DNA from: Novakomyces olei
Taxonomy: Eukaryota
DNA length: 64,000 nt
NCBI GenBank assembly: GCA_016906335.1
Contig: JADEYG010000015.1
Location: 930,001-994,000 of the forward strand
Direction: 5' to 3'
Position numbers and translations under genes: made by a program
Shown here: positions 1-64,000 of the stretch, one piece after another
Numbering within the stretch: position 1 is the first letter of the stretch
How the letters are laid out: every line of letters begins with the position of its first letter
The notes under the pieces: model-generated
The model's input: only the letters and a program-made list of their open reading frames with translations
The model's database searches: none
Told to the model about the DNA's origin: nothing

Positions 1-2
1 CT

Positions 3-170
3 CCAACACTGCATGAGTATAAGGAGCAAGTGGCGAGTAGTCGGCCAGGTTCAGGGGTTGAGTACCAGTATGATTCTCATGGAGGGCGTGGACTTCCAAA
101 GCCGCCAAGACCAGACAAGATTCCGCTCGGGATATCGGAGCGGGAATGGGAGCTTATTAATTTTGGGTGA
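3..170 (+). CDS. 3' end of an unidentified gene running in from the left edge
   Basis: Frame open from position 3 to TGA 168-170 (PTLHEYKEQ...PKPPRPDKIPLGISEREWELINFG*), followed by AT-rich sequence convergent with ORC5. Confidence 0.5.
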   Translation, partial: PTLHEYKEQVASSRPGSGVEYQYDSHGGRGLPKPPRPDKIPLGISEREWELINFG

Positions 171-308
171 TCACACGGCGATTTCAGGTCGTTTTTGGTT
201 ACTGTTATAATTCTAATTATCATTATTATTAATGTTTTATGATCATATTCTTTGAATGCTTTTATTTGCTCTGTTTTGCATGCAATCATAGAAATGTCTG
301 GATGGGTA

Positions 309-1752
309 TCATATTTCTGGGTCAAGGTACTGGTCAATATCGAATCGGACATCGCGAGATATTCGTTTCACGTAATCATAGGTCGCTAAAGCCTTCCATT
401 TCGATGCTCCATCCATGATTTCAGCTGACTGAGAGAAGGATAGAGGCGTGACCAGCCGGAGAGCTCGTAGATTTGCGAGCTGTGCAAAGATATCGACCGA
501 CAAAAGACAGTCTTCAGAGCAGATTGGTGAATCTAGAACCAGATTTTCGTGTGCTACTGATCGGAAAATTGCAAGCAAACGCTCAAGCTCAAAGAGTTTA
601 GGACCCATTTCTGTGCTTACGAGCTGTGTTGCTCGTGACTTGCTTGTATTATTGATAACACGACGCTTCCTTCGCCTGCGATTTGGATCTGCCAAGCGGG
701 AAAAGAGTCGAGCGTCAAACTTGGTATGCACATAGCTGGCCAGGTATGCCGATATAAGCAAGTATATTCCGACTAGTGGAAGATTGTGACTGTGACCTTT
801 TGAAATTAGACAAAAACAGTAATCCAAGCAAAAGCTTACTCGATTCATCGCGGTGTAACGAGAGGTTTAATTCATCATGAACTATTGCCTCTTGTGTGAA
901 AAGATCGTTTTCACGTGAAATTCGCAGAAGTCCTAGGAAATCGTCCTCGTCCCATTCTAGCCGTAAGACGGGTTCAATAAATTTAGGCCACAGCCGGTAA
1001 GCAATATCAAGGTAGATACTGACACTCGGGGAAGCCCCAGAGCCATGCGTCTTTACAAGAATCTCACAGAATTTTTGCCAGACTATATGAGGCACATTTA
1101 CACTTTCTCCCGAATCATCCATCAGATTTTGCTCTAAATTTGTGCCTCCAAAAAACCGAATAACATTTGGCTGTGGTGGAAAAAGCGAAATTACGCGAAC
1201 GAGTTCGCTGTCAGAGTATCCGGGAAAATATATATGAGGCAAATACGTGGGAAGCTCCAGAGTAAGCTTCGATCTGGCAACAAGAAGAGCGCAAAGCCTA
1301 CCATGATCCGCCAATGATGGCAAATCCGATAGAACTGAAGCAAGCATTGGCGTATAATCCTTGACCTGGTCAATATGATCGAAAATAATCATAGTGGCCC
1401 TGTCCTTATCCGCCATTACGCGTATCCAAGCGACAAAATCATTAAGAGTTTCACACGCGCGCGCGCCCATCTGAGCCGTCATGCCCAAGAACTCAAGCAC
1501 ATGGTAAAATATAGATTTGCAATAACCCAATTTCCGGCAATCCACGTAACAAGTACGCCATTGCCGCCAAACATCAATAAAATATACGACACTGCGCGTT
1601 TTACCAGACGATGGTGGTCCGTGCACTAAAAGAGCTTTAGGGCTAGTTTCGACTTGCGAGAAATACACATTCAGAGCTTCAGCTTGAAGCTCTCGAGCAA
1701 TTGGAGGCTCTGCCTCCAAGTCGTCGAAAGAGACAGGCGCTTCGACGGACAT
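309..1752 (-). CDS. ORC5: Origin recognition complex subunit 5 (2 exons; intron 797-839)
   Basis: Walker A GPPSSGKT, IIFDHID, and ORC5 C-terminal YLLISAYLASY...FELERLLAIF. ORFs 715-1752 and 309-848 join in frame via GTAAGC...CTAAT...AAG. Confidence 0.9.
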
Positions 1753-1861
1753 TTTGGATTTTATTGCATTGCAATTGCAGCTGCAAGCTGGTATACTAAT
1801 GTCACTGTAATTTTTGGTAGTATGGCATTCTAATTATATATAAAATTACACGCTCGCATCG

Positions 1862-2241
1862 TATTATATTATATTATATTATATTATATTATATTATATT
1901 ATATTATATTATATTATATTATATTATATTATATTATATTATATTATATTATATTATATTATATTATATTATATTATATTATATTATATTATATTATATT
2001 ATATTATATTATATTATATTATATTATATTATATTATATTATATTATATTATATTATATTATATTATATTATATATATTATATTATATTATATTATATTA
2101 TATTATATTATATTATATTATATTATATTATATTATATTATATTATATTATATTATATTATATTATATTATATTATATTATATTATATTATATTATATTA
2201 TATTATATTATATTATATTATATTATATTATATTATATTAT
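1862..2241. repeat. (ATATT)n pentanucleotide microsatellite, ~380 bp
   Basis: Directly visible; one phase slip near 2071-2080. Confidence 0.98.
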
Positions 2242-2305
2242 CAACAAATAATATTTATCACATCAACACTAAACTGTGTATTTTGCGAGTCGGCCCAGTA
2301 CAAGC

Positions 2306-2781
2306 ATGTCGGATAAAGCATCAGATACCAAGGAGCAAATTGCTCAGCCGGTCGGCGAACAGCAAGTTTTTTTTCTCGTGACGATTGTACTTACTTTTAT
2401 TTGTAGGAAGGGCAAAGGAAGAGCGGAACCTGAGCAAGATATTCCTTCTGCCGTTTACGAATCCGAGTCGTCTGGGGATGAGGACGACGCTAACGAGCCT
2501 GAGGTACGAATATATCTTTATGAATTTTGCTAATGTTTTTTAGAACGTGGAATATGCCGATGGTATTTCATCATTGCTCTTCCTTTTATAATTCTTACAG
2601 AATAGATGATGACGACGAGGACGAGGACGATGATTTGGCTGAAATTGACATGACCAATATCGTCTCTGGACGCACTCGTGGCAAAAGGATTGATTTTTCA
2701 AAACAGGCTGAAGAGATTGGTGAGGATGATGATGAGGAGGAAGATGACGAAGACGATGATTTTGAGGCAATCGAAGAATGA
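2306..2781 (+). CDS. CHZ1: Histone H2A.Z chaperone Chz1 (4 exons; introns 2362-2406, 2504-2543, 2563-2605)
   Basis: Acidic protein with KGKGR and the CHZ motif DDLAEIDMTNIVSGRTRGKRIDF; intron phases give a continuous frame. Confidence 0.85.
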
Positions 2782-3108
2782 GACCATTTTATGCCTACAT
2801 TGTCGCGTTATTGAGTTATTGCACGCAAGCACGCACGCAAGCACATATTACCGCGCCAATTGTAGCTTTAACCTTCAACAAGCTAACAGACCCAACAAAA
2901 AATCGAGATTTAAACGGTTGGAAAAGTGTTCAATTAATCACCTATTTTCCTTTTATTATTTTCCTTTTCAATAGCTCGCTTCCTCGAAAAATGGTGAATG
3001 AATAATCATACATTTACTAAACTTGATCTACACATAACATTACAATAAACTTGTTGCTCTTAAGCTTGAATAATACCATCGAGAGGGGAGACCCGCGAGC
3101 TGAAATGT

Positions 3109-4779
3109 TTAGTCTCCATTCGGTCTCCTCAGCACCTCAACTAAATTCAGTATGCGTTGGCCATGACGGCTACCCTTGAGTGTGACGCGGCATCTATTTA
3201 CGCATGAAACTACTGCTTGCCATTGTGCAGGACTGCAAGCGCGTAGTAATTCCTGTACGAGGTAGTTCCCATACTGATCGCATGCTATTTCGACAAAAGC
3301 ATTCTTATGCATACCAGCCTCACGAACAGTCAGAACGGAAAAGTAAGCATTGCGGAACTCGGCTGGTCCGCGTTTCAGCCCACTATCGATAATTTTGGAA
3401 GCATATTGATGCTTACTAAACACTACGGCCTGCGATAGAACGCTTTTTAAAACAAACATTTGATGATTCCCACTGCCAAAGCACAGTAGATGCTGTATCA
3501 CCCAATTCCCCCATTTATGTTTTGCTAATTGGTCAAAGCTTTCTAGTACCTCGTTGATACAGGGCAATTTATCTTTCAGAGTGCAATTCTCGAACACGCT
3601 TTGTGCAATAAGACTCCCATATTCATTTGAGGCAATATCATACCAACTGCCTTTTAGTCTTGTACACAGTAATTCGGCAGTCTTCGCTACGAGATCATAG
3701 TGCTGAATCTCGAGTGCTTTTTGCCATACATGAGAGCCGAACCTGTTCACAAGCGTCTTATCCAATTTGAGCTCCAGAAAATGTAGTACTACAGTGACAA
3801 TATTTTTGTCACTACATTCAAGAAGCTTTTGTACAACGTGGCACCCGTACTGATTAGTGACAATGCTGACAAAGTCGTCCACAACGTAAAATAGAAAGGT
3901 TTTTAAATGCACATCTCGTGCTATTTCAACGCATTTTTGGACCAAAAAATTCCCTACACGGTTACATACAAGTAGCTTGCCTTGCTGTACAACTTTTTCC
4001 AGAATGACATCAACGTGCTCTTGGTTCTGAAGGAAGGTCTGCAAGCACAGAGAGGCTCGATGATCGTCATATGCGACGATTCTTTGGATATACTGATCAA
4101 GTTTATCCGTGGTCAAAGACGAGCCGTCAGACCGACTGTTGAATTTGGTGAAATTACGAAGGAAAGTATCGTATGTCGGTTTTTGATCAGTTATATGGTC
4201 TCTCTCAAATTCTTTGGGAGTTGGAAAGCACATTTCCGATGCTTTAGCATTTGAGCGACTGAACGGGTGTCGTTTGTCTTTAAGGTTTATAGCTTTATGC
4301 GATTGCTCTGTCCTTTGAGAGCCAACTTTATGTACACCAGTCTTGTGGGAATGACATGCCGCAGGCTCACTTTCACCAGCATCAAATTGTTGGTTTTTTC
4401 CGCTAAAACCGAGATTTGAATTAGCATCAGTTTTAGGGCCGAGTTTGATTCCGTCACAAGTCGTTCGGTAAGGTACAGCTCGATCAAGATTATGCGTTTT
4501 GCAGAGGGCACTTCCAGGCAAAAAAGTGCTAGCTAGGACGGGGCCTTCTGACTCACATTTCGACGACATTCTTAGATGTTTAGATGCATAGAGCTGATTT
4601 AAAATTTCATGGTCGCTAAGCTCAAGGGCGCGGAGCTGGTTGACAAGACTTCTGAGCTCAGAACTGCATCCATCGTCAATCAAAGATATTAGAGTAGATT
4701 GTTCATAACAAGACTCCATGGTTTCAAACAAGAAAAGGTGCTCAGTTGGCCTTTGGATGCTCAAGAGAAGGTCACCCAA
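3109..4779 (-). CDS. Pumilio/PUF-family RNA-binding protein (start may be the downstream ATG ~4719)
   Basis: PUF repeats NRVGNFLVQK, NQYGCHVVQK, NRFGSHVWQK, NEYGSLIAQS, HKWGNWVIQH, HQYASKII, DQYGNYLVQE. Confidence 0.9.
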   Translation of the reverse strand: MGDLLLSIQRPTEHLFLFETMESCYEQSTLISLIDDGCSSELRSLVNQLRALELSDHEILNQLYASKHLRMSSKCESEGPVLASTFLPGSALCKTHNLDRAVPYRTTCDGIKLGPKTDANSNLGFSGKNQQFDAGESEPAACHSHKTGVHKVGSQRTEQSHKAINLKDKRHPFSRSNAKASEMCFPTPKEFERDHITDQKPTYDTFLRNFTKFNSRSDGSSLTTDKLDQYIQRIVAYDDHRASLCLQTFLQNQEHVDVILEKVVQQGKLLVCNRVGNFLVQKCVEIARDVHLKTFLFYVVDDFVSIVTNQYGCHVVQKLLECSDKNIVTVVLHFLELKLDKTLVNRFGSHVWQKALEIQHYDLVAKTAELLCTRLKGSWYDIASNEYGSLIAQSVFENCTLKDKLPCINEVLESFDQLAKHKWGNWVIQHLLCFGSGNHQMFVLKSVLSQAVVFSKHQYASKIIDSGLKRGPAEFRNAYFSVLTVREAGMHKNAFVEIACDQYGNYLVQELLRACSPAQWQAVVSCVNRCRVTLKGSRHGQRILNLVEVLRRPNGD

Positions 4780-5159
4780 GAGTTCCTGTTACCAAACTTT
4801 AAGCGACTCTGGCAGAATAGTAAACCATATCCCGGCGACTTTGTAAAGCGATTTAAACTCTGAGCTTTGCTCAGGGTAAAAGCCTGCCCGCACTCAAACT
4901 TTACAGGGGTCTTTATAGTCAGAAAAAGAAGATTGCCATATTCAAATGCCGCGCAAGGCGCTCTAAACTATACATTTAGAAGCCGCCCCTGAAGCGCAGT
5001 TCGTTGAAAGTCGGCATACTGGCTTTTTAGCCTAAGCGGGACTTAATCGTAAAATTGCCGACGAGTTGCGAGATTGTGATTGTAGTTCCAAAGATTAGAT
5101 AGATAAGGGTGAATTGATCTAAATACATTATTATTTTAATTTATTATTTGATTAATAAA

Positions 5160-5383
5160 GTCGAGAAAAAGACCCTATATAAATTTTATTTATTTCTATT
5201 TCTTCTGAATTAATTGTCTCCACATGGATAATTCTATCTCCACATTACTCACTGAAATCTCCTCTAGATTCTTTACTCTCTCATTACGAGATCTAAATTT
5301 ATTGAATATTATGTATATATGCCCCTGATCGCCGCGCCCTAGGGAGCCTTTACCATTTTGCGCTGCCTTTATCTAAACTAACA
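5160..5383 (+). mobile_element. Degenerate solo LTR, family B
   Basis: Shares ACATGGATAATTCT(A/G)TCTC...CTGAA(A/G)TCTCC...CCTGATCGC with the copies at 33176 and 60392; weaker match to the 49290 copy. Confidence 0.6.
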
Positions 5384-6013
5384 AAATTAGATCGCCCCAG
5401 TACTATCGCTGGCATTGTTACTTTGAAATGTCTCGTTGCTTGTTCATTAGACGAACACGAAAAACGTAAAAGGCATCGCGAGTGCAGGACTTAAATTCGA
5501 CAGAATAATATGTAATTTTCGATTTATGATTGAAAAAGGAATCTCTGATCCTGCTGCACTCTTCTCAAATTTGAAGCGGCCCTTTTCTAAAATTCAAATT
5601 AGATGTTTTAAGTCAGCTATGCAGAACGGATTCTATTTTAGACACTATATTACAATATAATCTTTAACTTTTGTTTTAATTATTTTGGGGTGTTTATTGA
5701 ACAGTAATATTATATAATCCGCAAGATTTGCTAGTCATTTCACATAAATTGAGGATTTATTAATTTACATTTATAATTATAATTATATGTTTATCCAAAT
5801 TTATATTTTATTATGCATCTGTAAGATTTCACTTGCGCGCTTGTATACTCTATTCGCAAGATCTAGAATTTCAAACTTGGACCAAACTGTATCCGAATAG
5901 CGTAATAGCGTTATCTCGTGCAGTGAATAAAAACCAAATCGATGCGCGTAGCCAAGTGATTAACGTGCAGGGAAAGAAACCAAGGACCGATCATCCACCG
6001 TAAAGGGTACGCG

Positions 6014-6023
6014 GTCACGTGAC
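6014..6023. promoter_or_regulatory. Palindromic E-box GTCACGTGAC (bHLH/Cbf1-type site)
   Basis: Perfect 10-bp palindrome ~450 bp upstream of the repeat-protein gene; function inferred. Confidence 0.4.
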
Positions 6024-6466
6024 TGAATAATTATTGTAATAAAAAATCTTGATACGCGTGATGGCCAATCAAATGTCTTAATCTAACAAAGGCGCGATAA
6101 AGGCGTATAACTATAGACATAAAAAAGCCAGGCCATTCGGCGCCGTTGCTCCAACATGTGCAAAGATGGAGAGGCCGGCCGAGACAAAAACCTTTTTGAT
6201 CGCCACGCAGTTTCCTAAAACAAAGAGTTTCTAATTTGCGATGACGTGGAAATTGCAATTAGCAGAGTTTAATTAGGCACAATTACCTGAATGGTTTGAG
6301 ATAGCAACCGTAGACCAAATAGGATGTTTACTTGTTTACGCTGTAATCAAAAGATTCACTTATAAAAACGCGTCGCCCCGCAGAGCGCACCCACAGGAAA
6401 CCAAACACTGGTGTCCTTTGCGAAGAGATCTGTGCCGATTGTCCACAAAGCTTTCTTCGAACCAAG

Positions 6467-9429
6467 ATGTTCTGCTACGGCTGCCTGTTACTGGCTTTTG
6501 TTCCCTTGTTTTTGGTACTAATTTTAATTCAGCAAAAAGGTAAGCATATGATCGACGTTGCCAAGTCTTTTGGCAAGAATGTCTCGCGGATCTACAAGGA
6601 AATCCAAGCTTCAGAGCGTTTCGCCGAGCAGCAAGTGACTGCCAAGGTTCAGGCCGATGCCGTGGAGGAGGCCAGGGAGGCCAAGGAGGCCAGGGAGGCC
6701 GAGGCTGCAAAGGCTATGAAGGGTTTAATGGTCAGGGCGGCCATGGAGGCCGCAAAGGCTCGAGAGGTCGAGGCCGCAAAGGCTCGAGAGGTTGAGGCCG
6801 CAAAGGCTAGAGAGGTCAAGGCCGCAAAGGCCGCAAGGGCTAGAGAGGTCAAGGCCGCAAAGGCTAGAGAGGTCGAGGCCGCAAAGGCTAGAGAGGTCGA
6901 GGCCGCAAAGGCTAGAGAGGTCGAGGCCGCAAAGGCTAGAGAGGTCGAGGCCGCAAAGGCTAGAGAGGTCGAGACCGCAAAGGCTAGAGAGGTCAAGGCC
7001 GCAAAGGCCGCAAAGGCTAGAGAGGTCGAGGCCGCAGCCGCAAGGTTTAGAGAGGCCAAGGTCGCAAAGGCTAGAGAGGTCGAGGCCGCAAAGGCTAGAG
7101 AGGTCGAGGCCGCAAAGGCCGCAAAGGCCGCAAGGGCTAGAGAGGTCGAGGCCGCAAAGGCCGCAAGGGCTAGAGAGGTCAAGGCCGCAAAGGCTAGAGA
7201 GGTCGAGGCCGCAAAGGCTAGAGAGGTCGAGGCCGCAAAGGTTAGAGAGTTCAAGGCCGCAAAGGCTAGAGAGTTCGAGGCCGCAAAGGCTAGAGAGTTC
7301 GAGGCCGCAGCCGCAAGGTTTAGAGAGGCCAAGGCCGCAAAGGCTAGAGAGGTCGAGGCCGCAAAGGCTAGAGAGGTCGAGGCCGCAAAGGCTAGAGAGG
7401 TCGAGGCCGCAAAGGCTAGAGAGGTCGAGGCCGCAAAGGCTAGAGAGGTCGAGGCCGCAAAGGCTAGAGAGGTCGAAGCCGCAAAGGTTAGAGAGTTCAA
7501 GGCCGCAAAGGCTAGAGAGTTCGAGGCCGCAAAGGCTAGAGAGTTCGAGGCCGCAGCCGCAAGGTTTAGAGAGGCCAAGGCCGCAAAGGCTAGAGAGGTC
7601 GAGGCCGCAAAGGCTAGAGAGGTCGAGGCCGCAAAGGCTAGAGAGGTCGAGGCCGCAAAGGCTAGAGAGGTCGAGGCCGTAAAGGCTAGAGAGGTCGAGG
7701 CCGTAAAGGCTAGAGAGGTCGAGGCCGCAAAGGCTAGAGAGGTCGAGGCCGTAAAGGCTAGAGAGGTCGAGGCCGCAAAGGCTAGAGAGGTCGAGGCCGC
7801 AAAGGCTAGAGAGGTCGAGGCCGCAAAGGCCGCAAAGGCTAGAGAGGTCGAGGCCGCAAAGGCTAGAGAGGTCGAGGCCGTAAAGGCTAGAGAGGTCGAG
7901 GCCGCAAAGGCTAGAGAGGTCGAGGCCGCAAAGGCTAGAGAGGTCGAGGCCGCAAAGGCCGCAAAGGCTAGAGAGGTCGAGGCCGCAAAGGCCACAAAGG
8001 CTAGAGAGGTCGAGGCCGCAAAGGCCACAAAGGCTAGAGAGGTCGAGGCCGCAGCCGCAAGGTTTAGAGAGGCCAAGGCCACAAAGGCTAGAGAGGTCGA
8101 GGCCGCAGCCGCAAGGTTTAGAGAGGCCAAGGCCGCAAAGGCTAGAGAGGTCGAGGCCGCAAAGGCCGCAAAGGCTAGAGAGGTCGAGGCCGCAAAGGCT
8201 AGAGAGGTCGAGGCCGCAAAGGCCGCAAAGGCTAGAGAGGTCGAGGCCGCAAAGGCTAGAGAGGTCGAGGCCGCAAAGGCCACAAAGGCTAGAGAGGTCG
8301 AGGCCGCAGCCGTAAGGTTTAGAGAGGCCAAGGCCGCAAAGGCTAGAGAGGTCGAGGCCAAGGTGGCCACGCGGGCCAGGGATACCGCTGTCTGTGTGCC
8401 AAGCAGCTCCACCCTGAAGCGAGCTTCGGCTAGCGCGAGAGATGATTGTGTTCTCGCCCGAGAGCAAACTGAGAGGCGGTTTCTCGATTTTGTGGAGGAG
8501 ATGAAAGCAGTGGAGACTGCCAAGGAGCAGGCAAAAGTGGCTACTTCACGGGAGCAAGCGTTTCAGTTCTTTCGGGCTTGGATGAACGGGTGGCCGTGTG
8601 CAGCGGCTACTGCTGCGAACAACAAGCTGAGAATTCAGTACTACTCTCTACATACGGATCGGGAGGAAGTCTACTTTGACAGGCCGATTCCCTTTCCTTT
8701 CTTCCATACCGAGCTATCTACTGGACCAGAGTTCTATGAGCAGGTCAAGGAGGCCGAGCAGTTTGGTAAAGTTTATTTGTTTTTTATTGTTTTTCTGTTT
8801 TCTGTTTTTTTTGCTTATTTTTTTCAACTTTACAATTCTAACCTAACAGCTTTGAACGGGAATGTCTTTGCGTTATTTCAAATAACGCGAGATAACACTG
8901 TGCAAAACTCGAAAATGGTAAATACTTACCGTCTTCGTTATGCCGCAGTAATCAATGGGAAACGGCTCGATACATGCCAACGAACTTGCTCTCGCTCAAA
9001 AAATCTCAAAGTACACGCATTAAGATTGAAAAAATACTGCTGTTTTAAATTTGACTTTGGTCCCGGTGATGAGTTTGATCAGTACACATACCGCCCTAAG
9101 AAAAGGCCTGGACGGATTCAGTGGGCCGATACTTTGGAACGTGGCCCTGGCGCCGGATACGGGGATCGAGACGGCGCGCAAAAAAGGCGAGGAGGCCTGG
9201 CGTCGTACAAATTTAATTTACGGAAAGCACAAGACGATAAGCCTAAACAGATCTATTTCCAGCGCGTGCGTTTTGTCAAACGCCTCTTAATCAAGTCGGA
9301 GGCAGAAAGCATTTTCCTGGACTATGGGCGTTTGCCTCCACCAAAGCGCCCAATGTGAGTCTCTTCGAGTGGTTTTTTGATGACCTTCTTTCTAACTTCT
9401 ACAGTGACCCTTCTACTCCTCACAAATAA
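6467..9429 (+). CDS. Orphan protein: N-terminal TM anchor, ~540 aa AKAREVEA helical repeat, unique C-terminal domain (probable introns 8766-8849 and 9355-9404)
   Basis: 963-codon ORF with hydrophobic N-terminus LLLAFVPLFLVLILI. In-frame T-rich 84-nt GTAAAG...CTAACAG intron; GTGAGT...CTAAC...CAG intron gives the end IDPSTPHK*. Confidence 0.7.
6745..8362 (+). repeat. Coding minisatellite, 24-bp unit GAGAGGTCGAGGCCGCAAAGGCTA with variant units
   Basis: Directly visible; higher-order block repeated at 7241 and 7487 (246-bp period). Confidence 0.97.
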
Positions 9430-9526
9430 ACATGGGGAGCCTAAATGAAACCGAAAAAAAAAATCTAAAATTTTGAAATGAACTAAAAATTTAAAAATTA
9501 AAAAACTTGAACTAAAAATTTGACTG

Positions 9527-9527
<1 letters not shown>

Positions 9528-9588
<61 letters not shown>

Positions 9589-9737
9589 TGTTTGTTTGTT
9601 TGTTTGTTTGTTTGTTTGTTTGTTTGTTTGTTTGTTTGTTTGTTTGTTTGTTTGTTTGTTTGTTTTTTTGTTTTTTTGTTTTTTTGTTTGTTTGTTTTTT
9701 TGTTTGTTTGTTTTTTTGTTTGTTTGTTTGTTTGTTT
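9528..9737. repeat. Compound (TGAT)n-(TTTG)n microsatellite
   Basis: Directly visible. Confidence 0.95.
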
Positions 9738-9850
9738 ATCTGGATGGCTGGATGGTTGGATGTTTGTCTGCTTGCTTGCTTAACTGTTTGCTTATCATTT
9801 CTTTGTTCAATGGTTACTGACTTTCATTTATTGTCTTCCATATACAACCC

Positions 9851-11501
<1,651 letters not shown>

Positions 11502-11960
11502 TCCCTGTTTGAGGAAAACATCTCCTCATCCATAATAAACATTGATTATATGTAATATAATCTTCAAGTATCAGTATATAAAAGTTTGGCATTTTTGAAT
11601 CTTCTTGTCTGGAAGATAGCATCTCCATCTTATATTTGTTTCATTCATATTATTCTCGTTATAATAATCGAGCTGCTTATGGTTGCTGTTTTACAAATAA
11701 TATAGGTACAATGAGCGCTTACTTGTCTATGTAAGACAGCAGCGTACTTTTATATGTGCGATTAATGGTAACGTGAATAACACGTAGGCCAACGTCGCAA
11801 ATTATTTTTGTTTACTATTATCCACTAGTACACACATTGCGTAGCGCTTGTTATTTTGCTGGACTTGGACTGCGATTCTTGACTTGGAGGCTGCAGCTCA
11901 GCGTAGATATAGCTGGTGCAAGAGTAATCGCTATTTTTCAGGCCAGCGCTAAAGGGAAAA

Positions 11961-13363
11961 ATGGCCAGGAAAGGATCAACTCCAGCCAAATCGCATGCGC
12001 GAAAGAGTGCAGGTACACCGCAGGGGACAAATTCAGTGGAAAATGGAAATTCACTTGGAACGGTCGCTGTAAGCTTCAAGATTTAAGCGTGTCTAACTAT
12101 TTGAACAGAAAACACACCGCAACCTTGTTCAGCGGACAATATGGACCTTCATAATGCTTCTCTTCTTTTTTGCACTTTTGGCAGCCGGGCATATCTGGAT
12201 AATAGGTCTGATTTTTTTTGTGGAAGTCATGGTTTTCAATGAGGTCTTGGCTATAGCAAGCGTGCCGGCCAAGGAGAAGAAGCTGCCATGGTTTCGTGCC
12301 ATGAATTGGTAAGATGAAACACAAGACGACTGCTTGACATTCTATGTTTCTAATTCGCAATAGGTATTTCCTTGGTGTTTTCCTGTACTTTACGTACGGA
12401 GAAACGGTTATACATTACTTTAAGCACCTCGTATTCGTGGATGAGTATCTCGCCAAACTTGCGACACATCATCGGTTTTTTTGTTTTCTGCTTTACTGTC
12501 TTGGCTTTGCCGGATTTGTGCTTAGCTTACGGCCGGGACATTATCAATTCCAATTCGCTCAGTTCTGCTGGGCGCATATGACGCTTATGTTTGTCGTTGG
12601 ATGCTCGCATTTTATAATCAACAATGTATTAGAAGGTCTTTTTTGGTTTGTCGTACCCGTCTCGTACGTAATCATTAACGATATATTTGCCTATGTGTGT
12701 GGTAAATTATTCGGCCGTCATCCGCTGATTGCTATTTCGCCAAAAAAGACACGTGAAGGATTTATTGGGGCTTGGTTTTTTACTGTCGTGCTTGGTGGGC
12801 TGTTTGCAGAATTTTTGCTGCGGTACAATTATTTCGTTTGTCCCGTGCACGAATTGGACGTTAATATGTTTACACCTATACATTGCAAATTAAACCCAGT
12901 TTTTGTGCCTCAGACGTATCATCTTCCGGCTGAGCTTTCAGGCAAATACTTTTTCCCAGAGACGGTGGTATTTAAGCCAATCCATTTACATTTGGCAGTT
13001 TTGTCTACATTCGCGTCATTGTTTGCACCGTTTGGAGGCTTTTTTGCCTCTGGCTTAAAAAGGGCTTTCAAAATTAAGGATTTCGGAGATTCTATTCCAG
13101 GTCACGGAGGCCTCACCGACCGTATGGATTGTCAGTTTTTGAATGGAGCATTCGTGTTTCTGTACTATCAATCATTTATTGCAGAACATCATACATCAGT
13201 AGGCCATTTGCTAGAACTGGCGACGCAGGCGCTGACATTGGAAGAGCAAGTTGAGTTATTACAAAAATTGGCACAGTACACTATGGGACAGGGCCTTATG
13301 AGTAAAGCAACGGAGCAATGCTTTTTAAAATCAAAGTTTATTGCTCCTATAGAAACTGACTGA
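11961..13363 (+). CDS. CDS1: Phosphatidate cytidylyltransferase / CDP-DAG synthase (3 exons; introns 12069-12108, 12309-12363)
   Basis: ISPKKT.EGF and SGLKRAFKIKDFGDSIPGHGGLTDRMDCQ signatures; spliced N-terminus MARKG...RTIWTFIML. Confidence 0.95.
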
Positions 13364-13969
13364 GCAATTGCTCACAGCTTTTATATTTTATCACCAACTT
13401 TATGGGTATCATTATCATGGAGATCCGAATTTCGAATAAGGAATAGCGTGGAAATTAGTATGGAGACTAATTTAGTGCTGAAATCCCTGTTTATATTGAG
13501 CTTTATTGTTGTACGCGTTTACAAAGTGATATTTAGAAGCTCAATATAAATAAATAATATAGTGTATAGTATGTTGAATGTATCGACAAAGAATTGAAAC
13601 TAGAAATGTATATTCACTATCGTCTCTTTTCCCAAAGACGAGAAGTTTAATATATTAGATTCTCTAAACACTGTTTATGATTCGCAGTTAGGTCGCAACT
13701 TAAATTTGAGAGAATCTAATTAAATTTACATGTAGATATGAGCCGGTTTTGCCACCTACTTTTTTCCGTGTAGCATATTATCCGCTTAACTCTATCGTAA
13801 TAAATTCTAGCCTAAAACAGAAAATTTGAGAACTTGAGTCCCATACAATATGCGTTCCTTTTATTCAAAGATTATGCCAAAGCAAAAGAAACATTCTAGA
13901 ATTACTACAACAAACCGAAAACTTCTATGACCGCTATTGTAATGCACCCTCTTTCCAACCCATATCTCA

Positions 13970-14710
13970 TCATAATGTACTAGACAGCTCTGCGTAGGCA
14001 CCAGACTTTGCAGTATTAAGGCCCATTGCTAGCAAATTGTGTAAAATCCCCAGGCCAGCACAAAGGCTATCGACTACAGTAACATCCGGTCCGACTGCTT
14101 CACGGACATTTTTGGCTAAGCCAGCCATTCCGGCACACCCCAGACAAATTACGTCAGCATCCCGCTCGCGGACCATACGAACAGCAGTATCAGCCAAATT
14201 TTGTCGAATTTTGGAGGGCGGCAATGTCTCCAAATCCAGTACAGAGAGCCCCGATGAGTAGACTCCAGCAAAAACGTGTTCTGCTAGGCCCAGAGATCTC
14301 ACCCCGTCCGCCAAAAGATACTCCCAGCGTTTGCTGGTTGTAACAATACCCACACGACGGCCGACACAGAGTCCCATGCTGATGCTCGCGTGGAAAATCC
14401 CCGTCACAGGCTTGCAATATAGCTCGCGTAGCATGTCTACCAATGGATGGTTTGAATAGCAAGCAATTAGCACAGCATCTGCCTCTTCAATTAGCTCGCG
14501 AATCGCAGCATCTTGAAGGCACGCATTTGCGGAAATGACAGATTCCGTCTGTGATTGGATGCTGGGAACGCCGTGTTTTGCACTAATGACGTGTGTCAAT
14601 ACTTGCCGTGTTAATTCGCTTGCTTCTGTTTCTAAGGCCGCTAATATTTTGGCTTCAAACGCGACCGTCGTATTTGGATTAATGATCAATATCGACTTTT
14701 TTGCCATCAT
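13970..14710 (-). CDS. DCG1: Asp/Glu/hydantoin racemase family protein (Dcg1-like)
   Basis: ILIINPNT, AVLIACYSNHPLV and ADVICLGCAGMA motifs with the two catalytic Cys. Confidence 0.8.
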   Translation of the reverse strand: MMAKKSILIINPNTTVAFEAKILAALETEASELTRQVLTHVISAKHGVPSIQSQTESVISANACLQDAAIRELIEEADAVLIACYSNHPLVDMLRELYCKPVTGIFHASISMGLCVGRRVGIVTTSKRWEYLLADGVRSLGLAEHVFAGVYSSGLSVLDLETLPPSKIRQNLADTAVRMVRERDADVICLGCAGMAGLAKNVREAVGPDVTVVDSLCAGLGILHNLLAMGLNTAKSGAYAELSSTL

Positions 14711-14804
14711 TTGGAGGACTTTTGGTCAAGAGGGCAAACATTTAGGCCTGGGCTACGGTTCTTATCATTAGTCCTCCATTGCTTTGCCGAAGGCGACAAA
14801 ACAC

Positions 14805-15185
14805 GCGAAAACCCTTATTTAGGTCTATCGTATATCCCGAGAATTAGTTTCAGAAAACCCTAAATAAATTGCTGTGGTTATCGTGACCCACCATAGGGTT
14901 TTCTAGGAGGTTTGATACCACAGACTAGAGAAACCCCTAAAGGACTGGTGGCTATCATTTAGGACCATATTAGGGTTTTCTAGCATTAGATGAGGCGCTT
15001 TGATAGTACCATAAATAAACTGTTGTACCAAGAACCTGGTTATCGTATCTCATAATAGTGTTTTCTTGGCGCATTTGATATCACAGACCAGAAAGAAACC
15101 CCTAAAGGATTCGTGGCTATCATTTAGAAGGACCATATTAGCATTAGATGAGCCGCTTTGACAAGGCAGATCAGAAAACCTGGAT
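14805..15185. repeat. Duplicated ~90-bp promoter segment with AAACCCTA/TAGGGTTT and GATA-like motifs
   Basis: 14911-15003 matches 15076-15161; AGAAAACCCTA and TAGGGTTTTCT occur in inverted pairs. Confidence 0.75.
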
Positions 15186-15535
15186 AAAGGCGTGGAGGTT
15201 TGACTTAGAGCAATCGCAGATAAATCTTGCTTAGCGGCATGATAACATATTCTAGAGAGATCATTGCAGCCAGGTGATGTTCCATTCGTTAACACTTACC
15301 AAATTAAACGCCAACTTTTCTCGAGATGGCATGGCGTGTTTAGATAGAAAAGGCTTTGATTATTCCCAATCAGTATCAAGTAAATGGGTTACAATCAAGC
15401 CGACCGACAGATAACCATTTTATGACTAGATAGTGTGGAAAGATTATTATTATAATTGTTTAATATTTTTTTATTTTTTAAAATATACAGTAAGTCGGCA
15501 AGAATAATGCAGTTTAAAAAGTAAAAAGACGATCC

Positions 15536-16637
15536 CTAAGCCTTAGAAAACATTCTATCAAACATGGGAATAAATGTTTGCGCAATAGCGAACCTATCGA
15601 TTTGTTAGCATGTAAAAAAAAAAAAAAGGATATAAAACATTTTAAAACATACGAAAAAACAAGTTTGGGTCCGGTCGTAAGCAACTTGGGCGTGAGACCC
15701 TTGAAGAAAGCAAAAAAGCCCTCTTCGCGCACCATTTTGCGTAGAATTTGGGTACCCGTCTCGCTCGAATTGAAGTCCTTGTTTTGAATTCGTGTTTTGA
15801 TCACATCAAGAGGCGCTGAAACAATGAGAGAAGCTGAAGCGCCAAAAATCGAGGTTACGAAGTTCTGACTCCAAGTGGCCTGTGAGTAATCTTTGAGTTT
15901 GAAAATGTATTCCTTAGCAAACGCATTTGCACCGAACAGGGCAAAAGATCCGGGTGCATTGCGAGCCATAGTCCATCCCCAACCACGGTAGAGTCGGAAA
16001 TTCTCGTCTTTCACGAGCTTGAAAAGGCCACGGCCCTGAAAAGCTTCAGGATTTGTTTGACGTTTGATCTTTAGCACATCAAGCGGTAGCAAAACGATTT
16101 CACCAATACCCACGAGTGATCCAGCTGTCGCGTGCATGATAGCTTTGCCAGTGCCCCGTCCAAAGGTATGATCAAAGTTCTCGCCATAATGTGAACTCAG
16201 ATAATCATTTACAATTGGCTGGCCCGAGTATTTGTATACGCGCTGCAAGATTTTGTATCCCGCAGCATATCCAAGACCAGGAAATAAAGACGAAAGTTTT
16301 GTGAGAACAGGCGCCGAAGAATAATCGCGGAACACAACAGCGTTTAAGCGCGAGAGGTTTGTGACGGGAGTCGAATTTGACATTAATCGCTTGGTCATCG
16401 TATCAATCTGTCCGGTTTCATAAACTGCACTTCCTAAAACTGGGCGGGCCCAGTATCAGAAGGCGATAAGCAGTGAATAAGCATTGTGACCAAGATAAAA
16501 ATCGAAAAACAACGACTTACAGGATGAAAAAGTCCCAATTCCAAAATGCCAGCACTTGCGGAGCCCGCAAGACGCGCCAATTGGGACTGCTTCCGGTTAT
16601 CACGCGCCGACGCTGATGTCGGTGCGACTACGGCCAT
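15536..16637 (-). CDS. GGC1: Mitochondrial GTP/GDP carrier (3 exons; introns 16408-16520, 15594-15652)
   Basis: HP(I)DTMTKRLMSN, SLFPGLGYAAGYKILQRVYKY, PLDVLKIKRQTNPE, KGLTPKLLTTGPKLVFSFA. Confidence 0.93.
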
Positions 16638-16683
16638 GGCGCAAATTTGTGAGTATATCCAACAAAGTTTTTCAAGTTTTTAA

Positions 16684-16686
<3 letters not shown>

Positions 16687-16728
<42 letters not shown>
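16687..16728. repeat. Poly(T) tract in the divergent GGC1/PCF11 promoter
   Basis: About 42 consecutive T. Confidence 0.9.
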
Positions 16729-17074
16729 GTGTGCGTGTGTAATAAAATCGGGTCTACAACCGATATATTTGCTTTATCTTATCTACACTTCAGAGCGATA
16801 CACGTATAATTGGTTTAATTGTTAAACTAGTTTATCTCTGTGTATGATTATTGATGTGGTGACGTAAAATCCAGCAGACGACAAACCTGTTCTTGCTTCG
16901 AGATAAAACCCAAACTTATTCCGTAAGGCTTCTTTCCGCGTCCGAGAAATGCCTGGATCTTGTTAGATTTTATATTTCCAAGCCGCTTTCGGTATCATTT
17001 TCTGCGGCCTTGACAACCAAATCCGAAGCTGTTTAATCTTAACGGGTACAGCGTGCCCTAGCAACCCGCCAAGT

Positions 17075-19468
17075 ATGGCAGAAGGCAACGCTTTTGAGGA
17101 TATCCGTCAAGATTACGAGGCTGAGCTGGAGTCGCTAACGTTCAACTCTAAGCCCATCATTACAAACTTGACCATGATTGCTCAGGAAAATATTGATGCG
17201 GCGCCGGTCATCGCAAAGTCGATCGAGGATCGCATCACAAAGGTATTTCGTTTCCTAACCAGCTCTCTCGTATTGGAAACAGCAGTAATATCGTCTCTAT
17301 TATTCGTAGAGCCGTTGGTCTTGCATTGTTGTTTGATTATGTTCTCGCTAGATTTAGTGGTAATTTCCATAGTTACATTGCTCTTGCTTGTCATGAGCGG
17401 TTTGCCTTCGTCCATAGATCTACATAAAGTCTCAACGGCACACGAGATATTGTCTATCTCGTCACCATTTACAGCTCTTATAGGCTTTACCTGACGGCCT
17501 TGCAATCTCTGAATTTTTTTATTTTTTATTTTATTTTTTATTTTTAAAATTTTCGACGTTTTGACTAGTCATTTTCTAGAAGTTTTGGAAATTCCGCAAC
17601 GCAAATATTTTCTAGAGATGGACTCTGTTTATCAATTCACAACAAAGGATATTAATGTGCTTCAAACCCTTTTCTAATACGAGGAGCATGGTGTCAGTTT
17701 CTACAGTATGCTAACAACACCAAGGCAGCGCTGACATATAAATTACCCACCTTGTACCTGTTGGATTCGATCGCCAAAAATGTGGGTCGTCCGTATACGG
17801 ACATATTTGCGAGGAACCTTTATAACATTTTCATGGCCGTATTCACCGTAGTGGACAGTACGACAAGGCGGAAACTTGAGGAGCTCTTACGTCTCTGGAC
17901 GCTTCCTGTTCAAGGGTCAGGTTCACACGAGCCTGTTTTTCCGTCGCAGGCCACGCAAAAGATTGAAAATGCGTTGGTAAAAATCCGGGAAATGATACAG
18001 CGACAAGCCTCCCAACGAGCAATGAGGGAAAGAAAAAGTGTAAGCTATATCAATCTTATTTGTATTAAATATATATAATTAACATTTAAAACTCTATTAG
18101 ACGCCGCCGACGACTTCACAGCCAGCACGAGCTCCGCGTATAACAACAAATACTTTGCTTCAGGATATTTCGAATGTAATTTACATTTGTCAAAAACGAT
18201 TAGCGCGAGATCCTTATGATGAAGAGATAAAATCTCGTATTTCGTCTTTAAAGCAATTAAGCTCAGTATTGCTGGCAAATGAGCTTCCTCAGCAACAGCT
18301 GCTGGATGTAAAAGCTCGACTGCAGACGATCATTTCTTCCCCGTCGCCTTCAAGAAATCCACAGACTAGTCAAGCCGCTATGAACGCTACCATTGAAGCT
18401 AAGACGGCAGAGGTCTTAAACAGCATTATGTTAGGTGTAAATTCGCAATTGCCTTCTGCTCCTCCTCATACGCATTCTCCTAATTTTCCTGTCCCTCATA
18501 CCTCTACCCCTCCTAATCCTAATCCTGCTCCTGTTCCTATGTCGGTTGCACCTCCTCGGCCAGTACAAGTGCCACCACAGGCTCAAGTACAGGTGCAGGC
18601 TGAGGCTTCTGAGATAATTGCCCGTCTTCAGAATTCCGGTATGTTTGGAGGCAATCCTTCTTTCACACCTCAACCGCCGGCTTCGTCTGTTCCTCCTGCT
18701 ATTGTGCCCTCCACATATACACCAGTAAATACTAAGGAAGCAGAAGAGCCTATTGAATTGACCACATCGTCGCTGGAAAAGCCTCGATCGTACCTTGTCG
18801 GTCGGCTGTTTAATGCACAAAGTCTACAGTGTAGTTCATGTGGTCTGCGATTTAAAAACACGCCGGATGGAGCAAAAGACCGAGATTCACATCTTGATTG
18901 GCATTTTAATATTAACAAACGCCTCCGAGATGAAGCAGGCCGAGGGCAGAGTCGGTCTTGGTACCCAGATGAAGAGGGCTTTGTTAATTTAGGCCGGGAA
19001 GATGAGGTAGCCAATAATGATGCGGCTAATTTTGACCATCACCAACGAAAACCTGATGACAACGATATCACAAATGCTTATATAATAGTGCCTGACGATC
19101 CAGAGGCGGCAGAACGGCCTTGCCCGATTTGTCAGGAGCATTTCAATTCTGAATGGAATGAAAAGATTGACGAATGGGTATGGAACAATGCGGTAAGACG
19201 TGGTGGAAAAATATATCATGCTTCTTGCTACAGTGAGGCTGCTAAAGGTTCGGGGTCGAACGGTGTAAATATGTCCACAGCAGCTATAGGCGCTGAAACT
19301 TCCCAGAAAAAGCCATCGACGCCAGTATTTAGTAATGAGCAACTGGCAAATCTTATTGGTTTGTTGGGTAAACGGAAGAAAGAGGATGTATCTGGTAAGG
19401 AGCCCCCAGCTGAAAGTAATGTGAGTGGCGATGACGAGGTTCCAGTGAAAAAGGAAAAGCTTTTTTAA
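17075..19468 (+). CDS. PCF11: mRNA cleavage/termination factor Pcf11 (introns 17243-17724, 18040-18100)
   Basis: CID start LTFNSKPIITNLTMIAQE and KLPTLYLLDSIAKN; zinc fingers QCSSCGLRF...HLDWHF and CPICQEHF...WVWNNAV...IYHASC. Confidence 0.93.
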
Positions 19469-20700
19469 ATAGCATGATATCAATAATATTATTTATCTAG
19501 TTCATGAGACTCTTGTTCAATTCCATATTAGAAGAATATCATTTATAACAAGCATTTCATTTATGCCATTTGCTACCTCTCTATTCCAGAGCTCGCAGAG
19601 TCTAATTTGATATATAGACGCCTTACTACCTTGTAGTTTCTCGTTACCAGCCGGAGCAGGCACATAAGTGTAGATTGCAAATATTTAAACACAAGCGTCA
19701 AAATGTTTACAATAGCGCAATTTGAGCCGTTATTGAAAGCTCTGTAGTGAGGTTTGTGCATTTGTAAGAATACACGAAGGGGAGATAACGTCGTAATATT
19801 AGGCAAACTAGCTGATTGCACTTATGCTGAAAACAAAGAGATGTCTTATTTATTATTCTTGAACAACAGGAACACGCGTTAGATTTTCTCTCCTTCCTTT
19901 TGTTAATAATATATATATAGTTAGGGGTTCATAAGCAAGACAATAAACGAACGGGTACCCGTCCGCGTAAGTTAATGAGTTGTATGACTGAAGCTTTATA
20001 TGCATATAGCATAGAAAACGCACTAAATATGGCAAGCAGACATATTGTGATCACACCCGATGTGGGCATTTGCGGCAAAAATTAAAATATTATTCTGATT
20101 GCATCATTCGTTGCAATGCATCGTTGCAAGCTTCTTAGGAATTTCTATTGAGATTTGGTTTCAAGTTCCTTTTTTCCTTGTGTTTGTGACGCGAGCGAGA
20201 CGTCAAGTGCAAAATGGTCCTTTGATTGCATAGTCGTATCGAAGACACAAGCTTAGCTTACTACCGATGCTTTTGGAGACGGAAATACTCTTACATGACT
20301 ATTCTTAAAGCGATATCTTATTTCTAAGCCAGTCGACTTACGATTTATATGAATACTTTTGCTGTTGCCTAACTATCTTTCACGGTACCTTTTTTTTAGC
20401 AACCGGTCCATGCAGAAATACGAAATCAACCGCGCAATTTTCCTCATACTGTTTCTTTTTATGGAAATGCTCAACGCGCCTACTACAAGACGAATGCGAT
20501 CGGCTATTCAGGAAACATTTGTTTAGTGTACGTCTTGCGATCGTAGCTTTCGGACTTTTATTACTGAAGTCTATGCAAAAACAAAAAGGTGTCTGTGCGA
20601 ATTATGTTTAAGATACATTGATTTGCGCTTAATTATAGCAGCCGATGCGTTCTCAGTCTTTTGGTTTAATTCCAAATTATTATTCGAGCAATAGCTTCAT

Positions 20701-23646
20701 TTAATTCTCACTCTTGTTATAGGTCAGAGTCACGATGTCGTTATTGCTTTCTTTGGGAGCTTTGCGGTATTCGATATGAAGTATTCCATTCTGGTCTTGC
20801 GGGATTTCGAAACTAATGCTCCAGCTGTCACTAAACGGACTAAATCCTTCATCTGTCGCGTTTCCAATGCTTTCGTTGTCCTTCTTTTCCGTGATCTGCT
20901 CCTCAGACTCTGGGGCCTGATCCTTAGTTTTGTGAGCCTTTTTGGCTTTATCAGGTTCCTTTGGCTCCAAATCCTTTGCTTTTGAATCTGCTGTAGCGTC
21001 TGCCTCTTTCACCTTCTTATCGCTGCCTTGTTCAGCTTGCCGAGTTTTACCCTTAGCCTTTTTTCCGTTATCTTCATCCTCCTTTGACTTCAGTGTATCT
21101 TTCTTTGAAGAAGTTTTTGATTTTTGTTCAGACTCGTTTATGTCTTTTGACTTCTCATCTTTCGTCTTTTCGGGTTTATTAGCTTTCTTTTTCTCTTTCT
21201 GCTGGGACGGCTCTTGCTTTGGCTTCGTCTTTTTAGGTGTTGGCTTTCTGGCTTTTGCCTTGTCTTTTTCATCCTGTCTGTCCTCAGTATTGTCACCAAC
21301 TTCTTTGCTAACAATGTTAATCATTTTGTCCTGAATGCCTTTCATGCGATCTTTAATGACATCTAGTGCTTTGATGGGCTTCGATTCATCAGGGTTCGAA
21401 GTGCCACCTTGTTTCTCTTTTTTGTCTTTGACTCCTTCCTGCTTTTCCTTTTCCTCGGGCTTCTGTTGATGGGGCTTTGAATATTGTTCTTTCTTTTTAT
21501 CCTTTTGCTTGCCTTTGTCTTTCTTGTTTTTTGTCTTATCTTTTGGCTTTGACTTTGGATTTTTTGCGGAGTTTTTGGTGGAGCTAGGATCTTTGCCATT
21601 GGCATCCTTGCCATCGTCATCTTTGCCAGATTCGCTTTGATCCTTGGGCTCTCCTTCGGCCTGTTCATTGTGATTTTCATCGGAGACGTTGCCATCATCA
21701 TCGCCATTGTCGTCACTCTTGTCATTTTCTTCGTTCTCCTCTCGATTCTCAACGCCTTTATCATTTTCACTTTCAGATGCCTCATCGTCGCCATGATCCT
21801 CTTCTTCTTCCTCATCTTTCTGTTCTTTACTTTCTTCGTTTTCGTCTTCATGATCCTCATCTTCCTGCGGTTTACTGTCGTCATCTTTCTCATCTTCTTC
21901 ATCTTCCTCATCTTCCTCATCTTCCTCATCTTCCTCATCTTCCTGTTCTTTACTTTCTTCGTTTTCGTCTTCATGATCCTCATCTTCCTGCGGTTTACTG
22001 TCGTCATCTTTCTCATCTTCATCTTCTTCATCTTCTTCGTCTTCTTCATCTTCTTCATCTTCCTCATCTTCCTGCGGTTTACTGTCGTCATCTTTCTCAT
22101 CTTCTTCATCTTCTTCATCTTCTTCATCTTCTTCATCTTCCTCATCTTCCTGCGGTTTACTGTCGTCATCTTTCTCATCTTCTTCATCTTCTTCATCTTC
22201 TTCATCTTCTTCGTCTTCCTCATCTTCCTCATCTTCCTCATCTTCCTCATCTTCCTCATCTTCCTCATCTTCCTCATCTTCCTCATCTTCCTCATCTTCC
22301 CTATCTTCCCCATCTTCCCCATCTTCCCCATCTTCCCCATCTTCCCCATCTTCCCCATCTTCATCGTCTTCATCATCATCTACCTCCTCATTTTTCTCAT
22401 TTTTCTCATCCTTTTTATGTTCACTCTCGTCACTCTCGTCACTCTCGTCATCCTCGTCATCCTTGCCATCTCCGTTATCTTCTTTGTTCTCATGATCTTT
22501 ATCGCCTACTTCTTCAGCTGGCTGAGGACCGTCTTTCGCTATTTTGCTCTTGGAAGGTTCCTTATCACTATCTTTACCTTTTGCGCCTTTTTTCCCTTCC
22601 TTTGTATTCTTCTCGTCATTGTCTTTGGGACTGCTCTTTGGCTCAGCGAGATTTTGATCTGAAAGTTTGTCTTCGCTTGCTCCTTAAATCAGCATTAGAA
22701 AAGTTATTGAACAACAAGATTATAAAAGATAAAATTTGATATTTAAAGATTCAAATGTCTGTAGAGGCGACTGATCCTACTTTGAGCTTCGCTGTCCATG
22801 GTCGGAATATTTATCTTTGCCGACAGATATCTTATGATCGCAATTATCAGACGGTTTCTAAAGTTGGAGTCCACTTCGAGTGTCTGTTCGAGCTCCTCAA
22901 CATCCTCGGCCAATATGTACGTGCTACTTGGAGGCTCACTTTTGGATTTCTTTTGCCTGCCTTCATCAGGGTCATCGTTATCGTCATGTCCACCTTTGTT
23001 AGATTTGCTGGTTTGATTCTCTTCGTTTCCAGCGAGCTTGGGACTATTTTCGTTGTTATTTGGTTTCAACGAACTAGCGTGATTATTGTTTCTTGCTGTG
23101 CTCTTTGCACTATCGCTGACCGTATCCATACTGTAAGAAAATATAAGTCATTGTTCAGTAAGAAGCTTACCAGTCGTGGTTGATCTACATGCAGAGTCAG
23201 CTAGATGATATATTAAAAGTTTTCGACTAAAATGGATTCATGTTACCTTGACTTTTACCGGGAAAGCGAAACTCTTGCTTTGAATGTTTGTATTCAGAAA
23301 AATCGATTGGACTTTTCTGGCGCAGAACGGGTTCGATCCTGGGTTCTCTAGAGACGAGCAAGAGATCGTTTTCTCTAATATCTTGTTGGCAAAGCTTTGC
23401 AAGCCCAGAATTAGCAATCTTTTATCGGTCGTGCCCTTCTTTGAAGCAATATGAGAGTCTTTGACCTTGTAAATTGGGTGTGTGTTGTCTACGGTTATGC
23501 ATATCAGTATAATTCAATTAAACCTGCTTTCTGGCTTACCCGGATTGAAGTTGAGCTGGTCGATGGCAAGCTTCTAATAATGGTCAGCATAATACCAACT
23601 TTAAACATGGCTAAAGTACCTGTGGACTCTTTTCGCATGAATGCAT
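20701..23646 (-). CDS. Orphan, highly acidic/Lys-rich low-complexity protein (6 predicted exons)
   Basis: ATG 23646 lies downstream of TATATAA (~23705). Five GT-AG introns keep frame (MHSCEKSPQ|KLAID...|DNTHP...|INHDC|MDTVS...|ASEDKL...). The last ~2 kb exon is open in the (EDE)n frame to the stop at 20701. Confidence 0.6.
21790..22460 (-). repeat. Coding GAAGATGAG-type 9-bp repeat with duplicated blocks (poly-EDE)
   Basis: Directly visible on + as (CATCTTCCT)n with repeated CTTCCTGCGGTTTACTGTCGTC units. Confidence 0.9.
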
Positions 23647-23921
23647 TTTACATGCTCTATGTGCCCTGAAAATGTTGGTTCTAAGGCCAAGGGCCTGTGG
23701 CTTATATAGTGCGTTTATTTGTGTCAGGGCATCTATCTCGTCGGAGAATCAAAACTCTCCTGTTTTGCGAAAGCAGGTTCATTGGTCTCCTGATTTATCT
23801 ACAGTGCTCGCTTGCGGAACTTGAATGCTAAATATATGTATGCCAGCCCACGCAGAATGGCCAGCTTAATTTCAAATGAGTCAATTAAAACGACTTATAT
23901 AAAGACTTAATCAAAACCCAA

Positions 23922-25626
23922 CTATTTGAATTGAACAATTATTTGACCATTTTCCATTCGGAGCAATACCCCTGGCGGACTCTGTTTTTCATTGCTCGAT
24001 CCATCCTTCGCTGGCTTGAGCCCAATGCCGCTCTCACCGTCTGGATCGAGTTCTGAATCTTTACTGTTTTTTTCATTTTGAAGTGGGGCGCCTTCATCGT
24101 CATCTTCGTCGCTTGGTTGATCTTTGTTTTCATCATTTTGATCAGAGCTTTGACCATCGTCGTCATCATCATCATCAGCATCACCATTGTCACTATCGCT
24201 TTGCTCGTCTTCGTCATTGCCATCATCGTCGGTCTCTTCGCTTTCGCTGTCATCATCAGGAGCATTACTATTTTTTTCTCCAACAGAATCGTCATCCTCG
24301 CTTGGGCTCTCGATAGGATCGTTCAGTGCCGACTGCCTTTTCTTTTTGTTATGAGGCTTTAAGCTGTTTGCGATGGGCTTGTTTTGCTTACCTTGTATGG
24401 CAGCTTTTTTAATACTTGCCTTCTTCGCGTTGTCCAAATCTTTACTTCCTTTGGCGGTGATAGCTCCACGTTTGTCATTACGAGTTTTCTCGACATTTTT
24501 CTTCTCTTTCGAAGAATTTTTGTTTCCTTTCGAGGCACTAGTCTTTGAGCTTTTGGAAAAATTGTTTGCTTTTTTATCATTTTTTTGCATTTCTTTGCTC
24601 GATATGACTTGAGAATTTTCTTTGTATTTGCTCTTTTTCCCCAAAGAACTGGCATCTTTAGACTTCTCAGTTTCCTTTTTGCTCTTATGTTTGTCTTCGC
24701 GTGTATCGCTTTCACTTTCTTCATGGTCTGTTTCATCTTCTACTTCGTCCTCTACTTCGTCTTCAGAATCGCTGAAATCAGTCGCTTGATCGCCCCTCTT
24801 TTTAGCTTTTACGAACCCCCCTAGAATATTTCAGTAAATGATATGCTAAAACGCAAAATTCTGCAAAAGCAAGCTGACCTCTACTCGATTTACTGTTACT
24901 GGTTTGGAAACTAAAGGCAGGGATACCGATAAACCCATGTCCAAATTGCTTACCAGTCCGAATCAACCATTTTTCAATATCCGGGACTTGGTCCGTATCC
25001 GATGACGAGACGGAAGAGTTTGCTTCAATATCGGCCTTGTCCTTGTAATGATCGATCTGATGAGGGTCTCTTTTCCTGGAGACATGATGGTGCCTGTTCT
25101 TTTGCTGGTCTCCGCGGCCTCTAATAAGATTTTCATTTGCCGGTACTTCAAGGCCAGTGTCATCAGGTCTTCTCTGCTCCTGCTCCTGCTCCTGCTCCTG
25201 CTGTTGCTGTTGCTGTTGCTGTTTCTGCGTTGGAGCGTTACTTGCTGATGAAGGCTGAAACGATGATGGAAAGCCCGGTTGCAAAGCCTGCGGTGATTGT
25301 GGTTGAACTGGATGCACATGTCCTACTGGCTGAGGAAATGGTTGTTGCGAAAACGGTGGCTGCGAAAACGGTGGAGGGGGAAACGGTGGCTGCGAAAACG
25401 GTGGCTGTGGAAATGGTGGCTGAAAAAATGCTGCTGGAGCGAAATTCGGCTGAGGAAACGTAGACGGAGCGACGTTCGCTGCCGGTTGTGAGTACTGTGT
25501 TGGAACTGGTGCCTGAGCTTGAATTGGAGCCGTTGAATAAGGATAACTGTAACGAAGCCATGCTTCAATGTTCTCACGTGTTGGATCAGTTGGTGGGAAA
25601 GGTTTGTTATACCCCCCATAAATCAT
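23922..25626 (-). CDS. Orphan P/Q-rich then K- and D/E-rich protein (intron ~24821-24877; 3' end uncertain)
   Basis: ORFs 24802-25626 and 23922-24644 join in frame via a phase-1 GTCAGC...TAG intron; (PPFSQ)n and polyQ tracts. Confidence 0.6.
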
Positions 25627-26342
25627 ATTTGCGCTTTAAAGTGAGACTCTAGCTGTGTAAATGAAGCAAATTTTGCTTTTGTCTGAGCAGTTTTGTGATT
25701 GTGTTCTCAATTGGCGCTAGTTCCTGGACTAAATAGTGCCGTTATCTCCTGAAGAATAGAAATGCTGCAGAATATATAGAGTGAAATGGAATTGTTTTGC
25801 CGCGTGAAGAATAGTCTTAAGGTGAAATTAGGGATAAGTTGGAGTTAACATATATAGAAGATTTACGGATATGGTCGAAATAATCAAGACCGCACTTTGA
25901 ACGGAACACTCTAGTCCTGAATCCTTCAATACCCACGGAAGAACGGGCTTTCAATTATTTTTAATGCAATTATTCTAGAGTACTCAATCGGTAATGTAAA
26001 GCTCAGGAGATTAAGTGTTTATTCTATTAAGATTTAATGATCTTGCTAATCGCCATTTTGAAAACGAATTGTCCCCTTATGCTTAAGTTTAATCTGGCCG
26101 TCTCTGCCTCCTTTATATAGGACATCAAGTGTGCATGCTTTCCAAAAATCAATACGTTATTACTATATGAATTGGAATGACTGGCAATAAGCTTACGCAA
26201 AGCTGCTCTTATTTGAATAGGATTGATCAAACTAAGTCAAATTCACTTTTTTGCAATGCCAGTTGAGCAAAAACTAATACAATCATCTTGCCAATTTCTG
26301 GTATAATGAATACGAGCCATAATAAACAAAGACATAATGCTT

Positions 26343-27221
<879 letters not shown>

Positions 27222-27929
27222 GGCAGCTAAGTATAAACAGCCAAACGCACTTCAGGAATCAATGGCCAATTCAATATGGATGGATGTTGTTTGGACTGCT
27301 TAAAAGAATATTATTGAGCTCGCTCCACCTGACCGAGTGGTGTTTAACGATATTTGACTTGTAAATTTTATGTATAATATCTTCGTTGTTTCATATTCTT
27401 CGCCATTAATTTTTGTTCATTTTTGCCTGTAGCATTGGCAGGTAGGAGGTGTTCACTATGTATCTGTATGGATCACTTCGGATTTGAAATGTTCTATAAT
27501 ATGAGCTCGGAAATAGCCCGGATATACAAGGCGTTGGCCAAGTACTGAAAAGAAATCTATGAGCGATTGTTTAATTACGCAAAAAGAGCAAGATCATAGG
27601 AGCCCATGTAAGTATCAGCGTGGTGTAATGCCCAACACATTTGTCACCTTTACATGGCAAAATAAGTCGATTTGTAATCTCGTTTTGAGTGCATTTGAAG
27701 AAGTCACATTAAATTGATTTTGTAAAGACAGACGAGGTCACAAAAAAGATGTGTTAAAGCAAAATTGGCGCATTTTACTGTATAGATAAACCTTAGTAAT
27801 TGTATTGCATCTAGACGATCAATGGAAAGCAAGTTTGGCAAGCATAAAGCGTGTGCCAACTCTGGTCGCATTTAAACATTTGTCTAATGTGCCCCTCAAT
27901 TATAATTAGACGTTGTCTGAATAGCCCTC

Positions 27930-27939
27930 GTCACGTGAC
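27930..27939. promoter_or_regulatory. Palindromic E-box GTCACGTGAC in the ADK1/PDA1 divergent promoter
   Basis: Perfect 10-bp palindrome; function inferred. Confidence 0.4.
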
Positions 27940-28342
27940 AGGAAACCCATAGCTTTACTACTGGATGTTATCCCATATTAGATACTGTGTGGGATTTGCT
28001 AGGCCGAGTAAATGAATTAACGCCAGCGAAAGAAGAATATTAGCCAAACTCTAGTCGTTTCTCTAGATTATAATTATGATATTGGTTTGATTATCGTCAT
28101 TAAACTCGAATTTGAAAAGCGCTTCATCATGTCATACATTTCAGTCTTGGTTCTAAAAAAGCCATCTAGGCTGCTAAAGTTTGTGACTTTACGTGTTCTC
28201 TTAGAAAAACATAAAATGGCTACGAAACATAATAATCGTAACATAATAAAAACAATAGTCTCACGGTCGTCAGGGTTTTCACGAAAACGAAAAGATTACG
28301 GCGGCGGGACAAATTGGCGGCAAACGACCTTTCTTGAGAAAA

Positions 28343-29581
28343 ATGAGCAAGATGTTGGCTCGCGCAGGCGTGTCCGCTGTGCGCAGCCGCGCAACTGCAG
28401 CTTGCTGGCAAGCTCAGCAAGTTCGCATGGTCTCTGCCGATGCTGGAGTCACACATGGTGGCCCTCAGAAAGTGCCAGACGAGCATGAAGAAGCATTCAC
28501 GATTTCGCTGGCCGAGGATTCATTTGAAACCTACAAATTGGACACACCTCCGTCCCTTCAAATGGACGTTACAAAGAAGGAGCTTTTGGATGCGTACTAT
28601 GAGATGTCTGTTATCCGTCGCCTCGAGCAATCGGCAGATGCTCTTTATAAGGCTAAGAAGATTAGAGGCTTCTGTCACTTGTCCACAGGCCAGGAAGCAG
28701 TGGCTGTTGGTATGGAACAGGCAATTACCAAGCAAGATTCGGTAATCACTGCCTACCGTTGCCACGGTTTTGCTTATACTCGTGGCGGTGGAGTGAAGGC
28801 GATTATTGCGGAATTGTTGGGACGCCGCTCTGGTATTTCTTACGGTAAGGGAGGCTCAATGCACATGTTTGCGCCTGGGTTTTACGGTGGAAATGGTATT
28901 GTCGGTGCTCAGGTGCCGGTGGGCGCAGGACTTGCTTTTGCTCACAAATACACCAATTCGAAGCAAGCAGCGTTTATTCTGTACGGTGATGGTGCATCAA
29001 ACCAAGGCCAGGTGTTTGAATCTTACAACATGGCAAAATTGTGGGGTCTGCCTGCAATCTTTGCGTGCGAGAATAACAAGTATGGAATGGGTACAGCGGC
29101 TAATCGTTCTTCTGCCACCACTGAATACTTTACTCGTGGTCAATATATGCCCGGTCTTCGCGTGAACGCGATGGATGTATTGGCTGTGCGCCAGGCGTCG
29201 GCCTTTGCGAAGCGTTATACCGTTGAGCGTGAAGAGCCTATTGTACTTGAGTACGTCACTTACCGGTATGGTGGCCATTCCATGTCTGATCCTGGTACGA
29301 CTTACCGCACTCGCGAGGAGGTTCAAAAGATGCGATCTACACGTGATCCTATTGCGGGTCTCAAGAAACGTATCCTCGACTGGGGCGTAGCTGATGAAGC
29401 TAGCTTGAAAAAGCTGGACAAAGAGGCAAAGTCTTTTGTCGATGCAGAGGTCAAGGCGGCAGAGGAATCGGATTACCCTGAGTCGACACCGAAGATTTTG
29501 TACGAAGACATTTACCAGCGTGGATCTGAACCACCTTCGCTCCGTGGCCGTACACTTGAGGAGACATACTACTACAATTAG
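28343..29581 (+). CDS. PDA1: Pyruvate dehydrogenase E1 alpha subunit
   Basis: IRGFCHLSTGQEA, GKGGSMHMF, YGDGASNQGQ, TYRYGGHSMSDPG; presequence-like N-terminus. Confidence 0.98.
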   Translation: MSKMLARAGVSAVRSRATAACWQAQQVRMVSADAGVTHGGPQKVPDEHEEAFTISLAEDSFETYKLDTPPSLQMDVTKKELLDAYYEMSVIRRLEQSADALYKAKKIRGFCHLSTGQEAVAVGMEQAITKQDSVITAYRCHGFAYTRGGGVKAIIAELLGRRSGISYGKGGSMHMFAPGFYGGNGIVGAQVPVGAGLAFAHKYTNSKQAAFILYGDGASNQGQVFESYNMAKLWGLPAIFACENNKYGMGTAANRSSATTEYFTRGQYMPGLRVNAMDVLAVRQASAFAKRYTVEREEPIVLEYVTYRYGGHSMSDPGTTYRTREEVQKMRSTRDPIAGLKKRILDWGVADEASLKKLDKEAKSFVDAEVKAAEESDYPESTPKILYEDIYQRGSEPPSLRGRTLEETYYYN

Positions 29582-29733
29582 AGACTACCAGCTGGTTTAT
29601 AGGCAGTCGAGTAAGTTTTGAGATTAAGGCAGAAGCTATAAAATACAAATAATATTCCGTGTAAATGTAGCTTCAAGCTGTATTTTAAAATAGATTAGAG
29701 AGTCACTCATTTGCTGGAGTTAAAAATTAGGCT

Positions 29734-30354
29734 TTACGCATCCATCTCCCATAGCAAACGACGCTTCGCTCTAGCACTGCGAGCCTCCGTTTTCCGTGGA
29801 CCCCATGAAAGCCGTTTCAAAGCGAGCTCCGACTCAATTTGCCTTATACGCTCACTCGGCGCTGGGGCTACGATCTTTACAGCCCATGGTGAACAGTTGA
29901 ATCGCTTCACTAAAGCATTTACAGTCCATTTTCTCGGATCCTCTGCTCTTAATTGCCTTATTTCTTCAGCTTGAGAAACAGTCAGTTTCGAATACGCCTC
30001 TTCCCGCTTGGCTGCCGCCTTTTGTCGCGCACTGCGAACTATCGGTGGCAGTCTAGCACCTTTGCCCGTAGACACAATAGCGCTGAATCGATCCGTTTTC
30101 AGGCGCAATGTTTCAAGCTCTTGTCTCCGTTCAGCGGGAAGAAAAAGAGACGGTGTGTGTGCGATGCTCGGCATCGATGCAGGTGGATTAAACTCAATGC
30201 GTACCTCCGCGTCTTCATAAACCGTTTGTCCTACAGGTATACCACGCCGGAAAGGTAACCGTGGCCGGTGATGAGGATTTATTAATCCACGGCTCTGTAT
30301 CAACGGTCCAAGCCGTAAAATACTACGAGCACAGGAAATATTTGGCCTCAGCAT
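29734..30354 (-). CDS. MRPL20: Mitochondrial large-subunit ribosomal protein (MRP-L20/mL58 family)
   Basis: NPPASMPS...TPSLFLP and EIRQLRAEDPRKWTVNALVKRFNCS...WGPRK pattern; Arg-rich presequence. Confidence 0.75.
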   Translation of the reverse strand: MLRPNISCARSILRLGPLIQSRGLINPHHRPRLPFRRGIPVGQTVYEDAEVRIEFNPPASMPSIAHTPSLFLPAERRQELETLRLKTDRFSAIVSTGKGARLPPIVRSARQKAAAKREEAYSKLTVSQAEEIRQLRAEDPRKWTVNALVKRFNCSPWAVKIVAPAPSERIRQIESELALKRLSWGPRKTEARSARAKRRLLWEMDA

Positions 30355-30626
30355 CGTGTGTTCTTGAGCGCTATGAAAAGCTCTAAAGGTGCCGATCTTC
30401 TGCTGATGCTATTAATTTTTTATAGTCTAGAGTTCTACATTTTTATCATTCATGCAATATTCTTGCAAATAATCTTGCAATATTCTAGCAATATTATTAT
30501 ACACTTATCTGCTACACACAATGCTTTATATGGTAAATCGTGAACAAGATTACTTCGTTTTCCAATAATTATTACACTGCTTAATTGGCTCATCGACGGA
30601 TTGGACGTCTTTATCGACCCGCAACG

Positions 30627-31940
30627 ATGTCTTACACGGATCAGGAGATCCGGGTTGTGCCAGACCAGCATCTGTTATTAGAGCATTCGTTGCTACACGT
30701 TCCATATGAGCAGATGCGCACAAGCTTTAAAACTGCACAGAAATATTTGGAACGAGACATGAACAATATCATAGCGACAGCGAACGAACTAAGCCGCTCG
30801 AACAGTAGCGCAAACGACTTGTTGGCAAAATTAAATGAATTACAGAAAAAGGCCGAGGCCTTGAAATCAAAGGTTTGCTAAATGATTTAGACTTTGTTCG
30901 GCATTTTCAGATACTAACCCCTTAGATGGCAGCTGTACGGGAAGAGGAAGCAGTTTGCATTACGAAATCGCGCAACCGTATACAACATTTATGCCTTCTT
31001 GGTACATTCAAAAACATAAATGACCCACAGTACGAAGCGTGGGCTTCAGTGCGACTGGACCGACTCTTAGTGGACTATCTGCTAAGGAATGGCTTCACCA
31101 CAAGTGCACTTGAACTAACAAATGCCCGACACATCGAAAAGTACGTGGACATCGACGTATTCCTCCATTGCAAAAGCATTCAAAGAGATTTACGTAACGG
31201 ATCTAGCGCCTCATGTCTGGCATGGTGTCTAGAAAACAAGGCGGCTTTGCGAAAGCTAAAATCATCATTGGAATTTGAACTACGACTACAAGAATTCATC
31301 GAGTTATTACGGAATAAAAACTTCTTACAAGCTCTTCGATATTCTCGAAAACACCTTGCATCACATGCCGATTCTCATCTTGTTGATATACAAAAGGCTG
31401 CCGGACTGATGTCGTACTCGGATGCCAGTACTGTCCCAGAATACCAGGTTAGCTTAACTCGTCCCTACCTTTTGAATCTGCTAAGTTTTACAGAAGTTGA
31501 TTTCACCTCTTAGGTGGAGTCATTTGGCCGATAAATTCACTACAACGTATCGAGAGCTTTACGGTTTGACCCCGACACCAATGCTGAATATAGCTTTATC
31601 GAGTGGGCTTTCGGCCTTAAAAACGCCCACTTGCTATATGCCTTCGCGTCAGGATAATCATAGTTCTATTTCGTGTCCCGTATGCGATTCACGTCTCAAA
31701 TCGCTTGCCAAGGCTGTTCCTTACGCACATGCAGTTAGGTCCAGCTTAGTTGATAACATCACAGGAGAAAAGCTTGAAGGCCTCAATGAGCCGATCGTTT
31801 TACCAAGCGGCCGAGTCTATGGACATAAATCTTTAGAAGATTGGAATGAAACTGCTGGCAGTCCGTCTGGGTTTTATCGTGACCCAGTGACAAACGAAGA
31901 TTTTGACAAGTCACAAGCAAGAAAAATATATGTTATGTGA
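30627..31940 (+). CDS. FYV10: GID/CTLH E3 ligase subunit Fyv10/Gid9 (introns 30873-30925, 31448-31493)
   Basis: LisH RLDRLLVDYLLRNG, CTLH LAWCLENK...LEFELRLQEFIEL, GLSALKTPTC...CPVC, PIVLPSGRVYG. Confidence 0.9.
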
Positions 31941-32864
31941 TATCAATAGGGTGAGATCGAGGGATAAATGGAATGTCTTTGGAAGCTGTGAATCCATATA
32001 CCCTAGCACCCCGCTCTTCTGCCCTCCACGTGGACTGCTGATCGTCAAAGTCGCCAATTGTCCGTCGATGCGAATATTCGGGAAATGTCGACGAGACGAA
32101 CTTGTAACTCCGTGTACAAGCTAGATCTGCTGATTTCGCAAGCTCTCTGATATTCCAAAGATTATAAGGTTTTGTTTCGGCCAATACCACAACGATTGCT
32201 CCAGTCTCAGTTAAAATATGCCTGGCCGACTTAAAAAATCCTAAGAGTAGTTCTTCCACATTGAAATTAGTTATCTCTATCAATCTTGGATTTACCCTGA
32301 TTTATTCTAATAGCTCTGTCCTGGTCTTTGACTCCGCTGTACGCGTGAGCGATCAATTCTAAGCAGTCGGAGCCTACCTTCCAGAATGAGGGAAATTCCA
32401 TATGATTTTGTCCCATTTTTGGTTTTTGATTATCTTTTTCGCTTTGTTGAGAAGCCTTGCGTCTACTCCTAAATTCTGTTAGATCTAAATTGGAGTAAAC
32501 CAGATATACCATGTAAAATTGTTGTTCCACGGGATTTCAAATACGTTAAGTTTCCTTCACAACCTGCATACTTCGCCAGAAGATCCGACTCGTTGTCAAA
32601 GCTGGTGGCACATAAGCCATACCCATTACGAAGATGATATTTACAAATTGATAGTGCGTAGCTAAAATTTCCTATTCATTAAGATTTGAGAGAACAGCAA
32701 GCTTTACCTTCTCCTACCAAAAGAATCCGATCGTCTTCGTTGAAAGGAATTAGGTATGGCAAGTCGAGCGTCTTCAAGCCTGGTTTTGATGCCGTAAGGG
32801 TACTCTTCGCAGGTGAATTTATTTTCTGGATGTGATGTAGCCGCTGTTTTTTGGATCTGCCCAT
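31933..32864 (-). CDS. BMT5: 25S rRNA (uridine-N3) methyltransferase, DUF2431 family (multi-exon)
   Basis: ILLVGEG|NFSYA, ATSFD, NFPH, KDQDRAIRINQ, PYNLWNIRELA, FPEYSHRRT across short GT-AG introns. Confidence 0.85.
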
Positions 32865-33175
32865 GCTGGCGTCTTATCAATAAATTCAGATCGTTAGGCG
32901 AGTAAGATTGTCTTCCATTCGTTGTTACTTAGAATCTTGTAGATTAACAAGCTAGAAAGAGCTTCGTACAAGTTTTTAAATGCAGTTCCAATCTTCGACT
33001 ATAGATGATAATAGTAATACTAAGAAATAGATTTATTTTATCAAACCGTTGATATAAGTGATATAGAAGTAATAATTTACATAGTTTAAAAAAATCCATT
33101 ATCTAACTAACCCTAATGTTGAGAAGTCTACCTTTACTGTCAAGATGTAATACTCAATCTTCTAGGCTCATAGTC

Positions 33176-33407
33176 TGTTTGAATTATATTCAAGTTATTA
33201 TGCTGTTTGAACGGTGATAGCTTTAAATAAAGATTCGTAAAAATCCTCCAAGCTCAGATGCGCGATCAGGGATGTATACAATATTCAATAATATAAATCC
33301 GAAAATGTATAATTTGGAGACTTCAGTGATGTAGAGACAGAATTATCCATGTTGACAGAAATTTAAAGAAGGAAAGTTAAATTTTATGTAAAGTCCATTT
33401 CTCAACA
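33176..33407 (-). mobile_element. LTR family B copy with a degenerate tRNAiMet-type PBS remnant
   Basis: Minus strand TGTTGAGAAATGGAC...TTCAAACA followed by GACTATGAGCCT (compare GGTTATGAGCCT). Confidence 0.6.
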
Positions 33408-34996
33408 AATCATATAGGACACAAAATAGCTAATGATATTGTAGAAACATTCTTATGGTTTGACATCTTTATATGGGACGGGAATCCAACAAATCATGCG
33501 ATGTAAAATCAAATTAGTCATATTATTTGAAATGCTGCCTGGTTGCGCTTTGAGGTTGGTTGTCCGTACTTAGCCATATTTAACTCTAATTTTAAAGCAT
33601 TCATGCTAAACAAGAGAATCAAATCGACTATATAATGTATAATGAAGTCGATCCGTCTACTCGTGGCAAACAGTGCTGATTTACTAATAATATCGCTTGT
33701 GTGCGGCTATGATGGATACGTTACAGAAACGCCGCACTACATTCAGCATGGTAAATAAAGTAACAACAATTTGGCAAGATAGACAAAACCAATAGTGGTG
33801 TTTAAGGTAAATCTCATACAAAAAACTATGTGAAGCCAAGCGTAGTAGATCCTATCATTCATTGCTTTATGTATTTTCAAATTTATGATCGAGAGATTTT
33901 ACCCCGGACAGTTTATTTCGATTACCTTTTTAGAGAGTTTCTGCAGTGCGAATGACTCGTCTCTTCTTGGATTTTCAGATAAATAGCAGCCCGCCTTTCT
34001 TCAGCAATGCATATGTCCTGAAAATTGCATTAATTTGCATTAATCAAATTGTAATCAATAATTCGGATTTATAATGATATAATTAGCGTTAGATATTGCA
34101 AATTTAGTCATTTTGGGAATAAGAACGAGGAAATATTGGAAAGAGCGATAAATGTGAAAACAAATCGACTGCAAAAGCACTTTAACTCTTATATTTACAA
34201 TTTGACACTAATAATAGTAATCAGTCAATTTGAATATTATTTTCAAATACGGTAGACTTTATTTTCTCTTTTTGATTCATCTGGTCGCCTGTTAATAGTA
34301 GAATAAAATAAAATAAAATAAAATAACATAAAATTAAATTAAATTAAATAAAATAAAATAAAATAAAAAAAAATAAAAAAAAATAAACTAAACTATACAT
34401 GGAGCTCTGCTGAAGAGTAACAAGCCTATTTATTGGCTTTCGAAAATACTAAGAATGCTTTTTTGCGGCCCTGATTTACAAGGCCAAAATTCAAAGATAA
34501 GCATTTAGAGGAGAGGCGGAAAACTGAAGGGAAGATGTCTAATTCTTTGGTGATTGGTGACAGTCTAATAATAAGCTCATGATAATACTTATTTTTTCAC
34601 TTAAGACATGTTATTATTATATTACGTATGAAAAACAGATTTTTGTGGTGGCATTGCGTGAACATTATATGATAGCTGTCTCTGGAAAATAAGGGACAAG
34701 GCCATTGCTGCAAAGAGTCTATCTTAGTCTATGGTCATAGTCTTAGTGTACACATTTGCGAATAAAAGATTACCTTAGTAGCAACTCTAGGTTTAGAATC
34801 GTTCATCGTCGCTGTGGCGGTTTCCTAAGTTACGTAAATATTTTTACGACTTTCATTTAAATTGTGTCAAGCCTGTGTAACATGATAAGTTGAAAGGAGT
34901 TAGCCGGGCCACAAACAACCTATGAAAATAAAATCTTGAGTTTGTTCAGATAGAGAATTTACATCTAATACAATTAAAGCCGACTGAATTCAAAAC

Positions 34997-35256
34997 TATA
35001 GGAATATGTCAAGCTTGGACGTCACAGAAAAAGAACAGGAAGTTTGGCTACGGAAAAGAGGAGGAAAGGCTGGAATAGCTGGAATAGTCAAAATGGCTGG
35101 AGTGGCTGGAGTGGCTGGAGTGGCTGGAACTGAGTACAAAGAGGCTTGCGCTACCAAAGTGTAACTCGGTGGCTGGAACCAAAGAAACTATATAGTACAG
35201 CGTCAGTAGACTTAGAAAAGTAGCTAAAAGGAGATACAACACTATTCTCTACAACA
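34997..35256 (+). mobile_element. LTR-like repeat family C, copy 1
   Basis: High identity to inverted copies at 48266-48497 and 50911-51145; start TATAGGAA...TCAAGCTTG resembles the dimer LTR; internal TGGCTGGAG repeats. Confidence 0.75.
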
Positions 35257-36479
35257 AGCCAAATTAAATTTCTACAAAAACAATCCATTAAATCAAGGCA
35301 CTTAATGTTTAGCAATCGTTTTCTTTAATGTTCTGGCATTTAATTTCCTCGACAATAAAATGATATAAAAGAGCATGATTAAAAAATTCCAATGACATAA
35401 ACTTACAATTTAATAAAATGTTACAACAATAATGAATTTGTGATTTTAATCAGGTTCAAATGCGCCAGATAGCTTCAAATTTATAGATATGCTACACGGA
35501 TAAATCAAATTTTATTGTGCATTTTTTTTTTCAAAAAAAAAAAACATCAGAATGGTTAATTTGATTCTGTAACCTAGCAAATATTACAAATTTTGACGAT
35601 TAGTTTTTGAGACACCTGCATTTTATGAACTTACTTTAATGTACATTGTGAAAGACATTTTTTCTTTGCGTTTTTGGATAAGTGCATTGCAGCATATGAT
35701 GGAAAACATAAAAGTTTTTCAAAGATGCTTACGCGTTACAGTAACATCGAGTAGCACTATGTGATAGCTGCTGGAACTAAAAAACTCCAAATTATTGTTA
35801 TTGGGAATATTAATTTTGACTCACCTGGAAATAGACAACCATTTCTAAAATGTTTCAGGGTACCTTGGCCTAGTTATAAATTTATTTTTGCGTTTCTTTG
35901 AATACTGCGTTCATATCAATTAACTTCAGCAGTAAACGTTTCAATTTTACCATAATTAGAGTTAAATATGGAGATTCTATCAAAAACAAATTTTCTCACA
36001 ATTGAAACAACAGGTTTTAATTTCCATACCCGACAGAAAGTCTTTTTTTTAAATGCTTCAATATAGTTAAGATGGATTTGTGGAATATACGCTAACGTCT
36101 TTCGATGGAAAATAGTATGACCGATTCTGCAAACGAATTTACAAAGTAGAAAGTGAACAAATGAGAAAAAAATTGCTTGATAGCCATCTCCAGTAGGAAG
36201 AGCGTAAAACTCCACAAACTTCAACGTTTTACACGGCAATGTCTATAGGTCTTTTCATTTGGCATATCGTTGCATGAGTACGAAAAATAATCTTTTAGCA
36301 TAGCATTGTAAAACTAAAGTCTCAAATTTCTTACTCCAAGCTTTACAGGTTTTCAAGGATCATGATAGAGTCGGACTATCCTATTCAAACATTTGTGTTA
36401 TGAGTATAATATTTCGCTTTTTAAATCAGATGGGCCAATTGTGTCTCTTCAAATTTCCTTATTAACACTTATGTGCTCA

Positions 36480-38200
36480 ACTTGTGTGGCTGAAGGAATT
36501 ACAACAAAAATTATTTACGCTGAGATTGACAGGGTTTCTGTCCAATTGACAAGTTGAAATTAGATTGGCTGGCAGAAGGCTTTGAGAGGGTTTGAATCGG
36601 AAAAATTATCGCCTGATGAAGATATTGATGAATTGAAAGCCACAAAAGAACAGGCATTAAAAGAGCTCGATTTCCTGTTGCGAGTGCATTTAGGTTGTTT
36701 TAAAAGAAACCGAGTTTAAAATTATTATTATTGTTACTAGAAATGGGTAATGTTTAGAATTGGAACTAGCGTACGCGTACAGATTTCATGCGAGATAATA
36801 CAAACTTAAAACAAAACGGTCACATTCTGATACCTTCGGAACCTTTATTAGCTAAATAGACGAGCTTGTCCGTGAATAATCAAAAGACGGGAGGGATACT
36901 ACCGTATGATCAGTATACGAAGTTCTTACTAGTTGGAGTTGGGTCCAATTCTAAAATGTTTACATCTAAAATGTTGAATACGCATGCCGAACTTGCAAAA
37001 TATCGGCCCTCTCAGAGTTCCAGTTACAAGGGTTGCAAAGACGAAAAATCTGCAAAAGAAAGCAACGAAGGGGAAACAAAAGAAATGGCTATGGCAACAA
37101 CAGTGAAGTAATGCTTTTTTTATTACAAGATAAAGCATGTTGCGCAATTTTGATGATACGAATTTTACTGACAGCAAACAGTACGTTCATTCAGGCTACA
37201 AAACAGAACGGATAGTAATAATAGAGCAGCTATTATTAAACCAGTTATGCTAGTGAATGTAGAAAGAAATGGCATTTGGACTCTGTCGGTATAGTTCACG
37301 TCATCAACCGTAAATACCTACTGAAGCATACTGAAAGCCGTGACGCTCAATTGAGAACAACGCCAGTCATTTGCGATAAGATTGTGATTTTTCACCTGCC
37401 AAAGGGAAATTTATTAGGAGCTTAAAATTGACAAATGACGAAAATCAATTGGATTGAAGATTTTCTGGGACAGATAATTAAGATATTTATCTCTTGGACA
37501 AAAGGTAAAAATGACGGAAGAAATACTATACTAAATCTATTATAGGAGGGAAAAGAAATAATTGTGGAATATGAAAAAAATGTCTAGCAAGCCTTCTGAT
37601 AAAAGTGGGAAGAAGGAAGGGGCATTTTGGATATCTTTCATATGTTTTTAATGCGGCTATTGGAAGAAGGCTTTCATGGCAAGAAACATATTCTCGTCCT
37701 AGTTGATGATGCTTCTAAACTTTCTTGGATTGGCACTTCAAAATCAATTGGGGTGAATTGATAGACTATTAAGGAATTTATTCAATTTTGCAAGTTTTAA
37801 AAACAAAAGACCAAGAAAACTATGTGCTCCGGTAGTGAGTGACGAATTTATTGATCACCAACTTGAAGCGATTTCGCTTAGGTTGTATAATTTGCCAAAC
37901 GACGATAACACTAAGAATGGGGTAACTGACCGTAAGTTACTTAATGGACAAAGCTAGATAGACTAATAGGTTCTGCATCAGCAAAATATTTTCGAAAGGA
38001 AATGACTAGATAGGCTGCCCATCGAAACTTTAGAGAATAAACAATACGAGTTGAAAAGAAAAAACATTTTTGGTTATTACGTTTATTTACAAATCTGAAA
38101 GGTTTGAACATGAAACACAAATAATGCCTTCACTTTTTATTATTTAATTCTTTGGCGTCTATACTAATGAACTTTTTGACGAAGACGCAAAGCCGTGTTG
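36480..38200 (+). pseudogene. Heavily decayed copia gag-pol remnant
   Basis: Integrase-like EGFHGKKHILVLVDDASKLSW at ~37665-37735 and KNGVT at ~37915; many stops; boundaries approximate. Confidence 0.55.
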
Positions 38201-38688
38201 TGACGAGTGCTTATAAGTAATGAATACGAGCCTGTTTACTTCAATGGGTCTTGATAGACTAGGGTTTTTCGTCATCTGATTTTGCACGATAACATATTAT
38301 ATTACCCGAATAGGAAACGCACAATCTTGACATACTCACGCCCTTCCGTTGAAACATGCAATATTAAGAACTCGAATTTCTAGCAACTTTCCATAAAGTC
38401 AATTTTCCGGTGAAATAATAATAATAGATTCTTTCTGCACCTTAATTCAAGAATCCAATGCATTTTAAAGAGCCGGGCCGATAGGTGTTTATGCTTTGCT
38501 GATTCTTATAGGAAAGTATATCAAGCTTGTGCAGCAGCTGATTACTTAGAAAAAAAAAATGAAGTTTACCCTGGTAATTGTGACTGTCATTGAGAAGACT
38601 ATAAATAGATCTAGATAGAACTATGTTGGCTAACGAAATTGAATACAACACGTTTCAAATTAACACGTTCGAAATTATAGATTCAACA

Positions 38689-38702
38689 GATTAAGAGTCT
38701 GA
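38689..38702 (+). promoter_or_regulatory. Primer-binding site complementary to the tRNA-Lys(CUU) anticodon arm (second copy 43016-43029)
   Basis: GATTAAGAGTCTGA is the reverse complement of TCAGA-CT-CTT-AA-TC and abuts the LTR. Confidence 0.75.
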
Positions 38703-38705
38703 AAC

Positions 38706-41700
38706 ATGAGCAGCACGGGAGTGGTTTTCAAACCTCATGGAAATGGAGATTTGCCGTTCCTGGTTATTCCAAGGTTGACTAACTTGATCGAGTATCCTCA
38801 GTGGAAATCGAAATTGGGCGGAATTCTTGAGACTTACGGACTGGCACACGTGATGCCAAATGCCTCAGTTGAAGGGAATTTTACCGACGATATCGGCTAC
38901 AAATCTACGTCGGCTATGCTTCTCCTTACTCTTAAGGAGATAATTTCGGTTCCAGTCCTTGACGATGTTTGTCAAAAGGCATTGACACCGAAATCACTGC
39001 TCTCCAGCATTGATGCCGTCTTCTTGGATAGAAGATACCGCTTAATCGTTCAAGTTACAGGCGAACTGTATGGACTGCATACACAAGGTTTGGGACAAAT
39101 TGCGGAACTGAATACACGATTTAACAGTCTCATCCTGAGTTTACGCGAGTTGCGAAAGGACCTACATGCTGAAGAAGTTTGTCAAATATACCTAAATATG
39201 ATAAAAGGTTGCGAGTCGCTCAAAAGTGAGATACGTATCTGGGAGCGTTCGAAGAATATTAATCTCAAAGAAGTACAAGAAATTGTACTTGAAGCAATGC
39301 TAGGAGATAATGGAGATAACTTAAGCTCGGAAATGGCGTTGGCAGCCTCTCGTGTTGCGATATGCAAATATTGCAAGAAAAAGGGTCATACCGAAACTAA
39401 CTGCAGATTCAAAAATCGCAGCTGTTTTATTTGTGGTGAGAAAGGTCATTTCAGAGCGGACTGTGACAAAAATTTGAGAAGAACTGATAGTAATAAATTG
39501 TCTGAACATTACTATCGTGTGGCATTTATAAAGTCTTCAAGTATTTCCAAAAGTATCAGCACAAAATGGATTCTTGACTGTGGAGCATCGCAGCACATGA
39601 CGGACAATAAATTGGCCTTCACCAATCTAAAACGTTATAATAGTGATGAACATCATTTTGTACTTGCTGCGGGAAAAGAAAAATTAAGAGCATTGGGATA
39701 CGGAAATATAAGTTTAAATTTGTCTGAGGATAACCAAGTTTTATTGAAAAATGTCTTGTGGGTACCATCGCTTGGTTTCAATTTAATCTCACTTGGCGCA
39801 CTCGATAATGAGCATATATCGGTTTATTTCACAGAAGGCAAAGCTGTACTTTATGACACAACTGGAAGAAAGCTTGGAGACTTTGATAAAGAAAATAATT
39901 TGTATCCTGTTGATACAAAAACTGTTGACCATGCCCCTAAAAAAAAGATGCTTGCACTATATGCTACAAAAAAGGACAGACAAAATCTTTGGCATGAACG
40001 ATTAATGCATTTAAATGAGAGATATATGGTTGAACTCGCCAAAGGACTTGGTGCTGGGAAAATACAACACGAAGTTAATAGAAGCAACTTAAATGTTGGT
40101 TGTGAAAGTTGCATTGAAGGAAAAATGGCGCGCCAGCCATTCCCAGAAGGACGAATGAGAGCAACCGACAAATTTGAATTATTGCACAGTGATGTTTGTG
40201 GGCCGTTTCCAGTATCAGCGCTTGGTCATCGTTATTTTGTCACTTTTATTGATGATAACAGTGGGTACACTTTTGTCAACACAATCAATTATAAATTCGA
40301 AGTGAATGATTGTTTTCAGAATTTGATCAAAATGATTTACACGCAATTTGGAATTAAGGTCAAAAGATTTCGGAGTGACAATGGAGGCGAGTATATTAAT
40401 AAATCTTTCGAAAAGTTTACAAACGAAAATGGCATTGTTCATGAAAAATCCGCACCTTATACGCCGCAGCAAAATGGAGTTGCAGAAAGGGCGAATAGAA
40501 CAATTCTTGACAGGGTCAGGTCTACAATGATTCAAAGGAAGACTCCACAAAAGCTATGGGATGAGGCGGTCAATGCCTGTGTGTATTTGAAAAATCGGAG
40601 CCCAAGCAGAATAATTAATAAAACACCATATGAGATGATATTTGGAAAGCCTCCGTTATTAGATCATTTGAGAGTGTTTGGATGCATTGCATATGTCCTG
40701 AACAAACATAACGATATAAGAAAATTGGATGCTAGAAGTGAACCCCATATCTTTGTAGGGTATCAATCCAATGCTAAAGCTTATCGACTTTGGAATACGT
40801 CAAGGAACAAAATTGTTGTTTCAAGGGATGTAATATTTAAAGAAACAGAATTTTATGAAACTGTGGAAAATAAATCCATCAACAGCTCTGAAAATACAAC
40901 ATTTATTCCAGCACTTGGAAATGATATTTCTACTGTCAATAATTTGCAACAGTCAAATGTGTCTGAATTTCAGCAGGGTATACAAATTGAAAATAACGAG
41001 GAAAATAACGAGGAAAATAACGAGCAAAATGACGAGCAAAATGACGAGCAAATTGACGAGCAAATTGACGAGGAAATTGAAAATTATTCGGACGCATCGG
41101 AACAAAGTTTTGAAGATACTCTAGAAAATATGAGTCCAAAAATTAATGACAATTCTGAATTATCCGAATTGCAAACGGAGGAGCTTGGAACTAAATGGAC
41201 CGACGATGGTAAAAGACGCTCAACCCGAATACGTAGTTTGCCAGGACCATACGATCATGCGCATATTAGTATTGACAGTATAATTGAGCCTACAAATACG
41301 AAACAAGCTAGAGAAAGCGTGCAAGCATCAGAATGGGAATTAGCGATGAAGACAGAATTGGACGCAATGAAAGAAAATGACGCTTGGGTACTAGTGAGCG
41401 CGCCAGAGGGAGCTAATGTCATTGGAAATCGATGGGTCTTTAAAGCTAAAGCAAATGTTGATGGGGAAGTTGGACGTTACCGAGCACGATTGGTTGCAAA
41501 GGGATTTGGTCAGCGTGAGGGAGTAGATTATCAAGCGACATACGCCCCGACCATGTCCTTAGAATCATTTCGCACTTTACTGGCTTATGGAGCAATGCAA
41601 AAATGGAATATTCATCAGATGGATGTTACAACTGCATTCTTAAACGGCGAATTAGAAGAATGCGTTTATATGAAACAACCAGAAGGATTCGACGACGGAA

Positions 41701-42827
41701 CAGGAAAAGTATGCAAATTGAAAAGATCGCTCTACGGTTTAAAACAGGCCCCTAGATGTTGGTACAAAAAGCTTTTTACAGTGTTAATGGAAATTGGATT
41801 TATGGAATCGAAGGTCGAAGACTGTATACTATACAGCTCCCAAGGTAATTTATTTTTGCTTATTTATGTTGATGACATTATTATTATGGGCGAGAATTTA
41901 AATGAAATGAAACGAACAAAGGAAAAATTACAAAGAGCATTTAAGGTCAAAGATTTGGGTGAGATTCATCAATTTCTTGGGATGGAATTTTGTTATGATC
42001 AGAAAATTGGAAATTTGAAAATAAGTCAGAAGGCAGCAATTACAAAAATAATTAAAGAATTCGATTGCTACGACTTGCCTAAAAAACGAATTCCCATAAG
42101 GAATTACGTGGAATTGAATGGGAAACCTATAAACAATGAAAAGTACCGCAAATGGATTGGCATGCTACTTTGGATAAGCAGATGCACTCGGCCAGATATA
42201 TCCTTCGCTGTATCCCACGCAGCAAGATATCAAGAAAAGCCTACAGATGAATGTCTCGAACTGGTTCAATGTATCACGGCTTATTTAAGGGATACAAAAG
42301 ACAAGGGACTGGAATATCAAAGCAATTCGGTTGAACCAGTCATGAAAGTTTATTGCGATGCCGACTACGCAAGTGATAGAGACGAAAGGAAATCCACTTC
42401 GGGAATGGCATTGTTTCTGGGTAATTCATTAATTCATTGGATGTCAACAAAACAAAAAGTTGTTGCGTTATCGACATGCGAGGCTGAATATATAAGTGCT
42501 TGTACGGCGATTGTGCATACATTAGGTCTCTACAACCTGGCCAAGGAGCTTTTAAAAATTGAGTCTCCAATTCGTGTTTGCTCCGACAACAAAAGCGCAA
42601 TTTGTATTGCGCATAAAACAAGCCCAATGAGACGACTAAAGCACCTTGATGTACGATATATGTTTTTGCGCAATTTAACGGAAAACGGCACAGTAATTGT
42701 TGATTATATATCTACAAAAGAACAGCTTGCGGATATTTTAACAAAGCCTTTGTGTAAAAAGATTTTTATACATTTGCGACAAAAACTGGTGAAAGGGGAC
42801 TCTAGAATTGAATCATTACAAGCTTGA
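38706..42827 (+). CDS. Copia Gag-Pol polyprotein, copy 1 (1373 aa)
   Basis: Two CCHC knuckles, protease WILDCGAS, integrase HHCC plus HSDVCGP/SDNGGEY/QQNGVAER, RT YVDD, RNase H ADILTK in copia order. Confidence 0.97.
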   Translation: MSSTGVVFKPHGNGDLPFLVIPRLTNLIEYPQWKSKLGGILETYGLAHVMPNASVEGNFTDDIGYKSTSAMLLLTLKEIISVPVLDDVCQKALTPKSLLSSIDAVFLDRRYRLIVQVTGELYGLHTQGLGQIAELNTRFNSLILSLRELRKDLHAEEVCQIYLNMIKGCESLKSEIRIWERSKNINLKEVQEIVLEAMLGDNGDNLSSEMALAASRVAICKYCKKKGHTETNCRFKNRSCFICGEKGHFRADCDKNLRRTDSNKLSEHYYRVAFIKSSSISKSISTKWILDCGASQHMTDNKLAFTNLKRYNSDEHHFVLAAGKEKLRALGYGNISLNLSEDNQVLLKNVLWVPSLGFNLISLGALDNEHISVYFTEGKAVLYDTTGRKLGDFDKENNLYPVDTKTVDHAPKKKMLALYATKKDRQNLWHERLMHLNERYMVELAKGLGAGKIQHEVNRSNLNVGCESCIEGKMARQPFPEGRMRATDKFELLHSDVCGPFPVSALGHRYFVTFIDDNSGYTFVNTINYKFEVNDCFQNLIKMIYTQFGIKVKRFRSDNGGEYINKSFEKFTNENGIVHEKSAPYTPQQNGVAERANRTILDRVRSTMIQRKTPQKLWDEAVNACVYLKNRSPSRIINKTPYEMIFGKPPLLDHLRVFGCIAYVLNKHNDIRKLDARSEPHIFVGYQSNAKAYRLWNTSRNKIVVSRDVIFKETEFYETVENKSINSSENTTFIPALGNDISTVNNLQQSNVSEFQQGIQIENNEENNEENNEQNDEQNDEQIDEQIDEEIENYSDASEQSFEDTLENMSPKINDNSELSELQTEELGTKWTDDGKRRSTRIRSLPGPYDHAHISIDSIIEPTNTKQARESVQASEWELAMKTELDAMKENDAWVLVSAPEGANVIGNRWVFKAKANVDGEVGRYRARLVAKGFGQREGVDYQATYAPTMSLESFRTLLAYGAMQKWNIHQMDVTTAFLNGELEECVYMKQPEGFDDGTGKVCKLKRSLYGLKQAPRCWYKKLFTVLMEIGFMESKVEDCILYSSQGNLFLLIYVDDIIIMGENLNEMKRTKEKLQRAFKVKDLGEIHQFLGMEFCYDQKIGNLKISQKAAITKIIKEFDCYDLPKKRIPIRNYVELNGKPINNEKYRKWIGMLLWISRCTRPDISFAVSHAARYQEKPTDECLELVQCITAYLRDTKDKGLEYQSNSVEPVMKVYCDADYASDRDERKSTSGMALFLGNSLIHWMSTKQKVVALSTCEAEYISACTAIVHTLGLYNLAKELLKIESPIRVCSDNKSAICIAHKTSPMRRLKHLDVRYMFLRNLTENGTVIVDYISTKEQLADILTKPLCKKIFIHLRQKLVKGDSRIESLQA

Positions 42828-43032
42828 GAGGGAGTATAGGAAAGTATATCAAGCTTGTGCAGCAGCTGATTACTTAGAAAAAAAAATGAAGTTTACCCTG
42901 GTAATTGTGACTGTCATTGAGAAGACTATAAATAGATCTAGATAGAACTATGTTGGCTAACGAAATTGAATACAACACGTTTCAAATTAACACGTTCGAA
43001 ATTATAGATTCAACAGATTAAGAGTCTGAAAC

Positions 43033-46000
43033 ATGAGCAGCACGGGAGTGGTTTTCAAACCTCATGGAAATGGAGATTTGCCGTTCCTGGTTATTCCAAG
43101 GTTGACTAACTTGATCGAGTATCCTCAGTGGAAATCGAAATTGGGCGGAATTCTTGAGACTTACGGACTGGCACACGTGATGCCAAATGCCTCAGTTGAA
43201 GGGAATTTTACCGACGATATCGGCTACAAATCTACGTCGGCTATGCTTCTCCTTACTCTTAAGGAGATAATTTCGGTTCCAGTCCTTGACGATGTTTGTC
43301 AAAAGGCATTGACACCGAAATCACTGCTCTCCAGCATTGATGCCGTCTTCTTGGATAGAAGATACCGCTTAATCGTTCAAGTTACAGGCGAACTGTATGG
43401 ACTGCATACACAAGGTTTGGGACAAATTGCGGAACTGAATACACGATTTAACAGTCTCATCCTGAGTTTACGCGAGTTGCGAAAGGACCTACATGCTGAA
43501 GAAGTTTGTCAAATATACCTAAATATGATAAAAGGTTGCGAGTCGCTCAAAAGTGAGATACGTATCTGGGAGCGTTCGAAGAATATTAATCTCAAAGAAG
43601 TACAAGAAATTGTACTTGAAGCAATGCTAGGAGATAATGGAGATAACTTAAGCTCGGAAATGGCGTTGGCAGCCTCTCGTGTTGCGATATGCAAATATTG
43701 CAAGAAAAAGGGTCATACCGAAACTAACTGCAGATTCAAAAATCGCAGCTGTTTTATTTGTGGTGAGAAAGGTCATTTCAGAGCGGACTGTGACAAAAAT
43801 TTGAGAAGAACTGATAGTAATAAATTGTCTGAACATTACTATCGTGTGGCATTTATAAAGTCTTCAAGTATTTCCAAAAGTATCAGCACAAAATGGATTC
43901 TTGACTGTGGAGCATCGCAGCACATGACGGACAATAAATTGGCCTTCACCAATCTAAAACGTTATAATAGTGATGAACATCATTTTGTACTTGCTGCGGG
44001 AAAAGAAAAATTAAGAGCATTGGGATACGGAAATATAAGTTTAAATTTGTCTGAGGATAACCAAGTTTTATTGAAAAATGTCTTGTGGGTACCATCGCTT
44101 GGTTTCAATTTAATCTCACTTGGCGCACTCGATAATGAGCATATATCGGTTTATTTCACAGAAGGCAAAGCTGTACTTTATGACACAACTGGAAGAAAGC
44201 TTGGAGACTTTGATAAAGAAAATAATTTGTATCCTGTTGATACAAAAACTGTTGACCATGCCCCTAAAAAAAAGATGCTTGCACTATATGCTACAAAAAA
44301 GGACAGACAAAATCTTTGGCATGAACGATTAATGCATTTAAATGAGAGATATATGGTTGAACTCGCCAAAGGACTTGGTGCTGGGAAAATACAACACGAA
44401 GTTAATAGAAGCAACTTAAATGTTGGTTGTGAAAGTTGCATTGAAGGAAAAATGGCGCGCCAGCCATTCCCAGAAGGACGAATGAGAGCAACCGACAAAT
44501 TTGAATTATTGCACAGTGATGTTTGTGGGCCGTTTCCAGTATCAGCGCTTGGTCATCGTTATTTTGTCACTTTTATTGATGATAACAGTGGGTACACTTT
44601 TGTCAACACAATCAATTATAAATTCGAAGTGAATGATTGTTTTCAGAATTTGATCAAAATGATTTACACGCAATTTGGAATTAAGGTCAAAAGATTTCGG
44701 AGTGACAATGGAGGCGAGTATATTAATAAATCTTTCGAAAAGTTTACAAACGAAAATGGCATTGTTCATGAAAAATCCGCACCTTATACGCCGCAGCAAA
44801 ATGGAGTTGCAGAAAGGGCGAATAGAACAATTCTTGACAGGGTCAGGTCTACAATGATTCAAAGGAAGACTCCACAAAAGCTATGGGATGAGGCGGTCAA
44901 TGCCTGTGTGTATTTGAAAAATCGGAGCCCAAGCAGAATAATTAATAAAACACCATATGAGATGATATTTGGAAAGCCTCCGTTATTAGATCATTTGAGA
45001 GTGTTTGGATGCATTGCATATGTCCTGAACAAACATAACGATATAAGAAAATTGGATGCTAGAAGTGAACCCCATATCTTTGTAGGGTATCAATCCAATG
45101 CTAAAGCTTATCGACTTTGGAATACGTCAAGGAACAAAATTGTTGTTTCAAGGGATGTAATATTTAAAGAAACAGAATTTTATGAAACTGTGGAAAATAA
45201 ATCCATCAACAGCTCTGAAAATACAACATTTATTCCAGCACTTGGAAATGATATTTCTACTGTCAATAATTTGCAACAGTCAAATGTGTCTGAATTTCAG
45301 CAGGGTATACAAATTGAAAATAACGAGGAAAATAACGAGGAAAATAACGAGCAAAATGACGAGCAAAATGACGAGCAAATTGACGAGCAAATTGACGAGG
45401 AAATTGAAAATTATTCGGACGCATCGGAACAAAGTTTTGAAGATACTCTAGAAAATATGAGTCCAAAAATTAATGACAATTCTGAATTATCCGAATTGCA
45501 AACGGAGGAGCTTGGAACTAAATGGACCGACGATGGTAAAAGACGCTCAACCCGAATACGTAGTTTGCCAGGACCATACGATCATGCGCATATTAGTATT
45601 GACAGTATAATTGAGCCTACAAATACGAAACAAGCTAGAGAAAGCGTGCAAGCATCAGAATGGGAATTAGCGATGAAGACAGAATTGGACGCAATGAAAG
45701 AAAATGACGCTTGGGTACTAGTGAGCGCGCCAGAGGGAGCTAATGTCATTGGAAATCGATGGGTCTTTAAAGCTAAAGCAAATGTTGATGGGGAAGTTGG
45801 ACGTTACCGAGCACGATTGGTTGCAAAGGGATTTGGTCAGCGTGAGGGAGTAGATTATCAAGCGACATACGCCCCGACCATGTCCTTAGAATCATTTCGC
45901 ACTTTACTGGCTTATGGAGCAATGCAAAAATGGAATATTCATCAGATGGATGTTACAACTGCATTCTTAAACGGCGAATTAGAAGAATGCGTTTATATGA

Positions 46001-47154
46001 AACAACCAGAAGGATTCGACGACGGAACAGGAAAAGTATGCAAATTGAAAAGATCGCTCTACGGTTTAAAACAGGCCCCTAGATGTTGGTACAAAAAGCT
46101 TTTTACAGTGTTAATGGAAATTGGATTTATGGAATCGAAGGTCGAAGACTGTATACTATACAGCTCCCAAGGTAATTTATTTTTGCTTATTTATGTTGAT
46201 GACATTATTATTATGGGCGAGAATTTAAATGAAATGAAACGAACAAAGGAAAAATTACAAAGAGCATTTAAGGTCAAAGATTTGGGTGAGATTCATCAAT
46301 TTCTTGGGATGGAATTTTGTTATGATCAGAAAATTGGAAATTTGAAAATAAGTCAGAAGGCAGCAATTACAAAAATAATTAAAGAATTCGATTGCTACGA
46401 CTTGCCTAAAAAACGAATTCCCATAAGGAATTACGTGGAATTGAATGGGAAACCTATAAACAATGAAAAGTACCGCAAATGGATTGGCATGCTACTTTGG
46501 ATAAGCAGATGCACTCGGCCAGATATATCCTTCGCTGTATCCCACGCAGCAAGATATCAAGAAAAGCCTACAGATGAATGTCTCGAACTGGTTCAATGTA
46601 TCACGGCTTATTTAAGGGATACAAAAGACAAGGGACTGGAATATCAAAGCAATTCGGTTGAACCAGTCATGAAAGTTTATTGCGATGCCGACTACGCAAG
46701 TGATAGAGACGAAAGGAAATCCACTTCGGGAATGGCATTGTTTCTGGGTAATTCATTAATTCATTGGATGTCAACAAAACAAAAAGTTGTTGCGTTATCG
46801 ACATGCGAGGCTGAATATATAAGTGCTTGTACGGCGATTGTGCATACATTAGGTCTCTACAACCTGGCCAAGGAGCTTTTAAAAATTGAGTCTCCAATTC
46901 GTGTTTGCTCCGACAACAAAAGCGCAATTTGTATTGCGCATAAAACAAGCCCAATGAGACGACTAAAGCACCTTGATGTACGATATATGTTTTTGCGCAA
47001 TTTAACGGAAAACGGCACAGTAATTGTTGATTATATATCTACAAAAGAACAGCTTGCGGATATTTTAACAAAGCCTTTGTGTAAAAAGATTTTTATACAT
47101 TTGCGACAAAAACTGGTGAAAGGGGACTCTAGAATTGAATCATTACAAGCTTGA
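43033..47154 (+). CDS. Copia Gag-Pol polyprotein, copy 2 (same translation as copy 1)
   Basis: ORF track gives the same 1373-aa sequence, offset 4327 bp. Confidence 0.97.
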   Translation: MSSTGVVFKPHGNGDLPFLVIPRLTNLIEYPQWKSKLGGILETYGLAHVMPNASVEGNFTDDIGYKSTSAMLLLTLKEIISVPVLDDVCQKALTPKSLLSSIDAVFLDRRYRLIVQVTGELYGLHTQGLGQIAELNTRFNSLILSLRELRKDLHAEEVCQIYLNMIKGCESLKSEIRIWERSKNINLKEVQEIVLEAMLGDNGDNLSSEMALAASRVAICKYCKKKGHTETNCRFKNRSCFICGEKGHFRADCDKNLRRTDSNKLSEHYYRVAFIKSSSISKSISTKWILDCGASQHMTDNKLAFTNLKRYNSDEHHFVLAAGKEKLRALGYGNISLNLSEDNQVLLKNVLWVPSLGFNLISLGALDNEHISVYFTEGKAVLYDTTGRKLGDFDKENNLYPVDTKTVDHAPKKKMLALYATKKDRQNLWHERLMHLNERYMVELAKGLGAGKIQHEVNRSNLNVGCESCIEGKMARQPFPEGRMRATDKFELLHSDVCGPFPVSALGHRYFVTFIDDNSGYTFVNTINYKFEVNDCFQNLIKMIYTQFGIKVKRFRSDNGGEYINKSFEKFTNENGIVHEKSAPYTPQQNGVAERANRTILDRVRSTMIQRKTPQKLWDEAVNACVYLKNRSPSRIINKTPYEMIFGKPPLLDHLRVFGCIAYVLNKHNDIRKLDARSEPHIFVGYQSNAKAYRLWNTSRNKIVVSRDVIFKETEFYETVENKSINSSENTTFIPALGNDISTVNNLQQSNVSEFQQGIQIENNEENNEENNEQNDEQNDEQIDEQIDEEIENYSDASEQSFEDTLENMSPKINDNSELSELQTEELGTKWTDDGKRRSTRIRSLPGPYDHAHISIDSIIEPTNTKQARESVQASEWELAMKTELDAMKENDAWVLVSAPEGANVIGNRWVFKAKANVDGEVGRYRARLVAKGFGQREGVDYQATYAPTMSLESFRTLLAYGAMQKWNIHQMDVTTAFLNGELEECVYMKQPEGFDDGTGKVCKLKRSLYGLKQAPRCWYKKLFTVLMEIGFMESKVEDCILYSSQGNLFLLIYVDDIIIMGENLNEMKRTKEKLQRAFKVKDLGEIHQFLGMEFCYDQKIGNLKISQKAAITKIIKEFDCYDLPKKRIPIRNYVELNGKPINNEKYRKWIGMLLWISRCTRPDISFAVSHAARYQEKPTDECLELVQCITAYLRDTKDKGLEYQSNSVEPVMKVYCDADYASDRDERKSTSGMALFLGNSLIHWMSTKQKVVALSTCEAEYISACTAIVHTLGLYNLAKELLKIESPIRVCSDNKSAICIAHKTSPMRRLKHLDVRYMFLRNLTENGTVIVDYISTKEQLADILTKPLCKKIFIHLRQKLVKGDSRIESLQA

Positions 47155-47474
47155 GAGGGAGTATAGGAAAGTATATCAAGCTTGTGCAGCAGCTGATTAC
47201 TTAGAAAAAAAAAATGAAGTTTACCCTGGTAATTGTGACTGTCATTGAGAAGACTATAAATAGATCTAGATAGAACTATGTTGGCTAACGAAATTGAATA
47301 CAACACGTTTCAAATTAACACGTTCGAAATTATAGATTCAACAATTCTTACATATAAATCATTAAATTGGCGTTTTTTTTTTTAATTTATTATAGTTAAC
47401 ATACTCACTAAAATTTTCCTAGAAATAAATGTTTCTAGAAACTTATATTCGTAGGAAAGCAACCTTATCCAATA

Positions 47475-47848
47475 TGTTGTTGAAACATCACAAAGTGAAT
47501 ATGGGAAAACAATCTCTTGATAGAGTTGAAAAGAAATCGGAGATGCCTAATTTGAGGTATACGCCATGCGCTTAGATAGGGATTTCCGGACAGGGGTTTT
47601 ATGTGAGTATTAGCCCAACATATAGGGGAGGGTTTTATATGAGTGCTGGGGACGAATATATAGCAAGAGATATAGCTAAAGGTGAACTATCATCAAAAGC
47701 TAAATACTATATCATCAAAAGCTAAATACTATATAAATACCGATAGTAAAAAGTACTGTGAAATAGAATATTAAAAAAGATTCTATAAGCATATAAAGAT
47801 TATAATAAAAATTTTAATTAGTATAGTAACTATAAAACAATTTTAACA
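47475..47848 (+). mobile_element. Possible solo LTR of another family
   Basis: TGTTG...TTTTAACA ends, TATATAAA, AATAAA and internal duplications (ATCATCAAAAGCTAAATACTAT twice); no clear TSD. Confidence 0.35.
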
Positions 47849-48265
47849 TATAGATGGGCGAACTAATATCTGGAAATATGTCCAACTATGAGCTCTACAA
47901 GTTTACAAAAGGAACATGTCGCGAAATCGTATCCGAATGCTTTGTCCGTAAATTGAATGCCTCTCGCTGGTTAGATTAGATGAGCTAATTATTTATCTTA
48001 AAGATGATTTTTGTCCTTAAAAAAACAGTTGCACGAAAATAAGTCAAGCATAATAGTCTGCGGCAAACTAATAAAAACAAAAACAGATCTTTAAATGACG
48101 CGCAAATGGAGATAATAGTGAATAATATTATTAGCAAGGTAGAATATTCATGCGCTAACGCTGGTGCAAGATTGTGTGACCTTGTTATGCTTTCTGGTAG
48201 ATTTCAAAAGCGTGTAGCGTGGGAAATTAGTAATTACAAAAACACGTAGAAACTTTTGGTTGGCT

Positions 48266-48497
48266 TGTTGTAGAGAATAAAATTGTATCTCCTTTTAGCT
48301 ACTTTTCTAAGTCTACTAACGCTGTACTATATAGTTTCTTTGGTTCCAGCCACCGAGTTACACTTTGGTAGCGCAAGCCTCTTGTACTCAGTTTCAGCCA
48401 TTTTGGCCATTCCAGCTATTCCAGCCTTTCCTCCTCTTTTCTGTAGCCAGCCTTCCTGTTCTCTTTCTGTGACGTCCAAGCTTGACATATTCCTATA
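48266..48497 (-). mobile_element. LTR-like repeat family C, copy 2
   Basis: Reverse-complement match to 34997-35256. Confidence 0.75.
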
Positions 48498-48742
48498 GTT
48501 TTGTCTCGATAACGGTAGTGCAACGAGACGTCGAACATATTGTGATGTTCCTCTATGCCTTGACGCAATCTCACCGAAGAAGAGAGTCTTTAATGAATAG
48601 CGTATTAATAAAAAAGTATTGCGGCAAAGCCATTGCCCAAAAATACTCGAAACTTAAGATACTTATTTCATAATTAATACAAGTCGCCAAAGTAATAATA
48701 ACAGTCTAATATCATCATTGGTGTTGAACGACAAAATCTAAG

Positions 48743-48954
48743 TGTTGAATCTAGTAAATTTGTTTTGAACGTGTTAAATGGAATAAATGTTGTATTTAAT
48801 TTTCGTTAATTATAGTGATTCTAGCTAAGTCTATTTATAGTCTGCCGGTCTGCCATCGCATTTCTCACGATAAAGTTTATCCCACTTCTCACGGTAAACT
48901 ATATTTCTATAATTAGTTATTAGCCGCTGCACAAGCTTGATTTACTTTCCCATA
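48743..48954 (-). mobile_element. Diverged solo LTR related to the dimer LTR
   Basis: Minus strand TATGGGAAAGTAAATCAAGCTTGTGCAGC...TAGATTCAACA; flanks CTAAG/CTAAA (near-TSD). Confidence 0.8.
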
Positions 48955-49289
48955 CTAAAGAGATATTAAATTATAATTAATGTTATTTACTAAGCTTGAA
49001 AGCAAACAGATATTGCAAACTTAATAAGTATTATTACGATATTAAATGATATTACACTTATTATGAGGAGGATTTACTGCATTCAATAAAAACTAAGCTT
49101 ATTTGTTGAATTATTGAATTTATTCTTGAAATTCGATTTATTTCTAACCAATATGACTAATCTATTCTTTATTTAAAAAACTTTGATATTTTATTATATT
49201 AATATAAATACTTTATTATATCAATATCAATATGAATATCAATATCAATAATTTATAAATAATAAATATTATTATCAAATTTAATATTA

Positions 49290-49493
49290 AATAAAATATT
49301 GATATTGATTATCTGACTGTAGAAAAGAATGATAAAGGTCCCCCGGGGCTCAGAGGCGCTATGAGGGATGTATATATGTATTATTCACTAATAGATCTGG
49401 TAAAGACAGAATATAGAATTTATGGGAGACTTCAGTAACTATTTCAAATGGTAGAGTTAAACTTACGCTATAAATATAGTCCATTTCTCAACA
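49290..49493 (-). mobile_element. Degenerate solo LTR, family B
   Basis: Minus strand starts TGTTGAGAAATGGACT; shares CTGAAGTCTCC and CTGAGCC blocks with other copies. Confidence 0.6.
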
Positions 49494-50207
49494 TTATTCA
49501 TACAAATACTGATACTAGAATAGTTGAACTTGCAGGCAAATATTGCCATTATCAACGTGTATATTAGCTTATTTAGTTTTAAAAAAAAAATGATTAAATC
49601 TAGTATAAGTGATAAGTTCTGCAGTTAAATAACAATGGATAGCATCAATTGTAACGGTAGAAACAGTTACACAGCTACAAGAGACTCTGCTAAAGAACTG
49701 GCTAGTCTCTATGGACACGGGGACATGGACGAGAATATAGATTTACGTGTTCTCATTAAATTGCCTAATTGGGACTATAAACTACTCGCTTATCGTCTCA
49801 AGGAAGCTTATTGGGACAACCCAAATTTTTAATGCAGTAAACTCGCAATATGCGAAAGGGGATTTATCAAGCATATGGATTGTAAAAACAAGAAGGTAAA
49901 TTATTGCAAATCTTTTAAAAAGAATTATACTATTTACGTAAATCAATATTTAGCTTGTTTCGTAAGAATTTGGGGTTCAATAAATTATAAATATACTGAA
50001 GCAATGAGAATTAAAAGGACAATTTAGTAAATTTGAATTTGAAGATTTGACATCTAGAACTATTTAATTTATCTTTATACTTTTACTAAATCTTTGTACT
50101 TCTAAATTAGGAGAAAATACAAAGATACGTCTTTGAGATGTTCAGTATATAATATATATATATGATTATCATTACTATACCAATTTTATGCATTTATATA
50201 TGACAAT

Positions 50208-50398
50208 TATTGAACTTGTAGAATTTTGTTGAACCTGTTTGTTTGAATAAGTGTCGCATTCAGTTTTCGTTGACTATCTTCTACGTTCTATCTAGCTGTA
50301 TTTATAGCTAAATCCTAACGACTGTTTGTGCCTCGGTTATTGTTTCGTTTCTATTATTACTAATTTCCCACAATACAAGCCTGGCCTACTTTCCTACA
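50208..50398 (-). mobile_element. Solo LTR, family D (distant relative of the dimer LTR)
   Basis: Minus strand TGTAGGAAAGTAGG...GTTCAATA; matches 54259-54450 (CGACTGTTTGTGCCTCGGTTA, TTATTACTAATTTCCCACA). Confidence 0.75.
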
Positions 50399-50910
50399 AA
50401 TATGACTGATCGTGCGCGGTTTTCATTTTAATACTGAACTAATTAAAATCGGTATTTTTAAATCAAATTAGACTGAGGTCTAAAAATAATAAGTATGATT
50501 GTAGTTAAAAATGTTGATTGAACGCGCAGTGAAATAAATTGTATCCATTTGCATTACCTATCAATGATCTATTTCTTGTATTCGTAGTTTATGCTTTAAT
50601 CGATTGTATGTGACAAACTTGATTTTCATGAGGAACTATTTTTTTTTTCTTCTGCAGATTTGTAATTACTGAAGTTATCACTCTTAATGCTGAAGAAGCG
50701 TATACCTGCTCTGCTTCTCACGTTGACAGAGCAATTACTTTTTGTTTTGATGGTGCCCTATATGTTAGTAACGTCCCAAGATGTTGTCATTGCCGATGTA
50801 AAGCGCTTTTCAAGTTTGTCGTTGGCATGAGGGTAGACATTATATTATTTTGACAGTTCACACCAACGACTTTGTTTCTCGCCAGTAGGCGTAGTAACCT
50901 TTAATTGGCT

Positions 50911-51145
50911 TGTTGAGAAAAAAAAAAATGTTGTGTCTCTTTAAGCTACAGTTCTAAGTCTACCAACGCTGTACTACATAGTTTCTTTAAACCCCGGCAC
51001 TGAGTTACATTTTAATAGCATGAGCCTCTTGTACTCAGTTCCTGTCATTCTAGCTATTGTAGCCTTTGAAGCCATTCTTCGTCTTTTCTAGTAGCCAGCC
51101 GTCTTGTTCTCTTTTCTTGACGTCCAATCTTGACACAGTCCTATG
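50911..51145 (-). mobile_element. LTR-like repeat family C, copy 3 (more diverged)
   Basis: Matches 48266-48497 (TTCTAAGTCTAC..ACGCTGTACTA.ATAGTTTCTTT, CCTCTTGTACTCAGTT). Confidence 0.7.
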
Positions 51146-51440
51146 CTCATCATTTCTTCTTTGAAATTTTAATGGGCTGCCTATCTAGTTCCTTTAGTGG
51201 TTCGTTAAAAAATTGTACGTCTCATAAATTCTCTTTTAAATCATTTTGCTGATGCAGTATATAATTCGACGTGTCTTTTTTCTCTAATGGACAAATCGGC
51301 TTGGAGAATTTCCTAAAAATGATGCCTGTAAATGCTTTATGAAACAATCCATTAAAGTCAATTCAATTTTCGAGAAAAATGACCCATTTTAAATCGTTCT
51401 TACAAAAAAACATGGCGGTTGAAAATGGGCGTACGTATTG

Positions 51441-51630
<190 letters not shown>

Positions 51631-53129
51631 TCAAGGCAAATACTATGTCTGAGTGCTGTGACGAATAGTAGATTACTTCTAAATGAGAGAGTCGTGATCG
51701 GTCGTTTATGATCCCTCAAATCATCTGAAATCGTAGCATACGCAAAAGACGCGGCAGAATTGCATTCTTATTCAAAGTATTCTAGCTCTAAGCTAGCCAG
51801 CTGAAATTTGCATCGCTTATAATCAAACTTAGAAGTATTGAAATGTTTTTGCAGATGCCATTCTTGCTCGCTTATAAAAAAATGTTTAAGAAAACTTCCA
51901 CTGGAACTCTTCTAATCGGAAATGCTAACAAATTTGGACTTTATTCTTAGAATGTTATACAAAAAACAAATGAAAAGCGAAAATTCAAAATCTAATAATA
52001 CAACTTGTAGTTATTCTTATGGCGATCAATTTGTAATTTAATATTGATGATTGAGCTGGTGTCTTGGCTACTCTATTTATGGATGTTATCGCCATTTTGG
52101 CTTAGACGTATTCATCAGAGAAACTTGGGAGTGCCCTAAACAGAGAAAAAAAACTGAATTGGTTGGCCACCAATCAGAAAACATACTATATAGTTTTTCA
52201 TTATATATTCTTTCCTAAAGGTAGTTTTCAAAAACCTCTGAACAATCATATCATTTTTTGCCAATTGATCTATTTTGCTTTCGTTAAACAATTATTTAAT
52301 TAATCGCGCCAGCACTTTCTCTTTAGATTGATATTCTATCATATCTGGTTTTGATAGTCATTATTTCGTTAATTTTCCTCTTCAGCTTGTCTACGTCGTA
52401 TTTTAAAAGCAAAATTTTGGTCTGACAATATTTGCCGCCATTTTGACTCACTCACCTTACGTTCATTGCCTGTCATCATTTTTTTTCCCTATCTTCTGTT
52501 TATATTTAGTTTACGAAAAGTTTATTACGACAGGATTTATAAAACTTTTTCGAATAACCCTTTTCCGTATAACACCAATCAAATATTCTCCAATTGAAAC
52601 TACTTGACATAATTGTTCCCGCGATGTATATCTCCTAAGCAAAAAAAAAAAGGACTTCGTCGGTTTAAGTTCATTGTTTTCTTTTTAATTTTCAGCCTTT
52701 TTGTATATTCATCGTTTCATTAAAAAGCATTTGAGATAACCCCCTTAAAACTAGCAACTCACCGAGTGTGCTGGTTGATAGCTCAATTCATATTTGGGCT
52801 TGGTCTTTGTTCTGTTGACATTCGTCTGCCCTTTATTCAATTTTGCTTTTCATCTTTCTGTTTCTAGCTTTTTTGTGTATCTGCATTTTCAACAAATCGT
52901 TATCTTTTCGTTTCGGTTCGAAATAATGCATAATATGCCTTATGATGAAAGTATTGGCACGAGCACGACGAGTTTGCTGATCTCTTTGCTGGCATTATAA
53001 CAGCCATATGACGGATTAATTTGTCTCAAAATTAAAGAGTGAACATTCTTATTTTGATTTGCAATTTAAGCCCTATATTTTTAATTCCATTCCAGCATAA
53101 AGCATTATTAGTTGTCACAAAATTTAACA

Positions 53130-53905
53130 AGCAAATATTGTTTCCTAAACTTTAATACATCCGAATGAGACGTATATGAGTCAGCTTGTCAAATGTCAGT
53201 GCTGGAGAAGTACAAGAGAAAGTCGATTTAAGCAATCTTGGCGTATAATGTCAAAGTTTTTCGAAGGGAAAATGGCGCATCAACATTTACAGAAGGACCT
53301 AAACGAGCAGCTAAAAAATTTCAACTTCCGGGTAGTGATGTTTGCGGACCATGTCAGTCTCACACATTCTTCTAGTTGCTAGACAACAAGAATAAAGTGA
53401 ATAGCTGCAGTTAATTTGATCGAAACTCAATTGGGCATTAATGTTTTTAAGTGACAATGAGAGAATTTGTGTTAACAATGTTTGAAAAGACTTATGGAGC
53501 TCCAAGAAATCATTCATGAGGTTCCCGCGTATTATACTCCACAGCAAAATGGAGTTGCTGGAAAAGGCAATTCGAACAACTACGAACAGAGTTAGAGCCG
53601 CAATAATTCAAAGAAACGTGCCGAATAATTATTGGGACGAAGTCACTAATGCATGCATTTATGTTAAAAACTAAAGTCCATCCAGAACAGTCAACGGATT
53701 ATCTTATGGAACTGTATTTAAAAAGGCGCCGCTGTTGGACTATTCGATAGCGTTCTGATGCAATGTTTATGTTTTTGAAAACCATAATGATTTAAGAAAT
53801 CATGAGACAAGAATTGAACTAAAATTATTTGTAGGCTACCAATTGAATACAAAAGCATACCGAATATGGAGTATATCGAAAAATTAAATGACCTTTAAAG
53901 AGATG
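53130..53905 (+). pseudogene. Decayed copia integrase fragment related to the dimer family
   Basis: EGKMA, SDVCGP, YTPQQNGVA, LWDEVTNACIYVKN*SP, FVGYQLNTKAYRIW with stops and frameshifts. Confidence 0.85.
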
Positions 53906-54258
53906 CTGTTTTGTATTACAAAAAGGGCAGCTGTTTCAACTTGAGATAAAAATTAGCCGACGGCTTTAGAGAAACAAATTTGTGCTCGTTGCTGAAAATA
54001 GGCTGAATAAATTCGGCACCGAAGATAAAGTGTTTGAACGCATTTGTACATCTCCCATTGCCCTAGCAAAATGACATCGTTTTAAACAACTAATGTATAT
54101 TAACAAAAACTATATGGCTTGACTTGCGACTGCACTTGCTGCTGATCTAAAACAATAGGGTGGATAGTAATATAGGGTCTTGACTAGGTTGTGTTAATAT
54201 TGATTACATCACTGGATATCCAAAATTGATAAGATATTTAAGTTTTGTAGGTATGCTT

Positions 54259-54450
54259 TATTGAACTTGTAAAATTTTGTTTAAACGTGTTTGTTCGAAT
54301 AAGTGTTGTATTCAGTTTGTCCTTAACTATCTGCAGTTTATTTAGCTATATCTAGAGCTAAAATTCTAACCGACTGTTTGTGCCTCGGTTAAAGATTCGT
54401 TTCAATTATTACTAATTTCCCACACCACGTGCTTGACCCACCTTCGAACA
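54259..54450 (-). mobile_element. Solo LTR, family D
   Basis: Matches 50208-50398; flanks TGCTT/TGCCT (near-TSD). Confidence 0.75.
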
Positions 54451-55872
54451 TGCCTTTGTAACGAAAATGGCAGATTAGCTATTACCTGAGCGTCAACTAA
54501 GAGCAATAAATAGACGTCTGTGGGGTACTTACTAGTATAGTATTTTTCCTGATTGGCTGCCAGCCTACTCAGTTTTGTTTTATACTTAGAGACAGAAATT
54601 TCCAAGCCACTCTGATTGCGAGAACGTCTATCAACAGACCAGTTAAACAGCAGCCTTACCAACAATTAGCAATCACAAATTTCTCATAAAATAAACGACT
54701 ACAACTCGTTTCACCACTTGTCATTAATTGTCTTCTTTGATGACGACTACAGACCAGTCACAAACGCGTAAGTGGTCTAAATAACAAATATGAACCCAAC
54801 CATAATTTACACGATTTGATTAATTTACTCAAATTCCAATTCAGTGTCAATTTTAAACGAAATGTAAGCGGCACTAAAGGAGGATTTTTTGATAAAGTTC
54901 TCATATGTATTTACATAAAAGTAAGTATCAATGAGCTGTCGCATCGTAAATATATCTGTTGTAATCAAACAAAAAGATTCATCGTAAATCAATATTTTCA
55001 GTCAAAAATGTTGGAAGTTATTTGTTTATAAAAAGGGCGAATATCTTAAACGAAAAATTTTTGACTGCTTTTAATTAGTTACTTTATTAAGTGCTTTTAT
55101 AGATTGTTTACCAAACCTCATTGCCAAACCAACACGTCTCGTAAAATTGGGAAGTTGCTGCGCCTGGCTATCCCAGCCTGCTAAGCGTCATTTTCCAACA
55201 ATTGAAGCAACATATCGGCTTTTCGTTTTAATTTCCCAAAACCAGTGTTATGGGTTTCTCTAAACAAGCCAATTAAAAGTTTCTACAACGAGTTTAAGTA
55301 TAAGCATAGCAAAGCCTACAGGCCAAAAAAAAACTATGTAAACTCTATGTTTATTTTTTTTATCTTGGAAAGCATATATGCTGTAAATGTTTGATTAACC
55401 CTTATTTCCAGTTGTGCATATCACGTTTAATAATTTTCTAATAGATATTAGAGTAAAATGCTCTGATGGAATCGAATCAATGCTAATAGCCAGCCAATCA
55501 AGTTGGCATTCTCACCACTAATTTAAATCATTTAAATAATTTACAGATTTATTTATCTAGTTTATCCAATCTATTTAATTTGAAATTTTTAATATTTGTT
55601 TTCTTACATTTATTAAATTATATAAATAAATTGAATTATGAAATAAATAAATTAAATATTAAATATATTTGTTTATGTTAAAGTTGAGTTTTATAAGTCA
55701 GTAAATTAGCTTGAATGTCACCTGGCCTGAATCTGGGTGCTACCTGTACTTATATAGTTTTCTATCTAAATCACTAAACATAGATCAATCCTCAGTATTA
55801 TTTTGATTATTTCCAACAATTTCCAACATCCCCTCCTAATCAAAATATTCCTCCTTATTTTTTTTTTGTTAA

Positions 55873-58800
55873 TTAATTTGTATTTTCAATTTTCATGTAT
55901 TCTCTGAACTTTAGAAACTTCTCACCTTTAAGCTGTTTTGTTAATCCATCTGCTTTCATATCCTCAGATCTTATCCACTTAACAGTGGCATTTCCCTTTT
56001 CCACATTGTCTTTCACTAGATAGAATTTTAATTCATGGTGTTTTGCACCTCTTGCAACTCCTGTAATCTTGGTTAGTTTCACACATGCGACATTATCGCA
56101 GTACAAAAATAATTTAATTGGTTTGTTTTCCATCTCTTCAATGACATGTTTTATAAACAGTGCCTTACTCAGTCCTGCGTACATAGCCATGTATTCAGCG
56201 TCCATCGTGCTGATTGCAACAAGACCTTGCTGCTCTGAACTCCAGGTTACTGGCCCATTGTCCCCACCAATAGAAATAGAATATCCAGTTCTAGATTTCC
56301 TATTAAGGGGATCCATGGCAAAATCGGCGTCCGTATAGACCTGCAGATCTAAATCTCCTCTTCTCTCATATTTTAATACATGATTTTTAGTCTCAATTAG
56401 ATAATTAATTATGAATTGAATCCCACGCATGTGAGAGCTTCTTGGTTCTCCACAGAACTTACTCAAGAGCCTCACAGCGTATGTAATGTCAGGCCTGGTC
56501 CATATACTTAAATACAGTAATTTTCCTATTATTTTCCTGTATTCAGTTTGCTCAATCAGATCTCCATTATTATTATAAAAATCTTGTATATCAATTGGCA
56601 GCGGACATTGTTGTTTTCGGCCACAAACATATTTTTGAAATTCATGTAATTTTTCAATGAAACTCTCCTGACTTAGGGTCATGTAGTTCTTCTCAATGTT
56701 AATTTTTATTCCCTGAAAATATCCAATATTTCCAAGCTCGTTTAATTTGAAACAATTCCTCAGCCTTTCTTCAATTAGCTTTGCGCCTCCTGGCGTCAAT
56801 TCCATAATAAGTAGATCATCCACGTATATAAGGATAGCTACATGTTTCCCCATCAGAACCCCAGTATCTGATTTTAGGCTTACTAAGGAACAATCTTTCA
56901 ATTCTTCGATTAGCTTCCTATTCCACGCCCTTGGGGCCTGTTTCAAGCCATAGAGACTTTTCTTTAGCAGACAAACCTCCTTGTTACTATCCCTATCAAT
57001 TCCTTCTGGGATTTCCATAAATATTTGCTCCTCTAGCTCTCCATATAGAAAAGCCGTTGCTATGTCATACTGGTAAATTCGTCTTTCATTATTAAAGCCT
57101 AAATAAAGGAAGGTCTTAATCGTATCTGAGGAAGGAACAGGTGCGTATGTTTCATTAAAGTCGATGCCAGGAATTTGAGTAAATCCTCTGGCTACCAACC
57201 TGGCCTTGTATTTTGTAATATCATTTTTATCATTTCTTTTAATTTTAAAGACCCATTTTGAGTCCACAGTATTAATATTTTTAGGCCTTTTAATTATTCT
57301 CCATACACCATGTTCTTCTAACGAGTTTAGCTCAGACGTTATCGCTTCCTTCCAGTATTTCGAGTCACTCGAATTGAGTGCCTCGCTGACATTACTTGGC
57401 TCTATGTTGGAGTATAATATATTACTTGGAATCTCTGTTTCTTCTGCATTTATTTCTTGTGTAGCATCTTCATAGTGTTCTGGTTCATCAATATTATTAT
57501 TATTATTGTCGATCTCGTTCTCCACGTTTGTTAATTCTTCCAGAATAGGTATATCAGCCAGACTAATAATTTTATTATGCAGATCCTTATCATTATTTCC
57601 AGTAATTCCAGTATTATATATTATCTCAGCACAAGTTTTGTTCGTAATAAATTTAGCGTCTCTCGAGGACGTTTCATTTCTAGTTCTTAGATCATAGAAT
57701 CTGTACCCCTTTTGTAATGTAGAATTTCCAAGGTACATCATTCTTTTGATTCTAGAACCTAGTTTTCCTTTAGCAAGGGGGTCTCTGACCAATGCCAGAC
57801 AGTCAAATGGCTTGTTGTCTTTGACATTTACTGATCTACCACTCCATATCTCCATAGGGGATTTTTCGAGCCCTTTTACTGGCTGCTGATTACGCAGATA
57901 TATTGCTTGCTGAAAAGCATCTTCCCAAAATTCATCTTTTAATTCAGAATCAATTAGTAGACATCGGGCAATCTCCTGTATTGTCCGGTTCATTCTCTCA
58001 GCAACTCCATTTTGCTCTGGAGTGTGGGGTACCGAAGTCTCGTGTCGAATACCCTGACTAGACAGGTAATCCTCGAACTCGCGGTTCACGTACTCTCGTC
58101 CGTTATCAGATCTGACAGTTTTCACGTGACTTCCCTTTTGAGTTTCAAAAAGTTTAAAAACCTTTTGGAGCACACCCGATGTCTCTCCCTTCCGAATTAG
58201 GAAAGATCCAAAACACATTTTTGTAAACTCGTCCACAACGAGTAGTAACCATCTGTTTCCCTTTCGGGAAGGTGGCAAGGGTCCCATTACATCAGTATGC
58301 ACTAATTCACCGATTTCCGTAACCGTCCCCTCTGTCAGGGGTTGCTTAGAAAGGTGCTAGGAGCACCTGAGTAAGCAACTTCGTAGTTTAGTTTAGTTAG
58401 TTTATTTAGTTGTATTGTGGGAAGTTGCTTAGAGTAGCGCTTGGAGCGCAGACTCTAGCACTTCTACAATAAGTTAGTTACTTTAGTAGTTTCGTAGAGT
58501 GGGATCTTCGGCAAGTAACGAGCCGAGCCCAAGTATAAGAAGAGGAGTTCTTCTACTGGGTTCGGGGCGTTACAACAACCAAGGTTCCGCTTAATATAAG
58601 TGTCTTGAGATTAGTTCTTCTATCTGCCTATCCTTTGCTACTCCCTGTCAAGGCCAACGTGTGATCTTGGCCGACTTAAGATTACTTTGTATTGAGTCAC
58701 CCCCTAACACCCTCCGATGTTCCAAAGGGACTTCGGTGAATTTTTGCAGCAATACACACCTCACAATTTTTGATAATATCGTAATCGTCTTTTGTAATTT

Positions 58801-60055
58801 TTCCGATAATTCCCCTTTTGGACATTTCAACCATTTTTGTCACAGACGGGTGCCCCTGATTCCGATGAACCTCCATTATCTCCGATCCCTGTGCCATCAT
58901 AAGATTTTCTATTATTATTTCTCCTTTAATGCACATTTCTCCGGTAGCCAATCGGGTTATATTACTAATAAATTTCCTTTCTCGCGTAATAATCCCTTTA
59001 TTTAGATTGACATCAAAGCCTCGATCAATCAGCACACCCAAGGATAGCAGGTTGCACGGTGCACATTCCACCAGATAAACATTTTTAATTGTTGCACGCG
59101 TCCCTTCCAATATAATTATTATGTTTCCGGAAATAGATACTTTAATTTTCTCTCCACTTGCAACAATTAAATTTTTATTGACTTCTTTCGTATCCGTAAG
59201 CCAATCAGAACGGTTTGTTATGTGCACACTGGCCCCTGAATCCAAAATCCAATAATCTTTATTGACATTACATTGAGACATTTTCGGATAATTTTCAAAC
59301 TTTGTCATTAAAACTGTGTCTTCGGAGAAATTTCGCTTAAAATTATCTCGCTTAAAGTCTTTCTTTTTCCCATTAAGGAACCAACAGTCCTTTTTCACAT
59401 GCCCAAGCTTCTTGCAATGATGGCATCTCACACTAGACTTTCCATTTTTGGCATAATTAACGATTTTTGTTTCATCGCCCACTTCGATTACTTGTTTGCC
59501 CAATTGAATACTGTGATCTTTTAGCATTCTCCTTATTTTGATCGGAGTAATTCCAGGAGAATTCTTCTGGGCCGTTACCGGCAAGTAATCCATTGGCAAA
59601 TTTCTCACACGATTTATTATTTTCTCTTGGTCAGACATTCGTCCACCAGCTTGTCCGTATGCATATTCCAATTCGTCAATTTTAAACAAGTAATTATCCA
59701 TGTCTTCGTTGTTTTTCAATTTTATTGTAGCCAGTTCAACTCGTAATTCGGCGAGATATTCCTCGCTATTGATGGAGAACATCTCCTCGAGTAGCTCGTA
59801 AGCGTCTGTTCCAGTCAGACACTGGTCAACGCTGTAAATTAATTGAGGCGACACGGTCGACATAATTAGACTTTTTAATTGATTTTGCTTCTGATCGTAC
59901 TCCTCTGTCTGAGTCCTAGTTCCGTGTAATTTCAGCAATTTTTCACCGTCAAGTCCAAGGGTCTTTCTGTGCGTCTGTAGCGCTGCCCTCCATGACAGAA
60001 AATTGTCTGGCGTCAAGGTCGGTATTCTCAGATTTTCGTAAATTTTAGAAGCCAT
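55873..60055 (-). pseudogene. Copia gag-pol split by the 58333-58709 insertion
   Basis: CHHCKKLGHVKKDC, WILDSGAS, HTDVMGP, SDNGREY, YVDD, ADGLTK. Removing the insert and one TSD restores ...PFGTSEGTVTEIGELVHTD... Confidence 0.93.
58333..58709. mobile_element. Nested 377-bp solo LTR, TSD CCCTC
   Basis: TGTCAGGGG...CCCCTAACA ends; CCCTC at 58328-58332 and 58710-58714. Confidence 0.9.
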
Positions 60056-60391
60056 TTTTCAAAGTTCAAACGTCGATTGTATTCACTGCCTATAAGAACT
60101 AGTGCTCGCCAGGCTCATAACCTGTTAAAGTTGAGTTTTATAAGTCAGTAAATTAGCTTGAATGTCACCTGGCCTGAATCTGGGTGCTACCTGTACTTAT
60201 ATAGTTTTCTATCTAAATCACTAAACATAGATCAATCCTCAGTATTATTTTGATTATTTCCAACAATTTCCAACAGTTTATGATAATAAAAATTAATATA
60301 GGCAGACAGACTTGAGCTATCACGAAAAGATTTGCGAGCATTTATTTTAGAGATTCAATTATACCTTTCATTTTATATTTACTTTACATAT

Positions 60392-60633
60392 ATATGAGAA
60401 GTGGACTCTATATAACTTATATTTAACTCTTTTTTTTTTTAAAAATTAATTGTGTCTTTTACATGGATAATTCTGTCTCTAAATTTCTCACTTAAATCTC
60501 CAAATTCTATATTCTGTCACTACCATATTTATATTTATTGTATATATATATATCCTTGATCGCGCGTCTGAGCCTTGGGGGAACTTAATTATTCTTTGCT
60601 ACTGTAAGATAGTTAAGTTCAACTGTCCAAACA
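60392..60633 (+). mobile_element. Degenerate solo LTR, family B
   Basis: GAGAAGTGGACT...ACATGGATAATTCTGTCTCT...TGATCGCGCGTCTGAGCC...CCAAACA. Confidence 0.65.
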
Positions 60634-61172
60634 TCAAAATAATATTAATAACTCAAAATATGGAACGTTAGAGGTTTATTAACAGGCTCAGTATATTCTT
60701 TAGTATTATGTATGTATATTTCACAAACATGACAAATATCATAAGGCAATATTAAAAATAATAAATTTAATAATAAATGCTTGAACTTTCCAAATCCAAT
60801 TGTTTATTAATTTAAACCTTACATTTTAATCCTCGTCATATTCATGTCTAATTGTTATGATTTCATAGTTAGTTTTGAAGAAGGGACTTACCGAAGATCT
60901 CTAAAGCGTGCTTTTGTCGCTTGGAAAATCCGACCTCAATAAATGCAGCCAAGCCTGTTTAAAATTGGTATCATCAACAAGTAACCGGAGAATAAGCATT
61001 TAGTAAAAATATTTGGTAAGAATACCTAATAAACATTATCTATCTACGAGGCAGAAATCGATTGAATTAGTTCTCCGATCGACAAACTATGTTTTAAATT
61101 ACCCGATAGACCACAAATTCCCGTAGATGCGCCGAGCCTAAATTTCCTTGATACCCATCATAAAAAATCAAT

Positions 61173-63084
61173 TCAAAAGCCTATATTTAGCCATGATAGG
61201 GGGGATTGAATTCTAAGTAACTGCCAAAAATTCTGCCAAACATTTTTTGACTTAGGGTATCGTGTTTGACCAATGCCAGTTAAACTGTAACTCCATAGAT
61301 GTTCTCCATTGATTACTAGAGTGAAATTTAATATCGGACACGATGGGTCCATCGTATCAATCTTGACAATATTAGATTATCAGTTTATTATAAAAAGCCT
61401 GACATACCTCAAAAATACCAAACTTAGAACTACCGCGCGGGACATATTTCAACATCATGTCACCAGTACTAACATTCCTTGACAAAGCTGTATCACGCTG
61501 GAGTGTATCTGAGTACGTTGGTATAGGTGAAAAGAACATATTGAGGGGTGAAGTGCTAAATTCAAACACAGACCCACCAGCATTCGCCGGTCCCGCATTC
61601 AATACAGGCTCTTCTCCAAATATCCTAGTAGCGGCGAATTCGTGTCGATCTCCACTAACTACGACAGCATTCACATATGCGTTTCTAATTTCGTTTATAA
61701 TAATCTGGCGTTCGTAGAGAAACCCACCCCACGTGTCGTAGTGCCCGTCGTAGCCTCTCCAATTCTTTGTAAAAGGCACAGATGATACAATAATCATCCA
61801 GCCACCTTTACCTTTGCCATTTCTGATCCAAGAAATTAAATGAGACAGTTGCTCTTTGCCAAGCATACTTTTGCCAGCCCCATCTTTTACATTGTTATGA
61901 GAACGATATCTTCGCGTATCTAAGAAAAAGAACTGGCAATCCCCATATGTGAAGCTATAATACGAGCCTGAACTAATGCTTCCTGAAAGTTGTTGCTTAT
62001 CAATTGAATCTTGAGAATAAACACTTGGGTTTGAGGCATGCTGATATACGCCATAAGCCTTCATTGCGGAGAAAAATTGATTATGCTCACCGGCATCCCA
62101 ATTATTTGCAATCTCATGATCGTCGTAAACGTGTAATGAAGGCAGTCGACGATATATTTGTTTGTAGGTACTTGAAGCATATATTTGGCGATATTTTTGA
62201 AAATATGCAGCACTGTTATACTTCCGAGGTGGAAAAGGAATGTCAAAGTATATGAAATCACCAAGAAACAATAAGAATTTAGGAAATTGTTTTCTAGGTG
62301 CAGTCTTTTCCTTTTCAGCCAAATAAGATACCATATGTTCGGCACCCGGAATTCTTAAAGGGTCACCTTCGAAAGGATGATTATAAGGCCAGCCTGGGAT
62401 CATGCACGACGTCGCCAAGAAGCTGAACTTTGTGCGACTGCCAGCAGGAGGTGGCGTGTCGAACATGCCGCTATCAACTAAAAAACTCTGATCCTCATTT
62501 ATCATAAAGGCGCTCCATTGGTATGAAGAATCAGGTTCAAGGCTTGTAAATTCAACTGTTTTCATAAAGTCATCATGAGCCGAGTAGTCGTCTAAAATTC
62601 TTGAGTCGACTTGCGATACATTCCCTTCTCCAAGATCTTTTAGAATATTTATTAGGATCGGAGAGAAACTCGGGTTTCTTGTAGCTATTCGAACTGAATT
62701 CTCCGTAACCACACCAAGACGAGCAAAGCTAAGATCATCGCAAGGATAAAATAAGTAGGCGCGGAAAGTAAAGTCCAAAGTGAACACAAGGCAAATACTG
62801 TTCAAAATTAAGTTTAAAATATTGATTCCTCTTGAGCGTGGGTGCCATGAAGAAAAGAGCAGCGAATTTACCGTGTCTCGATTCTGATTCGTGAATCCTC
62901 TGCTCTTGGGCTTTTTGTTTTCGGGTGAGACCTTAGAGTCACCTTGGCCACGAGTAGCAATAGATAATATATACACAACGGCACAGAAAATAATGCCTAA
63001 TAAAACCGGTAAGGCCGGTAGGTATTGCAAGTAGAAACAAGATAAAAGCCGCAAAACTACCGCCGCAATAGCGATCGAATCCAT
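61173..63084 (-). CDS. PhoD-family alkaline phosphatase with N-terminal TM segments (intron 61362-61407)
   Basis: FLATSC, LFLGDFIYFD, YDDHEIANNW, FFLDTRRYRS, SMLGKEQ, DTWGGFLYER, VVSGDRHEF. Confidence 0.9.
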
Positions 63085-63215
63085 GTCATTTAGTGTGCAA
63101 ATGCCGTCCTTGCATTATAATTTCGATGTTTTATTTCTCCTTGGTAAATGACTCATGGTAAGATACTCTCCCTCGATATATAATAATTGTACCAGCATCT
63201 GACGCTAACGGTTCG

Positions 63216-64000
63216 ATGGAAGAAGAGGTATCAAATGCACCTACTTTGTATTTCGTAACTGTCCATTCACATGCTTGCTGGCTCGTTTATATTTTTCAGC
63301 GAGTTTATGAGTCGTTTGGGTCAGTTGTTTCTTACTCTATGCTAAGCATCTAGATATTTGAGCTAAACTCCATTTCATCAGACAGTTCGGAATCGTTTGT
63401 ATATGATCTAACCGCAGATGATGATGAGCGTTTGCACAAGAGACAAAAAACAGACATAGATGATAAAGCTAGTTCTATTCCTTCAGGGCGAGAGGAAGCT
63501 CGGCAGCTAGTACCGGATATTGGACAGGATTCGATCTCTTCAGATGATGATTCAGATGCAGACGACTGGGAGGACATCGATGTCTCGAAAATCGTCAATA
63601 ATGAAAACTCGCATACTGCAGTTGATGTAGTGCTGTCCCAGTCAGCACCACAGGGGCCTCAGAGGTATTATACCATTAAATTTATAGATCGAATCGAGCT
63701 AAATTGCGAAATAAGAAAGACACGATCGAAAGGTGTATTGAAGGAGCAAAGACGTGTACGAAACGACTGTCATCGGTGCCATATACTTTCCTTACTGTAC
63801 ATTTGTATGAACCAAAATAAGACTTGCAATACAGAAGAGCTGCAGGTAAGTGTCGGTTTTATTTCAAAATGAAACGAAAACGCCTTTTAACAGTATTAGA
63901 TGCCCCTTAGAAGGTTTATTACATCCGCTTGGAAGACTGCTCTAGTAGGTAGTCCGAATCAGGCTACTAGCCAAAAGCAAAAATCCAGAACATTTCTCAG
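63216..64000 (+). CDS. 5' part of a Rad4/XPC-like DNA repair gene (multi-exon, runs off the window; start uncertain)
   Basis: Acidic DDWEDID followed by RRVRNDCHRCHILSLL, resembling the fungal Rad4 N-terminus. Confidence 0.6.

Follow-up and report, generated by a model that had tools for sequence, protein, structure and literature searches.

A putative primer binding site for truncated tRNA-Lys(CUU) in a tandem Ty1/copia retrotransposon

The window, by which we mean the whole stretch of 64 kb that was analysed, contains a head-to-tail dimer of a Ty1/copia retrotransposon (38507-47343) in the order LTR-int-LTR-int-LTR, the middle LTR being common to both units. The repeat period is 4327/4328 bases and the unit is compact (4.3 kb). 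The features of the dimer, and the putative primer binding site (PBS) of a second copia element in its neighbourhood, are the following:

38502-38506, plus strand: 5' target-site duplication (TSD) ATTCT; the same ATTCT is found at 47344-47348, right after LTR 3
38507-38688, plus strand: LTR 1, 182 bp, TATAGG...CAACA, 100% identical to LTR 3; LTR 2 differs by one A
38600-38608, plus strand: TATA-like TATAAATAG inside LTR 1
38689-38702, plus strand: putative PBS GATTAAGAGTCTGA, adjoining the end of LTR 1; its reverse complement corresponds to nt 27-40 of tRNA-Lys(CUU)
38706-42827, plus strand: intact gag-PR-IN-RT-RH ORF of 1373 aa (P0001), from ORF and Pfam
42826-42834, plus strand: polypurine tract GAGAGGGAG, which shares bases with the stop codon and adjoins LTR 2 on its 5' side; function predicted from position and composition
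42835-43015, plus strand: LTR 2, common to both tandem units, from the LTR alignment
43016-43029, plus strand: second copy of the PBS, the same GATTAAGAGTCTGA, after LTR 2
43033-47154, plus strand: second ORF of 1373 aa, identical to the first
47153-47161, plus strand: second polypurine tract, same letters, offset 4327
47162-47343, plus strand: LTR 3, from the LTR alignment
47344-47348, plus strand: 3' TSD ATTCT
60112-60122, minus strand: putative PBS GGTTATGAGCC of the neighbouring copia element, iMet anticodon arm, starting where its 5' LTR ends

The three LTRs are identical bar the length of one A-run, and the internal regions of the two units differ at 0/4145 positions. The Pfam matches on P0001 are zf-CCHC (239-255), Pol_BBD (288-369), gag_pre-integrs (398-474), rve (490-587), SH3_retrovirus (646-717) and RVT_2 (891-1131). 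This order of domains (CCHC, protease region, integrase, RT, RNase H) fits the Ty1/copia group, which is also the label, given there without taxa, of P0001 in the protein atlas; the translated sequence shows YVDD and motifs of the D,D,E type as well. Since the ORF is uninterrupted, with its domains in order, and both the LTRs and the units are identical, the element looks intact and young; judged from its sequence, it looks like a functional Ty1/copia retrotransposon that was active very recently. The base-for-base identity of the units could be the product of recombination, of the integration of a multimer, or an effect of assembly. At the termini of the LTRs the 3' CA is present, whereas the 5' end reads TA (TATAGG) where Ty1/copia elements have TG. 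The same start, TAT(A/G)GGAA, is shared by the LTRs of the dimer (38507, 42835, 47162) and those of two related families (48956, minus; 34991, plus; 48503, minus; 51144, minus). It is an unusual 5' terminus for integrase recognition in place of the usual TG; the LTR of the neighbouring iMet-type element begins TGTTGG.

The dimer lies in a stretch of ~28 kb (window ~33200-61000) that is gene-free, has a lower GC content (32-39%) and is packed with copia material. Besides the dimer it holds a solo LTR (48743-48956, minus) with 68% identity to the dimer LTRs, three LTRs of another family, an LTR pair (50207-50393 and 54258-54445) that is 82% identical, an integrase fragment (53063-53884) and the iMet-type element (55676-60275). 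As a cluster of copia elements of ~28 kb it resembles the retrotransposon-cluster centromeres of some yeasts. At 50840-50890 (minus) 6 nt separate the end of an LTR of the second family from TGGCGAGAAAC, possibly a conventional site for a tRNA 3' end. The window further contains a long (ATCA)n microsatellite (51441-51630), an AT-rich array with a period of 8 nt (10051-10700) and, inside long ORFs, coding repeat arrays with periods of 24 nt and 9 nt (6747-7900 and 21674-22400).

The junction between LTR and internal region, window 38689-38705, reads GATTAAGAGTCTGAAAC. LTR 1 and LTR 2 both end in ...GATTCAACA and continue with GATTAAGAGTCTGA-AAC-ATG, whereas LTR 3 shares the ending ...GATTCAACA and then runs into the flank, ATTCT.... 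Because LTR 3 continues into the flank with a TSD of 5 bp, the boundary between LTR and internal region is fixed to the base. The 14-mer GATTAAGAGTCTGA begins at the first internal base, with no gap after the CA of the LTR, and the ATG follows 3 nt further on, so that the leader between LTR and ATG is 17 nt long. TGG is absent at the junction and no TGG-type site was found between LTR and ORF; another, which the ORF contains at a distance of 29 nt from the LTR, was ruled out as a PBS by its position. The reverse complement of the 14-mer, TCAGACTCTTAATC, consists of a stem strand TCAGA, a loop CT-CTT-AA and a TC that closes back onto the GA. It has the features of an anticodon arm: a loop CTCTTAA with T33 and A37, the anticodon CTT, and the pairs G30-C40 and A31-T39, the portion nt 30-40 reading GACTCTTAATC. 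The first-pass annotation had described an LTR followed by a non-TGG site complementary to an anticodon arm TCAGA-CT-CTT-AA-TC, and this is what the sequence holds. In gag, 226 nt downstream, a small palindrome contains ACTCTTAA (38928-38935), which equals a portion of the tRNA-like complement of the PBS and could pair with the PBS within the RNA; a match of 8 nt in 400 nt is not far from chance.

The assignment of the arm to tRNA-Lys(CUU), also made in that annotation, holds against real tRNAs. In the human tRNA-Lys(CTT) whose sequence is given in PMC8216282 (Methods), the stretch ...TGAGACTCTTAATCTCA... is identical to the reverse-complemented PBS at 13/14 positions, 12 of them contiguous (nt 29-40). 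The full arm, TCAGACTCTTAATCTGA (14/14), is present at 18 loci in viral contigs. Eleven of these lie within tRNA-Lys(ctt) genes called by ARAGORN, which were found by searching for the arm itself and show only that such arms exist, and the other 7/18 lie in no called tRNA. Three of the 11 genes, from giant-virus contigs, look eukaryote-like by eye. The printed eukaryotic tRNA backs nt 29-40 only, and for the outer TG (nt 27-28 of the arm) the support comes from the viral tRNA genes. In the 64-kb window itself no tRNA gene was called by ARAGORN, nor by Rfam at gathering scores. A tRNA cluster Asn-Leu-Lys(ctt)-Arg(tct)(-Ile) is conserved among the giant-virus contigs L004, L008 and L009.

The register of the site is that of elements primed by an iMet half. 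The neighbouring element has LTRs (60275-60123 and 55828-55676, minus) of the form TGTTGG...TTTAACA that are 100% identical over 153 bp, and its ...TTTAACA is followed at once by GGTTATGAGCC (60122-60112), the only iMet-type site in the window. Both sites begin directly at the LTR end, so the equality of register to which the first reading had drawn attention is borne out. The coding region of the neighbour (55676-60275, minus) is not continuous: one ORF of 452 aa and one of 809 aa lie on either side of a gap of ~395 nt (58303-58696). This may be a young but broken copy, or the region may be read in some other way. The protein of the iMet-type neighbour is ~34% identical to P0001. Further relatives of the polyprotein were collected from metagenomes, where 546 of 557 candidates were confirmed; the best 80 of the 546 were fetched (28-37% identity), and LTR pairs could be delimited in 32 of these 80 loci. 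Among the same best 80 of 546, GGTTATGGGCC follows an LTR-like ...A end in 15, and 7 of those 15 read GGTTATGGGCCCAG, the exact complement, over a span of 14 nt, of nt 27-40 of the printed human iMet. A TGGTATCAGAGC-like motif of the 3'-end type occurs in 35 of the best 80 of 546, and GATTAAGAGTC, the 11-mer of the Lys-type site, in 0/80. The iMet-type sites in 15/80 relatives indicate that a truncated tRNA in this part of Copia usually has a footprint of 14 nt, running from nt 40 back to nt 27. In all features open to sequence comparison, the site in the window fits the truncated-tRNA class, in which the PBS directly follows the LTR and has complementarity with the anticodon stem-loop (nt ~27-40) of a cytoplasmic tRNA. 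On the sequences compared, it has the same footprint on another tRNA, the register nt 27-40 apparently being kept when the tRNA changes.

Truncated tRNA primers are well represented among copia-like elements. The first-pass annotation had stated that copia and Ty5 are primed by an iMet fragment and Candida Tca2 from an internal site of tRNA-Arg. Both are in print, the latter for Tca2/gamma and tRNA-Arg(UCU). For Ty5 and the copia element of Drosophila the primer is a fragment of the iMet anticodon stem-loop (cited in PMC10886601 and bioRxiv 10.1101/2025.04.25.647736). The element in the window resembles these in that the PBS adjoins the LTR and is complementary to an arm ending at nt 40, and also in its single gag-pol ORF, its short LTRs ending in CAACA and its TSD of 5 bp. 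It differs in its tRNA, Lys(CUU) versus iMet, and in the start of its LTR, TATAGG versus TGTTG. Membership of the Ty5 family, which uses iMet, was rejected: the complement of the anticodon is AAG (Lys CUU), not of the CAT/ATG type. The families of C. albicans use internal regions of tRNA-Arg(UCU) and iMet (PMC4139406). Here the likeness to Tca2/gamma lies in the use of a non-initiator tRNA, through its internal anticodon-arm region, by a Ty1/copia element of a yeast, the difference being Arg(UCU) versus Lys(CUU). In rust fungi, Copia and Helenus elements use the tRNAs Tyr, Ile, Asp/Asn and iMet through their anticodon loops (PMC10886601). The plant lineages use 1/2 tRNA-Met and 1/2 tRNA-Ile (PMC6317226), and the plant elements Bianca, Osser, Bryco and Gymco-II have anticodon-loop or '1/2 tRNA' primers (PMC10886601, PMC6317226). 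According to these sources, a switch of tRNA with the truncated-tRNA mode kept is recurrent in Copia, and tRNA-Lys is absent from the types listed in the main texts of PMC10886601 and PMC6317226.

A tRNA-Lys site has nevertheless been printed before. Donnart et al. 2017 (BMC Genomics 18:410, PMC5445492) give the PBS of FunCo1 as ATTAAGAGTCT and describe it as the complement of an internal part of tRNA-Lys. Window 38690-38700 reads ATTAAGAGTCT, so that the site can be written as G-ATTAAGAGTCT-GA and holds the printed FunCo1 PBS letter for letter. The proposal that a tRNA-Lys primer is not commonly described must therefore be given up, at least as a claim of novelty, since Donnart et al. 2017 already print such a PBS. 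In the literature text search, PMC5445492 is the only text in which ATTAAGAGTCT or the name FunCo1 was tied to a retrotransposon PBS. A search for the exact GATTAAGAGTC, GACTCTTAATC or TCAGACTCTTAATC gave no paper that by its title deals with a retrotransposon PBS, the FunCo1 11-mer being printed without the leading G. The tRNA-Lys arrangement is in print and barely discussed, with no bench test in the literature that was found. The same search yielded no physical primer fragment for any element of the tRNA-Lys type.

FunCo1 and the element in the window share the PBS, the Copia superfamily and an ascomycete host; by its PBS the element is a candidate member of the FunCo1 clade. The text of PMC5445492 describes FunCo1 from 270 fungal species, in ~40% of Pezizomycotina genomes and almost only in Pezizomycotina, and also mentions 2 copies in Lipomyces starkeyi. 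The best identities of P0001 are 42-43%, with none above 43% and no named fungal protein among the best 120 matches of either protein search; in viral contigs 57 pattern matches to close relatives were obtained, of which 0 were confirmed. The genes of the host lie in long uninterrupted ORFs, and the host looks like a compact yeast-like ascomycete. Its PDA1 is ~64-70% identical to proteins across several classes of Pezizomycotina, one further protein reaching 78%. Among sequencing runs, the search listed three DNA entries from 2 studies that contain 0.80-0.91 of the words, and no RNA entry. These PDA1 identities, together with the uninterrupted ORFs, suggest that the host may lie outside the groups to which FunCo1 has been mapped.

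On these grounds we consider it highly probable that the site is a minus-strand PBS for a 3'-truncated tRNA-Lys(CUU) primer. We infer that the tRNA-Lys(CUU) of the host would carry the arm, that a cut would fall after nt 40 and that priming would take place. In this model the start of the element's RNA would lie within the 5' LTR, on the downstream side of its TATA-like box. The primer would be a 5' fragment of the cytoplasmic host tRNA-Lys(CUU) that ends at nt 40, with two bases of the anticodon stem's 3' strand included, and that anneals through nt 27-40 to GATTAAGAGTCTGA. The reverse transcriptase of the element would extend the 3' end of the fragment into U5-R to give minus-strand strong-stop DNA, and the polypurine tract GAGAGGGAG would prime the plus strand. 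The mode would be that of a '3'-truncated tRNA', as in copia, Ty5 and Tca2, with a different tRNA. It had also been proposed that such priming ties retrotransposition to the production of tRNA halves. Stress-induced tRNA halves are cut in the anticodon loop, whereas a fragment that fits this PBS would have to reach nt 40, which belongs to the stem's 3' strand. Halves cut in the loop would be without the 3'-terminal bases that pair with the first bases of the PBS, so the proposed tie is weak and amounts to speculation.

The same mismatch of ends bears on an alternative in which tRNA-Lys(CUU) would anneal as a whole molecule and receive its nick within the complex only, for instance from the RNase H of the element, or in which the pairing also serves packaging or the control of translation, in either case without a pre-existing pool of fragments. 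Here an end at nt 40, unlike the ends of loop-cut halves, would arise in place; moreover, the PBS is only 3 nt from the start codon, so that an annealed tRNA would occlude initiation. This alternative is a variant of the same primer identity, from which the sequence gives nothing to separate it, and we regard it as improbable.

That the 14 bases are a mere short leader before the ATG, with priming elsewhere or by another RNA, is less probable still. With a leader of 17 nt any sequence in that place adjoins the LTR, and when up to 3 mismatches are allowed the 14-mer turns up in the window about as often as expected (9 matches versus 8.2 expected in 64 kb). None of these matches besides the PBS adjoins an LTR end, and no degenerate copies of the PBS (up to 3 mismatches) were found beside other LTR remnants in the window. 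Without mismatches, the 11-mer GATTAAGAGTC is found nowhere in the 64 kb but in the two PBS copies. Because the internal regions differ at none of the 4145 positions these copies are not independent, and they count as one recent event. Generic anticodon-arm 11-mers, defined by 2 closing pairs, T33, Y32 and R37, occupy 351 of 63,989 positions of the window (0.55%). By our own arithmetic, once the register is fixed, the chance that 11 nt match a given tRNA arm exactly is ~4^-11 per tRNA species, and exact matches of 11-12 nt to a particular tRNA are rarer than generic arms by orders of magnitude. Against a chance leader, the match is exact over 12 contiguous bases of a real tRNA-Lys(CTT) and stands in the register of the iMet-half elements, the same 11-mer is printed as the FunCo1 PBS (PMC5445492), and a TGG-type site is absent between LTR and ORF. 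Finally, a Tf1-like self-priming, in which the 5' end of the transcript folds back on the site and is cleaved to form the primer, does occur in fungal and plant LTR elements (PMC6317226, PMC5445492), but it is hardly credible here: complementarity between LTR and PBS extends over 5 nt at most, which is chance level (the modal value in shuffled LTRs, 293/500), and the complement of the 11-mer is absent from the LTR even at one mismatch, so that the element was not placed with the Tf1 type.

If priming is indeed by a truncated tRNA-Lys(CUU), Lys(CUU) joins a list of truncated-tRNA primers that comprises iMet, Arg(UCU), Ile(AAU) and Asn(GUU) (elsewhere in the same paper Asp). Nearly all primers of this kind decode ANN codons, the exception being Tyr. 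The ANN-reading tRNAs share a C32-U33...A37-A38 loop and the t6A37 modification. Primer switching may therefore be constrained, in that the step that cuts after nt 40, or the selection of the tRNA, would recognise the loop type of ANN readers; we put this forward as a tentative idea that is rather unlikely to be right. We know of no nuclease that has been identified as the one that makes the copia/Ty5 primer. If the idea were true, the Lys-type and iMet-type elements, lying ~13 kb apart, would form a natural system in which to find it.

The element in the window may have reached the Lys primer independently of FunCo1. Should its host prove amenable to genetics, such an intact copy, its LTRs identical, could serve as material for a primer experiment, which to our knowledge has never been done for any non-iMet truncated-tRNA primer. 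The finding adds an apparently active and compact copia element of the tRNA-Lys type in a yeast-like ascomycete, with little import beyond annotation. For annotation it does matter: LTR pipelines that seek only TGG-type sites or iMet halves would report 'no PBS' for elements of this type.
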